Positions 1 through 64,000 of a stretch of 64,000 nucleotides of DNA are shown one piece after another. Where the stretch lies: NCBI GenBank assembly GCA_945879015.1, contig CAMCUO010000005.1, positions 1,306 through 65,305 of the forward strand, written 5' to 3'. A model generated the notes under the pieces. That model did no database searches, was not told the DNA's origin, and was given only the letters and a program-made list of their open reading frames with translations. The stretch is from Chitinophaga pinensis (lineage in GTDB: Bacteria; Bacteroidota; Bacteroidia; 2-12-FULL-35-15). The translations under genes were made by a program, and so were the position numbers. How positions within the stretch are numbered: the first letter of the stretch is position 1; each line of letters opens with the position of its first letter.

Positions 1-1
1 A

Positions 2-925
2 ACTGGTATATAAAATACGTTAACCTTCCTTTTTCTCTCTTGCTTAAATTAATGGGAAAATATTTGGTAGATGAAGTAGAATTAAAAACGGCAAAATTCT
101 TTTTTATAAAATCAACTATATCTTTTGCTTCCATGTAAAATTTATCGGACAATCGATTTTTCTCCTTTGATAGAATCATGAAATAGTTTAATATTTCCTC
201 CTTACTTGCTTCACATTCTATTTGTTCAAATCCGGGTGGCAATTCTGGAGTAACTTCTGTAATTTCGGGAATCACTTTTTCGACAATTGAAATTTGGTTA
301 GATTCAACATCACTGCCCGAACTTTTTTTTTCTGATATTTCGTTTTCAATAAATCGTTTTACAAGCGGTTCATATTTATTTGTTAGGAATTCGCTGTATT
401 TTAAACATAAATTTTCTAAAAAATTTTTAAATTTCAGAAAATCATTATCAAATGTATATTGGAGGTGGTATTTTAAAAAATATTCGGCTGGCGTTTCATC
501 ACCTTTCACTATTTCCGTTAAAGAAAATTGCAAAGAAAAAAACAAGTCAAAATTATAGTCCCATTTATCTATAAAGCAATTCGTTTCAAAATTAACTATA
601 TTCAAATACTCGGATTCATTATCATTCCTTAAAAAATAGTCGGGGAATGGAAAGACTCTACTGTCTTCTGAATTTTTAAGGGCGCCAGGATACCTTATCT
701 TCTCATAATTTTCCAAATAGCTTCCATTTTCCCCATTATATTGAACTGATATAATGTTTTTTTGCCAAAGAGCGGATTGTATTGCATCCTGAAAGGTTTT
801 TATTAAAAACTGTCGGTCGTATATTTTCCATTTTTCATCACAACCTGTTAACTGAATGAAGATTGAGCCTGTATTTATTTCGTATTTATTTGCCACTTCT
901 GAAATTGTTTTTTTGTTTTTTTCAT
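2..925 (-). pseudogene. Frameshifted hypothetical ORF. It is open for about 308 codons from 929 down past the window start. The only ATG, at 923-925, is out of frame by +1 across two A7 homopolymers.
   Basis: Manual reverse-strand translation gives a continuous reading frame from 929 to 2: ...NTGSIFIQLTGCDEKWKIYDRQF...KYFPINLSKREKGRLTYFIYQ. The frame-0 ATG gives MKKTKKQFQKWQINTK then stop. A single extra A in the A7-C-A7 tract (908-922) would fuse the two. No domain is recognisable. Confidence 0.4.
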
Positions 926-1190
926 TTACTTACGAATGTTGCCTGATAATAGCGGGTGTTTTTTGTACTGGCGCAATCGCTCTGGTCGCTATTATAAAAT
1001 CTGTTGCGCTCATATGACCAAATGTCGGACGCATCAATTTCAAATAAATCATAAAAAGTGTCGCTTCCGAACATAACAAACTTAATATTATATAATTGTT
1101 TTAGAATATTATAAAATTACATGATTCCCAATAAATTCCATTCATAAAATGGAAGTTCTTAATGTTTCTCTATTAAAATTTCTGCTTGAT

Positions 1191-2456
1191 TCATTTTCCC
1201 AATACCATTTCCATTGTTTCATCCAATGATTGTTCATCAAATGAAGCCAAATAAATTTCAGTTACTTTTAGGCTTTTATGACCTAATGCTTTTGAGATGG
1301 AGTACAAATCCGCTTTTTTCTTTCTTGCTATATTAGCAAAGCTATTGCGACTTGAGTGAAAATGCAAACGTTTGTTTAGTTTACATGATGCTGCAAGCTT
1401 CTTTAAATTGTAATTTATTTCCGAAGCTTTTGCATCCAATTGCTTTCTTAAAAATTGCTGATCGGAATAGTCAATATCATTATCCAAAATGGGAAACAAA
1501 AAATTTTCCGGCTTAGCGCTTCTCTTTTTGTAATATTTGATTATTTCTTTTGATTCAGAATTTACCTTGATCGACTTAAAGTGTCCCGTTTTACCCATCT
1601 CATAATGCAAACGTCCATTAATGATGTTTATGTTCTTTAGCTGGATTAGGTCGCTAATCCGAATTCCTGCATTATTAAAAGAAAAAAGATAGTAATTACG
1701 AACATCAATCAACTTTTGCTGCTCTGGTGCTTTCAACTTGGTTCGTTTTATTTTTGCCACTTCTTCAGAGGAAAGCGTTTCTTTCTCAGTAGCAACGTTT
1801 TTCATCTTAATGTGTAAAAAAGGATTTTTGTCTCGGTCAATTAATGGTTGTGATTCATTCATTGCTTTATACAAAATTGCTCTTACAGTTTTTAAATGAA
1901 AATTTATAGTGTTTGATTTTTTACCTTCTTTAATAAGAGCAGATTCATATTGTCTCAAAAATTCAACATTTAATTCATCGAAAAGAAGCGATTGCTTCTT
2001 AATATGTTTTTCAATGCTTCTGAGAACAGAGAGATGGTTCTTTGCTGTGGAAAGTTTATTGCGTTCCACTAAATGATCCACTGATTTTTTTGCATATACT
2101 AGAAAATCAGAAGAAGCATTGTATTTGTTGGTTGCTTTGTCTTTAATGTGTTGAGATGTCTGTGAGCCATCAGTTAAAGAAACCTGCTGCTTTACCCGGA
2201 TAACATCATTTAACTTTTGCTCGATGTCTGAATTGATTGCTTTGGCATTGGATAAAGCTTTCTTTTCCGGATTTTTTTTGGTGCGAGTGATATAAAGGCA
2301 ATTGTTTTCATCATCCCAATTTTCAGGTTTTACAGAATAACCAGTGGAGATATACCTTGATTTACGATTAGCTGTTATTCGGAGCATGATAGGGTGAGTA
2401 CCATTTGAATAAGTTTTGTAGGTATAATAAACAATGGCTATCTTTGGTGCTGACAT
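1191..2456 (-). CDS. Tyrosine-type site-specific recombinase/integrase, Bacteroides phage-integrase family with an N-terminal arm-binding domain.
   Basis: The N-terminus from the M at 2456 reads MSAPKIAIVYYTYKTYSNGTHPIMLRITANRKSRYISTGYSV, a typical arm-type DNA-binding domain. The catalytic core has RISDLIQL, HFHSSRNSFA (HxxR) and LGHKSLKVTEIY (Tyr nucleophile). The ORF-track start at 2549 adds 31 unlikely residues. Confidence 0.85.
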   Translation of the reverse strand: MSAPKIAIVYYTYKTYSNGTHPIMLRITANRKSRYISTGYSVKPENWDDENNCLYITRTKKNPEKKALSNAKAINSDIEQKLNDVIRVKQQVSLTDGSQTSQHIKDKATNKYNASSDFLVYAKKSVDHLVERNKLSTAKNHLSVLRSIEKHIKKQSLLFDELNVEFLRQYESALIKEGKKSNTINFHLKTVRAILYKAMNESQPLIDRDKNPFLHIKMKNVATEKETLSSEEVAKIKRTKLKAPEQQKLIDVRNYYLFSFNNAGIRISDLIQLKNINIINGRLHYEMGKTGHFKSIKVNSESKEIIKYYKKRSAKPENFLFPILDNDIDYSDQQFLRKQLDAKASEINYNLKKLAASCKLNKRLHFHSSRNSFANIARKKKADLYSISKALGHKSLKVTEIYLASFDEQSLDETMEMVLGK

Positions 2457-2784
2457 GATTGAATTTAATTTTTTTGCAAAACAAATATAATCATTTTGGT
2501 TGAAACATGGTTGAATCGAAATGCTCTTTTTAATACTTTTTATGAACATTCAATGCCTATTTAGTATTTTACAAGTTATTGATATTCAGTAATTAAATAG
2601 AATTTAGTGGAATTAAGTAGAGTTCTCTCGACTCTCGAGCGGAGTCGAGAAACTGCTATTCTCTGCAAAACAATGTCATTAGCAAATTTTAACTTTACTA
2701 AGAATCGATTGTTAATTATTTCGTACTTTAGCATTCATAATTCATCCCCGCCATACTATTTAAATAGTATTTTTGCAATCATAT

Positions 2785-3534
2785 ATGTTTACGTTACTAA
2801 AAAAGGAAATTCGCAGTTTTTTAAGTTCACTCATTGGTTATATAGCCATTGGAGTGTTTTTACTGCTTATTAGTTTGTTCATGTGGTGGATTAAATCCGA
2901 TTCGGGTTCAAGTGCTAATTTGAACGTATTAGATAGCGGTTATGCAAACATTGATTCTTTATTTATCATAGCGCCTTGGGTGTTTCTCTTTTTAATTCCA
3001 GCCATTACCATGCGCTCTTTTGCAGATGAAAAAAAATCTGGAACAATTGAACTTTTACTTACTCGCCCACTTACAGATTTACAAATCATTTTAGCAAAAT
3101 ATTTTGCCGGACTAGTATTGGTTTTGTTTTCTCTATTGCCAACGTTAATTTATTATTATTCAGTGCATAAATTGGGTAGTCCTGTCGGAAACATAGATAC
3201 TGGAGGAATGTGGGGTTCTTATATTGGATTGTTATTCCTAGGTGCTGCTTTTGTTTCTATCGGAATATTTGCTTCTGCTATCACCGACAACCAAGTTGTT
3301 TCTTTTATACTCGCATTATTCCTTTGTTTCTTCATTTATATTGGGTTTGATTTTATTAGCTCTTTTTCTCTTTTCGGAAAAATTGATAATATCATTTTGG
3401 CATTGGGAATAAACAATCATTATGTATCAATGAGTCGCGGAGTAGTGGACACAAGAGATGTATTGTATTTTGTTAGTTTGATTGCTGTATTTATTTTGGG
3501 AACAAGAACGGTTTTGGAAAGTCGTAAATGGTAG
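2785..3534 (+). CDS. gldF: ABC-2 type transporter permease, GldF-like (gliding-motility associated).
   Basis: About 250 aa six-TM ABC-2 permease; start MFTLLKKEIRSFLSSLIGYIAIGVFLLL. It is followed directly by a GldG-like gene. gldA is not adjacent. Confidence 0.6.
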   Translation: MFTLLKKEIRSFLSSLIGYIAIGVFLLLISLFMWWIKSDSGSSANLNVLDSGYANIDSLFIIAPWVFLFLIPAITMRSFADEKKSGTIELLLTRPLTDLQIILAKYFAGLVLVLFSLLPTLIYYYSVHKLGSPVGNIDTGGMWGSYIGLLFLGAAFVSIGIFASAITDNQVVSFILALFLCFFIYIGFDFISSFSLFGKIDNIILALGINNHYVSMSRGVVDTRDVLYFVSLIAVFILGTRTVLESRKW

Positions 3535-3662
3535 GTTGATGTGCAGATTTGCAGATTTTTGATGTGCAGATTATTTGGTTTTAAGTAAATAATTTAATAG
3601 GTAGCAACAAATAATAATTTTAATGTCACACTGAGCGGAGTCGAAGTGCGTAATTCATAGAG

Positions 3663-5351
3663 ATGAAAAGTAGAAATAAAAAACGGGATTTAGTAGCACT
3701 TGGTTTGGCGATTGCCTTACTGATAATGCTGAACTATATCGGCTCGTTTATGTTTCATCGTTTCGATTTAACTACTGAAAAACGTTATACTTTATCAGAC
3801 GCTACTAAAAAATTATTGGGGGATTTAGACGATGTTGTTTTTGTAAAAGTGTATTTGGAAGGCGAATTCCCTGCTGGTTTCAAGCGTTTGAGAAATGAAA
3901 CTAAAGAAATGTTGGATGAATTCAGAGCTTATTCTGATAATAATATCGAATACGAATTTATTAATCCTTCTGCAAATCCTGATAAAAAAGAACAGAATGA
4001 AGTTCATAAACAACTTTATGAGAAAGGTTTAGACCCTACTAATTTAGAAGTGAAGGATGATAATGGAACTTCGCAACAAATTATTTTCCCTGGAGCAATT
4101 GTAACTTATAAAGGTCATGATTTACCATGGCAACTTCTAAAAACACAAATGGGTCGTTCGCCCGAAGCACAAATAAATAATTCTATTCAATCATTAGAAT
4201 ATGAATTTGCAAGTTGTATAAGAAATTTGAGTGTTCATATTCGTCCAAAAGTTGCATTCATTGCAGGTCACGATGAGTTGGATACACTAGCTGTTCAGGA
4301 TATTGCAGATGCATTGAACGAGTTTTATGCTGTTAAACGTGTTACAATTGATGCACAATTAAAAGCCTTGAGTGGTTTTAAAGCGATTATTATTGCTAAG
4401 CCAGATTCTTCGTTTACTGATAAAGATAAATTCATCATTGATCAATTTATTATGAAAGGCGGGAAAGTACTTTGGTTAATCGATCCATTGTATACTAGTC
4501 CCGACAGTCTTCGCAGAAATGGTGGGACACTTTCTGTACCGTATAATTTGCGATTGGATGATATGTTATTTAAATATGGAGCAAGAATAAACCCTGATTT
4601 GATTGTAGATATGCAATCTTCCATGATTCCTGTGAATGTTTCAATGAAAGGACAACCAGCCAATATTCAAATGAAGCCTTGGATTTTTTCTCCATTGATT
4701 TTGCCTACCGGTAATCATCCAATTGTAAAAAATTTAGATGTAATTAAAATGGATTTCGTTTCAAGCATTGATACAGTTGCATCGATTGGAATTAAAAAAA
4801 CAATTTTATTGCAATCATCAAAATATTCGAAAACGATGCTTTCTCCTGTTAGAGTCGATTTGCGAATGGTGAATATGCCACAAGATGAAAAACGTTTTAA
4901 TAATCCTTATAGAAATGTGGCTGTTTTATTAGAAGGAAAATTCGAATCTGTATTTAAAAATCACCTAGATCCTAAAATTGCAAAGGACAGCGCCATTGGA
5001 TATAAGGCGGATGGAGTAATATCAAAAATGATTGTGATAGCAGATGGAGATGCAATTCGTAACGATATTGATTATCGTTCACAAAAAAAATTGCCTTTGG
5101 GTTACGATAAATATACTAATCAAACGTATGGGAATAAAAATTTCCTACTGAACTGTATGAACTATTTATGCGATGATTCAGGCTTGATTGGTGTTAGAGC
5201 GCGTGAATTAACTTTGAGATTGTTAGATAAGAAGAAATTAAAAAATGAACGATTGAAATGGCAAGTTATGAATAGTGGTTTGCCTTTATTAGGATTAGTT
5301 CTTTTTGGAATCATTTATAATATTAGACGTAAACGTAAATATTCATCCTAA
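3663..5351 (+). CDS. gldG: GldG-like ABC-transporter auxiliary protein (N- and C-terminal TM anchors, large periplasmic domain).
   Basis: 562 aa. N-terminal TM (LVALGLAIALLIMLNYIG) and C-terminal TM (LPLLGLVLFGIIYNI). This is the canonical partner of gldF in Bacteroidota. Confidence 0.65.
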   Translation: MKSRNKKRDLVALGLAIALLIMLNYIGSFMFHRFDLTTEKRYTLSDATKKLLGDLDDVVFVKVYLEGEFPAGFKRLRNETKEMLDEFRAYSDNNIEYEFINPSANPDKKEQNEVHKQLYEKGLDPTNLEVKDDNGTSQQIIFPGAIVTYKGHDLPWQLLKTQMGRSPEAQINNSIQSLEYEFASCIRNLSVHIRPKVAFIAGHDELDTLAVQDIADALNEFYAVKRVTIDAQLKALSGFKAIIIAKPDSSFTDKDKFIIDQFIMKGGKVLWLIDPLYTSPDSLRRNGGTLSVPYNLRLDDMLFKYGARINPDLIVDMQSSMIPVNVSMKGQPANIQMKPWIFSPLILPTGNHPIVKNLDVIKMDFVSSIDTVASIGIKKTILLQSSKYSKTMLSPVRVDLRMVNMPQDEKRFNNPYRNVAVLLEGKFESVFKNHLDPKIAKDSAIGYKADGVISKMIVIADGDAIRNDIDYRSQKKLPLGYDKYTNQTYGNKNFLLNCMNYLCDDSGLIGVRARELTLRLLDKKKLKNERLKWQVMNSGLPLLGLVLFGIIYNIRRKRKYSS

Positions 5352-6427
5352 TGCGTAAAAACAGAATTGCTATTATTTTAGTAATATTAATGGGTTCACT
5401 TACCTTTTGGTTTATTAATAAAAACCGAAAGAGTACATTAAGTGCAGAAATGAAAAGTTTTGCAGTAAAAGATACAGCATCTATCAGTAAAATATTTTTA
5501 GCAGATAAAAATGGTCGTAATCTTACGTTAGAACGTACAGAAAGTGGTAAATGGACTGTGAATGGAAAATATGGAGTTCGTATGGATGCCTTGGAAACCT
5601 TGCTGAAAACAATTATGCGAGTGGATGTGAAAGAGCCTGTGGGAAAAAAAGCACAAGATAATGTTATCAAGAGATTGGCTACAAGGGCTGTGAAATGTGA
5701 AATTTATCAAAAAGGCGAACTTACTAAAGCCTATTATGTTGGTTCCGAAACACAAGATTTAACGGGTACATACATGATTATGATTGATATTGAAACGATG
5801 CAAGCTATGGAGCGACCTTTTGTAACTTATATTCCAGGCTTTGAAGGATATTTGACAACACGTTATTTTACTGAAGAAAAAGGTTGGAGAGATCGCACTA
5901 TGTTTCAATATAATCCAAATGATATTAAATCAGTAAGAATGGAAATTCCTTACAACCCTTCTTTTGGATATGAATTAACAGTGAAAGGAAATAACGATTA
6001 TGAAATTAAAATGCTTTCGGATAATAAAGTAGTTGCGAATATTGACCCACTAGCAGTAAAACAATACCTTTCATATTTTCAGATTTTAAGTTTCGAAAGT
6101 TTTGAAGTGGATTTAAAACAAAATCAAATTGATTCTGTTTTGAAATCTCAACCAATTAATATTTTAACGGTTACCGATAAAGATGGAAAAGTAAATAAAG
6201 TGAAATTTTTTGCCAGAAAACCTAAAAAGGAGTCTTATGGTAAAGATGGACTTTTGTTAAAATTTGATGAAGAACGAATGGATGCACTAATGAACAACGG
6301 AGTTGATTTTGTTATGGTGCAATTTTACATGTTCGGTAAAGTAATGCCTACAGTCGATTATTTCCAAAAAGGTACAAATCAAAGCCCTCAGCCTGTTAAT
6401 CTTCCGGTAAATAAGCCAAAAGCCTAA
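5351..6427 (+). CDS. DUF4340-like periplasmic protein that is usually encoded after gldG.
   Basis: 358 aa with an N-terminal TM anchor. Its start overlaps the gldG stop (ATGCGTAAA/TAATG). It conserves the gldF-gldG-DUF4340 trio. Confidence 0.55.
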   Translation: MRKNRIAIILVILMGSLTFWFINKNRKSTLSAEMKSFAVKDTASISKIFLADKNGRNLTLERTESGKWTVNGKYGVRMDALETLLKTIMRVDVKEPVGKKAQDNVIKRLATRAVKCEIYQKGELTKAYYVGSETQDLTGTYMIMIDIETMQAMERPFVTYIPGFEGYLTTRYFTEEKGWRDRTMFQYNPNDIKSVRMEIPYNPSFGYELTVKGNNDYEIKMLSDNKVVANIDPLAVKQYLSYFQILSFESFEVDLKQNQIDSVLKSQPINILTVTDKDGKVNKVKFFARKPKKESYGKDGLLLKFDEERMDALMNNGVDFVMVQFYMFGKVMPTVDYFQKGTNQSPQPVNLPVNKPKA

Positions 6428-6452
6428 ATATTTTTATTAACCAAAATTGCAT

Positions 6453-6484
6453 AAAGTCCCTGTTTTTAGGGACTTTATTTGTTA
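6453..6484 (+). terminator. Rho-independent terminator after the gldFG operon.
   Basis: Hairpin aaagtccc-tgttttta-gggacttt followed by a T-rich tail. Confidence 0.5.
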
Positions 6485-6580
6485 AAAAGTTGGTTGAAAC
6501 TAAAGTTTGAAAGGCCCCTTTTTTTTGTTTAAATATTTATATTTGTTCTATTAAATAAAAAAACTTAATTCGACCTAAAT

Positions 6581-7702
6581 ATGAAATTTATTGTTTCCAG
6601 TACTTCATTATTAAAACAATTACAAGCCATCAGTGGTGTGCTTAACTCAAATAATGCTCTTCCGATTTTAGATAATTTTCTTTTCGAAATTGAAAAGGGA
6701 ACTTTGAAGATTTCTGCATCAGATTTGGAAACTACAATGACAACGTCAATTAGTATCGAATCAAAAGATTCAGGTAGCATTGCAGTTCCTGCAAAATTAT
6801 TATTGGATACTTTAAAAACATTTGCAGATCAGCCTTTGACTTTTTCTGTTGATGATAAAAAATACGGAATAGAAATTATTTCTGATTATGGAAAATACAA
6901 ATTAACAGGCCATAACGGAGAAGAGTTTCCAAAATTACCAGCATTGGAATCAGGTTCATCGCTTGATATTGATGCAAGTGTATTAGCATCAGCAATCAAC
7001 AAAACAATTTTTGCAACAGGTAACGATGAACTTCGTCCAGTAATGTCAGGTGTGTTTTGTCAATTAGCTACTGATAGCATTACGTTTGTTGCTACAGATG
7101 CTCATAAATTGGTGCGTTACCGTAGAACAGATGCTAAAGCAAAAGCTGCTTCATCATTCATTATTCCTAAAAAACCATTGAACCTTTTAAAGAATACTTT
7201 AGCTAGTGTTAGTGGAAATGTGAAAATCGAATACAACAATACCAATGCATTTTTCTCATTTGAAAACACAAATTTAATTTGTCGTTTAATTGATGGAAAA
7301 TATCCAAACTACGAAGCAGTTATTCCAAAAGAAAATCCAAATAAATTAACGGTTGATCGTGTTTCATTCTTAAGTTCAATCAAACGTGTCTCTATTTTCT
7401 CAAATAAAACAACTCACCAAGTGCGTTTGAAAATTGCAGGAAGTGAATTGAGTGTTTCTGCGGAAGATCTTGATTTTGCTAACGAAGCAAGCGAAAGATT
7501 AACTTGTCAGTATGGTGGAGAAGACATGGAGATTGGTTTTAACTCTAAATTTTTAGCGGAGATGTTAAGCAACATGTCATGCGAAAATGTAAATTTAGAA
7601 ATGAGCGCACCAAACCGTGCTGGAATTTTATTGCCAACAGAAAAAGATACTGCTGGTGAAGATGTGTTGATGTTGGTGATGCCAGTTATGTTGAATAGCT
7701 AA
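6581..7702 (+). CDS. dnaN: DNA polymerase III beta sliding clamp.
   Basis: 373 aa. MKFIVSSTSLLKQLQAISGVLNSNNALPILDNFLFEI is a canonical DnaN N-terminus. Confidence 0.9.
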   Translation: MKFIVSSTSLLKQLQAISGVLNSNNALPILDNFLFEIEKGTLKISASDLETTMTTSISIESKDSGSIAVPAKLLLDTLKTFADQPLTFSVDDKKYGIEIISDYGKYKLTGHNGEEFPKLPALESGSSLDIDASVLASAINKTIFATGNDELRPVMSGVFCQLATDSITFVATDAHKLVRYRRTDAKAKAASSFIIPKKPLNLLKNTLASVSGNVKIEYNNTNAFFSFENTNLICRLIDGKYPNYEAVIPKENPNKLTVDRVSFLSSIKRVSIFSNKTTHQVRLKIAGSELSVSAEDLDFANEASERLTCQYGGEDMEIGFNSKFLAEMLSNMSCENVNLEMSAPNRAGILLPTEKDTAGEDVLMLVMPVMLNS

Positions 7703-7763
7703 ATTCTTGCAAAATATAATTACGAATAAATGTCATCTCGAATTGAGGTGACATTTTTGTTAT

Positions 7764-7893
7764 AGAGCGTCATTGCGAGTCACGCCCAGAGCATCGGGGC
7801 GGGATGTGGCAATCTCTCATGATGAGGAGATTCGCTACCATTGAGGAGAGATTGCCACATCTCGCGAAAATGCGGGACTCGCAATGACGCTCT
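7764..7893. repeat. About 130 bp composite palindromic element (MITE/REP-like), in L-spacer-R arrangement.
   Basis: agagcgtcattgcgagtc...gggatgtggcaatctctc, then a 27 bp spacer, then gagagattgccacatctcgcg...gactcgcaatgacgctct. The same half-units recur at 23202-23325 in inverted (R-L) order. Confidence 0.7.
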
Positions 7894-7977
7894 AATAATA
7901 ATTCAATTTATTTTACTAAATTCGTAATATGAAATGCAAAGCATTCATGATTATCGTATAAACTAATAACCCAATAA

Positions 7978-9090
7978 ATGAAAAAAGTACTACTTTCCAT
8001 CTTCGTTCTATTTGCTACAATTGCAAGTGCGCAAACAACAGTAATTGACAGCATTTTGTCTGGCGGCATCTATCGTAATTACAGAGTATATATTCCTGCT
8101 TCATACACAGGAACAACTGCACGACCACTGGTTTTTGATTTGCATGGTTATACTTCAAGCGCAATTGCTGAACAAGGCTATTCTAATTTTATGCCCATTG
8201 CGGATACTGCCAATGTGATTTTCGTTTATCCGAACGGAACATTAGATGTTAGCAGTCAGCCATATTGGAATGCGGGATTTGGTGCAGCAATGGATGATAT
8301 TGGATTTATTTCCAATTTAATTGATACGCTTTTAACTCAATACAACATTGATGCTAACATGGTTTATTCCTGTGGAATGAGCAATGGCGGATACATGAGT
8401 CATACTTTAGCATGTGAATTAAGTAATAAGATTGCAGCTATTGCTTCAGTAACTGGCAGTATGACTACGTATCAACAATCTATTTGTGTGCCTAATCGTC
8501 CTGTTCCAATTATGCAAATAAGCGGAAATGCAGATGGAACAGTTTCTTACGGAGGAGGAGGAGGCTCAATGGGAATTGATGCTTTGGTAAATTACTGGGT
8601 GACAAATAATAATTGTAATCCTACACCAATTTTTACAAACGTTCCGAATACAAGCACTACAGATGGCTGTACAGCGGAGCATTATTTATACAATGGGGGA
8701 ACAAATGGTTCAACTTGCGAGAAATATAAAATTATTGGTGGGGGACATACTTGGCCTGGTTCTCCATTTATTATTGGTGTTACCAATCAAGATTTTAAAG
8801 CATCCGAAAAAATTTGGTTGTTCTTTAGAAAATATAAATTAAATCAATTAACGGGAATAAGTGATTTGCAAAATGCTGATAAGATTACTCTTTTTCCAAA
8901 CCCAGCTACAAATATTGTAAACATTGAAGGAGAAAATGTTTCTTCAGTAATTATATATGATCTTGATGGAAGAGTGCTTATTCAAACTCAGCAAAAGCAA
9001 ATAGATATTTCTGCTTTAGCAAAGGGAGTTTATTCTGTTGTTGTTATTTCTGAGAAGAATAGAAGTGTGAAAAAATTGGTGAAGATGTAA
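7978..9090 (+). CDS. Secreted alpha/beta-hydrolase (PHB-depolymerase/esterase family) with a T9SS C-terminal sorting domain.
   Basis: Signal peptide. GMSNGG (GxSxG nucleophile elbow). C-terminal about 80 aa (TLFPNPATNIVNIEGENVSSVIIYDLDGRVL...) is a Por-secretion CTD. Confidence 0.7.
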   Translation: MKKVLLSIFVLFATIASAQTTVIDSILSGGIYRNYRVYIPASYTGTTARPLVFDLHGYTSSAIAEQGYSNFMPIADTANVIFVYPNGTLDVSSQPYWNAGFGAAMDDIGFISNLIDTLLTQYNIDANMVYSCGMSNGGYMSHTLACELSNKIAAIASVTGSMTTYQQSICVPNRPVPIMQISGNADGTVSYGGGGGSMGIDALVNYWVTNNNCNPTPIFTNVPNTSTTDGCTAEHYLYNGGTNGSTCEKYKIIGGGHTWPGSPFIIGVTNQDFKASEKIWLFFRKYKLNQLTGISDLQNADKITLFPNPATNIVNIEGENVSSVIIYDLDGRVLIQTQQKQIDISALAKGVYSVVVISEKNRSVKKLVKM

Positions 9091-10134
9091 TTACTTATAA
9101 ATAAGTAGTTCTTTCGAGCCATCACTTTTCATATAACCTCTATACATTCCTGCCGAATTAAAAGGCATGGTAATATTTCCTTTTGCATCAATGGCAATAA
9201 GTCCGCCTTCACCTCCAAGAGTTACTAATTTTTTCATCACTACTTCGTTCGCAGCATCTGCAAGAGATAAACCTTTGTATTCCATAAGCGCTGAAACATC
9301 ATAAGCAACTACCGAACGAATAAAAAATTCACCATGACCGGTACAGGAAACTGCACAGGTTTTATTGTTAGCATAAGTTCCAGCACCAATAATAGGTGCA
9401 TCACCAACGCGACCAAATTTCTTATTGGTCATTCCTCCAGTAGAAGTTCCTGCTGCAAGGTTTCCATATTGGTCAAGTGCAACTAAGCCAACCGTTCCAA
9501 ATTTTTTGTCTTTTAAGTCTATATCTGTAGGTTCAACAAAGCTTGTAGTATCAGAATGATCCAGTTGTAGTTGCTCAGCTTTTTTTATTTTCTGTAATTG
9601 ATCCCAACGTTTCTGTTCAAAGAAATAACTGGTGTCAGCAAATTCACATTTACATTGTTTTGCAAATTTTTCTGCTCCGACACCAACCATCATTACATGC
9701 GGTGATTTTTCCATCACGCATCTTGCCGCTGTGATAGGATTTTTTATGGTACGGACTCCGGCTACAGAACCAGCCATCAATGTTTTTCCATTCATGATAG
9801 AAGCATCCATTTCGTTTTTGCCATCAGCAGTAAAAACAGAACCTTTCCCGGCATTGAATAAAGGAGAATCTTCTAGAATTTTTATTGAGACAATAACTGC
9901 ATCAATGCTTGTTCCGCCTTTGCTTAATGTATCGTAACCTTTTTTTAGTGCTTCATTGAGTTTGTCGGTATATTCTTTTTCAAGCTCAGTGCTCATGTTC
10001 TTTTTTAATATCGTTCCAGCACCACCATGTATAGCAAGGGCGAAATTTTTATTAGGTGTTTGCTTTTTCTCTTGCGATAGAACTAGTATCGGTAAAAACA
10101 GAATCAAGTATATAAATAGAGTTGTTTTTTTCAT
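9091..10134 (-). CDS. Isoaspartyl peptidase / L-asparaginase (Ntn hydrolase), secreted.
   Basis: GTVGLVALDQYGNLAAGTSTGGMTNKKFGRVGDAPIIGAGTYAN carries the autoproteolytic Thr motif. Likely start MKKTTLFIYLILFLPILVLSQ at 10134. Confidence 0.8.
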   Translation of the reverse strand: MKKTTLFIYLILFLPILVLSQEKKQTPNKNFALAIHGGAGTILKKNMSTELEKEYTDKLNEALKKGYDTLSKGGTSIDAVIVSIKILEDSPLFNAGKGSVFTADGKNEMDASIMNGKTLMAGSVAGVRTIKNPITAARCVMEKSPHVMMVGVGAEKFAKQCKCEFADTSYFFEQKRWDQLQKIKKAEQLQLDHSDTTSFVEPTDIDLKDKKFGTVGLVALDQYGNLAAGTSTGGMTNKKFGRVGDAPIIGAGTYANNKTCAVSCTGHGEFFIRSVVAYDVSALMEYKGLSLADAANEVVMKKLVTLGGEGGLIAIDAKGNITMPFNSAGMYRGYMKSDGSKELLIYK

Positions 10135-10189
10135 TTTATGAACCTTAAAATTAATCAACATTATCTTTCCAAATAAAATACACCCCTAA

Positions 10190-10205
10190 CCCCTCTCAAG
10201 AGGGG
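10190..10205 (-). terminator. GC-rich hairpin (cccctc-tcaa-gagggg) downstream of gpx, a likely terminator.
   Basis: Perfect 6 bp GC stem with a 4 nt loop in an AT-rich context; lies in the intergenic region 3' of the minus-strand gpx. Confidence 0.35.
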
Positions 10206-10281
10206 AATGAATACTGCTAATATATAAATAAGTTCTTCGAAAAAATTATTCTTAGTGCCTTTGTGCTCTTAGTGGTATGTT

Positions 10282-10749
10282 TTACAACATCTTCAAAATT
10301 TCATCACTCATTGGGTTTACAGCAGATGAATAGTATTTTACTAATTCTCCTTTTTCGTTAATTAAGTATTTGCAAAAATTCCAAGTAGGCACTTCATTGT
10401 TCCACCCATTTTCTTTTTCATCACTTAACCAATTGTACAAAGTATTATCTTTTACATCAATTTTTTCAAAAAGCTGAAATGTAACTCCGAAATTTTTTCT
10501 GCAAAAAGCACCAATATCTGAATTCGTTCCAGGTTCTTGTCCGCCAAAATTATTTGCAGGAAAACCAAGTATAGTTAGTTTGTTGCCATGTGTTTCATGC
10601 AATTTCTGCAATTCATCATACTGAGGAGTATAGCCACATTCAGAGGCAGTATTCACAATCAATAGTTTTTTTCCTTTATAAGACGAAAAGTCGATTTCTT
10701 TTCCTTCAATAGACTTCAATTTGAAATCATAAAATGATTTTGAACTCAT
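10282..10749 (-). CDS. gpx: Glutathione peroxidase.
   Basis: LLIVNTASECGYTPQYDELQ and LGFPANNFGGQEPG are classic GPx signatures. Start likely MSSKSFYDF (10749); the ORF track extends to 10824. Confidence 0.8.
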   Translation of the reverse strand: MSSKSFYDFKLKSIEGKEIDFSSYKGKKLLIVNTASECGYTPQYDELQKLHETHGNKLTILGFPANNFGGQEPGTNSDIGAFCRKNFGVTFQLFEKIDVKDNTLYNWLSDEKENGWNNEVPTWNFCKYLINEKGELVKYYSSAVNPMSDEILKML

Positions 10750-10827
10750 TTTTGTATTATTAGGTCGTGATGAAACTCCTTTTGGAGAAAACAATTTTAG
10801 TAATTGATATATTAAATTTTTCATAAA

Positions 10828-13251
10828 TTATTCTACTATCCTCAGTTTTGCAAATTTTATTAATAATTGTTTTTGTCCAATTCCATCAAAAAATATTGTT
10901 GCTTTATTATTTGGAAATGCGCCATCCATACTAACCACTTTTCCACTGCCAAAACGATCGTGCTGGACTTGCATCCCTACATTTAAATCTCGTAAACTTT
11001 CAGTATCGAAATCAGAAGTGTTTTTGGATGCTTTATTTACTTTCACCAACTTTTTCCCAATTACTGGTCGTTGTACAAATGTTTCCTTTGGTTTAGATGT
11101 ATGCAATTTCGGTTTTAATGAATATTCTTCATCAGCAAATATCCGCCCTTTGTTTTCTGTTGGTAACTGAATATATTTTGAATCCAATTCTTCAATGAAT
11201 CTGCTTGGTTCGCAATAAATTAAATTCCCCCAACGGTAACGAGTTGTAGAGTAGGAGAGTGTGATTCTTTTTTCTGCACGTGTTAATGCAACATAAAATA
11301 ATCTTCGTTCTTCTTCCAAATCTGCTCTTTCGGTTAACGACATCTGTGAAGGAAATAAATTTTCTTCCATTCCAACAATATATACATACGGGAACTCTAA
11401 TCCTTTCGCAGCATGAATCGTCATCAATACTACTTTGTTTTTATCTTCTTCTGTTTCGTTCTTTTTATCAGCATCTGTCATTAATGCAATGTCTTGCATG
11501 AAAATATTCAGAGTAGTTGTTGGTTGCTCGCTGTTGGTTGTAGGTTCATCCGTAAATAACAAAGCACTTTCTTCTTCTTCTCTTTTGACTTTTAACTTTT
11601 GACTTTCTTCTCTTTCTAATTGGTTCTCAATCTCCGTTTCATCTTTTACAATTTCAATCTCACTTTCAGTAAATTCTTTTATTCCATTTAGTAATTCTTG
11701 AATATTCTCATGCCTGCTTACTCCTTCGGGAGATTTATCAGCATACAAGTCTTTTAGAATGCCTGAATGTATTGCTATATGTTGTCCTAAGTCATAAGCA
11801 TTTTGTGTTGTCAATTGTGCTGAAAAACTTTTTATCATGCTAGCGAATTCATCAACTTTAGTTTTTGCACCGGTGTTTAGCCCAATATCAAATTCGTTTA
11901 TGTTTTCAATTACTTTCCACAAACTGATATTATGGTCGTTGGCAGCTACAATAATTTTTTCAAGTGTTGTATCGCCAATTCCACGAGCAGGATAATTTAT
12001 TATTCTTTTTAAAGCTTCTTCATCGTTATTGTTAATCGTCATACGATAATAAGCCAATAAATCTTTTATTTCTTTTCGTTGATAAAAAGACAATCCGCCG
12101 TAAATGCGATACGCAATATTTTGTCTACGTAAAGCTTCTTCCATTGCTCTGGATTGCGCATTGGTTCTATATAAAATAGCAAAGTCACGGTTATGCGCCT
12201 GCTCATTCATTTTTGTTTCGAAAATAGAATTGGCAATAAAATTTCCTTCTAAATTATCACTTTCGGTTTTTACAACTTTAATTATTTCACCTTCTGCATT
12301 ATCTGTGAAAACATTTTTTTTCAGCTGATCTTTATTTTTTGCGATAACGGAATTTGCAGCACCAACAATATTTTTTGTAGAACGATAATTTTGTTCCAAT
12401 TTAAAAATGCGTAATTCAGGATAATCTTTTTCGAAATTTAAAATGTTCTGAATGGTTGCTCCACGGAAAGCATAAATACTTTGAGCATCATCACCCACCA
12501 CACATATATTTCGGAAAGCCGCTGCCAACTGTTTAACAATTAAGTATTGAGAAAAGTTGGTATCCTGATACTCATCCACCAAAATATATTTGAACTTATG
12601 TTGATATTTATGAAGCACTGCCGGAAAATCGCGCAAGAGAACATTTGTATTGAATAGCAAATCATCAAAATCCATAGCACCAGCCTTGAAACAGCGGTTG
12701 CGATAAATTTCATAAATAATACCCATTTTTGGTTTGGCCGACTGACGATCTTCCTCTTGAATTTGAGGATTATTAAGATAAGATTGAGCCGAAATCAGGT
12801 TGTTTTTTGCAGAAGAAATTCGCGACAAAACAGCTCCTGGTTTATAAATTTTATCGTCCAAACCTTGTTCTTTAAGGATAGTTTTGATTAAACTTTTGGC
12901 ATCATCCGTATCATAAATGGTAAAATTGGGAGGATAGCCTATTTTTTCAGCCTCACTGCGTAAAATCCTGGCAAAAACTGAGTGAAAAGTACCCATCCAA
13001 AGGTTTTTTGCTTCGCCTTGACCCACAATTTTAGCAATCCGCTCCTTCATTTCTCGAGCGGCCTTATTGGTGAACGTTAAGGATAGAATATTAAAAGGAT
13101 CAACTCCTTTGGTCATGATATGCGCTACTCGGTAGGTCAAAACACGCGTTTTCCCCGAACCCGCTCCTGCTATAATCATTACTGGACCTTCGGTACACTC
13201 AACTGCCTCTCTTTGAACCGGATTTAGCTCTTCTAAATACGTTTTTGACAT
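10828..13251 (-). CDS. ATP-dependent DNA helicase, UvrD/PcrA/Rep family.
   Basis: 807 aa. LNPVQREAVECTEGPVMIIAGAGSGKTRVLTYRVAHIM contains helicase motifs I and Ia. Confidence 0.85.
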   Translation of the reverse strand: MSKTYLEELNPVQREAVECTEGPVMIIAGAGSGKTRVLTYRVAHIMTKGVDPFNILSLTFTNKAAREMKERIAKIVGQGEAKNLWMGTFHSVFARILRSEAEKIGYPPNFTIYDTDDAKSLIKTILKEQGLDDKIYKPGAVLSRISSAKNNLISAQSYLNNPQIQEEDRQSAKPKMGIIYEIYRNRCFKAGAMDFDDLLFNTNVLLRDFPAVLHKYQHKFKYILVDEYQDTNFSQYLIVKQLAAAFRNICVVGDDAQSIYAFRGATIQNILNFEKDYPELRIFKLEQNYRSTKNIVGAANSVIAKNKDQLKKNVFTDNAEGEIIKVVKTESDNLEGNFIANSIFETKMNEQAHNRDFAILYRTNAQSRAMEEALRRQNIAYRIYGGLSFYQRKEIKDLLAYYRMTINNNDEEALKRIINYPARGIGDTTLEKIIVAANDHNISLWKVIENINEFDIGLNTGAKTKVDEFASMIKSFSAQLTTQNAYDLGQHIAIHSGILKDLYADKSPEGVSRHENIQELLNGIKEFTESEIEIVKDETEIENQLEREESQKLKVKREEEESALLFTDEPTTNSEQPTTTLNIFMQDIALMTDADKKNETEEDKNKVVLMTIHAAKGLEFPYVYIVGMEENLFPSQMSLTERADLEEERRLFYVALTRAEKRITLSYSTTRYRWGNLIYCEPSRFIEELDSKYIQLPTENKGRIFADEEYSLKPKLHTSKPKETFVQRPVIGKKLVKVNKASKNTSDFDTESLRDLNVGMQVQHDRFGSGKVVSMDGAFPNNKATIFFDGIGQKQLLIKFAKLRIVE

Positions 13252-13440
13252 AAATTCTTTAAATTTTGCTCAAAAATAAGCTAAAAATGATGCTAAAAAG
13301 CAGATTTTAATGTGTGTTGAAAAGTAATCCTGCGTTTTTTTTTAACACATGCAACTTTTGGGCATAATTGTACATCTGCTATGTATATTTCAATATAATT
13401 AGTAAATTAGTCGGATAATAAAATCAAAAAAAATTTTAAA

Positions 13441-13851
13441 ATGAAAAAACTTATCTATTCTCTTGTAATTACATTTTTAATGGGATTATCGGTAAACACA
13501 TTCGCTCAAAAAGCAGTTGCTACTATGGCATATTTGAATGTTAAAACTTCTAAAAAAGTTGTAGATGATAAAACTGCAATTGTTAGCTTTCAGTTAAATA
13601 ACATTTCAGATGAAGCTACATTAGCAAAATATAAGAAAGCATTTTCTTCTCAACAAAGAATTCAGTCAGTAACTACTTCTTTGCAAAAAGGAAATATGGC
13701 TTCTTTTTATATTAAAATGGACAAAACAGCAACACTAGAAACTTTACAAAGATTATTCGTTAAGGCACATGTTGCATCAGTAAATGTTGATGGCAAAGTT
13801 GCAGCTACTAAAGATCTTTCTAAATTAAAACAAAAATCTGCTAAAAAATAA
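13441..13851 (+). CDS. Small secreted hypothetical protein.
   Basis: 136 aa with signal peptide MKKLIYSLVITFLMGLSVNTFAQ; Lys-rich; no recognisable domain. Confidence 0.45.
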   Translation: MKKLIYSLVITFLMGLSVNTFAQKAVATMAYLNVKTSKKVVDDKTAIVSFQLNNISDEATLAKYKKAFSSQQRIQSVTTSLQKGNMASFYIKMDKTATLETLQRLFVKAHVASVNVDGKVAATKDLSKLKQKSAKK

Positions 13852-13871
13852 TATTTTTTCATACTTATAAA

Positions 13872-14999
13872 ATGGGTATTACTTTTTGTAATCCCCATTT
13901 TGTTTTTTACACCCATTCCATTATTGTGGTCGAACCGATAAACAAACAATTGCATTTCATCATTGGCATTGGACGCTCCGGAACGACCATTCTGAATAAG
14001 ATATTAAATTCTCATCCTTCTATTCACAGTTTACCAGAGGCAAATTTCCTTCTTTTTTTTCTGAACGATTATAAAAATGTAACTCGTTTTACAAAAGAGA
14101 ATATTGAGTTAATGTTTCAGCAGATTAAGATCTTTTCATTGTCGCATCCATTGGTTGGTTGGGAATTGGACATGGAAAATGCAAAGCAAAATCTTATAGA
14201 TATTGTTTCAAAAGGTGAATTGTCCTATGCTACACTTTGTAAAACTATTTATTCTGAAATTAAAGTAACAGGGAAAGACAAGTCAAACGCTACAATGCTG
14301 ATTGATAAAAATCCTGCTTTTACTTTATCAGTTGACCAATTGGAAAAACATTTTCCTGAATCAAAATTTATTTTGTTGGTTAGAGATTACAGAGCAAATG
14401 TATTGTCGAGAAAACAAAATGCTTATTTGAAATCACCTCTTGTGCCTTATAATGCTACTCGTTGGAGAGTTTTTAATCTGATTGCCAATAAGTTTTATCA
14501 AAAGCATAAGAGCAAAGTATTGTTATTGAGATATGAAGATTTGGTGAGCGAATACGATGCATCCATGAAAAAAGTGTTTGCCTTTTTAAATGTGAAAGAG
14601 GAAGATATGAAAGAAACGGACTTGTCGAAAGTGGATGTTTCAAAAATGGAAATTGCTAATGAGCATAAAAAATACTTTTCAAAAAAATATGAAGATTTAA
14701 GTAAGCCAATTAATACCAAGAGAGTAAATGCATGGCAAACAGAATTGAGCAAAGAGGATATTGCTGAGTGTGATACTATTTGTGCGAGTTTTGCTAAAGT
14801 GTTTGGTTATACAGAATTTACTCCTGTTCCTTTTTTCAAAAAAATCGGGATTATCTTAAAGAACATTTTTATTATTATTCCTTCTTATTTAGATATTAAA
14901 AAGGATCAGTTGTTGTACCACGTTTCTGCAAAAACAAAAATGAATGCTTTGATTAAGCGACACGAAACGCTTGGTTTTATTAAGCGTTCAGATTCGTAA
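13872..14999 (+). CDS. Sulfotransferase-family protein (PAPS-dependent).
   Basis: 5'-PSB P-loop IIGIGRSGTTILNKILNSHPS; about 370 aa; paralog of the adjacent convergent gene. Confidence 0.7.
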   Translation: MGITFCNPHFVFYTHSIIVVEPINKQLHFIIGIGRSGTTILNKILNSHPSIHSLPEANFLLFFLNDYKNVTRFTKENIELMFQQIKIFSLSHPLVGWELDMENAKQNLIDIVSKGELSYATLCKTIYSEIKVTGKDKSNATMLIDKNPAFTLSVDQLEKHFPESKFILLVRDYRANVLSRKQNAYLKSPLVPYNATRWRVFNLIANKFYQKHKSKVLLLRYEDLVSEYDASMKKVFAFLNVKEEDMKETDLSKVDVSKMEIANEHKKYFSKKYEDLSKPINTKRVNAWQTELSKEDIAECDTICASFAKVFGYTEFTPVPFFKKIGIILKNIFIIIPSYLDIKKDQLLYHVSAKTKMNALIKRHETLGFIKRSDS

Positions 15000-15014
15000 A
15001 TTATACTTAATTAT

Positions 15015-15045
15015 AACGTCACACTGAGCGGAGTCCAAGTGCGTT
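15015..15045. repeat. Short dispersed motif cgtcacactgagcggagtcCaagtgcg (GAGTCGAAG family).
   Basis: Near-identical to 3625-3652. Related copies at 2624-2650, 37201-37230 and 54955-54975. Confidence 0.4.
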
Positions 15046-15052
15046 ATCTTTA

Positions 15053-16096
15053 CTAAATCCGATTCTTCGAAGGAGAAGGCCTGAAGGCTAAAGGTAGCTT
15101 GTATTTTATCTTAATTAAAATTCCCCAGACTGAGGATTTCAAATAACAATAGTTGTAATATAGTTTATCGAAAATAGTAGTTTTTTTTGAAGGAATGTGT
15201 TTCGCATAACCGAATCTCAAAGCCAATTTCTCACAAGCAAAATCAAGCAAAGCAATTTCTTCCGATTTTAATTCATTCACATAAGCATTAACCCTTTCGG
15301 TATTTACCTTTTTTTCCAAATTACCGTGCATACGTTGAATTTTTTCATTCTTTTCCTTAGAAACATTTTCCACCGCATGCTTTTTTATCTCTTTTGAAAG
15401 TTCCTGAAAATTGAGCATTTGCTCGGTATACGGAACATGAATGTAGGAACAAAGCAATTGTAAGTGCTCTGTAGGATCACTTGCCAAGTCTTCATATTTA
15501 ATTAAATGATAGGGAATGTTTTTCGTGGCAAGACATTCAAAAATGCTTTCATAATAATAATTCCAATCGGCTGCCAACTTGTGAATTGGAACATTTTCAT
15601 CCGAATATTTTCTTCTCGATAAAATATTGTCTCTGTAATCTCTAACAATGACAATAAATTTTGCATCAGGAAAGATTTCTGAAATTTTATCAATGTGCAA
15701 AGAGTAAGATGGATTTTTATCGATTACCCAATTCACATTTTTCTTCTCTTTTTGAGATAGGGGGTAATTCAAATAAGCGAGCTTGCAAACATTTGCAAAA
15801 GTTTTATCCTTTAACTGAAGGATATCTTTCTTTAATTCCGGACCGGGTTTCCATATACTTATCACTCTGTTGAAATTTTGGTCGAACATATCAATAAATG
15901 CATCCACTACTTTCTCATCATTAAAATCCTGCTGATGAAAGGTGTGATAAGAGTGCATAATGAATTCGTTTTCTGGACTGGCAATAATCTCAGGATTGGA
16001 ATTGAGTATATTTGTGAGAAGAGTAGTGCCCGAGCGACCCATTCCTACAATAAAGGCAATTTTTGGTAAAGATGATAATGGTTTTAATTCAGTCAT
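15053..16096 (-). CDS. Sulfotransferase-family protein (PAPS-dependent), paralog.
   Basis: IVGMGRSGTTLLTNILNSNPEI P-loop; 347 aa; convergent with 13872-14999. Confidence 0.7.
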   Translation of the reverse strand: MTELKPLSSLPKIAFIVGMGRSGTTLLTNILNSNPEIIASPENEFIMHSYHTFHQQDFNDEKVVDAFIDMFDQNFNRVISIWKPGPELKKDILQLKDKTFANVCKLAYLNYPLSQKEKKNVNWVIDKNPSYSLHIDKISEIFPDAKFIVIVRDYRDNILSRRKYSDENVPIHKLAADWNYYYESIFECLATKNIPYHLIKYEDLASDPTEHLQLLCSYIHVPYTEQMLNFQELSKEIKKHAVENVSKEKNEKIQRMHGNLEKKVNTERVNAYVNELKSEEIALLDFACEKLALRFGYAKHIPSKKTTIFDKLYYNYCYLKSSVWGILIKIKYKLPLAFRPSPSKNRI

Positions 16097-16268
16097 TTAA
16101 TAGCTCAGCCTATGTTTTAAGCATTCAATATACAAAGTAATACTTAGGAAAATCTAAAATAGACAAATTATCCCTCTGCTTTTTCAAGGAGAGGGAAGGC
16201 TGAGGTTTTAAAAGGGCTATTTTTGATTTTCACCTAGTATAAAAGTAACAATTATTCGTTTATTTGAG

Positions 16269-16276
16269 TATTTTTG
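16269..16276 (+). promoter_or_regulatory. Candidate Bacteroidota sigma-A -7 box (TAttTTTG) for the dlt-like operon.
   Basis: TATTTTTG sits 35 bp upstream of the ATG at 16311. It is preceded by the hairpin tccctct-N12-agaggga at 16171-16196. Confidence 0.25.
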
Positions 16277-16310
16277 AGATATTTGTATAGTATGGTAATG
16301 GGCATAAATT

Positions 16311-18854
16311 ATGAGGCTAATTGACAAATATTTTCCTTTAATTTCAGTTACTTCAGAAAATCGGGAGGCGCTTTTCAATATCGATAGGCTTCGTTTTTTT
16401 AGTCTGGCTTTAGCGCAATTTATTTTAATTCTTTTTATTGTTACTCGCTATAATTTTGAAAAGTCATCAGGAATAATCGATTATGCTCCTTATGTTATTC
16501 TAGTATTTGCAATTTATAGTTTTATTGCCATCCGTTTTCGTCCAGCATTTCTATTTCTTGCGTGTGTTGCACTTGTTTATGCAGCATTTGGAATTCTGGC
16601 TGGAAGTTTTTTTATTCTTATCGGATTAGGTTTGATTTTAATTTGTCACTTACCTATAAAATATACTTATCGCTTTGTATTAATATTAGCTATTGCATTT
16701 CTTCTAGCTCTTTTTAGGACAGAATTTATTTACATTCCATGGATGACTATGACTGCTATGTACATGGCTCCATTGTTTATGTTCCGACTCATTATTTATT
16801 TGTATGAAATAAAGAACGGAGTGGTACCTGCAAATAAATGGCAAAGTATCAGTTACTTTTTTATGTTTCCAAATGTGTTCTTTCTCTTCTTTCCAATTAT
16901 CGATTACAAAACCTATATCAAAACACACCTCGATTCACCTGAAAAAGAAATATGGCAAAAAGGAATTCGATGGATGCTGCGTGGATTGATTCACATCATG
17001 TGTTATCGTTTGATCTGTTTTCATTTTTTAATCGGACCAGTTGAAGTAATTGACCTTCCAACAATGTTGCAATACATGGTGGTTAATTATTCTTTGATTA
17101 TCAGACTTTCTGGTGTATTTCATTTTATGATTGGTCTGGTTTGTATGTTTGGATTCAATCTTCCTCAAATATTTGACAATTATTTTACTGCTACCAGCTT
17201 TGTTGATTTGTGGAGAAGAATAAATATTTATTGGAGAAATTTCGTTCTAAAAATATTTTTCTACCCAACAATGTTTAGGTATAAAAAAATTCTGAAAAAG
17301 AATTTGTTGGCTTTTACCATGATGACGGTTTTCTTTATAACCTGGATAATGCATAGTTATCAGTTGTTTTGGATAACAGGTGTAGTTTCTGTTAGATCCA
17401 TAGATGTTATTTTTTGGATGGTGATTGGTGCATGTATAACTACAAATTCGGTAATTGTTGAAAAATATACTTTAGCTGAAGACAGAGTAGAAAAGCCTCA
17501 ATCGGAGTTTAAAAAGTATTTCATGAAAATAATCCGAATGATGGGAATGTTTCTTTTCATGTCAATTATGTGGTCGTTATGGAATACACGTACATTGGAA
17601 GATTGGCTTTTTATTGTTTCAAAAGGAAAACAAGTTGATTCGAAACAGTTACTTCTTATTTTTTCGGTTGTAATTGGAATTATTGGTTTAGGAATTCTTG
17701 TTCAGATGATGTTGAAAAATGTTAAGTTAAAACAGCTTATTAATAGGAAACCGCACGAAACAATTTTATTGACTTTGTCTACACTTACACTTCTAACATT
17801 ATTTTCTTTCAAAGAAATTCGTTCTAATATACCTTTATCAGTGCAACATTTGTACGATCAAATTTCTGATGGTTCAGCTAACAAACTTGAGAAAACAAAT
17901 GCTGAAGCAGGTTATTACGATAAATTGATTGAAGGCGAAGAGGGCAATACAATTGGCATAGGAGGAAGGTCATTAAAAAAGATGGTGAAGAAAAATCCTT
18001 ATACCAATGCTTATATTTATCAAAACAATATTGTAAACCGAAGAATGAAACCCAATCTCAACATTGTTGGTTCGGATCATAATTTTCAAAGTAATAGTTT
18101 TGGAATAAGAGATAAAGAGTATTCTATAAAAAAACCTCTTGGAACAAAACGTTTAGCATTGCTTGGCGGCTCTTATCAAATGGGTTCTGGTGTAAATAAC
18201 AATGAAGTTTTTGAAGCCATTGCAGAAGAAAGAATGAACAAAGAGTTGGTGGATACAAATTATAAAGCTTTTGAAATTTTCAATTTTGCTGCTGGTGGTT
18301 ATTATTTGTTGCAGCATGTTGAAATAGTTCATACATCTGTATTTCAATACGACATGGATGCCTTGGTATATTTTGCGCATACTGATGAAAGAGGCAAAGT
18401 GGTAAAAGATTTTACTACTATTATCAAGAAAGAATTGCCATTGAAATACCCATTTCTTCAGCAAATTGTCAAAGAAAGCGGCATTAAATCTTATATGAGT
18501 ATTTTACAAATAAGAGAATTACTGACTCCATATGCCGATACAATTATGAAATGGGGTTATAAGGAAATATATGAGCAATGTAAAAAGAACAATGTGGTTC
18601 CTGTTTGGGCCTATATGGAAACTACTACTGAGTTTGTTGATGATGCAGAATATAATGAGCTAAAAGCATACGCTGAATCATTAGGTTTTGTAACTTTGGA
18701 TTTACGCAATACCTATGGCAATATTGATAGAGTTGAAATTCAGATTTCGGATTTAAATACTCACCCAAATGTATTAGGACATCGATTGATTGCTGAAAGG
18801 TTTTATAAAGAGTTGAAATTAAAAAGAGATAGTATTTTTAGAATTGTTGAATAA
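16311..18854 (+). CDS. Fused MBOAT (DltB/AlgI-like) membrane O-acyltransferase plus C-terminal DltD/SGNH-like extracytoplasmic domain.
   Basis: 847 aa. The N-terminal roughly 450 aa is polytopic, with the MBOAT motif LWRRINIYWRNF (the WRRWHIS analog; its His is replaced by Asn) and the invariant His in TWIMHSY. After two more TMs, a roughly 340 aa domain has GGSYQMGSG (block I-like) and DLNTHPNVLGHRLIAE (SGNH block V, DxxH). Confidence 0.75.
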   Translation: MRLIDKYFPLISVTSENREALFNIDRLRFFSLALAQFILILFIVTRYNFEKSSGIIDYAPYVILVFAIYSFIAIRFRPAFLFLACVALVYAAFGILAGSFFILIGLGLILICHLPIKYTYRFVLILAIAFLLALFRTEFIYIPWMTMTAMYMAPLFMFRLIIYLYEIKNGVVPANKWQSISYFFMFPNVFFLFFPIIDYKTYIKTHLDSPEKEIWQKGIRWMLRGLIHIMCYRLICFHFLIGPVEVIDLPTMLQYMVVNYSLIIRLSGVFHFMIGLVCMFGFNLPQIFDNYFTATSFVDLWRRINIYWRNFVLKIFFYPTMFRYKKILKKNLLAFTMMTVFFITWIMHSYQLFWITGVVSVRSIDVIFWMVIGACITTNSVIVEKYTLAEDRVEKPQSEFKKYFMKIIRMMGMFLFMSIMWSLWNTRTLEDWLFIVSKGKQVDSKQLLLIFSVVIGIIGLGILVQMMLKNVKLKQLINRKPHETILLTLSTLTLLTLFSFKEIRSNIPLSVQHLYDQISDGSANKLEKTNAEAGYYDKLIEGEEGNTIGIGGRSLKKMVKKNPYTNAYIYQNNIVNRRMKPNLNIVGSDHNFQSNSFGIRDKEYSIKKPLGTKRLALLGGSYQMGSGVNNNEVFEAIAEERMNKELVDTNYKAFEIFNFAAGGYYLLQHVEIVHTSVFQYDMDALVYFAHTDERGKVVKDFTTIIKKELPLKYPFLQQIVKESGIKSYMSILQIRELLTPYADTIMKWGYKEIYEQCKKNNVVPVWAYMETTTEFVDDAEYNELKAYAESLGFVTLDLRNTYGNIDRVEIQISDLNTHPNVLGHRLIAERFYKELKLKRDSIFRIVE

Positions 18855-18888
18855 TATATTTGTTTGTCAAACTTAAAATATAAAAAAC

Positions 18889-19152
18889 ATGCGTGCAGAC
18901 ATTAACGAAATAAAAGAAACAGTAAAGGCGTTCGTTAATAAACGTTTTTTAAAAAATGCTGAAGGGAAAGAATTAAACTATTCAACTCCTCTCATTTCTG
19001 GTGGTATTATTGATTCGATACTTGCTATGCAGTTGGTTGTTTTCCTAGAACAAACCTACAGGTTTGAATTTCAAGCACACGAAGTTGATAAAGATAATTT
19101 AGATAACATCGATATCATTGCAGGGTTTGTTGTAAAGAAGTTGAATGCATAA
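18889..19152 (+). CDS. D-alanyl-carrier-protein-like (DltC-like) small carrier protein.
   Basis: 87 aa. GGIIDSILAMQLVVFLEQ has the phosphopantetheine Ser in a DltC-like context. Its stop overlaps the next start (ATGCATAA). Confidence 0.75.
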   Translation: MRADINEIKETVKAFVNKRFLKNAEGKELNYSTPLISGGIIDSILAMQLVVFLEQTYRFEFQAHEVDKDNLDNIDIIAGFVVKKLNA

Positions 19153-20599
19153 GGTAAATAAGCTATATCAGCTTCTTGAAAATTCGGCAGAACAGTTTCC
19201 GGATAATACTGCTTTAGTTTTGCAAGAAAAAAAGATTAGCTATCAACAATTAGATTCATTAGCTAATAAAATAAAACAAGCTCTTCATTCTATAAACATT
19301 TCTGAAGGAAATCGTATCGCTATTTGCTCTCCTAAATCCATTGAATTTGTCGCCTCTATTTTCGGAATATTAAAAGCTGGTGCTGCTTATGTTCCTGTTG
19401 ATTATAATTCACCTATTGAACGCAATAATTTTATTATTGAAAATTGTGAAGTAGCTGCAATTATTATTACTAAAGACTTGTTAGAAAATTTTAAAAATAA
19501 TTTTACGTTTTTCGCAGATATTGGAATTGATTTAGTTTTAGCAAAAAGCAATAAGGTAACATTAAAAAAATCTTCTGAAGATTTATCCTATATTCTATAT
19601 ACTTCAGGCTCAACGGGAAATCCAAAGGGTGTAATTTATACCAATGCTGGAGCACTTGAATTTATCAATTGGAGTTCAAATACTTTTTCTCCCACTTCGA
19701 GTGATTGTTTTTCGTCGCATGCGCCTTTTCATTTCGATCTTTCTATTTTTGATTTATATGTTTCTATAAAGCATGGAGCAACTTTGGTTCTGATAAAAGA
19801 AGAAGTGGCGAAACAACCTATGCTATTGGCTCAATTAATTTCAGAACAAAAAATTAGTATTTGGTATTCTACTCCTTCAATTCTAATAATGCTTTCGGAA
19901 TATGGCAAAATGGAAAAGTATAAGTATGATAGTTTGAGATTGATATTATTTGCTGGTGAAGTTTTCCCAATTGTCAAATTAAATACATTAAAGAAAAAAG
20001 TTAAAACATCGGTTTTTTATAATCTTTATGGACCAACAGAAACAAATGTTTGTACGTATTATCAATTGCCTGAAAATATTGAAACAAATATTCCGATTGG
20101 AAAAGTATGCGAACATTATCAAGCCTGTGTTGTTGGTGATGAGCTTTTAATTAGCGGAAAAGGTGTGATGTTGGGTTATTGGAATGTTCCTGAAAAAGAT
20201 AATTTTTGGAAGGACCAAGAAAATAGATTTTGGTACAAAACGGGTGATTTGGTAGATGTTGCAGAGAGTGGAGATTATATCTTTAAAGGCAGAAGAGATA
20301 GAATGGTGAAGCGCAATGGTTATAGAATAGAATTGGATGAAATAGAAACAGGATTAAGTAAACATCCCGATATTGTTATTGCGGCTGTTGTCAGTAAGAA
20401 CAATGAAGAAGAGCAAATGATTATTTCTGCCTTTGTTGTTTTAAGAAATACTGAGCAAAAATCAGTCATAAAAATGAAGGAATATTGTATGAATCACTTA
20501 CCTTCGTATATGGTTCCCAACGACTTTATTTTTGTTGAGGATTTGCCACAAACATCAAGCAATAAAGTGGATTATCAGAAATTAAAACAATTAGCCTAA
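19145..20599 (+). CDS. Stand-alone adenylation enzyme (ANL superfamily), DltA-like aminoacyl-carrier-protein ligase.
   Basis: Motifs: YTSGSTGNPKGV (A3), FHFDLSIFDLY (A4; Asp rather than Glu after the pocket, as in DltA), YGPTE (A5), YKTGD (A7), GRRDRMVKRNGYRIELDEIE (A8), NKVD (A10). About 484 aa; no C or T domain. Confidence 0.8.
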   Translation: MHKVNKLYQLLENSAEQFPDNTALVLQEKKISYQQLDSLANKIKQALHSINISEGNRIAICSPKSIEFVASIFGILKAGAAYVPVDYNSPIERNNFIIENCEVAAIIITKDLLENFKNNFTFFADIGIDLVLAKSNKVTLKKSSEDLSYILYTSGSTGNPKGVIYTNAGALEFINWSSNTFSPTSSDCFSSHAPFHFDLSIFDLYVSIKHGATLVLIKEEVAKQPMLLAQLISEQKISIWYSTPSILIMLSEYGKMEKYKYDSLRLILFAGEVFPIVKLNTLKKKVKTSVFYNLYGPTETNVCTYYQLPENIETNIPIGKVCEHYQACVVGDELLISGKGVMLGYWNVPEKDNFWKDQENRFWYKTGDLVDVAESGDYIFKGRRDRMVKRNGYRIELDEIETGLSKHPDIVIAAVVSKNNEEEQMIISAFVVLRNTEQKSVIKMKEYCMNHLPSYMVPNDFIFVEDLPQTSSNKVDYQKLKQLA

Positions 20600-21747
20600 T
20601 GGAACTTTCCTTATCAACAGAGCAAATGCTTATCCAGGAAAACATTATTGGTTTTGCTCAAAAAGAATTGAATAATAATATTATTGAGCGCGATAAAAAC
20701 CAGCAGTTTTTACCTGAATTATGGAAAAAATGTGCGGAACAAAAACTTACTGGATTACCTGTTGAGGAAAAATTTGGTGGTGCTGGTTTAGATCCTATTT
20801 CTTCTGTTTTAGCATTGGAAGCATTGGGTTATGGCTCCGATGACGGTGGTTTGAATTTTTCTATATGTGCACATTTATTGGCTTGTGTTGTTCCTATCTG
20901 GAAATACGGAAACGAAAATCAAAAGAAAAAATACTTGCCTGATTTATGTAATGGAAAAAAAATTGCTGTAAATGCAATGACAGAAAGCGAATCGGGTTCG
21001 GATGTTTTTAATATTAAAACAACTGCTAAAAAGCAGGATAATGGATTTGTGATAAACGGAACAAAAACGTTTTGTTCAAATGGTCCAGTTGGAGATATAA
21101 TTTTAGTTTATGCGCTTACTGATGAAAGCAAAGGGTATTATGGTGGAATTACAGCTTTCATTGTAGATAAAAATGCAAAAGGATTTAAAGTCGGTCAGAA
21201 ATATGAGAAAATGGGTTTGCGCAGTTCGGGTATTTCTGAAGTAATATTTGAAAATGTTTTTGTTTCAGAAGAAGATATGGTTGGAGGATTTGGTGGTGGA
21301 GCAACGGTGTTTAATCATTCGATGGAGTGGGAGCGAACTGGTATGGCAGCTTTGCATGTTGGAACCATGCGCAAGTTGCTTGAAAAATCAATTGATTATG
21401 TTCAAACACGCAAATCAGGAAATGAAGTAATCGGTAAAAAACAAGCTATCGCTCATCGCATTGCAAATATGAAAGTTCAATTGGAAGCAGCTTCTTTGCT
21501 TACTTATAAAGCTGCATTAGGATTAGAAAAAAATAAAGAGAACATGATTCATGCAGCTTCAGCTAAACTTTTTGTGAGTGAAGCATTTGTTGCTGCTGCG
21601 ATTGATACCATGCAACTTTTTGGTGGAAATGGTTATATGACAGAATACGGTATTGAAAGAATTGTGCGAGATGCTCTTGGAAGTACTGTTTATTCTGGCA
21701 CATCCGATATTCAACGTAACATCATTTCTCGTTTGCTTGGATTGTAA
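20599..21747 (+). CDS. Acyl-CoA dehydrogenase-fold flavoprotein, atypical (candidate acyl-carrier-protein dehydrogenase).
   Basis: 382 aa ACAD fold. The C-terminal signature reads RDALGSTVYSGTSDIQRNIISR; the catalytic Glu of the canonical YEGT is replaced by Ser. Start overlaps the adenylase stop (TAATG). Confidence 0.8.
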   Translation: MELSLSTEQMLIQENIIGFAQKELNNNIIERDKNQQFLPELWKKCAEQKLTGLPVEEKFGGAGLDPISSVLALEALGYGSDDGGLNFSICAHLLACVVPIWKYGNENQKKKYLPDLCNGKKIAVNAMTESESGSDVFNIKTTAKKQDNGFVINGTKTFCSNGPVGDIILVYALTDESKGYYGGITAFIVDKNAKGFKVGQKYEKMGLRSSGISEVIFENVFVSEEDMVGGFGGGATVFNHSMEWERTGMAALHVGTMRKLLEKSIDYVQTRKSGNEVIGKKQAIAHRIANMKVQLEAASLLTYKAALGLEKNKENMIHAASAKLFVSEAFVAAAIDTMQLFGGNGYMTEYGIERIVRDALGSTVYSGTSDIQRNIISRLLGL

Positions 21748-21790
21748 AATATTTAGTATTTTAGCGCTAGTTCTCGATACTACTAAATTT

Positions 21791-23179
21791 ATGAAACTAT
21801 ACGATGTCATCATTATTGGCGGGGGGCCAACAGGTTCAACTGCTGCGACACTTTTAGCTCAAAAAGGGTTAAGTGTTTTGTTGTTAGAAAAAGAATCCTT
21901 CCCAAGAGAACATGTTGGTGAATCATTGATTCCGATTTCTTATGATCAATTGAATAAGTTGGGATTGGTTGAAGAAATGAAAAAAATTTCTAGTCGTAAA
22001 CCTGGAGTTAGTTTTGATGCAAATGATGGTGTGAACCGATCTTTATGGTGTTTTAAAAGTGTTATTAAAGATGAATCATATTTAGCTTTTCATGTTATCC
22101 GTTCGGCATTTGATAAGCTTTTGTTGGATAATAGTAAAAAAGTGGGAGCTGAAGTGAGAGAGCAATACATGGTGAAAAATGTAATTCTTGATAGAGCAGA
22201 TAAAATAGTAGAAGTGCATGCAACAAATGCAGAAGGCAAAGAAGAAAAATTTGAATCCAAATTTATTGTTGACGCAAGTGGACTAAGTACTTTTCTAGGA
22301 AGAAAATTGGGAGTTAAAAAAGCATATGCGGGTTTAGATAGAGTGGCTACTTGGTCGCACTGGACAAACACCGAATTTGATACAAATTTAAAAGAAGGCG
22401 TTATTAAAATTGTTTATTTGGGTGGAGAGAAAAAAGGATGGATATGGGTTATTCCTGTGAGCAAAGAGCATTTGAGCATTGGTGTGGTTGTGAATAACAG
22501 TCATGTGAAAGAAAAGAAAAAGCAATTTCAAGATTCAGAAGATTGGAAAAAAGATTATTATTTGCAGGAACTACAAGAATGTTATTTGTATAAAACGGTA
22601 TTGAAAAACGCTAAGATGGAGCATAAAGTTGCCATGGCTGGTGACTACTCTTATTACTGCGAAAAAAAGTATGGTGAAAATTATGCTTTAGTTGGAGATG
22701 CTGGTGCATTTTTAGATCCTATTTTTTCAAGCGGAATTTTTGTTGGAATGAAGAGTGCTGAATTGGTAGCGGATGGTATTGAAGCGAACCTGAAAGGAAA
22801 AGGGAATGCTGAAATGGACAAAGCTTATGTTAATATCAATGGTGCTGTCAACTTACTTGAAAAATTTATTCGCTTGTTTTATACTCCTGAAGCACTTGAT
22901 TTTTCTAAGATTGGAACTCCAGAAGGACTTTTAATGTTTAAAAAATACGAACAAACATATTCCGTTTTCCATTACTTATTAGCGGGTGATTTTTTCAATA
23001 ATTATGAAAAGTACAGTGAATTTATTGATACCATACGTGATGAGAAGACTATGGCCAAATTCGAAAATTTAATTGATCACGCGCACAGCGCCTTACCTAA
23101 AAGTTGCGGAGAAGATTTTGAAGAAATGTATGGTGAAATGACGCATAAAATTGAGTTTGATCATAAGGCGTTTGAGTAA
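21791..23179 (+). CDS. Flavin-dependent halogenase (PltA/PrnC-like clade).
   Basis: GxGxxG IIIGGGPTGSTAA; FPREHVGESLIP; WxWxIP as GWIWVIPV (22436-22459); FxxPxxSxG as FLDPIFSSGI. The ORF-track N-terminal extension from 21653 overlaps the ACAD gene and is rejected. Confidence 0.75.
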   Translation: MKLYDVIIIGGGPTGSTAATLLAQKGLSVLLLEKESFPREHVGESLIPISYDQLNKLGLVEEMKKISSRKPGVSFDANDGVNRSLWCFKSVIKDESYLAFHVIRSAFDKLLLDNSKKVGAEVREQYMVKNVILDRADKIVEVHATNAEGKEEKFESKFIVDASGLSTFLGRKLGVKKAYAGLDRVATWSHWTNTEFDTNLKEGVIKIVYLGGEKKGWIWVIPVSKEHLSIGVVVNNSHVKEKKKQFQDSEDWKKDYYLQELQECYLYKTVLKNAKMEHKVAMAGDYSYYCEKKYGENYALVGDAGAFLDPIFSSGIFVGMKSAELVADGIEANLKGKGNAEMDKAYVNINGAVNLLEKFIRLFYTPEALDFSKIGTPEGLLMFKKYEQTYSVFHYLLAGDFFNNYEKYSEFIDTIRDEKTMAKFENLIDHAHSALPKSCGEDFEEMYGEMTHKIEFDHKAFE

Positions 23180-23201
23180 ATAGCATTGTGCACCCATTCG
23201 T

Positions 23202-23325
23202 GAGAGATTGCCACATCCCGCGAAAATGCGGGACTCGCAATGACGCTCTGTTATGTGGTTATCGCTTTTAGAACGTCATTGCGAGGCACGACCCGAGCAT
23301 TCGGGGCGGGATGTGGCAATCTCTC
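23202..23325. repeat. About 125 bp composite palindromic element, same family as 7764-7893 but in R-spacer-L order.
   Basis: gagagattgccacatcccgcgaaaatgcgggactcgcaatgacgctct, then a 23 bp spacer, then acgtcattgcgaggcacgacccgagcattcggggcgggatgtggcaatctctc. Confidence 0.7.
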
Positions 23326-23349
23326 CAATATTGCGAAGACCAGTCACCC

Positions 23350-24063
23350 TCAAAAAAACCAAGCACTAACATTCATCACAATCTTCCTTCCCCAAGAAGG
23401 AACATGTTTTAAAAAATAAAAATTCTGAAATTTTAATTGCCACCAAAGTGTTGCATTTACTTTAGCACAAATTTGTTTTTTGTCATTTTCAAATTCTTCA
23501 CGTAAAATATCAATAATCAAAATCCACCGTTCATTTTCTGTTTTGTTCCATACTTCATGTTCGTATGCATCACAGAAGGCAAAGAGTTTTCCATTTTTCC
23601 ATGAAATTTGCTCATTTCCAACTCTCATTCCAATTTCCGGTAAGCTATTTTTGCAGTTTAAAGTAAAGTGACATCGATACATCACATTGCTATCACCATG
23701 ATGTGGTTTTATGGAAGTATTTGCATTTAAAATGGAAAACGAAGCATGTGTCATTGCTGGAATGCTTTCGATTATTCTTGTCGTCTCCGGACATTTTTCA
23801 CAATTTTCTTTTTTCTTTTTGCTCCAAACATACAATGGAAAAATAGTCCAGTTCTCTGCTTTGCTGGCAAGTGATTTATTCATGTAAGGAATAATATTTT
23901 TATCCTTTGATTCAACAAGTTTGGTGAATTCTTTTAAAATTAAATCGTAATTGTCTTCAAAAAGAGCCACCCATTTTTTGTCATGGATATCAAAAAAATT
24001 AGGCTCTGGGCCTTTGTAAGCGCTATTCTCTGCAAACGAATACCATTTCTTTGAATTTCCCAT
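23350..24063 (-). CDS. Aspartyl/asparaginyl beta-hydroxylase-family 2OG/Fe(II) oxygenase, paralog 1.
   Basis: 237 aa. HHGDSNVMYRCHFTL, WKNGKLFAFCDAYEHEVWN, ILIIDI; matches the AspH core (H..R.H..L / FDDSFEHE.WN). Confidence 0.65.
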   Translation of the reverse strand: MGNSKKWYSFAENSAYKGPEPNFFDIHDKKWVALFEDNYDLILKEFTKLVESKDKNIIPYMNKSLASKAENWTIFPLYVWSKKKKENCEKCPETTRIIESIPAMTHASFSILNANTSIKPHHGDSNVMYRCHFTLNCKNSLPEIGMRVGNEQISWKNGKLFAFCDAYEHEVWNKTENERWILIIDILREEFENDKKQICAKVNATLWWQLKFQNFYFLKHVPSWGRKIVMNVSAWFF

Positions 24064-24806
24064 TAGTAAACTTTAAATAGATTAACACTTACTATAGCCA
24101 GTCGTGTAAATGGATGTAAACATTTTGCTAAAAACTTAATTGTTCTAGCAGATAATTTTTTAAGAAAAGTATATTTCTGCCATCTCTTTTGTAAAAAAAG
24201 CGAAGTCATTACTGTTGCGCAAATTTTTTCTTTTTCATTTTTAAATTCATCACGCACAACATCCACCACAAAAATAAAACGATCTTTCTCCGAATTATTA
24301 TACGCTTCATGTTGATAGGCATCCATAAACATCAACCATTTCCCATTTTTCCATGGACGAACTTCCTCTTTAACTTTAAAGGCACATTCTGGAAGTCCAG
24401 CCGGAATTTCCAGTCCTAAATGACATCTATAAATAGTATTTGTATCTCCGCAATGTGGATGAATTTTACTTTTTGCTTCTAATAAATTAAAAGAGGAAGA
24501 AGTAATTTCTGGATATTTTTGAATAATGGAATAAGTTATTGGAAAATATTTCTGATTTTTAAACTGTTGAATTCCCCATGTTCTCAGTGGAATTGTTTTC
24601 CAGCTATTTTCACGCGAAACCATTGATTTTATAAAATAACCAATGAGGTTGTCGCTTTTAAGATATTCTTTGAGTTCTTTATAAATGGCTTCGTAATTTT
24701 CTTCAAACTCTTTTGTCCAGCGAAATTCTTCTGGTTTAGTAAAAGGAGCTTCCGTTCCATGATATTCGTCATTTACGTTATATATGTTGTACCAAGCCTT
24801 TTGCAT
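24063..24806 (-). CDS. Aspartyl/asparaginyl beta-hydroxylase-family oxygenase, paralog 2.
   Basis: 247 aa. HPHCGDTNTIYRCHLGL, WKNGKWLMFMDAYQHEAYN, FIFVVDV. Its stop overlaps paralog 1's start. Confidence 0.65.
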   Translation of the reverse strand: MQKAWYNIYNVNDEYHGTEAPFTKPEEFRWTKEFEENYEAIYKELKEYLKSDNLIGYFIKSMVSRENSWKTIPLRTWGIQQFKNQKYFPITYSIIQKYPEITSSSFNLLEAKSKIHPHCGDTNTIYRCHLGLEIPAGLPECAFKVKEEVRPWKNGKWLMFMDAYQHEAYNNSEKDRFIFVVDVVRDEFKNEKEKICATVMTSLFLQKRWQKYTFLKKLSARTIKFLAKCLHPFTRLAIVSVNLFKVY

Positions 24807-24850
24807 CCACTCTTTATTTATTATATTTGTTTTAGTAAAAACTCTAGCAA

Positions 24851-25537
24851 ATGTCTGAATTCGAATTTACAAATAAAAATCCTAAGTTCTTTTATGATTC
24901 TGCTCAGTTTCCTTTTTTGAAGCCATTGCTTGATAATGTTGGGGTTATTCGAAAAGAGTTGCAAGATATTATTGCTTCAGGAAAGGAAAATCAATGGATG
25001 AATACGTTTCCACATTATGTAAAATCTGACGAGCACAAAGCTTGGAAGGTATTTTCATTTTTGTTCTTTAATATGAAGCTTCCCAACAACGCAAAATTAT
25101 GTCCGAAAACGGCTGAACTCATTTATTCTATTACAGAGATTCTTTCTTGTGATTATTCTTATATGAATCCAGGAACTCATGTGCTGCCTCACAAAGGTTA
25201 TTCACGAATGGTTTTACGTTGTCACATTGCTTTGATTGTTCCAGATGAGGAACTTTGTGCTTTACGTGTTGGAAATGAAATTAAACATTGGAAAGAAGGC
25301 GAACTTATAATTTTTGATGATTCATTTGAACATGAAGCATGGAATAGATCCGACAAAAGAAGAGTTGTTTTAATGTTTGATATTCCAAATCCCCTTTGGG
25401 GATATACTGCTCATGAAATTTCAAAATATAAAATTGATAAAATTGATGATCCTTTTCTTTTATCGATGGCTCCCAAAGATGAATGGATAAAAGCGTTTGA
25501 AAAAGGAATTTTTCCTTTGGAGAGTTTTAAAGATTAA
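24851..25537 (+). CDS. Aspartyl/asparaginyl beta-hydroxylase-family oxygenase, paralog 3 (most canonical).
   Basis: 228 aa. LPHKGYSRMVLRCHIALIVP, WKEGELIIFDDSFEHEAWNRSDKRRVVLMFDI. Near-textbook AspH C-terminal core. Confidence 0.7.
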   Translation: MSEFEFTNKNPKFFYDSAQFPFLKPLLDNVGVIRKELQDIIASGKENQWMNTFPHYVKSDEHKAWKVFSFLFFNMKLPNNAKLCPKTAELIYSITEILSCDYSYMNPGTHVLPHKGYSRMVLRCHIALIVPDEELCALRVGNEIKHWKEGELIIFDDSFEHEAWNRSDKRRVVLMFDIPNPLWGYTAHEISKYKIDKIDDPFLLSMAPKDEWIKAFEKGIFPLESFKD

Positions 25538-25602
25538 ATTTTGGTTGAGAATTGTTATATAGTCAATTGATTAAAGGTATTCTCAGCTTAAATGGTTCTG
25601 AC

Positions 25603-26526
25603 TTATTTCTTCTTCACAAAAACTTTCTTCACCAAACCAACCGCTTTCTCAACAACTAAACCTACAATAATTCCAGCAAGGACACAGGATAGTGCTTTTA
25701 TAAACCAGGCCAAAGCAGACATGTTAGCCAAAGTGTGTTCGAGATCGTGAATTAAATTGGCAGAAAATTCAAAGCCGTGAGCAATGATTTCTGCACCCAC
25801 CCAAAGCATGGCTGCGGTACCCACATAACTCAAAATTTTTAGGAAATGCGGCATGAACCTGACAAGACCAAGTCCGAATTTTTGCAGGACAGGATGAAAT
25901 TTATCCTTGGCTAAGTGAAGTCCTATGTCGTCTGCTTTAACAATCAATCCAACAAATCCGTAGACTGCAATAGTAATAAAAACACCAACAGCCAGCATCA
26001 CCAAAATCTGCTTCATCATTGGCTGGTCGGTGACATAACTATAAGCAATGGCAATAATTTCTGCGGAGAGAATAATGTCAGTGCGAACCGCACCTGTAAT
26101 CCTTTCTTTTTCCAATTCATCTGGCGTGATGACTTTTACTTCATCCATTGTTAGAGGCAGATCAGGATGTTTGCTAAACATTGAATGCAACTTTTCGTAC
26201 CCTTCGAAACATAAATAAGCTCCACCTAACATTAAAATTGGTGTGATTGCCCAAGGAGCTAAGTACCCGAGCAACAAAGCTGCAGGAGTTAAAATAAGAA
26301 GTTTATTTATGAGAGATCGTTTGGCAATCCTGTAAATGATAGTTAGTTCACGTGATGGATCGAGTCCAACAACGTACTTTGGCGTAACGGCTGTATCGTC
26401 AATGACAATGCCCGAAACCTTCCCGCTAGTTTTGATTACCTGTGCAGGTACATCACTCAAGTTGGCTGCAGTTGTTTTTACTAAAGCTGAAATATCATCT
26501 AAAAGTGCAAAAAAACCCGAAGCCAT
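25603..26526 (-). CDS. DUF808 (YedI-like) inner-membrane protein.
   Basis: MASGFFALLDDISALVKTTAA and PWAITPILMLGGAYLCFEGYEKL match the E. coli YedI family. Confidence 0.7.
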   Translation of the reverse strand: MASGFFALLDDISALVKTTAANLSDVPAQVIKTSGKVSGIVIDDTAVTPKYVVGLDPSRELTIIYRIAKRSLINKLLILTPAALLLGYLAPWAITPILMLGGAYLCFEGYEKLHSMFSKHPDLPLTMDEVKVITPDELEKERITGAVRTDIILSAEIIAIAYSYVTDQPMMKQILVMLAVGVFITIAVYGFVGLIVKADDIGLHLAKDKFHPVLQKFGLGLVRFMPHFLKILSYVGTAAMLWVGAEIIAHGFEFSANLIHDLEHTLANMSALAWFIKALSCVLAGIIVGLVVEKAVGLVKKVFVKKK

Positions 26527-26584
26527 ATGCTATAATTTTGCTAATGTGTACATATTGAAATCGATGCAGGTGATTTTTTTCGAT

Positions 26585-27196
26585 TTAGAGCAAAGCATTT
26601 ATCGCCTCCATATTCTCATCACAAACTTCACCGCTAAATTTTAATTCCGCATTTTGATCGCTCAAAATTGCAGCAGCTTTATTTAGTTTTGCACCAATTG
26701 TTTTGTAGTCATCCACGTGCAATTCGTATAATTGATTGTCCACATGCTCTTGATCTGACAGTAATTTGTAGCCAAGTAACTTGTTGTAATGAATGGCTCT
26801 ATCATTGTCGCTCAATATTCTGATACGAGAAATTTTGCTGACATTTAATTTTAAAAACATAAAATTCAAAAGACACAATGTTGCAAAAACGGCTGCAAAG
26901 GAGCTGATGTAGTCTTTGTCACTAATAAAAATTCCTCCTTCGCCAAATCCTAAGCCTACATCATAATTTTTTGCATTGATGAGTCCAACTTGTTTGCCTT
27001 CAAATTCAATAATAAAATAATAATTGTTTCTGTTGTTTACGGATTTGAACCAAATTTTTTGAGCTTCAGGTGTAATGAAATTACGGTATTCCATGTAATT
27101 AGCAATATCACTTTGGTTTCTCCAATTACGAACCATCTCAATATCTTTTTCTTGCACTCTTACAAGCCGAACGCCATATTGTTCAAGAACTAACAT
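26585..27196 (-). CDS. GNAT-family N-acyltransferase (RimJ/RimL-like).
   Basis: 203 aa. Lies at the 3' end of the KASIII operon; its start overlaps the GT2 stop. Confidence 0.55.
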   Translation of the reverse strand: MLVLEQYGVRLVRVQEKDIEMVRNWRNQSDIANYMEYRNFITPEAQKIWFKSVNNRNNYYFIIEFEGKQVGLINAKNYDVGLGFGEGGIFISDKDYISSFAAVFATLCLLNFMFLKLNVSKISRIRILSDNDRAIHYNKLLGYKLLSDQEHVDNQLYELHVDDYKTIGAKLNKAAAILSDQNAELKFSGEVCDENMEAINALL

Positions 27197-28107
27197 ATGA
27201 TTTCGTCTTCGTTATAGGAAGGCGCATTGTTCAAAGCTTTTAACATCTGACTTATATATTGTGCGACAATTCCAATGCAGAAAATAATTATACCTGTAGA
27301 AAAAAGAATACTTACAATCAAAGAAGTATAACCTTCCACATCAATTTTTAAGTAAAACTTTTTAATGATGTAAAAAATTCCAATAATGAAATTGATAGTA
27401 GCTAAACTAAATCCAATATAGGTTACCAATTTTAATGGTAGAGTAGATGAAAACATGATGATGGTAGAAGTCATCTTAAACAATCCTGCTACTTTGTAAC
27501 GTTGCTTATGTATGTAATCAGGATTTGCATTTACATCTACAAAGGCTAATTTTTTTGTGTACCATAAACACAATTCATCAATAAAAACAAATTGTTTGTG
27601 ATTGTGTACCAACTTATCAGTCAGTGATTTTTTTAATAATCTAAAACTGCTTCCTTTTCCTTTTTGTGGGCCTTCCAGCTTTGCTAGTATTTTATATGCT
27701 CCAGAAAAAATTCCTCTAAAAAAAGGTTGATTTTGTTTTGGATACAATCCATAAACCAGATCAGCATTTGTATTTTTTTGATTATCGATTAGCTTTTGAA
27801 TTTCTGAAGGGTGAACTTCTAAATCATCATCAATGGTAATAACAAAATCTCCTTTCGCATGTTTGAAGCCACAAACAGTAGCTCCGTGCTGACCGAAATT
27901 TTTACTTAAGCGAATAATGGTTGTGTTGGATGAACTTGCTTTTATTTTTTTTAATACTTCCCAGCTATTGTCGGTACTACAATCATCCACAAAAATAATT
28001 TCGTAGGAATATTTGTTTTCAAAAAATGAAACAATGCTTTGGTGCACCTTCTCAAGTGCATTTTCAGAACCATAAACTGGAATAACTATGCTATAGTTTG
28101 TGCTCAT
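27190..28107 (-). CDS. Family-2 glycosyltransferase, polyprenyl-phosphate sugar synthase type (ArnC/GtrB/DPM1-like).
   Basis: SIVIPVYGSENALEKV...YEIIFVDDCSTDNS (DxD). Two C-terminal TM helices; about 305 aa, the ArnC architecture. Confidence 0.75.
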   Translation of the reverse strand: MSTNYSIVIPVYGSENALEKVHQSIVSFFENKYSYEIIFVDDCSTDNSWEVLKKIKASSSNTTIIRLSKNFGQHGATVCGFKHAKGDFVITIDDDLEVHPSEIQKLIDNQKNTNADLVYGLYPKQNQPFFRGIFSGAYKILAKLEGPQKGKGSSFRLLKKSLTDKLVHNHKQFVFIDELCLWYTKKLAFVDVNANPDYIHKQRYKVAGLFKMTSTIIMFSSTLPLKLVTYIGFSLATINFIIGIFYIIKKFYLKIDVEGYTSLIVSILFSTGIIIFCIGIVAQYISQMLKALNNAPSYNEDEIIC

Positions 28108-28847
28108 ATTTTACTATTTAAAAGTAATCCACCATCCATTTTTATAACTGTTCCAGTAATTCTTTTTGATGCGGCACTTAATAAAAACGCAGCAGTATTT
28201 GCAACATCAATTGGTTCACTTATTCCAAGTGGGTAACGACTTTCAATTTCTGCAAATTCTTCTTTTGAATAAATTTGCTCTGCTTGTTCCAAAATTTTTG
28301 TCCGAACCAGACCAGGAGCAATGGTGTTTACTCGTATTTTTTTAGAAGCTGTTTCCAAAGCCAATCCTAAAGCAAAAGACTCTAATGCAGCTTTTGATGC
28401 AGTATAAAGCGAACCTCCCGTGTATGGATGATTTGCAGAAATGGATGAAATGAAAACAACTGATGCTTCGTTATTTAATTTTTTTGCAGATAATAATCCA
28501 CTACTCAGCAATACAGCCGATGAAAAATTTATTTTAAAAAGTTCATCAATGTGTCTTGATTTTAAAAACTTTATTGGAAGTGGATTGATAATTCCAGCAC
28601 AATGAACGAAACCATCAATAGCAGGTATTTTAGAAATCAAATAATTAATTTCCTCTTCGTTTGACAAATCAGCAATAAAAAAGCCTGCTTTATTTTTTAA
28701 TAATGCTTTTGTTTTATTTAATTCATCAGCATTGCGACCAGTGATAATGATATTAGCACCCAAAGAATCACACAATTGCGCAGTTGCTCTTCCTATTCCA
28801 GAAGTAGCACCAGTCACCAAAATTGTTTTATTCTCAAGCTCTGTCAT
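28104..28847 (-). CDS. SDR-family 3-oxoacyl-ACP reductase (FabG-like).
   Basis: TGATSGIGRATA Rossmann motif; YTASKAAL catalytic YxxxK. Confidence 0.8.
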   Translation of the reverse strand: MTELENKTILVTGATSGIGRATAQLCDSLGANIIITGRNADELNKTKALLKNKAGFFIADLSNEEEINYLISKIPAIDGFVHCAGIINPLPIKFLKSRHIDELFKINFSSAVLLSSGLLSAKKLNNEASVVFISSISANHPYTGGSLYTASKAALESFALGLALETASKKIRVNTIAPGLVRTKILEQAEQIYSKEEFAEIESRYPLGISEPIDVANTAAFLLSAASKRITGTVIKMDGGLLLNSKI

Positions 28848-29892
28848 ATTCTAAAAGTTTTGTATAAACATTTTCGGTTTCTAAAATAACACTTCCCCAG
28901 GAATATCCAACTCCGAAACCACTCAATAACAAAGATAATTTTTTTGTTCGTAATGCTTCTTTCATTTTGTAGCACATGGTTAATGGAATAGAAGCGGAGC
29001 TAGTGTTCCCAAAAACATCTATAGAATAAGGCACTTTTTCAAGATCTATTTTTAATTTTTTTCTCACACTTTCGTTGATGAGCTTGTTGGCTTGATGCAT
29101 AACGAAGTAATCTGTATTCTCTTTTGATTTATTACTTTTTTCATAAAGTGTAGTAATATTTGAAGCCGCTTCTTTCAATGCAAAATTAAAAACATCCATT
29201 CCATTTAAAATCAAATGCTTTTTTGCTCTACTAATTCCTGGTTCAATTTCTACTAAATCTTCCAATGTTTTATCAAACGGTGTTCTGCAACTTCCATGTT
29301 CAATTATGATTGCATTTTTTCCGGAGCCATCGCTTTGTAAATTAAAATGCATTTCATTTTTAGTTTGTGAATGCTCTATCAATGTTGCGGTTCCTGCATC
29401 TCCAAAAAGTGGATAAGTGCTTTTATCGGTATATGTTGTAGATGTAGATGACTTATCTCCAACTATCAATAAGCCTTTTTTTAATTGTCCGCTTTGCATT
29501 AAGTTGGTGATTACCGACAATCCATAAACATATCCAGAACAACCTAAGCTGATATCAAATGCGATACAATCTTTTTTTAATCCTAAACGGTTTTGTAATA
29601 AAATGGAAGTCGCTGGTAAAATATAATCGGGTGACTGAGAAACAAAAATCAGGACATCAATTTCTTCAGCACAATTATATTTATCTAATAAATGTTTAGC
29701 TGCTGTAAAACATAAATCGGAGCAAGCAACATCTTTAGCGGCAACTCTTCTTTCTTTTATTCCAGTAGTTTTTGCAAATAATTCTCTTTCCTCAACTGAA
29801 ATATGATTGTAATCGGCAGTTTTTTCTATGTGAGTTGGCACACAGCTGGAGATTGCAATAATATTCGTTTTAGTAGTAGATAGATAGGCCAC
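28834..29892 (-). CDS. 3-oxoacyl-ACP synthase III (FabH-like), copy A.
   Basis: Cys-His-Asn triad: SLGCSGYVYGL, MHQANKLI, FGNTSSASIP. Confidence 0.8.
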   Translation of the reverse strand: MAYLSTTKTNIIAISSCVPTHIEKTADYNHISVEERELFAKTTGIKERRVAAKDVACSDLCFTAAKHLLDKYNCAEEIDVLIFVSQSPDYILPATSILLQNRLGLKKDCIAFDISLGCSGYVYGLSVITNLMQSGQLKKGLLIVGDKSSTSTTYTDKSTYPLFGDAGTATLIEHSQTKNEMHFNLQSDGSGKNAIIIEHGSCRTPFDKTLEDLVEIEPGISRAKKHLILNGMDVFNFALKEAASNITTLYEKSNKSKENTDYFVMHQANKLINESVRKKLKIDLEKVPYSIDVFGNTSSASIPLTMCYKMKEALRTKKLSLLLSGFGVGYSWGSVILETENVYTKLLEYDRA

Positions 29893-30129
29893 TTATTTTA
29901 ATTTTTCGATAGTAATATTATAAAGATCTTGGATTGTTTGTGCCGATTTTAAATCAGCGCCATTTAATAATGCATTAAAATTCGCATCAATGTATGCAAT
30001 GATAATTAAGGCATGCATACTGCTCCAACCTTTTATACTTCTAAAGTTTGTAGCGGAGCTAAGAGTCCCAGGTTCTAAATCTTCAAATTCAACTTCTAAA
30101 CCTTTCGTAAATTCTTCTATGCTATTCAT
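29893..30129 (-). CDS. Acyl carrier protein (dedicated).
   Basis: 78 aa acidic. KGWSSMHALIII has the Ser attachment site. Sits between the two KASIII genes. Confidence 0.6.
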   Translation of the reverse strand: MNSIEEFTKGLEVEFEDLEPGTLSSATNFRSIKGWSSMHALIIIAYIDANFNALLNGADLKSAQTIQDLYNITIEKLK

Positions 30130-30165
30130 AAATGTAAATATATTAAAATATACAATTCAAGATGA

Positions 30166-31179
30166 CTATAGCTCAATAATGGTTGCACCCCAAGACAAAC
30201 CGACTCCAAATCCTGCGAGTAATATTTTTTGTCCTGGTTTTGCTTTTCCTGATTTAATGGCTTCACTTAATGTAATGGGGATGCTTGCAGCAACTGTGTT
30301 TCCAACACCTGCCATGTAATTAAAAACTTTTTCCTCCGGAATTTTCATTTTTGTTCGTATGGAATTAATCAAAAATAAATTCGCTTGATGAAAAATAAAA
30401 AGATCAACGTCTTCGATATTTAATTTTTCTTTCGCCAATAAATCTTTAATCATTGCTGGAACAGTTTTTAATCCAAAATGAAAAACTCCAGCACCGTCCA
30501 TGTGTAAATTAGCATCGGTAGTCACATTTCCGTGTTCATTTTCTATTTCAATAAAAGAATTTTTTGAAATTGGATTTCTTGCACCACCATCTCTGATGAT
30601 AATTTTTTCTGCCATTTTTCCATCTGTTCCAAAAACGAATGAACTAATGTTAGCATTTTTTTTACCAGACGAAATGAGCGTTGCAGCTGCACCATCACCA
30701 AAAACAAATTTTGAACTTCTATCTTTTTTATGAATATTTTTTGTGAGTGTTGAAGAAGTAATTAGCAAAACATTTTTCAATCCCAAAGACTCAATCATTC
30801 CTTTTGCCATCCCTAATCCATATACAAATCCGCTACAACCTAAACTGTAATCCATTGCTCCAGCATTTATTGGAAGCCCTAATTTTGCTTGTATGATAGA
30901 GGCAGAGGCAGGAAACATGTAATCAAACTCCAAAGCACAAAAAAGTAAAAAATCAATTTCTTCAGGTTTAACTTTGTGTTCTTTGAAAAGTGCTAATGCT
31001 GCTTTAACAGCAAGATCAGAAGCTGTTTCATTTTTAGCTACTATATGCCTTTCAACAACTCCAATTCTTGCATAGTTTTCTTTTTGAGAAACAGTTGCAG
31101 GAAAAGCTTTGAAAAAATCTGTATTACTATAGATTTTTTCGGGAAGATAATAACTGATAGCTTTTATGAATGCCGACAT
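30166..31179 (-). CDS. 3-oxoacyl-ACP synthase III (FabH-like), copy B.
   Basis: SLGCSGFVYGL, FIFHQANLFL, AGVGNTVAASIP. Confidence 0.8.
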   Translation of the reverse strand: MSAFIKAISYYLPEKIYSNTDFFKAFPATVSQKENYARIGVVERHIVAKNETASDLAVKAALALFKEHKVKPEEIDFLLFCALEFDYMFPASASIIQAKLGLPINAGAMDYSLGCSGFVYGLGMAKGMIESLGLKNVLLITSSTLTKNIHKKDRSSKFVFGDGAAATLISSGKKNANISSFVFGTDGKMAEKIIIRDGGARNPISKNSFIEIENEHGNVTTDANLHMDGAGVFHFGLKTVPAMIKDLLAKEKLNIEDVDLFIFHQANLFLINSIRTKMKIPEEKVFNYMAGVGNTVAASIPITLSEAIKSGKAKPGQKILLAGFGVGLSWGATIIEL

Positions 31180-31279
31180 CTTTGTAAAATGAATAGAAAA
31201 TATTTAAAAAGTGTTTATGACAATTTTCGAATTAAAAGTACAAAAATACTTTCTCATCTTGGGAAAAACTTAATTATAT

Positions 31280-33304
31280 TTGGTGGGTAAAGAATTGTAT
31301 AGAATTTCAATGAAAAAGAACAAAGTAAAGGAAGCCCCTAAGCCTGAAAAAAAGATTGTTGAAAACGTGTTCAGTGAAAAAAAATTGAATCGTAGAATAA
31401 TTTTATTTTTTGTGCTTTTATGTTTTTTGGTTTACGGGAAAAGTATCAAGAATAATTATTCTATGGATGATGAGTTTGTTGTTAGAAATAACCAACAAGT
31501 TCAAAGAGGAATTGAAGCAATACCTGAAATTTTTAGAACAACCTATGTTGTAAATAGTCAAAAATCGAACTACGAATATCGTCCAATTGTTAAAGCATCA
31601 TTTGCGTTAGAGTGTGAGTTTTTTGGAGTAAATCCACATGTTAGTCATTTCATAAATGTGTTGCTTTATACTTTAGCGATAGTATTGCTTTACATGACTC
31701 TCAAGGCTTTACTGTCGAAATACAATATACTTCTTCCTTTTATAATTACGACTTTATTTTTGATTCATCCATTGCATTCCGAAGTTGTAATAAGCATTAA
31801 AAATAGAGATGTTATTTTAAGTTTTACAGGATTTATTCTTTCCATATTCTTTTATTTAAAATTCATTGAAACAAAAAAATATTATCACTTATTTTTCGGA
31901 GTATTTTTTATTCTTTTTGGATTGATGTCTAAAAAAGATGCGATGACCATTGTTGCTATTATTCCCTTTACTCTTTGGTTTTTAAAAGATGTTTCTTTCA
32001 AACGAATGATTCCAATTTTTATTTCTTACATATTTCCAATTCTCATTTATCGATTTGCAAACAAAATTGCGAATCATAATTTTTCGAGAAAAACATTGGA
32101 TTGGGAAAATCCTTTATATCTGGGTTCAACTTTAGCGGATCGTATTCCGAGCGGATTTTATAGCATTTATTTTTATCTAAAAATGTTTTTAATTCCGCAT
32201 CCGCTTGTTTCCTACTATGGCTACAATCAAGTGCCTATAGCTACTTGGTCGAATGCAATTGTATGGATTGTTTTAATCGGATTAATAGGCGTAGGTTATT
32301 ATGTAATTAAAAATTTCAAAACAAAAGGAATTGAAATTTTTGGAATTCTATTCTTTTTAGTAACCATTTCAATGTTTACAAATGTGTTGGTTCCAGTTGT
32401 AGGTATTGTAGGTGAGCGATTTGCATTTATTCCATCACTAGGATTGTGTTTTATATCAGCTTGGGCTTTGTTTAAAGGTTTTAAAATTGCTTTTGAAAAC
32501 AAAGAATTGAAATTTCCAGCACTTTCAAGTCCGATTTTCGTGACTTTAGGTTTAGTTGTTTTGCTATTTAGTATCCGTTCATTTGTTAGAATAAAAGATT
32601 GGAAGGATACATTTACTTTGTATCAAACAGATGTTAAAAATGCTCCAGAATCGGCTCATGCCAACTCATTGATAGCAGCAGCATCCATTCAAAAGATTAA
32701 GGAAAATGAAAAAATGAGCATAAATCAGAAACGATTTTATGTTCAAAATGCGGAAAAATACTATTTAGAATCCATTCGCATTATTCCAGACTACATCTCT
32801 TCCTTAAACAATTTGGGAATGATTTATTACACCTATTACAATCAGCCTGAAAAGTCGATTCCCTATCTTAAAAAGGCAATATCATTAGATACAAATTATG
32901 TGGAAGCATACTTTAACTTAGCGACTTGTGAAGCAAAGGGGAAAAACTATGTTGAAGCAGAAAAACATTACCTGAAATCAATAGAAATTGACTCCAATTT
33001 TGTGAGCACTTATTTTTCATTAAGCGCCATGTATGCGGAAGAAAAGAAGTATGATGAAATTTTAAAATTGAATCAAAATGCTATAGATAAAGGGGTTAAG
33101 GCAGATGTATTGCATGTGAATATTGGTAATGTTTATTTCATGAGAAAGGATACAATTTCTGCAGTACCGCATTTTGAAGAATGCATACGTTTGAACTCAA
33201 ATAACAGGTTTTTGAACTCGTTTTTGGCCAATTATTTCAAAGAAAAGGGTGATTTAGTGAAAGCGAACAAATATTATGACTTGATGGGGGCTTCAAAACG
33301 TTAA
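31280..33304 (+). CDS. GT-C fold membrane glycosyltransferase (ArnT/PMT family-like) with a C-terminal TPR domain.
   Basis: About 11 N-terminal TM helices. C-terminal TPRs: YFNLATCEAKGKNYVEAEKHYLKSIEIDSNF, YFSLSAMYAEEKKYDEILK. Divergent from the KASIII/GT2 operon. Confidence 0.65.
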   Translation: MVGKELYRISMKKNKVKEAPKPEKKIVENVFSEKKLNRRIILFFVLLCFLVYGKSIKNNYSMDDEFVVRNNQQVQRGIEAIPEIFRTTYVVNSQKSNYEYRPIVKASFALECEFFGVNPHVSHFINVLLYTLAIVLLYMTLKALLSKYNILLPFIITTLFLIHPLHSEVVISIKNRDVILSFTGFILSIFFYLKFIETKKYYHLFFGVFFILFGLMSKKDAMTIVAIIPFTLWFLKDVSFKRMIPIFISYIFPILIYRFANKIANHNFSRKTLDWENPLYLGSTLADRIPSGFYSIYFYLKMFLIPHPLVSYYGYNQVPIATWSNAIVWIVLIGLIGVGYYVIKNFKTKGIEIFGILFFLVTISMFTNVLVPVVGIVGERFAFIPSLGLCFISAWALFKGFKIAFENKELKFPALSSPIFVTLGLVVLLFSIRSFVRIKDWKDTFTLYQTDVKNAPESAHANSLIAAASIQKIKENEKMSINQKRFYVQNAEKYYLESIRIIPDYISSLNNLGMIYYTYYNQPEKSIPYLKKAISLDTNYVEAYFNLATCEAKGKNYVEAEKHYLKSIEIDSNFVSTYFSLSAMYAEEKKYDEILKLNQNAIDKGVKADVLHVNIGNVYFMRKDTISAVPHFEECIRLNSNNRFLNSFLANYFKEKGDLVKANKYYDLMGASKR

Positions 33305-33450
33305 TTTTAATGCAACTAAATAGGTTTAAAAACATCTTATTTAACAGATAAATAGTATTTTAGACATGATTTAATAATCGTTTATTTTTGAATCTCAATT
33401 AAGTCAAATTTCTTCAATCCTTAATATAGATTTTGTATAATTTTTTCAGA

Positions 33451-33490
33451 GTCGGAATTCCTTAATTATTAAGCGATTCCGACTTTTTTA
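33451..33490 (+). terminator. Rho-independent terminator after the GT-C/TPR gene.
   Basis: gtcggaat-N16-attccgac plus a T-run. Confidence 0.6.
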
Positions 33491-33544
33491 TGCCCGAAAT
33501 ATTAAATTTTTCGGATAAATCACGTTTTTTTTTGAACTGTCTAT

Positions 33545-33572
33545 TGTTTATAATAAATATTTATTACCTTTG
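33545..33572 (+). promoter_or_regulatory. Candidate Bacteroidota sigma-A promoter for the str operon.
   Basis: TTG at 33545 (-33 element); TAccTTTG at 33565-33572 (-7 element); about 19 bp spacing. Confidence 0.3.
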
Positions 33573-33639
33573 CCCTCCCAAAAAAGCGGGGGTGTATTTA
33601 ATTTACACTGAAAAACGATAAAAATTTAACAACAGAAAA

Positions 33640-34041
33640 ATGCCTACAATATCACAATTAGTGCGTAAAGGGAGATTAAAAGCAGTTAACAAAAGTAAGT
33701 CTGCAGCTCTTGATTCTTGTCCACAAAAACGTGGGGTTTGTACTCGTGTTTACACGACTACTCCAAAGAAACCGAATTCAGCTATGAGAAAAGTAGCTCG
33801 TGTGCGTTTAACCAACAAAAAAGAGGTGAATGCATACATCCCGGGAGAAGGTCATAACCTGCAAGAACACTCAATTGTGTTGATTCGTGGTGGAAGAGTT
33901 AAAGATTTACCAGGAGTTCGTTATCACATCGTTCGTGGTGCTTTAGATACTTCAGGAGTTGATGGTCGTAACCAAAGACGTTCAAAATACGGAACAAAGA
34001 AACCAAAAGCAGGAGCTGCTAAACCAGCTGCTAAAAAATAA
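33640..34041 (+). CDS. rpsL: 30S ribosomal protein S12.
   Basis: [12 protein letters not shown]... Confidence 0.95.
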
Positions 34042-34113
34042 TTAAAAATCGAGTGAGGATTTGAGTAAGGAAAAACCTGAAGCAACAAATTTAAGCTCTA
34101 AAAAAAACAAACA

Positions 34114-34584
34114 ATGAGAAAGACCAAAGCCAAAAAGAGAATTCTTTTACCTGATCCAAAATTCAATGATATTTTGGTAACACGTTTTGTAAACAATTTA
34201 ATGTATGATGGTAAAAAAAGTACTTCATACGATGTATTTTATGATGCAATCGAAATTGTTCAGAAAAGAACTCCAGATGTTGATGGTTTAGAAACTTTCA
34301 AAAAAGCATTGAGTAATATCACTCCAGCAGTTGAAGTTCGTAGTCGCAGAGTTGGTGGTGCAACATTTCAAATTCCTTCTGAGATTCGTCCAGAAAGAAA
34401 ACTTTCAATGGGAATTAAGTGGATGATTCTTTATGCTCGTAAACGTAACGAAAAATCAATGGCTCAGAAATTAGCTGGAGAAATTGTTGCAGCAGCAAAA
34501 GAAGAAGGTGCAGCTTACAAAAAGAAAGAAGACGTTCATAAAATGGCAGAAGCTAACAAAGCTTTCTCTCACTTTAGATTTTAA
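34114..34584 (+). CDS. rpsG: 30S ribosomal protein S7.
   Basis: 156 aa S7 signature. Confidence 0.95.
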
Positions 34585-34721
34585 TTAATGTTGCGCTTTG
34601 CGCTTACATTAATTTATCCTGATGAAATCGGGATTTTATAAATAAGAATAAGAATAGCGTTGTTGAATGTGAGTTTAGGTAAAACCAACAACAAACAACC
34701 AGCAACAAACAACTAATTAAA

Positions 34722-36845
34722 ATGGCAGATTTAAGATATACAAGAAACATTGGAATTGCAGCTCACATCGATGCAGGTAAAACAACTTGCACCGAGCGTA
34801 TTCTTTATTATACAGGAGTGAATCACAAAATTGGTGAAGTTCATGACGGTGCAGCAACAATGGATTGGATGGTTCAAGAGCAAGAGAGAGGTATAACAAT
34901 CACATCTGCTGCTACTACTTGTTTTTGGAAATACAGAGACCAACAATATAAAGTAAACATTATTGATACACCGGGTCACGTTGACTTTACAGTTGAGGTG
35001 AATCGTTCATTACGCATCCTTGATGGTTTAGTTTTCTTGTTTTCTGCTGTTGATGGTGTTGAGCCACAATCAGAAACAAACTGGAGACTAGCTAACAACT
35101 ATAACGTAACCCGTATTGGTTTCGTAAATAAAATGGATCGCTCTGGTGCTGACTTTTTAAAGGTTGTTGCACAAGTGAAAGAAGTATTGGGTGGAAATCC
35201 TTTACCATTACAATTGCCGATTGGTGCTGAAGAAACATTTGTTGGAGTGGTTGATTTGATTAATTTCCGTGGAATTGTTTGGAATGAAGAAGATCAAGGA
35301 ATGACTTTCAAAGAAGTTCCTATTCCAGCAGAAATGATGGAAGAAGCAAAAGAGTGGAGAGGTAAATTATTGGAAGCAATCGCGGAATTCGATGATAGAT
35401 TGATGGAGAAATTTTTCGTAGATCCTGAATCTCTTACAGAGCGCGAAATTCTTGATGCACTTCGTCAAGCTTGTGTTGCGAACAAAGTAGTTCCAATGGT
35501 TTGCGGATCAGCATTTAAAAATAAAGGTGTTCAAACAATGTTGGATTTGGTAATGGAATTAATGCCATCACCAATGGATAAAGAAGAAACCAAAGGAACA
35601 CATCCTGATACTGGTGCAGAAATTTCTCGTAAGCCAGATGTTAAAGAGCCATTTACAGCATTAGCATTTAAAATTGCAACCGATCCTTTTGTTGGTCGTT
35701 TGTGTTTCTTCCGTGCTTATTCTGGTCGTTTAGATGCTGGTTCATATGTATTAAATACTCGCAGTGGAAACAAAGAACGTATTTCTCGTATTTTCCAAAT
35801 GCATGCAAATAAACAAAACGCAATTGATTTTATTGAAGCAGGTGATATTGGTGCAGCTGTAGGATTTAAAGATATCAAAACAGGTGATACACTTTGTGAT
35901 GAGAAACATCCTATCGTTCTTGAATCAATGAATTTCCCTGAGCCTGTTATAGGTGTTGCCATTGAGCCTAAAACTCAAGCTGACTTGGATAAATTAGGCG
36001 TTTCATTAAATAAATTAGCTGAAGAAGATCCTACTTTCCGTGTTAAAACGGATGAAGATAGTGGTCAAACAATCATCAGTGGAATGGGGGAACTTCACTT
36101 AGAGATTATTATGGATCGTTTGAAGCGTGAATTCAAAGTTGAATGTAATCAAGGTCCGCCTCAAGTATCATACAAGGAAACTATTAATGGCGAAGTATCA
36201 CACCGCGAGGTTTATAAAAAACAATCTGGTGGTCGTGGTAAGTTTGCCGATATACAAGTTGTTATTTCTCCAGTTGATGCAGATTTTGATGCAACAACAA
36301 AAAAAGCTGGTGGATTACAATTCGTAAACGAAATTTCTGGTGGTAATATTCCTCGTGAATTTATTCCAGCAGTTGAAAAAGGATTTAAATCAGCAATGGT
36401 GAATGGTGTATTAGCAGGTTATCCTGTAGATACATTAAAAGTAAGATTGTTAGATGGTTCATATCACAATGTCGATTCAGATGCATTATCGTTTGAGATT
36501 TGTGCTCGTTCTGCATTCCGTGAAGCAATGCCAAAAGCAAAACCAGTTTTATTGGAGCCTATCATGAAAGTGGAAGTTCTTACTCCAGAACAAAACATGG
36601 GTGATGTTGTAGGTGATTTGAATAAACGCAGAGGTATGATTGAAGGAATGGATACTAGAGCTGGTTCTCAAGTTATCAAAGCAAAAGTTCCATTGTCTGA
36701 AATGTTTGGATACGTTACAACTTTGCGCACTATCACTTCTGGTCGTGCAACTTCTACAATGGAATTTTCTCATTATGCAGAAGCTCCACGTAGCACTTCA
36801 GATGAGGTAATCGCTAAAGCAAAAGGTAAAGCAGAAAAAGTATAA
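34722..36845 (+). CDS. fusA: Elongation factor G.
   Basis: [17 protein letters not shown]; 707 aa. No tuf follows it, which matches the usual Bacteroidota arrangement. Confidence 0.95.
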
Positions 36846-36877
36846 TAAATTAACATCGTTCTTTATAAAACAAAACT

Positions 36878-37186
36878 ATGAGCCAAAAAATCAGAATCAA
36901 ATTAAAATCTTACGACTTCAACTTAGTTGACAAGTCAGCAGAGAAAATTGTTAAAACTGTGAAAATGACAGGAGCTGTTGTTAGTGGACCAATTCCATTG
37001 CCAACACAGAAAAAAATCTATACTGTTTTACGTTCTCCGCACGTTAATAAAAAAGCACGTGAGCAATTTCAATTGTGCTCATACAAAAGATTGTTAGACA
37101 TCTACAACTCAACTTCTAAAACGGTTGACGCACTTATGAAATTAGAATTACCAAGTGGAGTAGAAGTTGAAATCAAAGCATCGTAA
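36878..37186 (+). CDS. rpsJ: 30S ribosomal protein S10.
   Basis: 102 aa S10. Confidence 0.95.
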
Positions 37187-37279
37187 TAAAATTTGTTGAG
37201 CCGTCACCCTGAGAGGAGTCGAAGGGGGAAGGCAGACAAATCTCAATAAGAAAAAAAAATAATTAATTAATTAAACACA

Positions 37280-37897
37280 ATGTCTGGAATAATAGGTAAA
37301 AAAATTGGAATGACTAGTATCTTCAGTGCCAATGGTAAATATATACCATGCACAGTTATTGAAGCTGGTCCTTGCGTTGTTACGCAAGTAAAAACCTTGG
37401 AGAAAGACGGATACGCTTCAGTACAATTGGCTTTTGATGAGAAGAAAGAAAAACATACTTCTTCTGCTATGCAAGGTCATTTCGCTAAAGCCGCCACCAC
37501 TCCTAAACGTAAATTAGTTGAATTTAAATACTTCGAAACTGCAAAAACTCTTGGAGAAGTAGTTACTGTTGATCTTTTCGCTGAAGGCGATTTTATTGAT
37601 GTAGCTGGCACTTCAAAAGGTAAAGGTTTTCAGGGTGTTGTTAAACGCCACGGTTTTGGTGGAGTTGGTGGAACTACTCACGGTCAACATGATCGTTTGC
37701 GTGCACCAGGTTCATTAGGAGCTTCTTCTTGGCCTTCACGTGTATTCAAAGGAATGAGAATGGGCGGAAGAATGGGTGGAGATCGCGTTAAAATCCAAAA
37801 CTTAGAAGTAGTAAAAGTAATTGCTGATAAAAATCTTTTAATTATCAAAGGTTCTATCGCAGGAGCAAAAGGTTCATACGTTACAATCGAGAAATAA
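37280..37897 (+). CDS. rplC: 50S ribosomal protein L3.
   Basis: 205 aa L3. Confidence 0.95.
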
Positions 37898-37898
37898 A

Positions 37899-38528
37899 AT
37901 GGAAGTATCAATTTTAAATATAAGCGGTAAAGCAACTTCTAAGAAGTTGAGCTTAAACGATGCAATCTTTGGCATCGAGCCGAATGACCATGCCATTTAT
38001 TTGGATGTTAAACAACATTTAGCAAATAAACGTCAAGGTACTCACAAATCTAAAGAAAGAGCTGAAGTTCGTGGTTCTAGCAAGAAATTAAAAAACCAAA
38101 AAGGTACAGGTGGAGCTCGTGCAGGTAACGATAAATCTCCAACCCGTGTTGGTGGTGGTAGAGCATTCGGACCTCGTCCAAGAGACTACGCTTTCAAATT
38201 GAATAAAAAATTGAAGCGTTTGGCTCGTATGTCGGCATTAACTTATAAAGCTCAAGGTAGCAGTATTACTATTTTAGAAGATTTCATTTTTGATTCTCCT
38301 AAAACACAGAAATATGCTGATTTGATGAATAATTTAAAGCTTTCCGACAAAAAAACACTATTGGTGTTGGGTGAATCAAATAAAAACATATATTTGTCCT
38401 CCCGAAATTTGACCAATGCAAAAGTCGTAACTGCTTCGGATTTAAACACTTACGATATTTTGAACGCAACAAATTTGTTGTTAGTTGAGAGCTCATTGAA
38501 GGAAATTGAAAATTTATTAAGCAATTAA
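37899..38528 (+). CDS. rplD: 50S ribosomal protein L4.
   Basis: 209 aa L4. Confidence 0.95.
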
Positions 38529-38532
38529 TAAG

Positions 38533-38823
38533 ATGAACGTGATAGTAAAACCGGTTATAACCGAAAAAATGACAGCACAGGGCGAAAAATTTAATCGCTA
38601 TGGTTTTGTAGTGGCAAAAGCTGCTAACAAAGTGGAAATAAAATCAGCTGTTGAGAAATTATATGGTGTTACTGTTGAATCAGTAAACACTCAAAATTAT
38701 ATTGGTAAAATAAAAACTCGTAACACTACAAAAGGTATTGCTATTGGTAGAGTGAACCAACATAAAAAAGCAGTTGTGACGCTTAAAGCAGGCGAATCAA
38801 TTGATTTTTACGCAGGCATTTAA
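38533..38823 (+). CDS. rplW: 50S ribosomal protein L23.
   Basis: 96 aa L23. Confidence 0.95.
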   Translation: MNVIVKPVITEKMTAQGEKFNRYGFVVAKAANKVEIKSAVEKLYGVTVESVNTQNYIGKIKTRNTTKGIAIGRVNQHKKAVVTLKAGESIDFYAGI

Positions 38824-38915
38824 TAAATGAAAATCCTAATTTTATTTAGGATTTAGAGATTAGAATTTTAATAAACTATACTCCGAGCAGTCGGAGTGAT
38901 AATAAAAAAACTGAG

Positions 38916-39740
38916 ATGGCTTTAAAGAAATTTAGACCCCTAACCCCAGGGCAACGATTTAAATTAGTTAGTGATAACGATGATATTACGCACGGCAAAC
39001 CTGAAAAGAGTTTGTTGGAGCCAGTAAAAAAATCGGGAGGACGCGATAATACAGGTAAAATGACTATGCGCTACATTGGTGGTGGTCACAAACAACAATA
39101 TCGTATTATCGATTTCAAAAGAGATAAAGCAGGAATTCCAGCAACAGTTAAAACAATTGAGTACGATCCAAATCGTACTGCTCGTATTGCTCTAGTAGTT
39201 TATGCTGATGGTGAAAAACGTTATATCGTTGCTCCAACAGGTTTACAAGTAGGACAAAAAATTGTATCAGGTAAAGATGCTACTCCAGAAGTTGGAAACG
39301 CATTGTATTTAGCTGATATTCCATTAGGTACAACAATCCACAATATTGAATTACGTCCAGGACAAGGTGCTATCATGGCTCGTAGTGCTGGTTCTGCAGC
39401 TCAATTGAGTGCTAGAGATGGTAAATATGCAATCGTTAAAATGCCTTCAGGTGAAACACGTATGGTGTTAATTACTTGTATGGCTACAATTGGTGCTGTA
39501 TCTAATGCTGACCATAACTTAGAAATAAGCGGTAAAGCAGGTCGTACTCGTTGGCAAGGTCGCAGACCGAGAACTCGTCCGGTAGCTATGAACCCAGTCG
39601 ATCACCCAATGGGTGGAGGTGAAGGTAGAGCTTCAGGAGGTCACCCTCGTTCACGTACAGGAACACCTTCAAAAGGATATAAAACACGTTATCCTAAAAA
39701 GGCTTCTAACAAATACATTATCGAAAGAAGAAAAAAATAA
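38916..39740 (+). CDS. rplB: 50S ribosomal protein L2.
   Basis: 274 aa L2. Confidence 0.95.
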
Positions 39741-39799
39741 TAATATAAACAGTTTAATGGTCTCGCTTATTTGGGATTCACAACTTAAAAACAAAATAG

Positions 39800-40078
39800 A
39801 TGTCACGTTCATTAAAAAAAGGTCCTTTTATCGACTGGAAACTTGAGAAAAAATTATTAGATCTTCAAGCTTCAGGTAAAAAAACAGTAATTAAAACTTG
39901 GTCACGTAGATCAATGATTTCTCCAGATTTCGTTGGTTTAACAGTAGCAGTTCACAATGGAAATAAATTTATTCCAGTTTATGTAACTGAAAACATGGTT
40001 GGACATAAGTTCGGTGAATTTTCACCAACACGTACATTCAGAGGTCACTCTGGAAACAAAGATAAAGTAGCTAAATAA
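39800..40078 (+). CDS. rpsS: 30S ribosomal protein S19.
   Basis: 92 aa S19. Confidence 0.95.
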
Positions 40079-40109
40079 GATTATTAAAGAGATTATAATA
40101 TAAAGTAAA

Positions 40110-40550
40110 ATGGGAGTTAGAAAACAAAACGCGGCAGATGCGCGCAAAGAGGCAAACAAAAGCAGATATTTTGCTGTATTGAAAAATTGCCCTACATCTC
40201 CACGTAAGATGAGATTGTTGGCCGACCTTATTAGAGGTAAAGAAGTTTTTATGGCTTTGAATATTTTAAAGTTCAATCCAAAAGAAGCATCTGGCAGATT
40301 AGAAAAATTGTTGACATCAGCAATTTCTAACTATGAAGCAAAAACAGGACAACGTTCTGAAGATAGCAACTTAGTTGTGAAAGAAATTTTTGTTGACAGT
40401 GCATTACAAATGAAGCGTTTAAGAACTGCTCCACAAGGTCGTGCAAACAGAATCAGAAAGCGTTCAAATCACGTTACTATTGTTGTTGACAGCAAAAAAG
40501 TAGAAGAGAAGAAAAAAGTATCAAACAAGAAACAAGAAGAAACTAAATAA
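40110..40550 (+). CDS. rplV: 50S ribosomal protein L22.
   Basis: 146 aa L22. Confidence 0.95.
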
Positions 40551-40559
40551 TAATTTTCA

Positions 40560-41348
40560 ATGGGACAAAAAGCAAATCCGATAGGCTTACGTTTAGGCAT
40601 CATTAAAGGATGGGATTCAAACTGGTACGGTGGAAAAAATTTCGCTGATAAATTAGTTGAAGATTTTAAAATCAGAGAATATTTGAAAGCTCGTTTAGCT
40701 AAAGCAAGTATTTCAAAAATCGTAATTGAAAGAACAGTTAAAATTATTACTGTTACAATTAATACTTCTCGTCCGGGAATCATTATCGGTAAAGGCGGAG
40801 CTGAAGTTGATAAAATTAAAGAAGAATTAAAAAAGATTACAAAAAAAGATATTCAAATCAATATTTTTGAAATTAAACGTCCGGAATTAGATGCTCGTTT
40901 AGTTGCTGATAGTATTGCTCGTCAAATTGAAGGACGTATTTCTTTCCGTAGAGCTGTGAAAATGGCAGTTGCTTCTACAATGAGAATGGGTGCTGAAGGT
41001 ATTAAAGTAAAGTGTTCTGGTCGTTTAGCTGGAGCAGAGATGGCACGTACTGAAGGATACAAAGAAGGACGTACTCCATTGCATACTTTGCGTGCTGATA
41101 TTGATTATGCTTTGGGTGAAGCTCACACAACTTATGGTCGTATTGGTGTAAAAGTTTGGATTTGTAAAGGTGAAGTTTATGGAAAACGTGATCTTTCTCC
41201 AAATGTTGGAAATGCAGCAGCAGGTTCAAAAGATGGAAAAGGTGGCGGATCTCATAAAGGTGGAAATCCAAAGTTTGATAACAAACGCGGACCAGGTGGA
41301 CCAAGAAAAGGTGGAAACGATAACAGAGGTAGAGATTCTAGAAAATAG
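40560..41348 (+). CDS. rpsC: 30S ribosomal protein S3.
   Basis: 262 aa S3 with a Gly/Lys-rich tail. Confidence 0.95.
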
Positions 41349-41393
41349 TTTTTGAAAAGAACAAAATATTAATTGATATAATAAAAAAATACA

Positions 41394-41822
41394 ATGTTAC
41401 AGCCGAAAAGAACCAAATATAGAAAGATGCACAAAATGAAAATGAAAGGCAACGCTAAGCGTGGTGATCAACTTTCATTCGGTTCATTTGGATTAAAGGC
41501 AACGGAAGGATGCTGGGTGACAGCTCGTCAATTAGAAGCTGCAAGGGTTGCAGTTACTCGTTTCATGAAACGTGAAGGTCAAATATGGATTTGTGTTTTC
41601 CCTGATAAACCTATTACATCTAAGCCTGCAGAGGTTCGTATGGGTAAAGGTAAAGGTGCTCCTGAATATTGGGTTGCCGTAGTAAAACCAGGTCGTATTC
41701 TTTTTGAAGCAGAAGGCGTTCCAATGGAAGTTGCAAAAGAAGCATTGCGTTTGGCAGCTCAAAAATTGCCAATCACAACTAAATTCATCGTTAGAAGAGA
41801 TTACGCTGCAGAAGCGAACTAA
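41394..41822 (+). CDS. rplP: 50S ribosomal protein L16.
   Basis: 142 aa L16. Confidence 0.95.
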
Positions 41823-41900
41823 ATAAAAGAACACCAACAAAATGAAATGAAGCCTGTAAAGGCGAAATTCCATTCGACAAAAAACAAAAAAAACAAACGA

Positions 41901-42104
41901 ATGAAACAAGAAGATATCAAACAACTTTCAACTGCTGATTTAGCTGATAGAATCAAAGAACAAAAAAATTCTTTGTCTAAATTAAAGTTAAATCATTCAG
42001 TATCTCCTATTGAAAATCCGTCTAGCATCACTGCTAACAGAAAAACAGTAGCTAGATTACAAACAGAATTGCGTTCAAGACAAATAGCTGAGGCTAAAAA
42101 ATAA
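41901..42104 (+). CDS. rpmC: 50S ribosomal protein L29.
   Basis: The internal start [14 protein letters not shown] gives a 67 aa L29. The ORF track begins 18 codons earlier (41847); the start is ambiguous. Confidence 0.8.
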
Positions 42105-42112
42105 TTTCAAAC

Positions 42113-42370
42113 ATGGAAGAAAGAAATTTAAGAAAAGAAAAAATTGGTACGGTTACAAGTAACAAAATGGAAAAATCCATTGTGGTTTCTGTTGAACGTA
42201 AAGTAAAACATCCGAAATACGGAAAGTTTTTAAACAAGACAACAAAGTTTGTGGCACATGATGATGCAAACACTTGCAATATTGGTGATACTGTGAAAAT
42301 TGTTGAGACTCGTCCTATCAGTAAAAGTAAATGCTGGAGATTAGTTGAAGTAATCGAAAGAGCTAAGTAA
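42113..42370 (+). CDS. rpsQ: 30S ribosomal protein S17.
   Basis: 85 aa S17. Confidence 0.95.
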
Positions 42371-42454
42371 AAATAAGGATTAAGGATTTTATTATTTGGG
42401 ATTTGTGTCCTTTTAAAATCCTAAATCTTAAATCCTAAATAAGAAAATAGTAAA

Positions 42455-42823
42455 ATGGTACAACAAGAATCAAGATTATTAGTAGCAGATAACAGCGGTG
42501 CAAAAGAAGTGCTTGTTATTCGTGTACTTGGTGGAACGAAAAAAAGATATGCTTCTATTGGAGATAAAGTGGTAGTAACAGTAAAACACGCTTTGCCTTC
42601 CGGAAACATTAAAAAAGGTGCAGTTTCTAAAGCAGTTGTTGTTAGAACAAAAAAAGAAATCAGCCGTTCAGACGGATCTTATATTCGTTTTGATGACAAT
42701 GCAGTTGTATTGTTAAACGCAACAGACGAATTAAGAGGAACACGTATTTTCGGGCCAGTAGCTCGTGAATTAAGAGATAAAAATTTTATGAAAATTATTT
42801 CTTTAGCACCTGAAGTATTATAG
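42455..42823 (+). CDS. rplN: 50S ribosomal protein L14.
   Basis: 122 aa L14. Confidence 0.95.
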
Positions 42824-42874
42824 ATAATTAGTATTACCGTCTGCTTCAGCAAATGGGATTAAAAATAAAAAACA

Positions 42875-43201
42875 ATGAAAGTTAAATTACATATCAAAAA
42901 AGACGACTTAGTAAAAGTCCTTGCAGGCGACTCAAAAGGTCAAGAGGGGAAAGTTTTATCAATTGATAAAATTAAAAACCGTGCACTTGTTGAAGGAGTA
43001 AATTTAGTATCAAAACATACTAAGCCGGATGCAAAAAATCCTCAAGGAGGAATCATTAAGAAAGAAGCAACGGTGCATATTTCAAACTTAATGTTAGTTG
43101 AACCAGGAACAGGTAAAGTTACCCGTGTTGGTCGCAAATTAGATGAAAAATCGAATAAATTAGTACGTTACTCAAAAAAGACCGGGGAGGTAATTAAATA
43201 A
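42875..43201 (+). CDS. rplX: 50S ribosomal protein L24.
   Basis: 108 aa L24 (KOW). Confidence 0.95.
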
Positions 43202-43758
43202 TGGGATATTCACCACGTTTAAAAGACAAATATAAAGCAGACGTAGTTCCAGCTTTACAAAAAAAGTACGGTTACAGCAGTTCAATGCAAGTGCCTAAAC
43301 TTCAAAAGATATGCCTTAATCAAGGTGTTGGAGACGCAGTTTCTGATAAAAAATTGATTGAAAGCGCTATCAAAGAAATGTCAACAATCAGCGGACAAAA
43401 AGCTGTTTCTACCATTTCTAAAAAGGATATTTCTAACTTCAAACTTCGTAAAGGCGTGCCTATCGGAGTAAGAGTTACTCTTCGCGGAGATATGATGTAT
43501 GAGTTTTTGGACAGATTAATTTCTGTTGCATTACCTCGTATTCGTGATTTCAGAGGAATCAATGATAAAGGTTTTGACGGAAGTGGAAACTATACTTTAG
43601 GTGTTACTGAACAAATCATTTTCCCGGAAATTGATATTGATAAAGTAAGTAAGATTATGGGTATGGACATAACTTTCGTTACTTCAGCTGATTCAGACGG
43701 AGAAGCATTAGCATTGTTAAGTGAATTTGGATTACCATTTAAGAACCAAAAAAAATAA
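43201..43758 (+). CDS. rplE: 50S ribosomal protein L5.
   Basis: 185 aa L5. Confidence 0.95.
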
Positions 43759-43767
43759 TATAAGTCG

Positions 43768-44037
43768 ATGGCAAAAGAATCAATGAAAGCAAGAGAAGTT
43801 AAACGTAAGAAACTTGCTGATCTATACGCTGAAAGAAGAGCTGCTTTAAAAGCTGCAGGAGATTCAGTTGGACTGCAAAAATTACCAAGAGCTTCTTCAC
43901 CAACTCGTCAACGTAACCGTTGTAGATTAACTGGTCGTCCTAGAGGTTATATGCGTCAATTCGGTATTTCACGTAATCAATTCCGTGAAATGGTATTGGA
44001 TGGTTTAATTCCGGGATTGACAAAATCAAGTTGGTAA
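43768..44037 (+). CDS. rpsN: 30S ribosomal protein S14.
   Basis: 89 aa S14. Confidence 0.95.
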
Positions 44038-44110
44038 TTCGGTTCGATTACAAAAAGAGTATTAATGTATAATTATCCTGCGTGCGGGATAACATATAAA
44101 ACCAAATAAA

Positions 44111-44506
44111 ATGACAGATACAATTGCAGATTACCTCACAAGAGTGAGAAATGCTATCAAAGCAAACCACAGAATCGTAGAGATTCCTTCTTCTAACCTT
44201 AAAAAAGAGATTACTAAGATCCTTTTCGAAAAAGGCTACATCCTTAGTTACAAATTTGAAGATTCAGCTTCTCAAGGCAACATTAAAATTGCATTGAAAT
44301 ACCATCCTGTTAACAAACAGTCGGCTATCAAAAATCTTGAAAGAGTGAGTTCTCCAGGTTTACGTAAGTATACTGGTTCTGCTAAAATACCTCGCGTATT
44401 GAACGGATTAGGAATCGCTATTATTTCAACTTCAAAAGGTGTAATGACTGATAAAGAAGCGAAAACACAAAAAGTAGGTGGTGAAGTATTGTGTTATGTT
44501 TATTAA
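44111..44506 (+). CDS. rpsH: 30S ribosomal protein S8.
   Basis: 131 aa S8. Confidence 0.95.
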   Translation: MTDTIADYLTRVRNAIKANHRIVEIPSSNLKKEITKILFEKGYILSYKFEDSASQGNIKIALKYHPVNKQSAIKNLERVSSPGLRKYTGSAKIPRVLNGLGIAIISTSKGVMTDKEAKTQKVGGEVLCYVY

Positions 44507-44525
44507 TATTTAGGAGGAAAGAAAA

Positions 44526-45080
44526 ATGTCAAGAATAGGTAAATTACCAATAACACTTCCGAAAGGAGTAGAGGTAAATGTTTCAGATAAAAACGTTGCA
44601 ACTGTTAAAGGACCAAAAGGAACTTTAACTCAAGCAATGGATACAGCAATTACTGTTGCAAACGCCGATGGTGTATTAACAGTAGCTCGTGCAACTGACC
44701 AAAAACGTCATAGAGCAATGCATGGTTTATACCGTGCGCTTCTAGCTTCAATGATAAAAGGTGTTAGCGAAGGATATAAAACAGAACAAGAACTTGTTGG
44801 TGTTGGTTATCGTGCTGCAAACAAAGGACAATTGTTAGAATTAACTTTAGGTTATTCTCATAACGTTGCTTTTGAATTGCCAGTTGAAATAAAAGTAACT
44901 ACTGCAACAGAAAAAGGTTCGAACCCAAAAATTATTTTGGAATCAGCTGATAAACAATTGTTAGGTGCAGTTGCTGCTAAAATTCGTTCTATGCGTAAAC
45001 CTGAACCTTATAAAGGAAAAGGTATCAAATTTACTAATGAGATTTTGAGAAGAAAAGCAGGTAAATCAGCAGGTAAATAA
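44526..45080 (+). CDS. rplF: 50S ribosomal protein L6.
   Basis: 184 aa L6. Confidence 0.95.
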   Translation: MSRIGKLPITLPKGVEVNVSDKNVATVKGPKGTLTQAMDTAITVANADGVLTVARATDQKRHRAMHGLYRALLASMIKGVSEGYKTEQELVGVGYRAANKGQLLELTLGYSHNVAFELPVEIKVTTATEKGSNPKIILESADKQLLGAVAAKIRSMRKPEPYKGKGIKFTNEILRRKAGKSAGK

Positions 45081-45131
45081 TAAAATAAGAATTTAATTGT
45101 CGGCTAAACCGACAGAAATAAGGTAAATAAA

Positions 45132-45491
45132 ATGGCTAATAACACAAAAGAATTCAGAAGAAACAGAATCAAACAACGTATTCGTAAGGTTGTTAATGGT
45201 GACGCACAAAGTCCACGTTTGTCTGTTTTTAGAAGTAATAAAGGTATCTACGTTCAATTGATCGATGATATTTCAGAAAAAACTTTAATTGCTGCATCTT
45301 CAGCTGATAAAGGAATTGCTGATGTAAAAGGAAATAAAATTGATCAAGCAAAATTGGTAGGTAAAGCTATTGCTGAAAAAGCTATCAAGGCAGGTATTTC
45401 ATCGGTACGTTTTGACAGAAATGGTTATTTGTACCATGGTCGTGTTAAATCATTAGCAGAAGGTGCTCGTGAAGCAGGTTTAAAATTCTAA
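45132..45491 (+). CDS. rplR: 50S ribosomal protein L18.
   Basis: 119 aa L18. Confidence 0.95.
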
Positions 45492-45583
45492 AAATTACAA
45501 ATTACAAATTGAAAATTAAAGATTGAAAGATTAAAGTGAGATAAAAATCCTAAATCCTAAATCTAAAATCTAAAAATAGAAAA

Positions 45584-46102
45584 ATGTCAAACGCAAACAT
45601 TAAGAGAGTAAAATCAAGTGATATCGAATTGAAAGATAAACTTGTTAGCATCCAACGTGTAACTAAGGTTACAAAAGGAGGAAGAAACTTTACATTTTCA
45701 GCTATTGTTGTAGTTGGAAACGAAAAAGGAATTGTTGGATATGGTTTGGGTAAAGCAAAAGAAGTAACTGATGCTATTACTAAAGGTATTGATGATGCTA
45801 AAAAGAATTTAATTAAAGTTGCAATCGTTAAAGGAACTGTTCCTCACGAACAATATGGTAAGTTCAGCGGATCATTGGTTTTCTTGAAACCAGCAGCACA
45901 CGGAACTGGTGTTATTGCAGGTGGTGCGATGCGTGCAGTTTTAGAAAGCGTTGGTGTAACAGATGTATTGGCAAAATCAAAAGGCTCATCAAATCCTCAC
46001 AACGTTGTGAAAGCAACTATGGATGCGTTGATGAAAATGCGTGATGCTGCTACAGTTGCGCAAACTCGTGGTATATCAATGGAAAAAGTATTTAACGGAT
46101 AA
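45584..46102 (+). CDS. rpsE: 30S ribosomal protein S5.
   Basis: 172 aa S5. Confidence 0.95.
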
Positions 46103-46207
46103 TTAAGTTAAAAAGTTAAAAAGTTGAAAAGTTAAAAAGTTGATGTTTTAGTAACAACTTTGAAACCTTAAAACTTTCAAACCTTAAAACTTTCAAACTA
46201 AAATAAA

Positions 46208-46384
46208 ATGGCAACAATTAAAATTAAACAGGTAAAAAGCGGAATCGGTCAAACAGTGCGTCAAAAGCGTACTTTGCAAGCTTTAGGTTTTATCAAAATG
46301 AACCAAACTATTGAAAAGGAAGCAACTCCTCAGATTCTTGGGATGGTGAAAAAAGTAGCTCATTTGCTAGTTGAAGTAAAATAA
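46208..46384 (+). CDS. rpmD: 50S ribosomal protein L30. Not in the ORF track because it is under 60 aa.
   Basis: Manual translation: MATIKIKQVKSGIGQTVRQKRTLQALGFIKMNQTIEKEATPQILGMVKKVAHLLVEVK (58 aa) followed by TAA. Confidence 0.85.
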   Translation: MATIKIKQVKSGIGQTVRQKRTLQALGFIKMNQTIEKEATPQILGMVKKVAHLLVEVK

Positions 46385-46467
46385 AAATTAGAGAAGTATT
46401 GAATTAGAGAATGCAGAATAACTAAAATCACATTCGCTAAATCTACAAATCAATAAAAAGAAAAAAA

Positions 46468-46935
46468 ATGAATTTAAGTAATTTAACACCAGCAGAAGGT
46501 TCAGTAAAAAACGCTAAAAAGCGTATTGGTAGAGGTCAAGGATCTGGAAAAGGCGGAACTTCAACAAAAGGTCACAAAGGTGCTCAGTCACGTTCTGGAT
46601 ACTCTGCTAAAAGAGGTTTTGAAGGTGGTCAAATGCCATTACAAAGACGTGTTCCAAAATTTGGATTTAAAAATATTAATCGTGTTGAATACCGTGGAAT
46701 TAACTTAGATGTTATTCAAGGATTAGTTGATGCGAACAAAGTAGCTACAATCGATTTAGCATTTTTAATTTCAAAAGGATTGGCTCACAAAAACGATAAA
46801 GTAAAAGTGCTTGGTCGTGGTGAATTAAAATCAAAAGTTGATGTTTCTGTTCATGCATTTTCTGCATCAGCAAAATCAGCAATTGAAGCAAAAGGTGGAT
46901 CAGCTGTTTCGGTTGAAAAAGTTGCAAAAGCTTAA
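46468..46935 (+). CDS. rplO: 50S ribosomal protein L15.
   Basis: 155 aa L15. Confidence 0.95.
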   Translation: MNLSNLTPAEGSVKNAKKRIGRGQGSGKGGTSTKGHKGAQSRSGYSAKRGFEGGQMPLQRRVPKFGFKNINRVEYRGINLDVIQGLVDANKVATIDLAFLISKGLAHKNDKVKVLGRGELKSKVDVSVHAFSASAKSAIEAKGGSAVSVEKVAKA

Positions 46936-46957
46936 TTAAACGCAGTAATACTGTTTT

Positions 46958-48304
46958 ATGAAAAACTTTATAAATACATTAAAAAACATTTGGAAAATTG
47001 AGGAACTAAGAGGTCGTATTCTTATGACACTTGGTCTTATTTTGATTTACCGTTTGGGTTCATATGTTGTTCTTCCAGGAGTTAATACACAAGTTCTTGC
47101 TGATGCAAGTAAATCTTCAAACGAAGGAATTATTGGATTGATTAATATTTTTGCAGGTGGAGCATTTTCTCGTGCATCTATTTTCGGATTAGGAATTATG
47201 CCTTATATCTCTGCATCTATTGTTGTGCAATTATTAGGAATGGCTTTGCCATATTTCAGAAAATTACAAATGTCTGGAGAAAGTGGTCGTAAAAAAATAA
47301 ATCAAATCACTCGTTTTTTGACAGTTGGTATCACTTTGATGCAAGCTCCTGGGTACATTGCTACTCAAATTACAAGCAAACCGGGTGTTGTTGCTGATCC
47401 TGGGTTTTTCTGGATGGCGCAATCTATTTTGATTTTAATTACAGGAACGATGTTCGTTATGTGGTTAGGAGAAAAAATTACAGATAAAGGAATTGGAAAT
47501 GGTATTTCATTAATCATTATGATTGGTATCATTGCTCGTTTACCTGAATCTTTTTTACAAGAATTTGCTAATCGCTTAGGTGGTGACGGTGGAGGTGGTG
47601 GATTAATCATGTTGTTAATCGAAATGGTTCTTTTATTATTAATTATTGTTGGAACAATTATGTTGGTTCAAGGAACAAGAAAAATTCCTGTTCAATACGC
47701 TAAAAAAATTGTTGGAAGTAAACAATATGGTGGTACTCGTCAGTATATTCCTTTAAAAGTAAATGCTGCAGGTGTAATGCCAATCATCTTTGCGCAAGCA
47801 ATTATGTTTATCCCAATTACAGTTATTTCTTATGCTCAATCCGATTCATTGACAGGTGTGCTAGGTGCTTTGTCTAATCACAATGGATTCTGGTATAATT
47901 TAGTTTTTGCATTATTAATTATTGTGTTTACTTATTTCTATACAGCTATTACGGTTAATCCTAATCAAATGGCAGAAGACATGAAACGCAATGGTGGATT
48001 TGTACCAGGTGTTGTACCAGGTAAAAAAACAGCTGAATTTATTGATGCTGTGATGTCGCGTATTACATTACCAGGTTCTATTCTATTAGCATTTGTGGCT
48101 ATTTTGCCAGCATTCGCTTATATATTAAATGTAGATGCAGGATTCGCACAATTTTTTGGTGGAACATCTTTATTGATTTTGGTTGGTGTTGTGTTGGATA
48201 CATTACAACAAATAGAAAGTTATTTATTAATGCGTCATTATGATGGATTGATGAAAACAGGAAGAATAAAAGGTCGTTCTTCAATGAGTATGACCACAGC
48301 TTAA
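46958..48304 (+). CDS. secY: Preprotein translocase SecY.
   Basis: 448 aa, 10 TM. Confidence 0.95.
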   Translation: MKNFINTLKNIWKIEELRGRILMTLGLILIYRLGSYVVLPGVNTQVLADASKSSNEGIIGLINIFAGGAFSRASIFGLGIMPYISASIVVQLLGMALPYFRKLQMSGESGRKKINQITRFLTVGITLMQAPGYIATQITSKPGVVADPGFFWMAQSILILITGTMFVMWLGEKITDKGIGNGISLIIMIGIIARLPESFLQEFANRLGGDGGGGGLIMLLIEMVLLLLIIVGTIMLVQGTRKIPVQYAKKIVGSKQYGGTRQYIPLKVNAAGVMPIIFAQAIMFIPITVISYAQSDSLTGVLGALSNHNGFWYNLVFALLIIVFTYFYTAITVNPNQMAEDMKRNGGFVPGVVPGKKTAEFIDAVMSRITLPGSILLAFVAILPAFAYILNVDAGFAQFFGGTSLLILVGVVLDTLQQIESYLLMRHYDGLMKTGRIKGRSSMSMTTA

Positions 48305-48326
48305 TATAAGAAGAGGAGAAAGAAAC

Positions 48327-49115
48327 GTGTCGAAAGGCTTGTATTATAAAACGAAAGAAGAGATAGAATTAATAAGAGAAAGTTCTTTACTTGTTGGAAA
48401 AACTTTAGCCGAAGTTGCAAAAGTTATTAAACCCGGAATCACTACACTATCATTAGATAAAGTAGCGTACGAGTTTATTAATGATAACAAAGCAATTCCC
48501 GCTTTTTTGAATTACAGCGGTTTTCCGAATTCACTATGCATTTCTGTAAATGCACAAGTGGTTCACGGAATACCAGGAAAGTATGAATTAAAAGATGGTG
48601 ATATTGTTTCTGTTGATTGTGGAGTTATAAAAAATAAATTTTTTGGTGACTCTGCATATACCTTTGCAATAGGAGAAGTAAAGCCCGAAATTTTGAATCT
48701 CTTACAGGTTACAAAAGAAAGTCTTTACAAAGCAATTGAAGTATCAATAGTTGGAAAGCGATTAGGAGATGTTGGTGAAGCAGTTCAAGATTATGCCGAA
48801 AAAAATGGATACTCTGTAGTAAGAGAATTAGTTGGACACGGAATAGGACAGAATTTGCACGAAGCACCGGAAGTTCCAAATTATGGAAAAAGAGGAACAG
48901 GATTAAAGTTGCAAGAAGGGTTGGTAATCGCAATTGAGCCAATGATTAATTTTGGTAAAAAAGCAATTAAAACAGATAGTGATGGTTGGACAATTGCAAC
49001 TGCTGATAATTTACCATCAGCACACTTTGAGCACACAATAGCAATAGGAAAAAACAAAGCAGATATTTTATCAAGCTTTGAATATATTGAAGAAGTATTA
49101 AAGAATAAAAAATAA
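48327..49115 (+). CDS. map: Methionine aminopeptidase type I.
   Basis: 262 aa MetAP. Confidence 0.9.
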   Translation: MSKGLYYKTKEEIELIRESSLLVGKTLAEVAKVIKPGITTLSLDKVAYEFINDNKAIPAFLNYSGFPNSLCISVNAQVVHGIPGKYELKDGDIVSVDCGVIKNKFFGDSAYTFAIGEVKPEILNLLQVTKESLYKAIEVSIVGKRLGDVGEAVQDYAEKNGYSVVRELVGHGIGQNLHEAPEVPNYGKRGTGLKLQEGLVIAIEPMINFGKKAIKTDSDGWTIATADNLPSAHFEHTIAIGKNKADILSSFEYIEEVLKNKK

Positions 49116-49137
49116 AGATTAGGATTTTTAAAAAAGT

Positions 49138-49356
49138 ATGGCCAAACAATCATCAATTGAGCAAGATGGAACAATATTAGAAGCATTGTCAAATGCAATG
49201 TTTCGTGTTGAGCTCGAAAATGGACATGTGATTACAGCTCACATTTCAGGAAAAATGCGAATGCACTATATTAAAATTTTAACAGGCGATAAAGTAAAAA
49301 TTGAAATGTCGCCCTACGATTTAACAAAAGGAAGAATATCTTACAGATATAAATAA
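49138..49356 (+). CDS. infA: Translation initiation factor IF-1.
   Basis: 72 aa S1-like IF-1. Confidence 0.95.
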
Positions 49357-49395
49357 TAAAATAAAAGATTAGTAATAAAGTAATTCATAGAAATA

Positions 49396-49512
49396 ATGAA
49401 AGTTAGAACATCCATTAAAAAGAGAAGTGTTGACTGCAAAATCGTTCGCAGAAAGGGCGTTTTGTATGTAATCAACAAAAAAAATCCTAAGTTTAAACAA
49501 AGACAAGGATAA
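49396..49512 (+). CDS. rpmJ: 50S ribosomal protein L36. Not in the ORF track.
   Basis: Manual translation: [38 protein letters not shown] (38 aa). Confidence 0.85.
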
Positions 49513-49564
49513 TTAAAAACGAAAATTCAATGTGATAAAATCACATTATTAAACAAAAAATAAA

Positions 49565-49942
49565 ATGGCTAGAATTGCAGGTATTGACTTACCAAACAAC
49601 AAAAGAGGAGAAATCGGTTTAACATATATTTATGGTATCGGCCGTAGTACTGCTCAAAAAGTATTGACAGAAGCAGGAATCGATTGGAACGTTAAAGTTC
49701 AAGATTGGAATGACGATCAGTTAACTGCTATTCGTACAATCTTAACTGATAAATATAAATTAGAAGGTTCTTTACGTTCTGAAGTTCAATTAAACATTAA
49801 ACGTTTGATGGATATTGGTGCTTACAGAGGAATTCGCCATCGTGTTGGTTTACCAGTTCGTGGACAAACAACTAAAAACAACGCACGTACTAGAAAAGGT
49901 AAGCGTAAAACAGTTGCAAACAAGAAAAAAGTAACTAAATAA
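49565..49942 (+). CDS. rpsM: 30S ribosomal protein S13.
   Basis: 125 aa S13. Confidence 0.95.
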
Positions 49943-50043
49943 ACCTCTCCCCAACCCTCTCCAAATAGAGAGGGAGGATAAGGAAAAAAAAGTAAATTAA
50001 TTAAACGGTCAGCGTTAACTGACGATCATATAAATAAAAACAA

Positions 50044-50454
50044 ATGGCTAAAACAAATCAAGCAACAACTACAGTAAAAGCTGCCGCTAAGAAAAGAGTT
50101 GTAAAAGTAGATGCAATTGGCGAAGCGCATATCAATGCTACCTTCAACAATATCATCATTTCATTAACAAATTTAACTGGACAAGTTATTTCTTGGTCTA
50201 GTGCTGGAAAAATGGGTTTCCGTGGTTCTAAGAAAAACACACCTTATGCAGCTCAATTAGCAGCTTCAGATTGTGCTAAAGTTGCTTACGACAATGGATT
50301 GAGAAAAGTGAAAGTATTTGTAAAAGGTCCAGGTGCTGGTCGTGAATCGGCTATCCGTACTTTAGCAGCTGCTGGAATTGAAGTTACAGAAATCATGGAT
50401 ATCACGCCAATCCCTCACAATGGTTGTCGTCCTCCAAAACGCAGAAGAGTATAG
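50044..50454 (+). CDS. rpsK: 30S ribosomal protein S11.
   Basis: 136 aa S11. Confidence 0.95.
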
Positions 50455-50558
50455 AAGAAATTATAAATTATGAATTAGTAATGAAAAATGATAATCATAA
50501 TTTGTAGCAAAAAAATAAAAATTTATAATTCATAATTTACAATTTATAATTACAACAA

Positions 50559-51164
50559 ATGGCAAGATACATCGGCCCCAAATCAAGAATAGCAAGAAAA
50601 TTTAAAGAACCAATTTTTGGTCCTGATAAAGTATTAGAAAAAAAGAACTACCCTCCTGGACAACATGGTTTGTCTAAGAAGCGTTCGAAGCAATCAGAAT
50701 ATGCTGTTCAGTTACAAGAGAAACAAAAAGCAAAATATACTTACGGTATTTTAGAGCGTCAATTCTGGAAAATTTATACAATGGCTCAACGTGCACATGG
50801 TGTTACAGGTGAGGTATTGTTACAATTGATCGAATCTCGTATCGATAACGTTGTTTATCGTATGGGTATTTCTCCTACACGTAGTGGTGCTCGCCAATTA
50901 GTTGGTCACCGTCACATTACTGTTAACGGAAACGTAATGAACATTCCTTCTTATATTTTAAAACCAGGTGATATTGTTGCAGTTCGTGAGCGTTCAAAAA
51001 CATTAGAAGTAATTAGTGCTAGTGTTTCTGGTGCTAATAATGCTTACCCTTGGATGGATTTTGATAAAACTTCTATGACAGGAAAATTCATTTCTGTTCC
51101 TGAAAGAGTTCAAATTCCAGAAAATATTAAAGAACAATTAATTGTCGAATTGTACTCTAAATAA
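50559..51164 (+). CDS. rpsD: 30S ribosomal protein S4.
   Basis: 201 aa S4. Confidence 0.95.
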
Positions 51165-51239
51165 TAGAGAATTAGTATTGGTGCTTGCATCATTTATAAG
51201 AAAAATTAAAATAGTAATTAACTTAATAAAATATAACAC

Positions 51240-52232
51240 ATGGCAATTTTAGCTTTTCAAAAACCTGATAAGGTAATTATGATTAACTCTAGTGAAACTG
51301 AAGGTCAATTCGAATTCCGTCCTCTAGAGCCTGGTTATGGTATTACTGTTGGTAATGCTTTAAGAAGAATTTTATTGTCATCTTTAGAAGGCCATGCTAT
51401 CACTACTATCAAAATAGAAGGTGTTGATCATGAATTTTCTACACTTAAAGGTGTTGCAGAAGATATAACTGAAATCATTTTGAACTTAAAACAAGTTCGT
51501 TTCAAAAAGCAAATTGAAACAACAGATTTCGAAAAAGTAACGGTAACAGTTACTGGTAAAAGTCAGTTAACTGCTGGAGATATCGGTAAATTTACTTCAG
51601 GATTCCAAGTATTAAATTCAGATCTAGTTATCTGCAACATGGAATCAAACGTGAAATTGAAAATTGAATTAACAATTGATAAAGGTCGTGGTTATGTTCC
51701 TGCTGAAGAGAACAAACCAGTAAATGCTTCTGCTGGATTAATTCCAATCGATTCTATCTACACTCCAATCAAAAATGTTCAATACAGCATCGAAAACTTC
51801 CGTGTTGAGCAAAAAACAGATTATGAGAAGTTGATTATGAACATCACAACTGATGGTTCTATTCATCCGAAAGAAGCTTTGAAAGAAGCTGCTAAAATTT
51901 TAATTCACCACTTCATGTTATTCTCTGATGAGCGTATCACTTTGGATACTGAAGAAAAAATGGCTACTGAAGAGTTTGATGAAACATCATTACACATGCG
52001 TCAGTTGCTTAAAACTAAACTAGTTGATATGGATTTGTCAGTTCGTGCTTTAAATTGCTTAAAAGCTGCTGATGTTGAAACTTTAGCTGATTTAGTATCA
52101 TTTGCAAAACACGACCTTTTAAAATTCAGAAACTTCGGTAAAAAATCACTTACTGAATTGGAAGACTTAGTTGCAAACAAAGGTTTGACTTTCGGAATGA
52201 ACTTAGCAAAATATAAATTAGATAAAGAATAA
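51240..52232 (+). CDS. rpoA: DNA-directed RNA polymerase alpha subunit.
   Basis: 330 aa RpoA. Confidence 0.95.
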
Positions 52233-52242
52233 AAACAGATTA

Positions 52243-52305
52243 GAGATATGAGATGTGAGATGTGAGACGTTTAGTTTTATCTCACATCTCACATCTCACA
52301 TCTCA
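52243..52305 (+). promoter_or_regulatory. Long near-perfect hairpin built from GAGATGT heptads between rpoA and rplQ (attenuator, processing site or terminator).
   Basis: tgagatgtgagatgtgaga-N14-tctcacatctcacatctca; about 19 bp stem. Confidence 0.5.
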
Positions 52306-52319
52306 ATACTAAAAATAAA

Positions 52320-52814
52320 ATGAGACACGGAGATAAATTAAATAATTTAGGCAGAAAAACTGCTCATCGTAAGGCGATGTTAGCTAATATGGCTAGTTCA
52401 TTAATTTTACACAAACGCATTAGCACTACGCTTGCAAAAGCAAAGGCATTGAGAATTTATGTTGAGCCAATTTTGACAAAATCAAAAGATGATTCAACTC
52501 ATTCAAGACGTACGGTTTTTGCATATTTGGGTAACAAAGAAGCAGTAGAAATGCTTTTCAAAGATATATCATCAAAAATTGCTGATCGTCCAGGTGGATA
52601 CACTAGAATTCTTAAGACTGGTGGCCGTTTAGGCGATAATGCTGATATGTGCTTTATCGAATTGGTTGACTTCAACGAAAATATGTTAGCTGCTAAAGCT
52701 CCTGCTAAAGCTAAAACATCTAGACGTGGTGGTAAAAAGAAATCAACAGATACAACAGCTAAAACAGTTGAAAAAACTGAAGAATCAACAGATGACAACA
52801 CAAAAAGTGAATAA
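52320..52814 (+). CDS. rplQ: 50S ribosomal protein L17.
   Basis: 164 aa L17 with a C-terminal Lys/Thr-rich extension. Confidence 0.95.
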
Positions 52815-52843
52815 TTTGTTGACTTAATATTTTTAATCTTAAA

Positions 52844-52878
52844 AAGGATAAAGTAATTTTGCTTTATCCTTTTTTTAT
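52844..52878 (+). terminator. Rho-independent terminator of the ribosomal-protein superoperon.
   Basis: aaggataaag-N8-ctttatcctt plus T7. Confidence 0.6.
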
Positions 52879-52935
52879 GCACGGACCTCACCCCGACCAT
52901 CTCCTTGGAGAAGGAGAGGGAGAAAAAGAAAAACT

Positions 52936-54072
52936 ATGAAGTATACAGCAAAAACTCCCGCAATTTTATTACTTGAAGATGGTAAAGTATTTCACGGAAA
53001 AGCTGCCGGAAAGATTGGTATAGCTACTGGTGAAATATGCTTCAATACTGGGATGACCGGATACCAGGAAATATTTACAGATCCTTCTTATTTCGGACAA
53101 ATCATTGTAGCAACCAATGTACACATTGGAAATTACGGGGTAAATAAAGATGAAGTGGAATCAGACTCTATTAAAATTGCTGGTTTAGTTTGTAAACAGT
53201 TCAATGAGTTTCATTCCCGTAAACGTTCTGATGGCTCTTTAAAGGATTATTTTGTAGATGGAAACATTGTTGCCATTTCAGATGTAGATACACGCGCAAT
53301 CGTTCGTTATATTCGTGATAAAGGCGCTATGAATTGTATCATTTCCTCAGAAACGCAAGACATATCAGTTCTTAAAGAAAAACTTTCAAAAGTGCCTTCT
53401 ATGGCTGGCTTAGAGCTTTCCTCAAAAGTAAGCACCACTAAACCTTATTTTGTTGGAGATCCTAATGCTGATTATAAAGTTGCAGTAACAGATTATGGTG
53501 TAAAGAAAAACATCTTGCGTTCATTGGTTGAGCGTGGTTGTTATTTGCAAGTATTTCCTATGAAAACTTCTTTCGAAGAAATGAAAAAATGGAATCCTGA
53601 TGGATTTATGATTTCAAACGGACCCGGTGATCCATCTGTTATGAATGAAGAGATTGTAACAATTAAAACAATTATAAATTCGGGTATTCCAACATTCGGA
53701 ATTTGTTTGGGACATCAATTGATTGCTGAAGCTTCAGGAATTTCAACATTTAAAATGCATAAAGGACACAGAGGAATTAATCATCCTGTAAAAAATATTC
53801 TTACTGGTAAAAGTGAAATTACTTCGCAAAACCATGGATTTGGTGTAAAGGCAGAAGATGTTGCCAAAGTGAAAAATATGGAAGTAACACACATCAACTT
53901 AAATGATAATACTATTGAAGGATTACGTTATACTGATAGAAATGTTTTCTCTGTTCAATATCACCCGGAAGCTTGTCCAGGTCCATACGATGCCCGCTAT
54001 TTATTTGATGATTTTATTACTATGATTTCATCAGTAAAAAAGAAAGAAAAGAAAACGGCTGTTCCAGCTTAA
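52936..54072 (+). CDS. carA: Carbamoyl-phosphate synthase small (glutamine amidotransferase) subunit.
   Basis: GICLGHQLIAEASG active-site Cys; 378 aa. Confidence 0.9.
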   Translation: MKYTAKTPAILLLEDGKVFHGKAAGKIGIATGEICFNTGMTGYQEIFTDPSYFGQIIVATNVHIGNYGVNKDEVESDSIKIAGLVCKQFNEFHSRKRSDGSLKDYFVDGNIVAISDVDTRAIVRYIRDKGAMNCIISSETQDISVLKEKLSKVPSMAGLELSSKVSTTKPYFVGDPNADYKVAVTDYGVKKNILRSLVERGCYLQVFPMKTSFEEMKKWNPDGFMISNGPGDPSVMNEEIVTIKTIINSGIPTFGICLGHQLIAEASGISTFKMHKGHRGINHPVKNILTGKSEITSQNHGFGVKAEDVAKVKNMEVTHINLNDNTIEGLRYTDRNVFSVQYHPEACPGPYDARYLFDDFITMISSVKKKEKKTAVPA

Positions 54073-54088
54073 GAGCTTTTGTATTTAG

Positions 54089-54850
54089 TTATATTTTTAT
54101 TCCTGTCCTTACAGTATAATCTATTCTGTTTAAAAGAATTTTTTCTGGAGATACTTCAAAGTATTCATCTACTGCTTTCCTCGCACCTTCCCAATGGCCA
54201 TAGTCATCAATTATAAGAACGCCTTTTTTTACAAGTAGTGGGAATAAATGCAATAATTCGTGTTTTGTTGATTCATACCAATCAGTATCAAGTCGTAAAA
54301 TACTTATACTGGTAGGCAAAACAAAAGGGATTGTATCTTCCACTTTTCCTTTAGTAAAAATAATTTTTTCAGAATTATATCCAGTAGAAAGCATGTTTTT
54401 TTTGACCTCATCAAGCGGACCATAACACCATATTATATCCTTTTCTTTTTCCGTTTTATTCAAAAGCTTTTTTGCAGAATTGCCACCAAAATCGACATCT
54501 TTTTCTGTGGGTTCTGACATGCCTTCAAAAGTATCATAGAGGTATATTTTTCTAGATGTGTCTTTAAAATGGATTAAAGTCAATGCCATCATCATTGCGC
54601 TGCCACCTTTGTAAACGCCACATTCTACAAAATCACCGGGTATTTTATTTTTAACAATGTATTCTACACTTTTAAATAATGAATACATGGGCTCAACTGA
54701 ACAAGTGGAAAACTGTTTGCATTTGTTGTAAATGGCTTCAAAATCAGGCTCCGTCATATCAATCGGAATCCCTGATTTGTTTATTGTGGAATCAGTTTTT
54801 TTGATTTCATAGCCAATATTTCGAAGAGTTTTTTTTATAAAATGTTTCAT
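54089..54850 (-). CDS. Class I SAM-dependent O-methyltransferase, TylF/MycF (macrocin-OMT) family.
   Basis: VECGVYKGGSAMMMALTL...YLYDTFEGMSEPTEKD. Confidence 0.7.
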   Translation of the reverse strand: MKHFIKKTLRNIGYEIKKTDSTINKSGIPIDMTEPDFEAIYNKCKQFSTCSVEPMYSLFKSVEYIVKNKIPGDFVECGVYKGGSAMMMALTLIHFKDTSRKIYLYDTFEGMSEPTEKDVDFGGNSAKKLLNKTEKEKDIIWCYGPLDEVKKNMLSTGYNSEKIIFTKGKVEDTIPFVLPTSISILRLDTDWYESTKHELLHLFPLLVKKGVLIIDDYGHWEGARKAVDEYFEVSPEKILLNRIDYTVRTGIKI

Positions 54851-54954
54851 GCTTGCTTCTAATTATGGTGAACAGCTTCCATAATGCTATTTCAATGGCA
54901 ATTTATGTCGCCTTTTCGAGTATGATCTCTTGACGATATTGTTAACTATTACTA

Positions 54955-55104
54955 GTGACCTCGAAGGGAGTCGAATGGCGAGACTTTGCTCGCCACCGGG
55001 AGCAGTGCCTCGTGGCCCATAACCTTCGGTACCGGAAACCGACACTCTATCCAGTTGAGTGGCGAGGCTTAGCTCGTCATCGCGAGCTACGCCTCGCCAC
55101 TACA
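54955..55104 (-). repeat. Decayed tRNA-Arg-derived copy interrupted by two roughly 41 bp nested-palindrome insertions.
   Basis: Shares gtgacctcgaagggagtcgaa and aaccttcggtaccggaaaccgacactctatccagttgag with the intact tRNA. Insertions: tggcgagactttgctcgcca... and tggcgaggcttagctcgtcatcgcgagctacgcctcgcca. Confidence 0.5.
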
Positions 55105-55112
55105 TAATAATT

Positions 55113-55188
55113 TGTGACCTCGAAGGGAGTCGAACCCCCAACCTTCGGTACCGGAAACCGACACTCTATCCAGTTGAGCTACGAAGCC
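55113..55188 (-). tRNA. tRNA-Arg (anticodon CCG).
   Basis: Reverse complement GGCTTCGTAGCTCAACTGGATAGAGTGTCGGTTTCCGGTACCGAAGGTTGGGGGTTCGACTCCCTTCGAGGTCACA folds as a cloverleaf. Anticodon loop TTCCGGT; T-loop TTCGACT; several G-U pairs in the acceptor and T stems; no encoded CCA. Confidence 0.6.
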
Positions 55189-55203
55189 AAATTTGTTTTT
55201 TAC

Positions 55204-55265
55204 TCAGTTGAGTGGCGAGGTTTCACTCGCCATCGCGAGTTTTTTGCCTCGCGACTACGAAGCCA
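55204..55265 (-). repeat. tRNA 5'-half fragment carrying the same palindromic insertion.
   Basis: cagttgag + tggcgaggtttcactcgccatcgcgagttttttgcctcgcgac + tacgaagcca. Confidence 0.45.
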
Positions 55266-55292
55266 TATTTGTTGCAAAGGTAAATTATCTAA

Positions 55293-55553
55293 TTATACTT
55301 TATCGAAATATTTAGTAATGAGTTTATGAAGGTTTTCTGTATTTAAATTTTTCAATTTTTTCTCTAAAATCATCGCATCTGAGCGGCTTTGTTTTTCAAA
55401 ATATCCTATTAATTCCCAAGGAATATATGGTTTTGTAGATTTTTCAATCCCTGAATTGTGCCTATTTAATCTATCTTTAATACTGTTTTTTTGCCCAATA
55501 TAAAAGCGATTGTGACTTTTTGAATGTAAAATATATACGTAAAATTCTACCAT
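55293..55553 (-). CDS. Small GIY-YIG nuclease-domain protein.
   Basis: FYVYILHSKSHNRFYIGQKNSIKDRLNRHNSG is the canonical GIY...YIG...R...N motif. 86 aa; embedded among tRNA-derived repeats. Confidence 0.8.
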   Translation of the reverse strand: MVEFYVYILHSKSHNRFYIGQKNSIKDRLNRHNSGIEKSTKPYIPWELIGYFEKQSRSDAMILEKKLKNLNTENLHKLITKYFDKV

Positions 55554-55564
55554 AATTTATTGCC

Positions 55565-55652
55565 AAACCTTCGGTACCGGAAACCGACACTCTATCCAGT
55601 TGAGTGGCGAGGCTTTGCTCGCCATCGCGAGCTACGCCTCGCGACTACGGAA
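55565..55652 (-). repeat. tRNA-Arg fragment (D and anticodon arms) with a palindromic insertion, third copy.
   Basis: aaccttcggtaccggaaaccgacactctatccagttgag + tggcgaggctttgctcgccatcgcgagctacgcctcgcgac + tacggaacca. Confidence 0.45.
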
Positions 55653-55760
55653 CCATTATGTTGTAAAGATATTAACTATTTCCCTATGTTTTTATTAGAA
55701 GCAATACAATAAAATCAGTACTTTTATGTTTATATAATGCACTAATTGTGTTTATCTATA

Positions 55761-58109
55761 ATGAAAAAAATAAGTTTACTATTCTCTTTCCTAATACTCG
55801 TTTCTATTCTTTCAGCTCAGCAAATTCCTATTGGTGCGTGGCAAGAACATCTTTCCTATAAGAATGCCATTTCTGTAGCGGAAGGTAATGGATTAGTATA
55901 TTGTTTAACGACCAGCGGTATTTTCAATTTTAAAAAATCTGATAACTCTATGACTCGTTTATCTAAAGTAAACGGATTGTCGGACATAGAAGGTGTGGTA
56001 GTTAATTATAATCCCTATAACAACAAGTTTTTAATTGCCTATAAAAATTCTAACATAGATATTATTGAGACTGGACAGATTATTAATATTTCTGACATTA
56101 AAAGTAAATCAATTATTGGTAACAAATCCATTAATAATATTTATTTTATCAATCAATTTGCTTACTTATCCTGTGGTTTTGGAATTGTTGTTTTAGATAC
56201 CGAAAGAAACGAAATAAAAGATACCTATTATATTGGTCCATTAGGAGGAGCAATTAATGTTATGGACCTTACTTCTGATGGAACTTATTTTTATGCTGCA
56301 ACCGAAACATGTATTTATAAAGCTTTGGTTAGCAATCCTAATTTATCAAATTACACATCCTGGACAAACATAAATAATGTTGCTACAGGACTTGATTTGC
56401 CAATAGGAATGTTTAATTCAGTTACATCTTTTTATGGAAATATTTACGCAAATTTTTCAAAAAATAGTATGACAGGTGCTTACGGAGAAGATTCTTTATT
56501 TGTTTTTGATGGCACTAATTGGACGCATTTTATTCCACCGGGTTTTCCAATATCAGGAAGTGGCTATGTTTGTCATTCGATAAAAATAAATAATAATCAG
56601 TTGGTTTTAGTTTTGGATGGTTCTGTTCTGACCTATAATTCAACATTAGGTGGAACAGGTTATTATTCAGGATATTTAGGAGATATTACAAGAGCAAAAG
56701 CAGCTGTGCTGGATGCTGCAGGTTCCATTTGGTTTGCTGATAGTAAATTTGGGCTGGCTTCATGGCGGCCAAGCATTGGCTATCAATATCGTTATCCAAA
56801 TGGACCTAGCAGCGAAAGTGTATTAAATATGTGTCTGGAAAAAAATCAGTTATACGTTGCTCCGGGTGGATATGCAAAATATAAAATTGATGGAATATAT
56901 CAATTTAAAGAAGAGCAATGGTATAATATAAGATCAACCTCCACAGCCGTTTCTATGGATTCAATTCAGGATATTATGAATGTTTTAGTAGATCCCAATG
57001 ATCCCAAAAAATTATATGCTACTAGTTGGAATTTTGGTATGTTGGAATTGTATGATGGTCAGCCAGTGAAATTATATAATACTACCAATAGTACTTTGTC
57101 TGATATAGATGCCCCAGGTTATAATATTTGGACCTATGGTTTAGCCGTTGATGAAGGTGGAAATTTGTGGGTAAGTAATTCAGGTGTTAGCAGTTCTCTT
57201 TGTTATAAAAATACTAGTGGCGTTTGGGGAGCATTAGATTTTGAATCAATTATCAATAAGGCAAATGTCGAACAGATACTTATTGATAAACAGGATCAAA
57301 AATGGGTAGTTATTTCTAATAGTGGTGGAGGAATTTTGGTGTATAAAGGAAATACGACTGATCCTCCTGCATTAGGTTCTAATGCTAAAAAATTAACTAC
57401 AGCAGCTGGCAATGGTGGTTTACCAAGCAATGTTGTTTATTGTTTAGCAGAAGATTTAGATGATGAAATTTGGGTAGGCACTGATAAAGGAATTGCTGTT
57501 TTTTATTCGCCAGAAAATGTATTCTCAGGTTCAAATTTTGATGCTCAACAAATTTTGTTGGAACAGGATGGTCAAGTGCAAATATTACTTGAAACAGAAA
57601 ACGTTCTTTCGATTGCTGTTGATGATGCAAATCGTAAATGGATCGGAACTACTAATTCTGGCGTGTATTTAATGTCAGCAGATGGAACAACTCAAATTCA
57701 TCATTTTGATATTTCTAACAGTCCGCTATTCAGCAATACTGTAAAAAGCATAACTATTAATCACGAAACGGGTGAAGTATATTTTGGAACAAATAAAGGA
57801 ATTATTTCTTATAGAGGAACTTCAATAGAGGCATTAGAGAGCTTTACAGATGTTTATGCTTTTCCTAATCCTGTTAAACACGATTATGAAGGGCCAATTG
57901 CAATAAAAGGATTAATGAATAATTCTACTTTAAAAATCACTGACATTAGTGGTGCTTTGGTTTATGAAATGAAATCGGAAGGCGGACAAGCCATTTGGTA
58001 TGGCAAAAATTTCAAAGATGAACGAGTAAGTTCAGGGGTTTACATGGTTTTTTGCACAAGTGAAGATGGAGCTAAAAAAACGGTCACCAAAATATTGGTA
58101 ATAAATTAA
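55761..58109 (+). CDS. T9SS C-terminal-domain protein with two-component-regulator-type beta-propeller repeats (PorZ-like).
   Basis: Signal peptide MKKISLLFSFLILVSILSAQ; about 780 aa. C-terminal CTD: FPNPVKHDYEGPIAIKGL...GVYMVFCTSEDGAKKTVTKILVIN. Confidence 0.55.
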   Translation: MKKISLLFSFLILVSILSAQQIPIGAWQEHLSYKNAISVAEGNGLVYCLTTSGIFNFKKSDNSMTRLSKVNGLSDIEGVVVNYNPYNNKFLIAYKNSNIDIIETGQIINISDIKSKSIIGNKSINNIYFINQFAYLSCGFGIVVLDTERNEIKDTYYIGPLGGAINVMDLTSDGTYFYAATETCIYKALVSNPNLSNYTSWTNINNVATGLDLPIGMFNSVTSFYGNIYANFSKNSMTGAYGEDSLFVFDGTNWTHFIPPGFPISGSGYVCHSIKINNNQLVLVLDGSVLTYNSTLGGTGYYSGYLGDITRAKAAVLDAAGSIWFADSKFGLASWRPSIGYQYRYPNGPSSESVLNMCLEKNQLYVAPGGYAKYKIDGIYQFKEEQWYNIRSTSTAVSMDSIQDIMNVLVDPNDPKKLYATSWNFGMLELYDGQPVKLYNTTNSTLSDIDAPGYNIWTYGLAVDEGGNLWVSNSGVSSSLCYKNTSGVWGALDFESIINKANVEQILIDKQDQKWVVISNSGGGILVYKGNTTDPPALGSNAKKLTTAAGNGGLPSNVVYCLAEDLDDEIWVGTDKGIAVFYSPENVFSGSNFDAQQILLEQDGQVQILLETENVLSIAVDDANRKWIGTTNSGVYLMSADGTTQIHHFDISNSPLFSNTVKSITINHETGEVYFGTNKGIISYRGTSIEALESFTDVYAFPNPVKHDYEGPIAIKGLMNNSTLKITDISGALVYEMKSEGGQAIWYGKNFKDERVSSGVYMVFCTSEDGAKKTVTKILVIN

Positions 58110-58139
58110 TTTTTTAAAGAGCTCCATTGTTGTTAAAAT

Positions 58140-58865
58140 ATGCTTCACAAAACAGGTGGTATAATACTTCAAACAACAAATTACTCCGATACTAGTTTAA
58201 TTGCTAAAATTTACACCGAGCGATTTGGCTTGCAATCCTACATGATTTCAGGTGCTAGAAGCAAAAAGTCAAAAACAAAAGCTTCATTGTTTCGGCCCAT
58301 GGCTATTGTAGATATTGAAGTTTCCAATTCTACTAAATCAAATTTACATCGCATTTCCGAAATTTCTATTCAACATCCCTATTCTGATATTCCATACAAT
58401 ATTGTAAAAAGCTCAATTGCAATTTTTTTAAATGAAGTATTATTCCGGTCTTTAAAAGAAGAACATCCGGATGAGGATTTGTTTTCATTTATAAAAAATT
58501 CATTATTGATTTTGGACATTAAAAATGAAAGTTGTTCAAGCTTTCATCTTTGTTTTTTAGTTCAAATAAGTAAATTTTTTGGTTTCTATCCTCAAGGAAG
58601 TTTTTCTGAAAGTAATTCTTATTTTGATTTGTGTAATGGTAAATTCACTTCTCAAATTCCTAGCCACAACAATTATTTAAATCCAAGCTTAGCTCTTTTA
58701 TTAGATAAAATTATGCAAGCTAAATTTGAGAATATTCATGAAATAAAAATAGATTCAATTCATAGGAAAACAGTACTATATTCTCTCGTTTTTTTCTTCC
58801 AATTTCACATTCCATCCTTCGGAGAAATCAAGTCCATGGCTGTTTTGGAGGAGGTAATCAGTTAA
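58140..58865 (+). CDS. recO: DNA repair protein RecO.
   Basis: MLHKTGGIILQTTNYSDTSLIAKIYTERFG. 241 aa. Confidence 0.8.
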   Translation: MLHKTGGIILQTTNYSDTSLIAKIYTERFGLQSYMISGARSKKSKTKASLFRPMAIVDIEVSNSTKSNLHRISEISIQHPYSDIPYNIVKSSIAIFLNEVLFRSLKEEHPDEDLFSFIKNSLLILDIKNESCSSFHLCFLVQISKFFGFYPQGSFSESNSYFDLCNGKFTSQIPSHNNYLNPSLALLLDKIMQAKFENIHEIKIDSIHRKTVLYSLVFFFQFHIPSFGEIKSMAVLEEVIS

Positions 58866-58927
58866 ATTTGGATTTTAATCGAAATTTTTGTATGTTTGAA
58901 TATTATAAACCCTTAAACCCTAATCAT

Positions 58928-59542
58928 ATGAAAAAAATTTACTCTTTAATTATTGCCATATCAATTACCCTTTTTAGCATAAACGCATCAGCAGTTACTA
59001 TCGTAGTTATGGTTGGACAAAATGCTAGCGGTGTTGCGGCCAATGAATACAATCCAGCAACTTATACAGCTAATGTTGGTGATGTAGTTGCATTTACTTG
59101 GTTTAGTGGTATGCATAATGTAACGAATGGTTCAGTTCCTGCTGGGGCTGCAACATTTGCATCTGGAACAATGAGTAGTACTGGTGTTTACAATTACACT
59201 GTTACTGTGTCTGGTTCTTATGGTTATTTTTGTTCTTTTCATGCTTCTACAATGTTTGGTGGATTTAGTGCAACAGTAACTGGTATTGCTAATCCAACAG
59301 TTGATTTATTGACAAGTGCTTATCCAAATCCTTTCAAGGATAAATTTACACTTAAGTATGGTGCAGTTGAGTCTATTGATTTGTTTAACATTATTGGTGA
59401 AAAAGTAAAAACTTTTGAATTGCCGAAAAATGAAACAAAAACAGAAATTGACCTTACTGATTTAAATACTGGTGTTTATTTCATCCGTACTTACCATGAA
59501 GGAGTTATTGTTGAAACTAAAAAGATTGTAAAAACTAAATAA
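58928..59542 (+). CDS. Cupredoxin (type-1 blue copper, plastocyanin/azurin-like) with a T9SS C-terminal sorting domain.
   Basis: Signal peptide MKKIYSLIIAISITLFSINASA. Ligand set: H in GMHNVTNG, then C-x2-H-x4-M in YGYFCSFHASTMFGG. CTD: AYPNPFKDKFTLKY...GVYFIRTY. Confidence 0.65.
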   Translation: MKKIYSLIIAISITLFSINASAVTIVVMVGQNASGVAANEYNPATYTANVGDVVAFTWFSGMHNVTNGSVPAGAATFASGTMSSTGVYNYTVTVSGSYGYFCSFHASTMFGGFSATVTGIANPTVDLLTSAYPNPFKDKFTLKYGAVESIDLFNIIGEKVKTFELPKNETKTEIDLTDLNTGVYFIRTYHEGVIVETKKIVKTK

Positions 59543-59627
59543 TCTTTTTTTTGATTTTTTTGAAATCGCCAAGAGTAATTCTCTTGGCGATTTTATTTTT
59601 TGTATCTTTATAATAAACATATCTAAA

Positions 59628-60011
59628 ATGAAATCTATTCTTATTTTTTGTTTCTTTTTTATAGCATCAAGCATTGTTTCTGCTCAAGCAGATAAACAAA
59701 ACATAAAAGTGGTTACTAATACCGAACCTTCTTTCCCGAAAGGTGACAATGCTTTGTTTACATATGTTTATATGAATTTAAAGTATTCTGAAGAGTCGAA
59801 AAAAAAATATATTGAGGGTGAAGTTACACTTAGCTTTGACGTGAAGCCTGATAGTACTGTTACAAATGTATCCGTAATAAGTGGTGTTGGATATGGAGTG
59901 GATGAAGAAGTAAAAAAGTTAATTCAATCATTGAAATTTAGTCCCGGTGTTCAAAATGGAACAGTTATTAAAATGAATACGATGTATACATTCCCTGTAA
60001 AAGCTCATTAG
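59628..60011 (+). CDS. Periplasmic TonB C-terminal-domain protein.
   Basis: Signal peptide; EPSFPKGDNALFTYVYMNLKYSEESKKKYIEGEVTLSFDVKPDSTVTNVSVISG (TonB_C-like fold). Confidence 0.55.
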   Translation: MKSILIFCFFFIASSIVSAQADKQNIKVVTNTEPSFPKGDNALFTYVYMNLKYSEESKKKYIEGEVTLSFDVKPDSTVTNVSVISGVGYGVDEEVKKLIQSLKFSPGVQNGTVIKMNTMYTFPVKAH

Positions 60012-60015
60012 AGGC

Positions 60016-61038
60016 ATGAAAATACGCATTCTAATATCGTTTTTAATAATATCTACTGGGATTTATGCTCAACGTAAAAGTCGCAGAAACGATACGTTGC
60101 GTATCTTCAATAAAATTGATACTACTTATATTGAAGATTATCACGATATGTTTACGCTCAGAACCATTGCAGTTGTTCGCTACAATAATTTTACGTTAAC
60201 TGATAATGTTTCTGGTGCCAAAATGCAATATGGTATAAACGATAATCTTAGCATGGGTTTGGGGTTAAGTTTTAAATCAATAGGAGTTGAGTATCAGCAA
60301 AAAATTTATGGTAACTCTATTCAATATTCTTTAGCAACAGGAGGGAACTCAAGGCGTTTTATTTATGATGTTTATTATAGATATACAAAAGGGTTTCGTT
60401 CTCGTGATAGATATTTAACAGGTGATACATTATTAGGTAAGCCTTTGTGGGATTATCTTTACAGACCAGATATTACGAATTACAATGCGGGCTTTAATTT
60501 TTTATATGTCTTTAATAACAAAAAATTTTCAAGTGCGGCTCCATATAGTTTTACACAACGCCAAAAAAAGAATGCGGGTTCTTTGTTGTTAGGAACATAT
60601 GCATTGTTGTATGGACTTACTGCCGATACGGTTATGTTTCCAGATTCATTAAGAAATTCGTTTCAGCCTGAATTACAATTTAAAAATGCGTCCTCTTATA
60701 CGTGGGGCATCTCATGTGGTTATACATACACTGTAACCATTGGTAAATATTGGTATTTGAATATGTCAACTGTGCCAGGTATTTCTTTTCAAGGTTTTTA
60801 TTCCACCAATGCTTTCGATCAAATTTCTTACCAAAATGGATCACTTGGCCTAACATTGCAATCAAAATTTTCAATTGGGTTTAATAAAAAGTTAAATTAT
60901 TTAGGGCTTTGTTATGCTGCAAATAATTATTTGATAAATAATGATTCTCGGTCTTCATTAAATTATAAATTCAGTTCTATAAGAATATATTACGGCCACC
61001 GTTTTGATATAAGAAGTTTTCTTAAAAAGAGATTGTAA
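60016..61038 (+). CDS. Hypothetical outer-membrane (beta-barrel-like) protein.
   Basis: Signal peptide; 340 aa; Tyr/Gly-rich amphipathic strands; C-terminal aromatic. Confidence 0.4.
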   Translation: MKIRILISFLIISTGIYAQRKSRRNDTLRIFNKIDTTYIEDYHDMFTLRTIAVVRYNNFTLTDNVSGAKMQYGINDNLSMGLGLSFKSIGVEYQQKIYGNSIQYSLATGGNSRRFIYDVYYRYTKGFRSRDRYLTGDTLLGKPLWDYLYRPDITNYNAGFNFLYVFNNKKFSSAAPYSFTQRQKKNAGSLLLGTYALLYGLTADTVMFPDSLRNSFQPELQFKNASSYTWGISCGYTYTVTIGKYWYLNMSTVPGISFQGFYSTNAFDQISYQNGSLGLTLQSKFSIGFNKKLNYLGLCYAANNYLINNDSRSSLNYKFSSIRIYYGHRFDIRSFLKKRL

Positions 61039-61040
61039 TT

Positions 61041-63416
61041 CTACTTCTTCTTACTCACAATTTCAAATTGCTGAATAATAGACTCACCTTCTTCGTCAAC
61101 TAATGTAAGTGTATGAATGCCTTCATCTGGAGTTAAACCCATTTGGTGGTTACTTTGAGTTGTTCCAATAAATACTCCATCCAAGTGCCAATAGATATTT
61201 ATATTTCCTTTGCGATGTGCTACTTGAAAAATTGTTTTTCCCATTGAACCATCAATCTCAACAGGAACATATATTTTACTGAATAGTTTTGGATAAATAA
61301 TTTCCATTCCACTTAATCCAGTTGTTTCGCAATCGCTCCGTAAGGGTGGCAATTCTTTATAAGTGGAGTTTTTCGATTTAAAATAAAATTCCATTGCTGG
61401 TGGCAAAACAAACCAACTTATATGTTTCATTTTATTTACATCCTCGCAATTGCTGTTCACTCTATAAGTTTCATTTGCATCCAAATGAATTAAACGATGG
61501 TATTTGCAGGACTCAGTTCTTAATCCACTTTTTTGTATTCTCACTTCTTCAACAGGTTTACAAATATCAGTTGCGCGAGAACCACTTTGTTTACAAAGTT
61601 TTATTTTTTCCATTTCATCATAGGGAGGAGTAAACCATTTCCCAGGTTTTAATACACTAAAAATATCAAACAGAATTGGTGCAGCAGTTTCTATTCCAAT
61701 CAATCCTGGGCGACCTTCACCATCAGCATTTCCTACCCAAACTCCTACAACATATTTTGGAGTTATTCCTATAGCCCAACCATCTCTATAACCAAAACTT
61801 GTTCCTGTTTTCCAAGCAACTTTTGATGAGGATGTATATTGTTTCCACCCTCCATCTTCATCTGGACGAGCAACTTCAACCATTGCTTCAAACGTAAAAT
61901 AGATGGATGCAGCATCAATGATGGATGAGTTTTCTAAATCAGATTTTTTTTCTTCTTGTAATGTATAATAGGGTGCATGGAAATCATTCCTATCGTATTT
62001 TCCTCCATAGCTTGTATAGTTGTTTAAAGCGCGAGCCATACTTGCATACATTCCAGTTATATCCCATAATTTTCCTTCTGCTCCGCCCAAAATAACTGAT
62101 AATCCATAATGATCTGGAGCACTTGTTAGTGTTGTCATTCCTAGTTTTTTTAGATTGTAATTAAATTTTTCAATTCCATAATTTTGTAGCATACGAACAG
62201 CTGGAATATTTAAACTTCTGGCCAATGCACGCTTTGCTGGAACAGCACCATCAAATGTTTGATTGTAATTTTGCGGAGCGTAACCTGCAATTTGTGTTGG
62301 AATATCTGGAATAAGAGTAGTGGATAATAATTCTCCATCATTTAGCATGCTAGCAAATAGAAATGGTTTTAAAATACTTCCTGTACTTCTAGGAGCGCTT
62401 ATTACATCTACATCTCCTTCGTATTCTGGTTTCCCTTTGTTATTGGTGTTTCCAACATAAGCCAATACATTTCCTGTATTTACATCTAACACAATTGCAC
62501 AAGCATTGTGAATTTCATTTCCTCTTAAAATTTTATGGTGATTTTCAATAATGGTATTTACTCGTTCTTGTAAATGCCCATCTAATGTTGAAATAATTCG
62601 TTGCCCAGAAAAGTTTTCTTTTACAGCTCTTTGTAAAAGATGTGGGGCTAGTTGGGTTATAGCGTGTGGCTTTCCAGGTAATGGTTCTTGTTTGCTTAAT
62701 TCACATGTTTCTTTATCAATAAGTTTTGCTACAAATAATTGATCCAATAATCGGTTTCTTTTTTTGAATAATCGTTCTTGATTTTTTCCTGGATAAATTA
62801 AACTTGGAGCATTCGGCAAAACTGCCAATGTTGCGGCTTCTGCCCATGATAATTTTGATGGCTCTCGACCAAAATATCGCCATGAAGCAGCATCAATTCC
62901 CACTACATTGCTTCCGAATGGTGCATTTGATGCATAAAGTTCGAGGATTTCTTTTTTTGAATAACTGAACTCTAATCTGGTTGCTAAAATAATTTCAATA
63001 AATTTTTCAAAGAATGTTCGTTTTTGCCCTTTTCTTGACATGCGAATTACTTGCATTGTTATAGTGCTTCCACCGCTAATGGTTCGTTTAGCTTCTATAT
63101 TTTGTTTTGTTGCTCTAGCAATAGCTGCAGGGCTTACTCCCCAATGTGAGTAATATCCTCTATCCTCGAATTGAATTATACAATCAATAAATTTTTGAGG
63201 CAATTTTTTTGTTAATGGAAATCTCCATTGTCCATCTTCTGCAATTTTTGCAGCAAGTAATTCTCCTTTGTTATCTTCTAATACTGTACTAGTTTTGTTT
63301 TTAAATAGGGGAGAAGGTAAGCAGAGGCAATACCAAGAAACTAAAATTAGTAGTAGTATCGAAAGTATCCCTTTTCTAGTTTTAAGAAAATTTAATATGA
63401 AAGGAATACGTTTCAA
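61041..63416 (-). CDS. pbpC: Penicillin-binding protein 1C (bifunctional transglycosylase/transpeptidase).
   Basis: FEDRGYYSHWGVSPAAIARA (GT51 motif); 791 aa; C-terminal PBP1C-specific domain. Confidence 0.85.
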   Translation of the reverse strand: MKRIPFILNFLKTRKGILSILLLILVSWYCLCLPSPLFKNKTSTVLEDNKGELLAAKIAEDGQWRFPLTKKLPQKFIDCIIQFEDRGYYSHWGVSPAAIARATKQNIEAKRTISGGSTITMQVIRMSRKGQKRTFFEKFIEIILATRLEFSYSKKEILELYASNAPFGSNVVGIDAASWRYFGREPSKLSWAEAATLAVLPNAPSLIYPGKNQERLFKKRNRLLDQLFVAKLIDKETCELSKQEPLPGKPHAITQLAPHLLQRAVKENFSGQRIISTLDGHLQERVNTIIENHHKILRGNEIHNACAIVLDVNTGNVLAYVGNTNNKGKPEYEGDVDVISAPRSTGSILKPFLFASMLNDGELLSTTLIPDIPTQIAGYAPQNYNQTFDGAVPAKRALARSLNIPAVRMLQNYGIEKFNYNLKKLGMTTLTSAPDHYGLSVILGGAEGKLWDITGMYASMARALNNYTSYGGKYDRNDFHAPYYTLQEEKKSDLENSSIIDAASIYFTFEAMVEVARPDEDGGWKQYTSSSKVAWKTGTSFGYRDGWAIGITPKYVVGVWVGNADGEGRPGLIGIETAAPILFDIFSVLKPGKWFTPPYDEMEKIKLCKQSGSRATDICKPVEEVRIQKSGLRTESCKYHRLIHLDANETYRVNSNCEDVNKMKHISWFVLPPAMEFYFKSKNSTYKELPPLRSDCETTGLSGMEIIYPKLFSKIYVPVEIDGSMGKTIFQVAHRKGNINIYWHLDGVFIGTTQSNHQMGLTPDEGIHTLTLVDEEGESIIQQFEIVSKKK

Positions 63417-63424
63417 TTAGTATA

Positions 63425-64000
63425 TTAATTGGTAGAATTTTTATTTTTCAATTCGTTTCGCAATTGACGAGCAGTTTTTTTGCTACCATCATGACTCCAG
63501 CCAGGCGGGCCAAAAACATACATAAATTTTGCTTTTAAAGAAGATGATTTACGTAAGTCTTTACCAATATTTATCCATTCATGAAAAACCATTTTTATTG
63601 GGTGATGTGTTTTTATATTTTCTGTTAGTCCATAAATCACTTTCTCTTTTGCATCTTCTGCCACAAATGTTCCAAATAACTTGTCCCAAATGATAAAAAC
63701 CATTCCCATGTTTTTATCAAGATACTTTACATTGCTTGCGTGATGGACTCTATGGTGGGATGGAGTAGACATGAAATATTCAAGAAACCCTAGTTTGTTC
63801 ACTGTTTTTGTATGAATGAGAATGCCGTATATTTGAGTAGCAGAATAAATAAACATAATGTCAATTCCTTTGAACCCTAAAAGTGCTAATGGAATAAAAT
63901 AAATAAAGCGATACAATGGTTGAAAAACAGATGATCGAAATCCTACGGTTAAATTAAATTCCTCAGATGAATGATGCGTAACATGAACAGCCCAAAACAT
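63425..64000 (-). CDS. Fatty-acid hydroxylase / sterol-desaturase superfamily membrane protein; partial, the N-terminus lies beyond the window end.
   Basis: His boxes HVTHHSSEE and HHRVHHASN. Confidence 0.7.
   Translation of the reverse strand: MFWAVHVTHHSSEEFNLTVGFRSSVFQPLYRFIYFIPLALLGFKGIDIMFIYSATQIYGILIHTKTVNKLGFLEYFMSTPSHHRVHHASNVKYLDKNMGMVFIIWDKLFGTFVAEDAKEKVIYGLTENIKTHHPIKMVFHEWINIGKDLRKSSSLKAKFMYVFGPPGWSHDGSKKTARQLRNELKNKNSTN

Follow-up and report, generated by a model that had tools for sequence, protein, structure and literature searches.

AspH-family hydroxylase paralogs in a conserved Bacteroidota gene cluster that appears to build a decorated, lipid-linked acyl-sugar

To our knowledge, the characterised bacterial members of the Asp_Arg_Hydrox family are lipid A and ornithine-lipid 2-hydroxylases only. 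LpxO, OlsC and OlsD all 2-hydroxylate acyl chains, at the carbon alpha to the acyl carbonyl (PMC12971839). For neighbourhoods that combine a beta-hydroxylase with a sulfotransferase, Iyer, Aravind, and co-workers (2010, PMC2938197) predicted that hydroxylation is followed by sulfation. In Flavobacterium psychrophilum, the products of wfpC-wfpD-wfpE-wfpF-wfpG are predicted to load a 3,5-dihydroxyhexanoyl-ACP chain on UDP-Qui2NAc4N (Cisar et al. 2019, PMC6519341). Here, we describe three genes of the AspH family, H1, H2, and H3, in a window of 64,000 nucleotides, by which we mean the whole stretch of DNA that was analysed. They belong to a conserved, uncharacterised cluster whose product seems to be an acyl-sugar on a lipid carrier, sulfated and decorated with halopyrrole. 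The hydroxylase genes and their immediate surroundings are as follows:

23202..23325: GC-rich nested palindrome between the convergent halogenase and H1 genes
23350..24063, minus strand: H1, AspH-family 2OG/Fe(II) hydroxylase, 237 aa (PF05118, 146.5 bits)
24063..24806, minus strand: H2, AspH-family hydroxylase, 247 aa (PF05118, 135.8 bits)
24807..24850: divergent intergenic region between H2 and H3, 44 bp, AT-rich
24851..25537, plus strand: H3, core AspH-family hydroxylase, 228 aa (PF05118, 148.4 bits)
25603..26526, minus strand: DUF808 membrane protein between H3 and the GNAT gene (PF05661)

A preliminary description of this DNA placed three tandem paralogs immediately downstream of a halogenase operon. 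The three genes do lie next to each other at these coordinates and next to that operon, but they form no head-to-tail tandem, with H2 and H1 on the minus strand and H3 on the plus strand, and they are not transcriptionally downstream of the halogenase gene, with which H1 is convergent. The 170 bp separating H1 from the halogenase gene hold the palindrome, whose inverted repeats measure 20 nt (100% match) and 21 nt (86% match) and of which a 16-mer recurs at 7799-7865 (4 hits versus 0.26 expected); it resembles REP/MITE elements and may serve as a bidirectional terminator. The H2 stop overlaps the H1 start by 1 nt, and hence both genes are probably translationally coupled. H3 is divergent from H2 at a distance of 44 bp, and a gap of ∼43 bp is likewise retained in five related loci (L001-L005). 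The Bacteroidota -7 promoter consensus is TAnnTTTG. As read from the sequence, TATATTTG at 24822-24829, 22 nt upstream of the H3 ATG, matches this consensus and fits a putative -7 element of an H3 promoter. The DUF808 gene is specific to the window, being missing at the equivalent position in L001-L005 and every other locus, and its product probably stands outside the pathway.

An HMM search bore out the membership of all three proteins in the AspH family. The Asp_Arg_Hydrox profile PF05118 matched over its whole length (positions 1-157) with E values of 1e-39 to 1e-43 and scores of 146, 136, and 148 bits for H1, H2, and H3, against a gathering cut-off of 22.6 bits. A three-way alignment showed P-H-x-G, R-C-H, and W-K-x-G to be invariant, and the C-terminal boxes quoted in the preliminary description are present as written (FCDAYEHEVWN in H1, FMDAYQHEAYN in H2, FDDSFEHEAWN in H3). 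A phmmer comparison of H3 with human AspH gave an E value of 9e-24. AF2 models were made for H1 (pLDDT 91.0) and H3 (pLDDT 91.8), H2 being 38% identical to H1, and they superpose on the double-stranded beta-helix domain of AspH, the top match of both in Foldseek (H1: human AspH 5apa, E 4e-16, TM 0.65-0.78; H3: E 1e-16, rmsd 1.5-1.9 Å, TM 0.69-0.81). Across the AspH structures 5apa, 5jqy, and 6yyu, the core rmsd was 1.5-2.4 Å over ∼180-190 columns at 24-30% identity. H1-H3 share with AspH an unusual two-His iron site (H-x-G ... H) that lacks a carboxylate, and the 2OG-binding Arg/His/Arg set is conserved. In an alignment of 50 orthologs (10 H1, 17 H2, and 23 H3), the residues corresponding to AspH H679, G681, R688, H690, H725, and R735 do not vary. 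The equivalent of AspH S668 is Ser in H1 and H3 and Asn in 15 of 17 H2 orthologs.

AspH has a TPR domain, an ER membrane anchor, and an EGF-domain substrate, none of which applies to H1-H3. At 228-247 aa, the three bacterial proteins are cytoplasmic and have PF05118 as their sole domain, C-terminal helices of their own, and no signal peptide. The C-terminal tail of H1 is basic and aromatic-rich, and that of H2 is amphipathic and basic (muH 0.64). No transmembrane helix was predicted in any of them, with Kyte-Doolittle maxima of 0.71-1.23 in 19-residue windows (threshold 1.6), while adjoining membrane proteins peak at 2.3-2.8. The nearest curated bacterial models, with which H1-H3 have their cofactors in common, are those of the OlsC/OlsD/LpxO group. 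H1-H3 scored 104, 110.6, and 132.6 bits with NCBIfam OlsC (NF052565), below its equivalog cut-off of 450, and 55.5, 65.8, and 98.4 bits with NCBIfam LpxO (NF033391), below its cut-off of 500. The hydropathy profiles and the LpxO score agree with the earlier view that the three enzymes are soluble, unlike membrane-anchored LpxO. Their gene neighbourhood suggests that they act on a small molecule or a lipid-linked substrate.

H1 is 38% identical to H2 and 29% to H3, and hence the three genes are old paralogs rather than recent copies. They fall into three separate orthogroups, which persist to ∼40% identity and of which H2 is sister to H1; an extra hydroxylase copy in one locus (L008) groups as H2-like. 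Each group has its own invariant residues flanking the metal site, which supports the subfunctionalisation suggested earlier. HxG is followed by Tyr or Phe in H3 but by Asp in the other two groups; at position 156, H3 has Asp, H1 Cys, and H2 Met or Thr. About 100 H1 orthologs were found at ≥48% identity, all in Bacteroidota metagenomes, and 906 H3 homologs at E≤1e-5.

On the H3 side, the window encodes the following:

26585..27196, minus strand: GNAT N-acyltransferase, the constant partner of H3 (PF13302)
27190..28107, minus strand: GT2 of the polyprenyl-phosphate glycosyltransferase type, GtrB/ArnC-like (PF00535)
28104..28847, minus strand: FabG-like 3-ketoacyl reductase (SDR)
28834..29892, minus strand: KASIII (FabH-like) number 2
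29893..30129, minus strand: acyl carrier protein-like ORF of 78 aa between the two KASIII genes
30166..31179, minus strand: KASIII (FabH-like) number 1
31280..33304, plus strand: polytopic membrane protein with C-terminal TPR repeats, candidate GT-C (PMT/TMTC-like)

This order of synthase, ACP, synthase, and reductase genes followed by an N-acyltransferase is identical to that of the wfpC-G O-antigen side-chain cassette, whose acyltransferase is of the PglD type instead of GNAT; the cluster in the window further adds the GtrB/ArnC-type GT2, AspH-like hydroxylases, sulfotransferases, and an MBOAT. The GNAT protein scored 51 bits with NCBIfam PseH, under the cut-off, and its PDB matches, which include SpeG and FdhC (a sugar N-acyltransferase; E 0.002), are weak. 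Its likeness to sugar N-acyltransferases is thus weak, which counts against the pathway proposed below. The 78-aa ORF had no match in Pfam or NCBIfam, and a gene of 76-93 aa is kept at its position in all larger loci; by position, size, and analogy to wfpD, it is a putative dedicated ACP. The GT2 protein scored ∼118 bits with the NCBIfam ArnC and PgfS models and gave full-length PDB alignments with GtrB (5ekp, 120 bits) and ArnC that extend through the C-terminal TM hairpin; its TM segments lie at residues 227-292. This match recalls three-component periplasmic glycosylation, in which a GtrB/ArnC-type enzyme works with a flippase and a GT-C enzyme such as ArnT or GtrC. A candidate for the last component is the polytopic protein conserved beside the cluster, in which residues 38-440 hold ∼10 predicted TM segments and residues 507-640 the TPR repeats: its ortholog in L094 (31% identity, E 5e-65) has a weak match to PMT_2 (GT-C), and a PMT_2 protein takes its place in the P0095 locus. 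In contrast to those systems, no flippase was recognised within the cluster, and the sugar would bear an elaborately hydroxylated, sulfated acyl group. Nor was an amino-sugar aminotransferase or dehydratase recognised there, and both this and the missing flippase count against the proposed pathway.

The other side of H1-H3 carries two sulfotransferase genes, a gene for a large membrane protein, and, from the carrier protein to the halogenase, an accessory module of four genes:

13872..14999, plus strand: PAPS-type sulfotransferase 1 (PF13469, 97 bits)
15053..16096, minus strand: PAPS-type sulfotransferase 2 (PF13469, 112 bits)
16311..18854, plus strand: membrane protein of 847 aa, N-terminal half a divergent MBOAT
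18889..19152, plus strand: carrier protein of 87 aa (NCBIfam ACP_for_OlsHI, 75 bits versus a cut-off of 130)
19145..20599, plus strand: stand-alone adenylating enzyme, closest to L-proline--carrier-protein ligases
20599..21747, plus strand: prolyl-carrier-protein dehydrogenase-like ACAD (best PDB matches 4irn and 5zw0)
21794..23179, plus strand: FADH2-dependent halogenase (PF04820; PDB matches include CndH, Mpy16, CmlS, Bmp2, and PltA)

The best stand-alone PDB matches of the adenylating enzyme are 6o6e (273 bits) and 7thn, with DltA lower at 199 bits, and the 87-aa carrier protein matches DltC weakly. The ACAD matched the prolyl-ACP dehydrogenase 4irn with 322 bits, and the L-prolyl-PCP dehydrogenase 5zw0 is also among its best matches. 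The 847-aa protein had no sequence match in Pfam, NCBIfam, or the PDB. When compared by hhalign with the stand-alone MBOATs of sister clusters, it aligned with a probability of 95.4% (E 1.9e-8), its His348 at the MBOAT catalytic His. Its C-terminal half appears SGNH-like from a weak motif match.

We surveyed ∼60 related loci, all from uncultured Bacteroidota. H3 is almost always arranged tail-to-tail with the GNAT gene and the GtrB/ArnC-type GT2 gene, and the KASIII-ACP-KASIII-ketoreductase genes usually adjoin. The GNAT gene is present in 54 of the 56 loci with an H3 ortholog, and in 52 loci GNAT and H3 converge so that their 3' ends share 4-47 bp. The smallest units, H3-GNAT-GT2 (L038) and H3-GNAT-GT2-SDR-KAS-ACP-KAS (L051), both stand amid unrelated genes. 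The distribution of the paralogs is nested, H3 being the core and H1 the outermost layer, confined to larger versions of the cluster. In raw counts, uncorrected for shared ancestry, sulfotransferases accompany H2 in 23 of 24 loci versus 1 of 13 H3-only loci, and an MBOAT-type enzyme is present in 12 of 13 loci with H1 versus 2-3 of 24 without it. CysD/N/C genes for PAPS synthesis adjoin the cluster in L094. L008 has four AspH-like genes and a Cupin_8 gene along with four sulfotransferases and one MBOAT.

The preliminary description had linked the hydroxylases to the carrier-protein halogenation system beside them, and they do adjoin a halogenase gene in the window and in five GTDB species representatives. 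The proline-to-halopyrrole operon is nonetheless an optional module: it is missing from many loci bearing one to four hydroxylases (L008, L010, L031, the P0095 locus, L022-L030, L094, and all H3-only loci), and in L012 and L061 it is accompanied by no more than two of them. The survey therefore identifies GNAT, GT2, and KASIII-ACP-KASIII-ketoreductase, and not the halogenase operon, as the constant partners. Successive hydroxylations of one product, as suggested earlier, are still the best reading, but that product would come from the H3 side and not from a prolyl or pyrrolyl carrier protein.

We hold with moderate confidence that H1-H3 are competent, soluble or peripheral, regiospecific tailoring hydroxylases of a single pathway encoded on the H3 side. 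Most likely, they make hydroxyl groups that neighbouring enzymes later sulfate, carbamoylate, or acylate. The pathway is best read as that of a lipid-linked N-(hydroxyacyl) amino-sugar, in which the kind of sugar, the amine that is acylated, and the length of the acyl chain are all inferred. In this scheme, KASIII-ACP-KASIII-ketoreductase would make a short hydroxyacyl-ACP, modelled on the 3,5-dihydroxyhexanoyl chain of wfpC-D-E-F. GNAT would transfer the acyl group to an amine, most likely that of a nucleotide-linked amino sugar, and the GtrB/ArnC-type GT2 would transfer the sugar to polyprenyl phosphate. H3, always present, and then H2 and H1 as added layers would each hydroxylate a different C-H of the intermediate. 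Following the alpha-carbon chemistry of OlsC, OlsD, and LpxO, the preferred site would be the carbon alpha to the carbonyl, where every characterised member of the family acts. H1 and H2 may be held at the membrane by their basic, amphipathic tails and would there act on the lipid-linked form. PAPS sulfotransferases, and a carbamoyltransferase in some relatives, would cap the new hydroxyls in the cytoplasm. After flipping, the 847-aa MBOAT-type enzyme would O-acylate the intermediate; in the window, the group transferred would be a halopyrrole-2-carboxyl unit derived from proline while attached to the 87-aa carrier protein. Transfer of the sugar, once decorated, to the final acceptor at the surface would fall to the TPR/GT-C protein. 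The hydroxylation step draws on family chemistry and co-occurrence, and the steps before and after it on homology and gene order.

The logic of a 2OG dioxygenase creating a hydroxyl for a linked sulfotransferase is the same as in the neighbourhoods described by Iyer et al. Those, however, feature PhyH-methyltransferase fusions and collagen-like/tail-collar proteins as proposed substrates, whereas the partners here are fatty-acid-synthase-like, GNAT, and GT2 genes. A strict rule of one hydroxylase per capping enzyme fails, because L012 has two hydroxylases with at least three sulfotransferases and an MBOAT fusion, L093 has H3 only and yet four sulfotransferases, and L001 has the triplet although neither a sulfotransferase nor an MBOAT gene lies within range. 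A more specific version, which we put forward as speculative, is that the AspH family has here acquired substrates of a new class. Between one and four paralogs would serially hydroxylate a short 3,5-dihydroxyhexanoyl-type N-acyl chain on a polyprenyl-phosphate-linked amino sugar; where only H3, GNAT, and GT2 are present, the step might amount to no more than converting N-acetyl to N-glycolyl. The resulting polyol, a 'pseudo-aldonic acid', would be polysulfated or carbamoylated, flipped, and esterified with halopyrrole-2-carboxylate by the Dlt-like MBOAT. A hexanoyl chain has only three free carbons, too few for the five oxygenases of L008, which counts against the pathway as proposed above.

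We weighed other roles for H1-H3. They could be membrane-lipid acyl 2-hydroxylases of the OlsC/OlsD/LpxO type, with the host's ornithine lipids, other amino lipids, or lipid A as substrates, and could lie beside the cluster by chance or through shared regulation. OlsC (104-133 bits) and LpxO (55-98 bits) are indeed their best NCBIfam models, JGI labels several orthologs 'ornithine lipid ester-linked acyl 2-hydroxylase', basic amphipathic tails suit a membrane surface, and the ornithine-lipid 2-hydroxylase of Flavobacterium is yet to be identified (PMC12971839). Yet the scores lie 3- to 9-fold under the equivalog cut-offs, and H1-H3 are free of the TM helices found in LpxO. H3 is tied to GNAT-GT2 by overlapping convergent ends, and the hydroxylase genes do not neighbour lipid A or ornithine-lipid genes: no OlsB, OlsF, or Lpx gene was seen at any locus, and the annotated portions of the window and of the loci showed no gene for an ornithine-lipid synthase. 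Moreover, H1-H3 occur as nested sets of one to four paralogs, and such a series following sulfotransferases and MBOAT-type genes would be unexpected for housekeeping lipid hydroxylases. We therefore consider a lipid substrate of this kind unlikely.

It is also rather improbable that H1-H3 hydroxylate Asp, Asn, or other residues of a secreted or T9SS-exported protein that is later sulfated and glycosylated. AspH is the closest solved structure and holds its substrate via a TPR domain, and a TPR-containing protein is conserved beside the cluster, but that protein is polytopic, with its repeats after the membrane domain; this topology and the PMT_2 match of its ortholog point to a periplasmic GT-C enzyme and not to a cytoplasmic hydroxylase adaptor. 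Many loci are flanked by genes for giant PKD/Ig/CHU_C T9SS cargo and for small proteins with signal peptides, and protein hydroxylation followed by sulfation was predicted by Iyer et al. for beta-hydroxylase/sulfotransferase neighbourhoods (PMC2938197). However, the small flanking proteins are non-homologous between loci, the minimal H3-GNAT-GT2 loci lack such a partner, and hydroxylases devoid of a signal peptide would have to act before export. Hydroxylation of a carrier-bound prolyl or halopyrrolyl unit, or of the product of the halogenase operon, at which the preliminary description had hinted, is very improbable. It fits the adjacent halogenase gene, and the two nearest non-AspH structural neighbours are proline hydroxylases (a poor fit, with TM about 0.5). 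Against it, H1/H2 are convergent with the halogenase operon and not co-transcribed with it, many loci with one to four hydroxylases have no adenylase, dehydrogenase, or halogenase, the cassette is also found with only two hydroxylases, and an aromatic pyrrole has no sp3 C-H for AspH-family chemistry.

If true, tailoring of a lipid-linked acyl-sugar by H1-H3 would extend the AspH/LpxO/OlsC family to glycoconjugates, via a polyprenyl-phosphate sugar pathway. The co-variation of the paralog set with sulfotransferases, carbamoyltransferases, and MBOAT O-acyltransferases offers a 'hydroxylate, then cap' rule for reading such clusters, and the paralog-specific residues beside the iron provide a natural experiment in the evolution of regioselectivity in two-His 2OG oxygenases. 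With about 900 H3 homologs, the cluster is widespread among uncultured Bacteroidota of fresh water, soil, and the sea, and its product could be a major surface structure. Should the 3,5-dihydroxyhexanoyl reading hold, this product would be an undescribed, modularly evolving, strongly anionic surface decoration of Bacteroidota, possibly on the giant T9SS adhesins encoded by neighbouring genes.

The preliminary description placed three adjacent open reading frames for AspH-like Fe(II)/2OG oxygenases in the window. We found them at exactly the positions it gave, with every quoted motif present verbatim, and refer to the genes and their products as H1, H2, and H3.

23350-24063, minus strand, H1, 237 aa
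24063-24806, minus strand, H2, 247 aa
24851-25537, plus strand, H3, 228 aa

Their arrangement differs from the one described. H2 and H1 are co-oriented, with one nucleotide common to both, and H3 is divergent, so the three do not form a tandem array; nor do they lie downstream of the halogenase operon, since H1 and the halogenase gene converge. The divergent gap between H2 and H3 measures 44 bp and contains a TATATTTG box 22 nt upstream of the H3 ATG. A scan of 23000-26700 for sigma-70-type promoters and terminators returned counts close to the shuffled expectation, and this consensus does not apply to Bacteroidota; the scan was therefore set aside. The 170 bp that separate H1 from the halogenase gene enclose, in a window of about 33% GC, a GC-rich nested palindrome (23202-23325; 20-nt perfect arms and 21-nt inner arms). 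Its 16-mer GATTGCCACATCCCGC (4 occurrences versus 0.26 expected) recurs as an inverted pair at 7799-7865, with dnaN on one side and a T9SS esterase gene on the other, and the palindrome looks like a member of a REP/MITE-like intergenic element family in this 33% GC genome.

All three proteins match PF05118 (Asp_Arg_Hydrox) end to end with 136-148 bits (Pfam cut-off 22.6), and their hydrophobic stretches are all too short to span a membrane as a helix. We aligned H3 with the catalytic domain of human AspH (E 9e-24) and, by counting along this alignment, paired its residues with the AspH iron ligands and 2OG-binding residues: S103 with S668, H114 with H679, G116 with G681, R123 with R688, H125 with H690, H161 with H725, and R171 with R735. 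The AspH numbering was confirmed by the PDB entry titles 'H679A', 'H725A', 'R688Q', and 'R735Q'. The six His/Gly/Arg positions do not vary among the 10 H1, 17 H2, and 23 H3 orthologs aligned, and the equivalent of AspH S668 is Asn in 15 of the 17 H2 sequences. AlphaFold models built from the ortholog alignments were confident (pLDDT 91.8 for H3 and 91.0 for H1), and their best PDB matches were all AspH, with E 1e-16, rmsd 1.5-1.9 A, and TM up to 0.81 for H3 and E 4e-16 for H1. The assignment to the AspH family thus stands, because the Pfam match is to an oxygenase family, the metal-ligand histidines are in place, and the models are AspH-like; family, fold, and cofactor residues are matters of observation, as are the orthogroups and gene associations of H1-H3. 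Beside the metal site the paralogs carry their own invariant residues: the position after HxG is Tyr/Phe in H3 and Asp in both H1 and H2, and position 156 is Asp in H3, Cys in H1, and Met/Thr in H2. H1 and H2 also end in basic, aromatic-rich amphipathic helices, which H3 lacks.

The nearest NCBIfam models are OlsC (104-133 bits; equivalog cut-off 450) and then LpxO (55-98 bits; equivalog cut-off 500). Judged by these scores, H1-H3 are relatives, not members, of the two functional families, and unlike LpxO they have no membrane helices. A 2026 review (PMC12971839) groups OlsC, OlsD, and LpxO in a single Fe/2OG family and gives acyl-chain C2 as the site that each hydroxylates. On chemical grounds, the Asp/Asn beta-carbon hydroxylated by AspH would likewise be alpha to the side-chain carbonyl. 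Since all four enzymes act beside a carbonyl, the same site is the default expectation for new members. H1-H3 clearly belong to a known superfamily and fall outside every characterized functional family against which they were compared. A literature search on this cluster, on bacterial PF05118 contexts, and on AspH-family enzymes in such a setting found nothing specific beyond the general prediction of Iyer et al. 2010.

The neighbors on the H3 side are the following.

25603-26526, DUF808 membrane-protein gene, between H3 and the GNAT gene in the window only
GNAT, with weak resemblance to PseH/FdhC
GT2, matching GtrB and ArnC over its full length
FabG-like reductase
two FabH-like KASIII genes bracketing a 78-aa ACP-like ORF
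31280-33304, polytopic membrane protein with C-terminal TPR repeats

The TPR protein has about 10 predicted TM segments ahead of the repeats and a 'MDDEF' motif after TM1, and its ortholog in the related locus L094 has a weak PMT_2 (GT-C) match. Possibly it is a GT-C glycosyltransferase of the TMTC/PMT kind and, as such, completes a three-component glycosylation system of the GtrB type. The adjoining region (33640-52814) looks, by gene sizes and order, like a ribosomal-protein (str/S10/spc) region, and dnaN and a UvrD-type helicase gene lie on the other flank; the cluster therefore appears to sit in the conserved chromosomal core, with no obvious mobile element.

The halogenase side encodes the following.

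two PAPS-type sulfotransferases
16311-18854, 847-aa membrane protein
87-aa carrier protein
adenylating enzyme, matched best among stand-alone PDB entries by L-proline--carrier-protein ligases of the PltF/PigI type
acyl-CoA-dehydrogenase-family protein, best matching the prolyl-carrier-protein dehydrogenases AnaB and PigA
flavin halogenase related to CndH, Mpy16, Bmp2, and PltA

By these matches, the 'halogenase operon' (18889-23179) is a classical proline-to-(halo)pyrrole-2-carboxyl-S-carrier cassette; we know of no such cassette from this Bacteroidota clade. The 847-aa protein had no direct match in Pfam, NCBIfam, or PDB sequence searches. When a profile of its orthologs was compared with the MBOATs that stand alone in sister clusters, the match reached 95% probability and placed the catalytic His in register, supporting the N-terminal half as a divergent MBOAT. 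For this half the earlier label 'dlt-like' is reasonable. The C-terminal half has no PDB match even by profile search. A reading of the whole protein as a simple fusion of the stand-alone MBOAT with its 300-aa partner is unsupported for the C-terminal half, which fails to align (hhalign probability 1.7%). GGSY..G and NTHPN motifs in this half recall SGNH/DltD-type domains, a resemblance that is unproven.

We then compared the window with related loci of uncultured Bacteroidota (here given L numbers). A scan of GTDB species genomes gave five syntenic loci, all from Bacteroidota MAGs. Protein searches recovered 906 homologs of H3 and about 100 orthologs of H1, the close ones all from metagenomes or from MAGs labelled Bacteroidota/Bacteroidia. 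With context look-ups and one metagenome scan, the survey comprised about 60 usable loci. H1, H2, and H3 form three orthogroups, in which H1 and H2 are sisters. Of the 56 loci having an H3 ortholog, 54 have a GNAT gene, which in 52 cases converges on H3 so that the two 3' ends share 4-47 bp; the window, with its DUF808 insertion, is the odd one out. Minimal units consist of H3-GNAT-GT2 or H3-GNAT-GT2-SDR-KAS-ACP-KAS with unrelated genes on the flanks. H3 is the core of the cluster.

Other components vary in layers. Sulfotransferases occur in 23 of 24 H2 loci versus 1 of 13 H3-only loci, and an MBOAT-type gene in 12 of 13 H1 loci versus two or three of the 24 loci without H1 (raw counts that ignore kinship). 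Some relatives have a carbamoyltransferase in place of a sulfotransferase, and L094 carries CysD/N/C genes for PAPS synthesis. In L008, which lacks the halopyrrole genes, four AspH-like proteins (the fourth H2-like) are encoded together with four sulfotransferases, an MBOAT, and an oxygenase of the Cupin_8 family. The association between the hydroxylase set and the halogenase operon raised in the preliminary description is only partly borne out: the halopyrrole cassette is optional. Clusters without the cassette have a 470-aa MBOAT and a 290-310-aa partner. The long MBOAT fusion always accompanies the cassette, which suggests Dlt-like export of the halopyrrole-2-carboxyl group; the exception is L001, where the fusion is replaced. 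In this closest relative (87-94% protein identity), two genes for T9SS-tail proteins (15949-20708) stand in place of the fusion and both sulfotransferases, and the three hydroxylases are kept along with the carrier protein, adenylase, dehydrogenase, and halogenase; either the missing genes were lost or moved recently, or the MAG was misassembled. A strict stoichiometry, in which hydroxylases equal sulfotransferases plus carbamoyltransferase plus MBOAT, was true for the first six architectures and failed in L012, L093, and L001; we retain the match in numbers solely as a statistical tendency that ignores kinship. In L093 (6433-9990 and 15304-20678), H3 is the sole hydroxylase. A carrier protein and an ACAD are present without a halogenase, the adenylase is truncated to 375 aa, and the four sulfotransferases fall into three Pfam types; the locus also encodes a GT1 and, at its edge, an unannotated protein of 852 aa. 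This variant indicates that accessory modules recombine freely.

The wfpC-D-E-F-G cassette of Flavobacterium psychrophilum is predicted to make 3,5-dihydroxyhexanoyl-ACP, which is moved to UDP-Qui2NAc4N (Cisar et al., PMC6519341), and its KAS-ACP-KAS-ketoreductase-acyltransferase order is identical to that of the cluster. Given this gene order, the PseH/FdhC-like GNAT, the GtrB/ArnC-type GT2, and the GT-C-like TPR protein, the most economical model for the product would be a lipid-linked N-(hydroxyacyl) amino sugar. Family membership would allow H1-H3 to be membrane-lipid 2-hydroxylases like OlsC or LpxO instead, and no enzyme has yet been assigned to ornithine-lipid hydroxylation in Flavobacterium (PMC12971839), but we consider this reading unlikely, as it leaves both the near-obligate H3-GNAT-GT2 linkage and the layered co-variation unexplained. 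The resemblance to AspH, the neighboring TPR protein, the giant T9SS cargo genes, and the precedent of Iyer et al. speak for protein hydroxylation; this too is rather improbable, as the TPR protein resembles a periplasmic GT-C enzyme and minimal loci contain no protein partner. Action on the prolyl or pyrrolyl carrier protein is contradicted by the gene distribution and hardly credible.

Small signal-peptide proteins of 123-136 aa, often with Lys-rich C-termini, are encoded nearby (window 13441-13851, L006 3369-3755, L011 3383-3769, L012 17524-17934, and L010 11711-12082). A common small secreted substrate was rejected, the flanking signal-peptide proteins of 123-186 aa being non-homologous except for L006 with L011. 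Genes for very large PKD/Ig/CHU_C (T9SS-exported) proteins adjoin the cluster in many relatives, the window excepted (L008 16331-20768, L010 12132-17141, L012 17982-20687, L051 15686-18277, L095 17961-20684, and L094 17471-20699). Since some TPR-bearing GT-C enzymes glycosylate adhesins built of repeat domains, these proteins could, by analogy, be acceptors of the modification.

For the amino sugar model, we infer the substrate, the hydroxylated positions, and the order of steps. The intermediate would be tailored in the cytoplasm and then flipped. H3, H2, and H1 would place hydroxyl groups at differing positions, which the paralog-specific residues beside the metal site would fit, and the basic amphipathic C-terminal helices would suit H1 and H2 to a membrane-bound intermediate. 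Sulfotransferases, carbamoyltransferase, and MBOAT would cap the new hydroxyl groups, the MBOAT O-acylating the flipped intermediate before the sugar is passed to a surface acceptor.

The cluster as a whole, in which a Dlt-like MBOAT would bring halopyrrole to a sulfated lipid-linked sugar, is more unusual than its hydroxylases. The genes around H1-H3 imply that these enzymes act on a new class of substrate and that the design is modular, following 'hydroxylate, then cap'.

Follow-up and report, generated by a model that had tools for sequence, protein, structure and literature searches.

This locus raises the question of whether six packed genes for acyl-chain building and sugar transfer form, together with the gene divergent from them, a single pathway. 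We analyzed the whole stretch of Chitinophaga pinensis DNA in which they lie (64,000 nucleotides, here called the window), and we put the probability at about 0.5 that the genes encode a pathway devoted to an amino sugar that is N-acylated, tailored, linked to a lipid and moved to a cell-surface target. A literature search found no published description of this gene combination.

Gene order and conservation of the operon

The ORF survey of the window recovered all seven ORFs at the coordinates of the first-pass annotation, and the described layout of six packed minus-strand genes with a divergent plus-strand gene was borne out:

26585..27196, minus strand: GNAT N-acyltransferase, 203 aa (PF13302, 32.5 bits against a threshold of 25.4)
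27190..28107, minus strand: GT2 of the GtrB/ArnC/DPMS polyprenyl-phosphate type, 305 aa (PF00535)
28104..28847, minus strand: SDR ketoreductase (FabG-like), 247 aa (PF13561, PF00106, KR domain)
28834..29892, minus strand: KAS2, second KASIII-type ketosynthase, 352 aa (PF08545 and PF08541)
29893..30129, minus strand: dedicated acyl carrier protein (ACP), 78 aa (orthologue profile; W-S-S37-M motif)
30166..31179, minus strand: KAS1, KASIII-type ketosynthase, 337 aa, first gene of the operon (PF08545 and PF08541)
31180..31309, strand not applicable: divergent intergenic region between the KAS1 and GT-C genes, 130 bp (sequence read directly)
31310..33304, plus strand: TMTC/PMT-like GT-C with a C-terminal TPR domain, 664 aa (Foldseek, TPR Pfam)

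Read 5′ to 3′ on the minus strand, the order is KAS1-ACP-KAS2-SDR-GT2-GNAT. The gene boundaries had been described as overlapping, which holds for GNAT/GT2 (7 nt, ATGTTAG, with the GNAT start on the GT2 stop, read base by base), GT2/SDR (4 nt) and SDR/KAS2 (14 nt) but not for the flanks of the ACP gene, where KAS2 abuts at 0 nt and KAS1 is separated by a 36-nt gap. In the intergenic region, TAnnTTTG-like boxes were noted by eye only at 31275-31282 (plus strand) and 31248-31241 (minus strand), and a sigma-70 scan found 42 hits against 37.8 expected. Domain and HMM annotation of each ORF, the check proposed earlier, identified GNAT, GT2, SDR/KR and both KASIII proteins with Pfam and NCBIfam; these libraries were silent on two earlier labels, ACP and the N-domain of GT-C, for which profile and structure comparisons were used instead.

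The full order was counted in GTDB species-representative loci with at least 5 kb upstream of GNAT (n = 57). All six genes are collinear in 33/57 loci, all from Bacteroidia MAGs, which indicates an arrangement far beyond chance. GT2 adjoins GNAT in 56/57 loci, and GT2-GNAT is the invariant core; the positions of their 7-nt overlap are repeated in 8 of 10 distant loci, as judged from ORF coordinates only. A minimal unit in Crocinitomicaceae consists of GT2, GNAT and the hydroxylase-family gene Hyd3 without the KAS/ACP cassette, which suggests that the special acyl chain is an add-on and not part of the core. In addition, single relatives carry an extra sugar nucleotidyltransferase and dehydratase (L074) or an extra Wzx-type flippase (L060), MBOATs occur in variant loci, and the KAS/ACP cassette is also found in Bacteroidales polysaccharide loci. 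In the Bacteroidales MAG L079, an Arn-like operon joins GT2, GNAT, ACP, SDR and KAS with two small EamA genes, a DegT aminotransferase and a 4,6-dehydratase, and the L076 operon resembles it.

The ketosynthase, carrier protein and ketoreductase cassette

Both KASIII proteins contain the N- and C-terminal ACP_syn_III domains (Pfam/NCBIfam), share 37% identity and pass NF006829, a broad KASIII subfamily model (278.7 bits for KAS1, cut-off 249). The claim of two intact ketosynthases was confirmed, with complete triads C115/H264/N294 in KAS1 and C118/H266/N296 in KAS2. The closest structures are 3GWA for KAS1 (5e-79) and 4EFI for KAS2 (5e-61), and KAS1 has an insertion of approximately 16 aa relative to E. 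coli FabH. The residue at the primer-pocket position of E. coli F87 is Phe in KAS1 and Leu in KAS2, which is consistent with the use of different primers. Orthology to housekeeping fabH had been raised as an objection; on TIGR00747 (fabH), KAS1 scores 257.8 bits and KAS2 233.2 bits, both below the cut-off of 292.1, and the genes are cluster-bound and missing where only GT2-GNAT is kept. These comparisons support the view that KAS1 and KAS2 are not housekeeping fabH.

The 78-aa ORF between the two KAS genes, a position that is always kept, had zero Pfam or NCBIfam matches. A profile built from 19 orthologues matched 49 PDB chains, nearly all ACPs; the best was 2LML (4e-6), whose WDSL aligned to the invariant WSS37M so that Ser37 falls on its phosphopantetheine serine, and hhalign gave a full-length alignment to E. 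coli AcpP (E = 3.7e-4). The private ACP claimed earlier was therefore borne out, with an atypical WSSM in place of DSL. The claimed ketoreductase likewise has SDR/KR domains by Pfam/NCBIfam, with the motifs TGATSGIG (12-19) and YTASK (148-152), and it scores 126-133 bits against FabG models, under the equivalog cut-offs.

GT2, GNAT and the divergent GT-C/TPR protein

GT2 aligns over its full length to GtrB 5EKP (1.2e-33, residues 4-298) and to ArnC structures, in agreement with its earlier assignment to the polyprenyl-phosphate-sugar type. It contains DDCSTD (41-46) and DDD (93-95) and ends in two hydrophobic helices. GNAT, called as such before, passes PF13302 and scores 51 bits against the model of PseH, a sugar N-acyltransferase, under the cut-off of 93.1. 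Its closest solved relatives in the PDB are SpeG, polyamine acetyltransferases, and it also weakly matches the sugar N-acyltransferase FdhC 5KTA (0.0018). More than 300 close homologues were found, every one in Bacteroidia. In a Bacteroidales MAG (L083), the GT2 domain and GNAT are a single fused protein, beside a PIG-L de-N-acetylase and ACP-KAS-KAS. The earlier idea of an N-acyl amino sugar gains support from this fusion and from the aminotransferase operons of L079-type relatives, and the best reading of the sequences is that GNAT N-acylates an amino sugar.

For the divergent protein, the earlier description as GT-C/TPR stands, and its length is 664 aa instead of 674 aa when counted from ATG 31310, the start that gene callers chose on public contigs of identical sequence; the alternative start is a TTG at 31280. 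TPR Pfam matches cover residues 507-640. Pfam is silent on the N-domain, with the PMT_2 and DUF1736 thresholds unreached, but AF2 models (pLDDT 86 and 83) support a GT-C fold, as the top 31 Foldseek matches of this domain are all GT-C enzymes (STT3, Pmt4, PglB, Pmt1/2, Emb and ArnT). Some homologues carry PF13231 or PF08409. In published outline, the eukaryotic protein O-mannosyltransferases TMTC1-4 and TfpW, the pilin arabinosyltransferase of P. aeruginosa, share the arrangement of an N-terminal multi-TM GT-C followed by TPRs on the non-cytoplasmic side. The homologue alignment shows invariant D53-D54, Y90-R91-P92 and E369-R370; the DD motif lies directly after TM1, in line with the catalytic Asp motif that the first-pass annotation had required of such a protein. 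These residues match TMTC motifs M1, M2 and M7 (PMC7801869), so that the DD after TM1, YRP and ER(xxY) of TMTC1-4 are kept, although the donor here is probably not mannose.

A GT-C gene occurs in 26/47 loci with enough flank, with none within reach in 21/47, and its identity is often only approximately 30%, compared with 55-65% for other cluster genes. Of the ArnC/ArnT or DPM1/PMT pairing suggested before, the GT-C fold thus holds while the link to the operon is statistical.

Probable tailoring genes, predicted pathway and alternatives

The neighboring genes at lower window coordinates than GNAT are as follows:

13872-14999, plus strand: ST1, sulfotransferase (PF13469/PF00685, given jointly with ST2)
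15053-16096, minus strand: ST2, sulfotransferase (PF13469/PF00685, given jointly with ST1)
16311-18854, plus strand: MBOAT-SGNH-like membrane protein, accessory module
18889-19152, plus strand: carrier protein, 87 aa, accessory module
19145-20599, plus strand: proline-type adenylation enzyme, accessory module
20599-21747, plus strand: prolyl-carrier-protein dehydrogenase, accessory module
21791-23179, plus strand: FAD halogenase, accessory module
23350-24063, minus strand: Hyd1, PF05118 paralogue (7.5e-43)
24063-24806, minus strand: Hyd2, PF05118 paralogue (1.5e-39)
24851..25537, plus strand: Hyd3, AspH/LpxO-like Asp/Asn beta-hydroxylase-family dioxygenase, 228 aa (PF05118, 2e-43)

Hyd3 (PHKG at 113-116, FEHE at 159-162) is present in 67/73 related loci with a median identity of 64%, and no other gene is linked to GT2-GNAT as constantly. 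The three hydroxylases share 28-38% identity; at least one of Hyd1 and Hyd2 is co-conserved in 30/53 loci, and sulfotransferase homologues flank the cluster in 26/53. The earlier proposal that these enzymes act on the envelope acceptor seems less likely: no signal peptide or TM segment was predicted for the hydroxylases and sulfotransferases, which suggests that they probably tailor a cytoplasmic precursor rather than the exported acceptor. The "Dlt-like" neighbor turned out to be a proline-to-halopyrrolyl carrier-protein module coupled to the MBOAT-SGNH protein, and only a minority of related loci (11-16 of 55) have it; its proline-type adenylation, prolyl dehydrogenase and halogenase genes led us to reject D-alanylation. 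The operon is best explained as part of an envelope-modification island of approximately 19 kb (13872-33304).

The proposed pathway builds on what was observed: which genes are present, their folds and catalytic motifs, the conserved synteny and the gene fusion. On the private ACP, KAS1 would carry out the condensation of malonyl-ACP with a small acyl-CoA primer and SDR would reduce the 3-keto group, after which KAS2 may append a second C2 unit for another reduction by SDR. The lack of a dehydratase or enoyl reductase points to a short 3-hydroxy or 3,5-dihydroxy acyl-ACP as the predicted product. With this acyl group, GNAT would acylate an amino sugar, either nucleotide-linked or already lipid-linked, at its free amine. 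At the cytoplasmic face, GT2 of the GtrB/ArnC type would attach the sugar to polyprenyl phosphate, and the AspH/LpxO-like dioxygenases and sulfotransferases would hydroxylate and sulfate the precursor in the cytoplasm. Once the sugar has been flipped, the TMTC-like GT-C/TPR protein could pass it to an acceptor in the periplasm or at the surface; the TPR domain makes a protein a plausible acceptor. Neither the window nor the main-type loci contain a gene for an aminotransferase, a de-N-acetylase, a flippase or sugar-nucleotide synthesis, so the amino sugar would have to be supplied from elsewhere. We infer all substrates, the chain length, the order of acylation, lipid loading and tailoring, and the acceptor.

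The Arn pathway (ArnB, ArnA, ArnC, ArnD, ArnE/F and ArnT) uses an ArnC-type GT2 to attach an N-acylated 4-amino sugar to undecaprenyl phosphate; flipping follows, and a GT-C then transfers the sugar. The predicted pathway follows the same logic, and L079 joins an aminotransferase, a small EamA pair and GT2 in one operon. However, the acyl group there is formyl and here would be assembled on a private ACP, an ArnD-like deformylase is lacking, no counterpart of ArnB or ArnE/F is encoded in the window, GT2 scores 118.8 bits against the ArnC equivalog cut-off of 529, and GT-C is TMTC-like with TPRs, not ArnT-like. Nod-factor biosynthesis (NodE/NodF, NodA, NodC, NodB and NodH) also combines a private ACP and ketosynthase, an acyl chain N-linked to an amino sugar, and sulfation; the likeness, which includes the special chain and the sulfotransferase, is one of logic with no homology claimed, since NodC synthesizes chitin oligomers processively, NodA does not belong to the GNATs and the product is secreted, not lipid-linked. 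Three-component systems, according to the abstracts on them, consist of a GtrB-type GT2, a flippase and a GT-C and modify glycans, teichoic acids or Ser/Thr-rich proteins (PMC11127046, PMC12041528, PMC7389260). They share the polyprenyl-phosphate GT2 and extracytoplasmic GT-C but differ in that no GtrA-type flippase is encoded here and that the donor is apparently acylated and tailored, which those abstracts do not describe. The closest cassette is that of F. psychrophilum, in which wfpC (KAS), wfpD (ACP), wfpE (KAS), wfpF (KR) and wfpG (acyltransferase), within a Wzx/Wzy O-antigen locus with pglE/pglF, are predicted to produce a 3,5-dihydroxyhexanoyl amide on Qui2NAc4N (PMC6519341). By gene description, not sequence, and with the wfp function being a prediction only, KAS, private ACP, KAS, ketoreductase and N-acyltransferase come in equal order, and neither set has a dehydratase or enoyl reductase. 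WfpG is PglD-like in contrast to the GNAT here, and the partners of the present cassette are a polyprenyl-phosphate GT2, a TMTC-like GT-C, hydroxylases and sulfotransferases.

Several other explanations were weighed. The operon may make the acylated polyprenyl-phosphate sugar for another enzyme acting on lipid A, LPS core or O-antigen, with the neighboring GT-C merely frequent, which we consider possible but rather unlikely. ArnT, FlmK and Gtr serotype-converting systems use donors in this manner, and the presence of GT-C in only 26/47 loci, its median identity of 32% against 53-64% for the rest, the abundance of GT-C-type paralogues in Bacteroidia genomes (649 matches) and its position on the opposite side of the cluster in L044 and L052 all fit this explanation. 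Nevertheless, a GT-C/TPR gene turns up repeatedly beside the operon or divergent from it, even in loci that are deeply diverged, and L015, L020 and L021 have tandem pairs; a polyprenyl-phosphate GT2 also requires a GT-C partner, of which there is no other nearby. Somewhat less likely still, GT2 may directly glycosylate a lipid or small molecule; the end product, as with Nod factors, would then be a glycolipid or a sulfated N-acyl sugar or lipoamino compound that is secreted. The cluster does have a natural-product look (private ACP and KAS, hydroxylases, sulfotransferases, halogenase), GNAT resembles SpeG and the window is without a flippase; however, the GT2 alignment to GtrB/ArnC, of the polyprenyl-phosphate family, includes the C-terminal helices, and relatives show Arn-like and polysaccharide-locus contexts with a Wzx-type flippase and MBOATs in variants.

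That KAS, ACP and reductase are ordinary fatty-acid genes lying beside glycosylation genes by chance is very improbable: although both ketosynthases pass the broad NF006829, they fall under the fabH equivalog cut-off, the ACP is atypical, 33 genomes have the set in one collinear run with GT2-GNAT, relatives that keep GT2-GNAT only are without it, and none of fabD, fabZ, fabF and fabI was found among the window ORFs near the operon. It also seems improbable, if less so, that the KASIII-like pair serves as a shuttle, taking a halopyrrolyl group off the 87-aa carrier, handing it to the 78-aa ACP and then delivering it to the sugar. In chlorothricin biosynthesis, ChlB3/ChlB2/ChlB6 shuttle acyl groups and do not act as condensing enzymes; the KAS-ACP-KAS order fits this logic, the pyrrolyl-carrier module is approximately 8 kb away and the halogenase also matches ChlB4. 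However, both triads are Cys-His-Asn, a ketoreductase gene is directly next, the PDB matches at 1e-10 or better are mostly true FabH with known KASIII-type acyltransferases missing among them, and most cassette loci are without the pyrrole module (33 versus 11-16), the Bacteroidales polysaccharide loci also carrying the cassette.

Organization of the island and the predicted acyl cassette

The seven open reading frames that the first-pass annotation had described as a module for acyl-chain building and lipid-linked sugar transfer are all present where it had placed them, and they lie within an island of about 19 kb (13872-33304) with the following genes:

13872-16096: two sulfotransferases (ST1 and ST2)
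16311-23179, plus strand: accessory module (MBOAT-SGNH-like protein, carrier, adenylation enzyme, ACAD dehydrogenase, FAD halogenase)
23350-24063, minus strand: Hyd1, PF05118 protein
24063-24806, minus strand: Hyd2, PF05118 protein
24851-25537, plus strand: Hyd3, PF05118 protein
31179 to 26585, minus strand: operon of KAS1, putative 78-aa ACP, KAS2, SDR, GT2 and GNAT
31310-33304, plus strand: divergent GT-C/TPR membrane protein

The six minus-strand genes are closely packed: three boundaries overlap, by 7, 4 and 14 nt, one pair abuts exactly (0 nt) and one is separated by 36 nt. The sequence ATGTTAG holds both the stop of GT2 and the start of GNAT. For the GT-C gene, the most probable start is ATG 31310 (664 aa), the one called on identical public contigs, and not TTG 31280. 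Such identical metagenomic contigs were found in both ENA and Logan, and every relative of the window is a MAG with the label Bacteroidia or Bacteroidota. The window is AT-rich (GC ~33%), and a sigma-70 promoter and terminator scan returned an uninformative 42 elements against 37.8 expected; Bacteroidetes promoters lie outside the coverage of the tool. An S12-S7-EF-G-S10 ribosomal operon begins 336 bp past the GT-C gene (33640 onward), as judged from ORF sizes and from the Pfam domains annotated on that identical public contig; at the other end, genes resembling gldF/gldG and dnaN, together with an integrase-like ORF of 452 aa, were recognized by eye only (regions 2773-7702 and 1191-2549). Two neighboring ORFs were rejected as parts of the system: the DUF808 membrane protein (25603-26526, minus strand), which the window and its closest relatives (loci L001-L003 and L011) alone have between GNAT and Hyd3 and which seems to have been inserted into the cluster, and a 136-aa secreted ORF (13441-13851), weighed as a candidate substrate protein, which has no counterpart beside the cluster in other loci.

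Both ketosynthases carry the N- and C-terminal ACP_syn_III domains (PF08545 and PF08541), and the intact Cys-His-Asn triads claimed for them were found at C115/H264/N294 in KAS1 and C118/H266/N296 in KAS2. The two proteins share 37% identity and pass the 249-bit cut-off of the KASIII subfamily NF006829 (278.7 and 253.6 bits), and as to the concern that they might be FabH orthologues, both miss the TIGR00747 cut-off of 292.1 bits (257.8 and 233.2 bits). Their nearest solved relatives, 3GWA for KAS1 and 4EFI for KAS2, are named in the PDB merely as 3-oxoacyl-ACP synthases. Relative to E. coli FabH, both contain about 16 extra residues in one insertion; where that enzyme has F87 in its primer pocket, KAS1 has Phe and KAS2 has Leu, the numbering being approximate. 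The 78-aa ORF between them gave no Pfam or NCBIfam match even at E = 10; a profile of 19 orthologues searched against the PDB matched almost exclusively acyl carrier proteins, with the invariant Ser37 (WSSM) aligned to the phosphopantetheine serine, and hhalign with AcpP gave E = 3.7e-4 at a probability of 36%. The SDR has the TGxxxGIG and YxxxK signatures, and the cassette comes without a dehydratase or enoyl reductase. For practical purposes, a role of the cassette in housekeeping fatty-acid synthesis can be dismissed.

GT2, GNAT and GT-C proteins and the putative tailoring enzymes

GT2 aligns end to end with GtrB (residues 4-298 to 5EKP, 1.2e-33) and with ArnC (residues 5-303), and it has DDD at positions 93-95 and two C-terminal hydrophobic segments in register with the GtrB/ArnC membrane helices. 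GT2 has the GT-A domain, DXD motif and C-terminal TM helices of the GtrB/ArnC/DPMS polyprenyl-phosphate glycosyltransferases. The description of this protein as ArnC-like holds at the family level, but not for ArnC itself, since the ArnC equivalog NF007986 gave 118.8 bits against a cut-off of 529. The GNAT protein (gene at 26585-27196) contains PF13302 (32.5 bits, gathering score 25.4) and is weakly similar to PseH, SpeG and FdhC, the last of which is a 3-hydroxybutanoyl-sugar N-acyltransferase; with the PseH equivalog TIGR03585 it scored 51 bits, under the cut-off of 93.1. An invariant Y-I-x-S-F-A-A lies where SpeG has its pyrophosphate-binding Q-x-x-G-x-A loop, and this difference would be compatible with an acyl-ACP donor. 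In the alignment of the GNAT family (A1), the usual Q/R-x-x-G-x-G/A pyrophosphate-binding loop is missing; the family also has a conserved C-terminal extension of about 40 residues, which is absent from the Bacteroidales homologues.

The N-terminal 450 residues of the GT-C protein gave no Pfam or NCBIfam match even at E = 10 and no sequence match in the PDB, where phmmer with the protein found TPR matches only. The AF2 model of the N-domain (pLDDT 83) was compared by Foldseek, and the top 31 PDB matches are all GT-C enzymes, including STT3, Pmt4, PglB, Pmt1/2, Emb and ArnT, with TM-scores of 0.33-0.50 normalized to query length. PF13231 (PMT_2) and PF08409 (DUF1736) did not match the window protein at E = 10 and are carried by homologues at 35-80% identity. 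Three elements are invariant in 32 homologues, D53-D54 (after TM1), Y90-R91-P92 and E369-R370, and these are the counterparts of the DD, SHKSYRP and ERxxY motifs of the TMTC O-mannosyltransferases (PMC7801869). The first-pass annotation had staked its assignment on a periplasmic catalytic Asp motif, and since the invariant D53-D54 follows TM1, the objection that this motif is lacking does not apply.

The histidines of the PHxG and (F/Y)(E/Q)HE motifs are retained in the PF05118 proteins. Hyd1-3 and both sulfotransferases are co-conserved with GT2-GNAT and have no signal peptide and no TM segment. They had been thought to tailor an exported acceptor; because they have neither a signal peptide nor a TM segment, we place them on a cytoplasmic precursor instead, where the PF05118 proteins would act by analogy with LpxO and OlsC, which are acyl 2-hydroxylases.

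Conservation of the cluster and the proposed pathway

With the alignment of GNAT homologues, 80 loci were retrieved from GTDB species representatives, and all window proteins were mapped onto them. The GNAT family comprises more than 300 close homologues, with 159 relatives in species-level genomes.

Features of the island at loci around GNAT homologues (denominators are the loci whose flank was long enough)
GT2 directly preceding GNAT: 56/57
KAS1-ACP-KAS2-SDR-GT2-GNAT, full collinear order: 33/57
Hyd3, convergent PF05118 gene: 67/73
Additional PF05118 paralogues: 30/53
Sulfotransferases: 26/53
GT-C/TPR gene: 26/47
MBOAT/carrier/adenylation/ACAD/halogenase module: 11-16/55

Conservation across the island is highest for Hyd3 (median identity 64% over 72 loci). 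Because Crocinitomicaceae-type loci keep GT2-GNAT-Hyd3 alone, amid unrelated housekeeping genes (for example gldB/gldC and the genes of a DEAD-box helicase and a TonB-dependent receptor), GT2-GNAT(-Hyd3) is the core and the acyl cassette an accessory. The four Bacteroidales loci L083, L079, L076 and L082 tell the most. In the Bacteroidales MAG locus L083 (9281-10525), the GT2 catalytic domain and GNAT are joined in one 414-aa protein, whose gene adjoins a PIG-L de-N-acetylase, with ACP-KAS-KAS next. The Paludibacteraceae MAG locus L079 has an operon (7203-13950) of GT2, GNAT, ACP, SDR and KAS followed by two small EamA proteins of 122 and 110 aa, a DegT aminotransferase and a 4,6-dehydratase, and the Bacteroidales locus L076 is similar. 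Another Bacteroidales locus (L082) has the order GT2, GNAT, ACP, KAS, SDR, KAS, SDR, beside a DsbD-like protein and an FkbM methyltransferase that give no evidence of a sugar pathway. A rearranged island with a sugar nucleotidyltransferase and a 4,6-dehydratase was found in the Weeksellaceae-labelled MAG locus L074 (10617-18883), which also has additional, divergent PF05118 genes and encodes a UbiA-family prenyltransferase, alongside three ORFs that matched nothing in Pfam.

The best-supported model of the cluster is a route from the cassette through GNAT and GT2 to GT-C. A short hydroxyacyl chain would be built on the private ACP by two KASIII condensations, with ketoreduction after each; GNAT would link this chain as an amide to an amino sugar, GT2 would put the acylated amino sugar onto polyprenyl phosphate, and GT-C would transfer the lipid-linked sugar outside the cytoplasm. 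The L079 operon has the layout of the Arn pathway, with an ACP-borne acyl group replacing formyl, the acyl group of that pathway. The Arn-type set minus GT-C is complete in L079; the full set is not in the window, where the aminotransferase and flippase are missing, and tblastn against the window and the main-type loci found no relevant aminotransferase, 4,6-dehydratase, PIG-L deacetylase or small EamA flippase. For the cassette, the O-antigen genes wfpC-wfpD-wfpE-wfpF-wfpG of F. psychrophilum, with a predicted 3,5-dihydroxyhexanoyl amide on Qui2NAc4N, have the same gene order (PMC6519341).

Other outcomes were weighed against this route. The KASIII pair may serve as acyl shuttles for the neighboring pyrrolyl unit; the intact triads, the adjoining SDR reductase and the occurrence of the cassette without the pyrrole module argue against such shuttling. 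GT-C may merely be a frequent neighbor, and the donor may be consumed elsewhere (on LPS, for instance); the weaker conservation of GT-C (median identity 32%) speaks for this; the product of the cluster may also be a free glycolipid or metabolite. Aryl-polyene/flexirubin and ornithine-lipid readings were rejected because their characteristic genes are missing. Among the ORFs at 13-34 kb there is no KASI/II-CLF pair, dehydratase, DarA/DarB or ammonia-lyase of an aryl-polyene or flexirubin cluster, and the DarB model of dialkylresorcinol clusters gave 25-49 bits against 550. For ornithine- or glycine-lipid synthesis, no OlsB/GlsB- or OlsA-type domains were found, which leaves just the OlsC/LpxO-like PF05118 proteins.

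The putative halopyrrole-MBOAT module and the whole island

The accessory module had been called Dlt-like, which its enzymes do not bear out: the DltA models gave 284-298 bits, under 476-560, and the ACAD and the halogenase match prolyl/pyrrolyl-carrier enzymes. The four best PDB matches of the ACAD are all prolyl-carrier-protein dehydrogenases, namely AnaB 4IRN (3.4e-95), 6CXT_B (which we take to be Bmp3), 5ZW0 and 6AF6, and the best stand-alone match of the adenylation enzyme is the L-proline ligase 6O6E, presumably PltF. The halogenase groups with PltA and ChlB4, as named in the PDB, and with 3E1T, 5BUK, 5BUL and 5BVA, which we assume to be the carrier-dependent halogenases CndH, Mpy16 and Bmp2. 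Upstream of these three genes lies an 87-aa carrier (GGIIDS). The specificity code of the A-domain, DLFYLALVCK, was derived by hand from motif positions and is provisional, and nothing on it was found in the literature searched. The first gene of the module encodes an 847-aa membrane protein without a Pfam or NCBIfam match even at E = 10 and, for its MBOAT-like domain, without a phmmer match in the PDB; its homologues are named DltB or AlgI (MBOAT) by JGI and SGNH hydrolase by NCBI, and its WRR...WIMH resembles the MBOAT motif by eye, this motif and the homologue names being the whole support for MBOAT. From these similarities, the module looks like a path from proline to a halopyrrolyl-S-carrier and on to an MBOAT-SGNH acyltransferase, with halopyrrole-2-carboxyl formation feeding a Dlt/Alg-type acyl transfer outside the cytoplasm. 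No such coupling of a halopyrrole carrier with MBOAT, and no Dlt-style halopyrrole export, is described in the literature searched.

The whole island may be a Bacteroidia surface decoration, in which a polyprenyl-phosphate amino sugar with a polyketide-like polyhydroxy acyl amide would be hydroxylated by the three AspH/LpxO-like dioxygenases and sulfated, then attached to envelope proteins by a TMTC-like enzyme and, on the outside, esterified by MBOAT-SGNH with a halogenated pyrrole-2-carboxyl group taken from a proline-loaded carrier. We consider it unlikely, at about one chance in five, that all of these parts hold jointly. All parts come from known families, and the logic is that of an Arn/Gtr-type three-component modification plus a wfp-type acyl cassette. 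The literature searched contained no description of the strict GT2-GNAT coupling, the fusion included, of its association with a TMTC-like GT-C, multiple AspH/LpxO-like dioxygenases and sulfotransferases, or of the optional halopyrrole-MBOAT module, and no paper giving a function to bacterial TMTC-like GT-C/TPR proteins, of which Bacteroidota have many. If the reading of the cluster is correct, it would stand for a widespread envelope glycoconjugate pathway in Bacteroidia lineages found only in metagenomes. The pathway would unite three kinds of chemistry that are commonly treated separately: acyl building of the type II FAS-like kind, lipid-linked sugar transfer of the Arn/Gtr type, and hydroxylation together with sulfation. 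It would also offer a testable function for the bacterial TMTC-like GT-C/TPR proteins and for cytoplasmic AspH/LpxO-family dioxygenases, a further genomic case, independent of the first, for the KAS-ACP-KAS-KR route by which fish-pathogen O-antigens are proposed to acquire polyhydroxy N-acyl sugars, and, in the halopyrrole-MBOAT module, a new use of Dlt-type machinery and of pyrrole halogenation.

At one further locus (L013, 15170-18710), an HTTM/vitamin-K-carboxylase-like protein, an imelysin and a DUF4856 protein are encoded a few kb from the cluster and are probably unrelated to it. At two others, the 847-aa protein is absent and a canonical PF03062 MBOAT (467 aa) adjoins the sulfotransferases (L060, 13496-20192, and L027, 17919-20269), the former of which also has a Wzx-type flippase.

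Follow-up and report, generated by a model that had tools for sequence, protein, structure and literature searches.

The locus described here lies in a 64-kb stretch of DNA, all of which was analysed and which we call the window. It comprises one valid tRNA-Arg(CCG) gene, three partial or disrupted copies of that gene and a gene for an 86-aa GIY-YIG nuclease, all on the minus strand (Table 1). An initial annotation had proposed a tRNA at 55113-55188, and both ARAGORN and Rfam accept this candidate as tRNA-Arg(CCG), at 55114-55188 and with 56.8 bits. This copy, copy B, folds into a cloverleaf above the curated RF00005 threshold, has a valid anticodon arm and is the sole tRNA that the two programs find across the 64 kb. 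Copies A, C and D are not called as tRNA by either program, their cloverleaves being broken by 40-nt inserts, by truncation or by both. The repeats reported earlier are present as described, the 39-mer AACCTTCGGTACCGGAAACCGACACTCTATCCAGTTGAG occurring exactly three times (55021-55059, 55140-55178 and 55566-55604) and the 8-mer CAGTTGAG a fourth time (55205-55212). Copy D stops 9 nt upstream of the ATG of the nuclease gene, and the T-stem sequence ATGGG of copy A is also found in the intact orthologous tRNA of two other loci, L012 and L018. The open reading frames between or beside the tRNA copies are the GIY-YIG gene and those of a TylF methyltransferase and PorZ only, with no integrase gene among them.

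The -7 promoter consensus of Bacteroidota is TAnnTTTG. The motif TATCTTTA, upstream of copy D, presumably would drive the GIY-YIG transcript, and the same motif precedes the hairpin-bearing 5' copies in L012, L028, L029, L104 and L099. The motif TACCTTTG, upstream of copy C, we take to be the likely promoter of the transcript that carries the intact tRNA.

Table 1. Features of the tRNA-Arg(CCG) locus. DH, double hairpin; nt, nucleotide numbering of the tRNA where so stated.
Feature	Position	Strand	Remarks
Promoter-like motif TATCTTTA	55664..55671	-	1 mismatch to TAnnTTTG; 10 nt upstream of copy D
Copy D, tRNA nt 1-10 GGTTCCGTAG	55645..55654	-	2 positions unlike the intact gene
DH-D	55605..55644	-	TCGCGAG-GCGTAG-CTCGCGA then TGGCGAG-CAAAGC-CTCGCCA; both stems perfect; between G10 and C11
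Copy D, tRNA nt 11-48 and degenerate T-stem remnant	55563..55604	-	39-mer as in the intact gene
GIY-YIG nuclease gene, 86 aa, catalytic domain only	55293..55553	-	Pfam PF01541
Promoter-like motif TACCTTTG	55275..55282	-	perfect TAnnTTTG; 10 nt upstream of copy C
Copy C, tRNA nt 1-10 GGCTTCGTAG	55255..55264	-	
DH-C, 42 nt	55213..55254	-	first loop 8 nt; both stems perfect; between G10 and C11
Copy C, tRNA nt 11-18 CTCAACTG, then 15-nt spacer	55205..55212	-	
Intact tRNA-Arg(CCG), copy B	55114..55188	-	ARAGORN; Rfam RF00005 56.8 bits, gathering score 29
119-nt unit: copy B T arm and 3' end, spacer, DH-A1, nt 11-48	55060..55178		
Copy A remnant GTAG, tRNA nt 7-10	55100..55103	-	spacer replaces the other 5' acceptor-strand bases
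DH-A1	55060..55099	-	copy A, between G10 and C11; second stem 1 mismatch
Copy A, tRNA nt 11-53, 39-mer and T-stem ATGGG	55016..55059	-	
DH-A2	54976..55015	-	copy A T loop, between G53 and T54; second hairpin perfect
Copy A, tRNA nt 54 to 3' end TTCGACTCCCTTCGAGGTCAC	54955..54975	-	

What splits the tRNA copies is a palindrome of about 40 bp that occurs four times, three times between tRNA nucleotides 10 and 11 and once between nucleotides 53 and 54. The split had been placed at the junction of D arm and acceptor; its position is indeed shared, but the true site, G10/C11, lies one base inside the D stem. The insertion noted in the T loop of one copy proves to be the fourth palindrome, at G53/T54, with a decayed first hairpin that has two mismatches. 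The half-site pattern TGGCGAGn6CTCGCCA has six matches against 0.04 expected, all of them within this locus. A generic search of the window for two abutting perfect 7-bp hairpins, a double hairpin (DH), returns this locus only and nothing in 20 shuffles, and the palindrome has no further copy within the 64 kb. The window copies can fold either nested, as first described, or as two hairpins in tandem, but only the tandem form is conserved in the family. In the family alignment, pairing in the tandem 7-bp hairpins reaches 97.4%; there are 131 compensatory cells, and the covariation score is 0.598 against 0.176 in shuffles, none of 500 shuffles reaching 0.598. The nested palindrome is 73% paired across the family and we reject it as the functional fold, possible though it is in the window's own sequence.

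The 119-nt unit is absent from the public contig L001, which is otherwise 100% identical to the window. Without the unit the locus holds no intact tRNA, and the L001 haplotype appears to be without any intact tRNA-Arg(CCG) there. The difference between the two sequences points to rearrangement that is ongoing within the population. As window and L001 differ by one repeat unit, the choice of an assembly path could also account for the difference, and the repeated structure as a whole might then be an artefact of a metagenome contig. We regard this as extremely improbable: independent assemblies from other samples and species have the same architecture, with tandem DH-bearing copies (L018, L111 and L134), and the repeats differ from one another.

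What kind of enzyme is encoded among these repeats? The GIY-YIG gene seen between the copies is borne out by Pfam, its 86-aa product matching PF01541 with 50.3 bits against a cut-off of 22.6 (E = 3e-13). Residues Y7, Y18, G20, R28, H32, N33 and E64, invariant among 27 relatives, are those of the catalytic motif, namely the Tyr of GIY, the Tyr and Gly of YIG, the Arg, the His and Asn, and the Glu. A profile search of the PDB returned 1zg2 (3e-9), 1ywl (2e-7) and SLX1 (2e-3), and for the AlphaFold model (pLDDT 92.9) the best Foldseek matches are 1zg2 and Slx1, with an rmsd of 1.5-2.2 Å. Judged by sequence profile and predicted fold, the nuclease is a member of the structure-specific Slx1/UPF0213 clade, a branch that includes YhbQ, BH0048 and EF2693 and supplies the best sequence and structure matches. 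Like the UPF0213 proteins it is a bare catalytic domain, with no RING, no separate DNA-binding region and no other additional domain in Pfam or in the AlphaFold model. Slx1 proper, in contrast, has a C-terminal RING/PHD-type zinc finger and the partner Slx4, whereas the single-domain window protein has neither a RING nor a partner of the Slx4 type. The family is a distinct Bacteroidota clade of 82-94-aa proteins that share the conserved motif LEKKLKNLN. For the window protein all NCBIfam models stay below their cut-offs, the group I intron endonuclease model scoring 16.6 against a cut-off of 56. In our literature search we found no description of a function for YhbQ/UPF0213/COG2827 and none of a link between bacterial UPF0213 proteins and tRNA genes or hairpin repeats.

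Two other affiliations of the nuclease were discarded. A phage origin finds no relative among 2.9 million viral contigs (IMG/VR), and the link to a PHROG family is a weak match to the catalytic core only. The PADLOC matches that would have indicated a defence system are weak and partial and likewise cover the GIY-YIG core only. Phage T4 SegB is also encoded by a GIY-YIG gene among tRNA genes, apparently a selfish one that acts via break repair (PMC2330249). Enzymes of the SegB type, however, bind DNA through a separate region and are spread from phage to phage by marker exclusion (PMC2330249), whereas the window nuclease has 86 aa and no extra domain, is cellular and comes with a cognate DH and a split tRNA copy.

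The combination of nuclease, hairpins and tRNA is widespread beside many different tRNA genes in Bacteroidota, and the GIY-YIG gene accompanies the palindrome, as the initial annotation had suggested should be looked into, in dozens of Bacteroidota genomes and metagenome contigs. We found 285 relatives of the nuclease in genome contigs and mapped 80 loci, all from Bacteroidota; the relatives at these loci almost always adjoin a tRNA gene on the same strand, with at least ten amino-acid types represented. For most mapped nuclease genes a DH is found no more than about 150 nt away, where it interrupts a partial tRNA copy. In 39 cases the gene is preceded by an intact tRNA and followed by a DH, and other genes form part of tandem arrays. 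The split copy always stands beside an intact one, with the nuclease gene placed between that intact copy and the DH. The loci L012 and L016 represent the orthologous locus and L002 carries the module at a tRNA-Arg(UCG) gene; here the order is promoter, tRNA nucleotides 1-10, DH, decayed tRNA, GIY-YIG gene and intact tRNA. At loci of the T-loop type the nuclease gene is placed just downstream of the tRNA, sometimes with zero gap. The DH may lie 5' or 3' of the nuclease gene and in either orientation, being inverted in L021, L028 and L029. Genomic islands that tyrosine integrases insert at tRNA genes likewise lie between an intact tRNA and a partial direct repeat of it, and favour the T loop. 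The element described here differs from them in being shorter than 0.5 kb, in having no integrase and in the hairpin module that interrupts its partial copy.

The junctions are precise. Of the 53 downstream partial copies, which were anchored without reference to any hairpin search, 48 resume tRNA homology exactly at T54, and the 7 nt preceding T54 are the 3' arm of a 7-bp hairpin. Insertion of the DH neither duplicates target bases nor removes any. The DH sits after G and before YT, its orientation following that strand. Its sites in tRNA genes fall within the D and T loops or at their edges, at 10/11, 15/16, 19/20 and mainly 53/54; the T-loop site 53/54 is thus the principal one in the family, and the D-arm position of the window belongs to a minority. 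The tRNA sequence retained beside a DH ranges from 5 to about 25 nt. It had been suggested that a MITE targets a specific structural position of the tRNA. The insert is discrete and does occupy defined tRNA positions, but it has no terminal inverted repeats and no target-site duplication; the tRNA is continuous across it, with no bases duplicated, as is not expected of a classical MITE. Nor is the unit derived from a tRNA, another early proposal, the hairpin sequence being foreign to tRNA and the same in different tRNA species. For the whole module, no clean pair of filled and empty orthologous sites was recovered.

A restriction of the unit to tRNA targets is contradicted by the metagenomes. 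There, 74 contigs carry 82 DH copies of the exact type, and 60 of the 82 are solo, with neither the nuclease gene nor a tRNA lying within 200 nt. In one sample, near-identical copies are present at several loci, a dispersal of the kind known for REP sequences. Solo DHs lie in other DNA, some of them inside short heptamer-like repeats, and the 5' neighbour of the DH is G in 51 of 67 unique contexts. At L104, L110, L125 and L099 a solo DH is accompanied by a partial tRNA duplication without a nuclease gene. Small dispersed repeats of cyanobacteria were considered as a source of the solo copies and set aside, the one contig checked (L124) pointing to Bacteroidota; the C-terminal ends encoded on it resemble, by eye, type IX secretion sorting domains, and it is probably from that phylum. 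The searchable literature held nothing relevant on small dispersed repeats in Nostoc.

Is the DH then an element in its own right? It might be a miniature element of the REP or IS200/IS605 kind, served by an unlinked enzyme, with an unrelated GIY-YIG gene, of a free-standing homing endonuclease or of the host, that happens to favour tRNA loci as well. The preponderance of solo copies fits such independence, and we know of no GIY-YIG enzyme that acts as a transposase. The DH also resembles the ends of IS200/IS605 elements and REP doublets in its hairpins of subterminal type, its lack of target duplication and its strand-specific insertion. IS200/IS605 miniatures share with it the end hairpins and an oriented insertion guided by a short motif; the DH, however, has a very short motif (G^YT) and a non-autonomous unit of about 40 nt, and neither a TnpA (Y1) transposase nor TnpB was seen in the loci inspected. 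REP/BIME sequences with their RAYT enzymes are likewise GC-rich and often paired hairpins, with many solo copies and one repeat-flanked enzyme gene (REPINs, PMC3116915; PMC3733652). Here, in contrast, the enzyme is a GIY-YIG hydrolase rather than a Y1 HUH transposase and its gene is tied to tRNA genes, and the DH is a head-to-tail doublet with 7-bp stems that does not follow the GTAG/CGTC tag rules (PMC3733652). The GTAG that precedes the D-arm inserts is tRNA nucleotides 7-10 and is absent at T-loop sites, which removes the DH from the GTAG group of REPs; the 8-9-bp stems that start with two A-T pairs and the head-to-head dimers of the CGTC group (PMC3733652) are not seen either.

Several observations tie the DH to the nuclease and make its independence unlikely. 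A DH within about 150 nt is the rule for the mapped nuclease genes, and no transposase gene adjoins the DH in the inspected window and loci. The stem type of the DH follows the nuclease lineage more than the tRNA type: protein identity is 0.631 among elements with a common hairpin-2 stem against 0.588, a difference that 0 of 1000 permutations reach. The inner triplet is identical in both hairpins of one element and covaries with residue 74 of the protein: among 20 GAG-type elements 18 have Asp there, and among 36 GAC-type elements 35 have Arg or Lys, an association partly confounded by phylogeny. The same switch is found even within the close protein pairs L053/L035 and L020/L065. Since residue 74 changes with the GAG/GAC pair at the top of the stem, the comparison suggests that the nuclease recognises the DH directly. 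Probably it binds each hairpin through its C-terminal helix.

The same proteins also speak to the history of the module. Nearest protein neighbours are found at unlike tRNA species, with identities of 73% for Arg/His, 72% for Lys/Met, 77% for Met/Ser and 76% for Leu/Ser, and by these comparisons the module has moved between tRNA species, taking its own DH type along. Hairpin type also partly follows tRNA type, Leu elements having TGCTGAC in common, so some of the pattern may be old vertical inheritance and not frequent movement. Enzymes of the Slx1 type work on branched DNA where replication runs into trouble. One could picture a module that is now immobile, for example an old structure-specific nuclease domesticated to deal with hairpins or stalled forks at heavily transcribed tRNA genes, with the arrays and the partial copies produced by replication slippage at the hairpins. 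The proteins are just 50-78% identical between genomes and some tRNA types keep one hairpin type. Look-ups of two exact proteins, P0012 and P0103, returned a single conserved locus each across many samples and no recent intragenomic copies of the whole module. Such immobility is nevertheless very unlikely in our view, given the relatives at different tRNA species, the near-identical solo DHs at many loci of one sample, the precise insertion at several tRNA positions and the 119-nt difference within a population.

Could the DH act as RNA instead? It might belong, together with its tRNA fragment, to a structured UTR or small RNA and serve as a stability or processing signal read by tRNA-processing enzymes or as a scaffold or guide for the nuclease. 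An RNA role would explain why tRNA fragments are kept. By their sequence motifs, the DH-bearing fragments are placed for transcription from tRNA-type promoters. Elements of the T-loop type keep 5 nt of T stem able to pair with nucleotides 61-65, which would enclose both hairpins in a cloverleaf-like junction. The stem cells that are not Watson-Crick pairs lean towards G-T on the sense strand, in small numbers. Set against this are the place of the DH, which changes between the 5' and the 3' side of the gene from lineage to lineage, its inversion at three loci, the prevalence of solo inserts in unrelated DNA and the variable length of the retained tRNA, which is as expected of a remnant. Even with E-value thresholds relaxed up to 1-10, Rfam offers no family for the hairpin module and matches nothing beyond tRNA. 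YrlA (24.8 bits, with a threshold of 69) and CRISPR repeats give hits at chance level only, far below threshold. Pedo-repair (RF01715) is unrelated; its paper shows a three-stem junction that precedes radC operons in a single Pedobacter genome, and it matches no locus. We consider a function at the RNA level improbable, to the same degree as the domesticated nuclease.

We favour, as moderately likely, the reading that the tRNA-Arg(CCG) gene has been colonised by a composite selfish element, consisting of a DH and a nuclease, that targets tRNA loops, has MITE-like derivatives and is found in many Bacteroidota. In the window the element has been particularly busy, with one nuclease gene, four DHs, three dead or partial tRNA copies and one live gene. 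The element would have two parts, a DH of about 40 bp, in which two hairpins with 7-bp stems abut, and a GIY-YIG catalytic-domain nuclease of 82-94 aa of the Slx1/UPF0213 type. The nuclease may nick or cut hairpin or loop structures, either the DH itself or an extruded T or D arm. The break would be repaired from a donor that carries a DH, by a copying process like that of homing or synthesis-dependent strand annealing; early annealing would copy the DH alone, and late annealing the DH together with the nuclease gene and a tRNA segment. Unequal recombination among the repeated tRNA pieces could then generate tandem arrays and the gain or loss of 119 nt seen here. Only lineages that restore an intact tRNA copy would survive, and the element would persist because that copy is kept. 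The nuclease gene is probably transcribed from the tRNA promoter, to judge from motif and position. The initial annotation's ideas of a position-specific MITE and of nuclease-mediated damage and repair both pointed in the right direction; the route of mobility is one that we infer from the anatomy of the loci.

Two features sit awkwardly with a simple scheme. GIY-YIG enzymes hydrolyse DNA, and strand joining is beyond them. Mobility must therefore rely on host repair, and junctions of such precision are then less easily accounted for. Beside the nuclease gene, the intact tRNA keeps the presumed target site, so the logic of a simple homing endonuclease fails. Parallels exist in organelles. The double-hairpin elements of fungal mitochondria are small two-hairpin mobile repeats that border mobile endonuclease genes. 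In Allomyces a mobile endonuclease ORF brings along the 3' end of the atp6 gene that it invades, so that the gene stays functional and a partial pseudo-copy is left. These systems are organellar and eukaryotic and have different sequences, and we claim no homology from the likeness.

What would such an element represent? Our full-text search, which is thin on subscription journals, found no published description of a module of nuclease, DH and tRNA. More tentatively than the composite element itself, and at less than even odds, we propose that a minimal structure-guided GIY-YIG nuclease and its cognate DH constitute a new class of bacterial mobile element, in which one monomer per hairpin would read the hairpin top through residue 74 of its C-terminal helix and drive precise 40-nt insertion, free of duplication, into tRNA loops and other hairpin-prone DNA. 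If this is true, the module would be the GIY-YIG counterpart of REP/RAYT and IS200/IS605 and a natural 'drive' at tRNA genes that regenerates its own target. A hydrolytic GIY-YIG enzyme with a cognate hairpin doublet would join the short list of spreaders of hairpin repeats in bacteria, and a UPF0213-type family without a functional description would be given a function. An 86-aa nuclease whose hairpin preference seems to flip with residue 74 would moreover be a very small and tractable model of DNA recognition by structure and sequence. One may also ask, from this locus, how a cell copes when a single-copy tRNA gene is hit again and again. The element would in addition explain the tRNA pseudo-copies, the tandem arrays of tRNA fragments and the small GIY-YIG genes beside tRNAs in many Bacteroidota genomes. 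Such features cause trouble in annotation and assembly.

With high confidence, the locus in the window belongs to a widespread module of nuclease, hairpins and tRNA. At this locus, four copies of tRNA-Arg(CCG), A to D, lie on the minus strand, of which ARAGORN and Rfam accept copy B alone. The 39-mer, the stretch of tRNA nt 11-48, occurs exactly three times; the half-site of the palindrome has six matches in the 64-kb window against 0.04 expected, all confined to the tRNA-Arg locus, and no second pair of abutting perfect hairpins was found elsewhere in the 64 kb or in 20 shuffles. Because these checks and the Pfam match hold, the initial annotation was correct in describing one plausible tRNA among three decayed, hairpin-bearing copies with an embedded GIY-YIG gene. 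It had placed the interruption at the junction of the D arm and the acceptor: the copies are indeed split, at a point now refined to G10|C11 in the D-arm inserts, and the insertion that it reported in the T loop of one copy turns out to be the palindrome once more, at G53|T54.

Features of the tRNA-Arg(CCG) locus, listed in the reading direction of the minus strand (window coordinates)
Feature	Position	Strand	Evidence
Promoter-like motif TATCTTTA	5' of copy D	minus	sequence
Copy D: tRNA nt 1-10	55654-55645	minus	
Copy D: 40-nt palindrome	55644-55605	minus	
Copy D: tRNA nt 11-48, 39-mer identical to live gene	55604-55566	minus	
Nuclease gene, 86-aa GIY-YIG ORF	55553-55293	minus	Pfam GIY-YIG match
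Second promoter motif, perfect TAnnTTTG	between nuclease gene and copy C	minus	
Copy C: nt 1-10, 42-nt palindrome, nt 11-18	55264-55205	minus	
15-nt spacer	between copy C and copy B	minus	
Copy B: intact tRNA-Arg(CCG)	55188-55114	minus	ARAGORN, Rfam
Copy A start: 10-nt spacer and GTAG	3' of copy B, before the 55099-55060 palindrome	minus	
Copy A: palindrome	55099-55060	minus	
Copy A: tRNA nt 11-53	55059-55016	minus	
Copy A: fourth palindrome	55015-54976	minus	
Copy A: tRNA nt 54 to 3' end	54975-54955	minus	

In copy D the 5' fragment of 10 nt (55645-55654) carries two mismatches to the live gene (GGTTCCGTAG versus GGCTTCGTAG), while the adjoining 79 nt of hairpins and 39-mer are flawless, a contrast suggestive of a mosaic origin or of local homogenisation in the remainder. 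Further perfect GC-rich 7-bp hairpins occur elsewhere in the window (2626-2650, 6454-6475, 16171-16196 and 59566-59590); they are single, never doublets, and are probably terminators. A weak Rfam match to the Y RNA-like family YrlA (55020-55164, minus strand; 24.8 bits against a gathering score of 69) was judged a chance product of the T arm of copy B and the D arm of copy A in succession.

The nuclease sequence also occurs on an 89-kb metagenome contig, L001, which is 100% identical to the window across flanks of 3.4 kb and 2.9 kb and lacks exactly one 119-nt unit delimited by two 39-mers (window 55060-55178 versus L001 3376-3414). In this version of the locus ARAGORN detects no tRNA, and the sole full-length one is interrupted in its T loop; with the unit missing, no intact tRNA-Arg(CCG) is therefore present at that locus. 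The difference is either a real haplotype that arose by recombination between repeats or a result of the path taken in assembly.

Protein relatives are many, labelled only 'GIY-YIG nuclease family protein', in Bacteroidia, Chitinophagaceae, Flavobacteriales and Fluviicola. An orthologous locus in a related organism (L012; 76% identity) and a different locus at tRNA-Arg(UCG) (L002; 67%) share the layout of the window: the promoter is followed by tRNA nt 1-10, the double hairpin and the decayed remainder of the local tRNA, and these by the nuclease gene and the intact tRNA. When one genome per species was scanned and the best 80 of 285 relatives were mapped as loci, nearly all nuclease genes adjoined a tRNA on the same strand, with Arg, Ser, Leu, His, Val, Gly, Lys, Pro, Met and Asp among the types represented. 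The most frequent arrangement mirrors that of the window, with an intact tRNA, in many cases a terminator, then the nuclease gene, a few T-stem bases, the double hairpin and tRNA nt 54-76. Insertion is precise. In downstream copies anchored on the tRNA 3' tail, independently of the hairpin search, tRNA homology begins exactly at T54 in 48 of 53, and the 7 nt preceding this point are the 3' arm of a 7-bp hairpin. Insertions at G10|C11 affect Arg, Ser and Asp tRNAs, those at A15|C16 carry inverted hairpins (L021, L028, L029), others lie in the D loop of Ser, Met and His tRNAs, and a few sit farther along the T loop. Tandem arrays of nt 54-76, terminator, nuclease, T-stem bases and hairpins are present at several loci (L036, L091, L094, L057, L071), and in L018, the closest relative of the window layout, an intact tRNA is followed up to the contig end by tandem hairpin-bearing copies that correspond to copy A. 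A Fluviicola nuclease copy (P0103; L170/L171 2505-4003) adjoins an AbiEii-family gene pair, probably by coincidence.

The two hairpins are conserved as a structure. Across 42 distinct T-loop modules aligned with loops removed, a tandem two-hairpin model is 97.4% paired, with 5' arms chosen by the loop length giving the best pairing and a perfect 7-bp match expected by chance across ~15 loop lengths at the order of 1e-3. In this model 131 cells are changed on both sides, the covariation score of 0.598 is reached by none of 500 shuffles (0.176), and slid registers collapse. The nested palindrome of the initial annotation is a fold that the window sequence can adopt, but it is only 73% paired across the aligned modules. 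Stem positions 5-6 (G-C, A-T) are almost invariant in both hairpins, the second hairpin always has T first and A last, and the first is frequently longer by 4-8 extra pairs.

The 86-aa nuclease is a single domain with no second, and its catalytic-motif residues are invariant among 27 relatives. A profile search of solved structures ranked the UPF0213 proteins BH0048 and EF2693 first, then Slx1; the predicted structure (pLDDT 92.9) lies within 1.5-2.2 A of the BH0048 and Slx1 nuclease domains, which rank above the UvrC N-terminal domain and I-TevI as structural matches. The nuclease belongs to the Slx1/UPF0213 branch of the GIY-YIG superfamily but is distinct from Slx1 proper. NCBIfam, PADLOC and PHROGs gave no above-threshold match, and no relatives were found in viral contigs.

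Nuclease and hairpins are linked. A double hairpin lies within ~150 nt of most mapped nuclease genes, and protein identity is 0.631 where the second-hairpin stem is shared versus 0.588 otherwise, a difference reached in 0 of 1000 permutations and exceeding the effect of shared tRNA type. The inner triplet, GAG or GAC, is identical in both hairpins of one element. Residue 74, which opens the C-terminal helix, varies with this triplet: 18 of 20 GAG elements have Asp, and 35 of 36 GAC elements have Arg or Lys. The residue switches even between close protein neighbours (L053, Asp and GAG, versus L035, Lys and GAC; likewise L020 versus L065). Such a pattern would be expected of a C-terminal helix that reads the top of each hairpin, and it is partly confounded by shared ancestry. 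We propose, with moderate confidence, that the nuclease recognises the hairpins. At T-loop-type loci (for example L094 1740-1770) the nuclease ORF passes through the T-stem bases and stops in the loop of the first hairpin, which therefore dictates the C-terminal tail of the protein.

The closest relatives among the proteins are frequently lodged at different tRNA species (Arg/His 73%, Lys/Met 72%, Met/Ser 77%, Leu/Ser 76%) and keep the same hairpin type. The tRNA pieces around the module always match the local tRNA and were therefore made locally, not brought in. Solo hairpins are abundant: a metagenome scan for the exact pattern of the window's hairpin type returned 82 double hairpins on 74 contigs, only 7 with a nuclease gene within 200 nt, a further 15 in or beside tRNA genes, and 60 with neither within 200 nt (43 of 54 where both flanks reach at least 400 nt). 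Several of the 60, including most of those inspected closely, are intergenic, in short heptamer-like repeats or the loops of larger palindromes, and near-identical copies occur on several contigs of one sample. On the one contig checked, protein C-terminal ends, read by eye from translations, resemble type IX secretion sorting domains, so this contig is probably from Bacteroidota. Insertion also follows a strand rule: G directly precedes the double hairpin in 51 of 67 distinct contexts, the following bases are TT or CT in 42 of them, and inverted tRNA inserts obey the same rule on the opposite strand. Since the tRNA sequence is continuous across the insert, there is neither target duplication nor target loss. 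At L104, L110, L125 and L099 the nuclease gene is absent and a solo double hairpin accompanies a partly duplicated tRNA beside an intact one, exactly the form of copies C and B in the window.

Downstream of an intact tRNA-Arg(CCU) in L099 (1-300, minus strand), at least four tandem 70-nt units of tRNA nt 54-76, AAAA, CAGG and double hairpin extend to the contig end, without a nuclease gene. Other solo hairpins lie within runs of heptamer-like repeats (TTCCCAG/TTACCAG, CCTATTG, TCACAAG; L103, L122, L133, L139, L147, L169; L102, L117, L128, L135, L141, L155; L149, L162, L165), whose similar 7-mers on either side could either predate the insertion as arrays or be footprints left by repeated insertion. 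Others again (L101, L097; also L121, L164, L166) occupy the loop of a longer inverted repeat that resembles a bidirectional terminator, which suggests a general preference for hairpin loops. At different tRNA genes (L104, L110, L112, L132), the spacers that separate the hairpin-bearing fragment from the intact tRNA share a motif close to AAAAGAGTTCTTTAnnTTAAA, which may be element-borne, for example an outward promoter.

How does this module compare with known systems? By analogy, it would work like a mixture of four. Fungal mitochondrial double-hairpin elements adjoin mobile endonuclease ORFs, which bring a duplicate of a portion of the gene they invade; the module appears to resemble them in that its double hairpin adjoins an endonuclease gene and the gene invaded is partly duplicated. 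Like the ends of IS200/IS605, the module has hairpins and an oriented target without duplication. Its nuclease gene lies among tRNA genes, as does the free-standing homing endonuclease SegB of T4 (PMC2330249), and it combines many solo hairpins with one enzyme gene flanked by the repeat, as in REP/RAYT (PMC3116915, PMC3733652). It departs from each in some defining feature: it has no DNA-binding domain, no integrase and, at the loci inspected, no Y1 transposase, and unlike REP repeats its hairpins follow no GTAG or CGTC tag rules; terminal repeats and target duplication are lacking. Rfam holds no matching family for the hairpin module, a literature search on small dispersed repeats in Nostoc returned nothing relevant, and in the full-text literature no description was found of a bacterial GIY-YIG gene linked to tRNA genes and accompanied by a cognate double hairpin; because coverage of that literature is incomplete, an earlier description is possible. 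We rate the module as a variant, not previously described in the literature found, of known kinds of selfish element.

We propose, with lower confidence, a break-and-copy mechanism read from these arrangements. The nuclease, probably as one monomer per hairpin, would recognise the hairpins and nick or break DNA at a hairpin or loop structure, and host repair would copy the module from a donor. A short repair tract would leave a solo module, and a longer one would bring in a segment of tRNA and the nuclease gene as well. Only arrangements with an intact tRNA would survive selection, and recombination between the repeated tRNA pieces would build or trim arrays. The weak points are that GIY-YIG enzymes cannot ligate, that the intact tRNA beside the nuclease gene keeps the presumed target, and that part of the associations between tRNA and hairpin may be old vertical inheritance. 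For expression, the module probably relies on the promoter of the tRNA: a motif of the type TAnnTTTG, the Bacteroidota promoter consensus, lies ~10-12 nt upstream of hairpin-bearing 5' copies, and at T-loop-type loci the nuclease gene is directly downstream of the tRNA, sometimes with a gap of zero.
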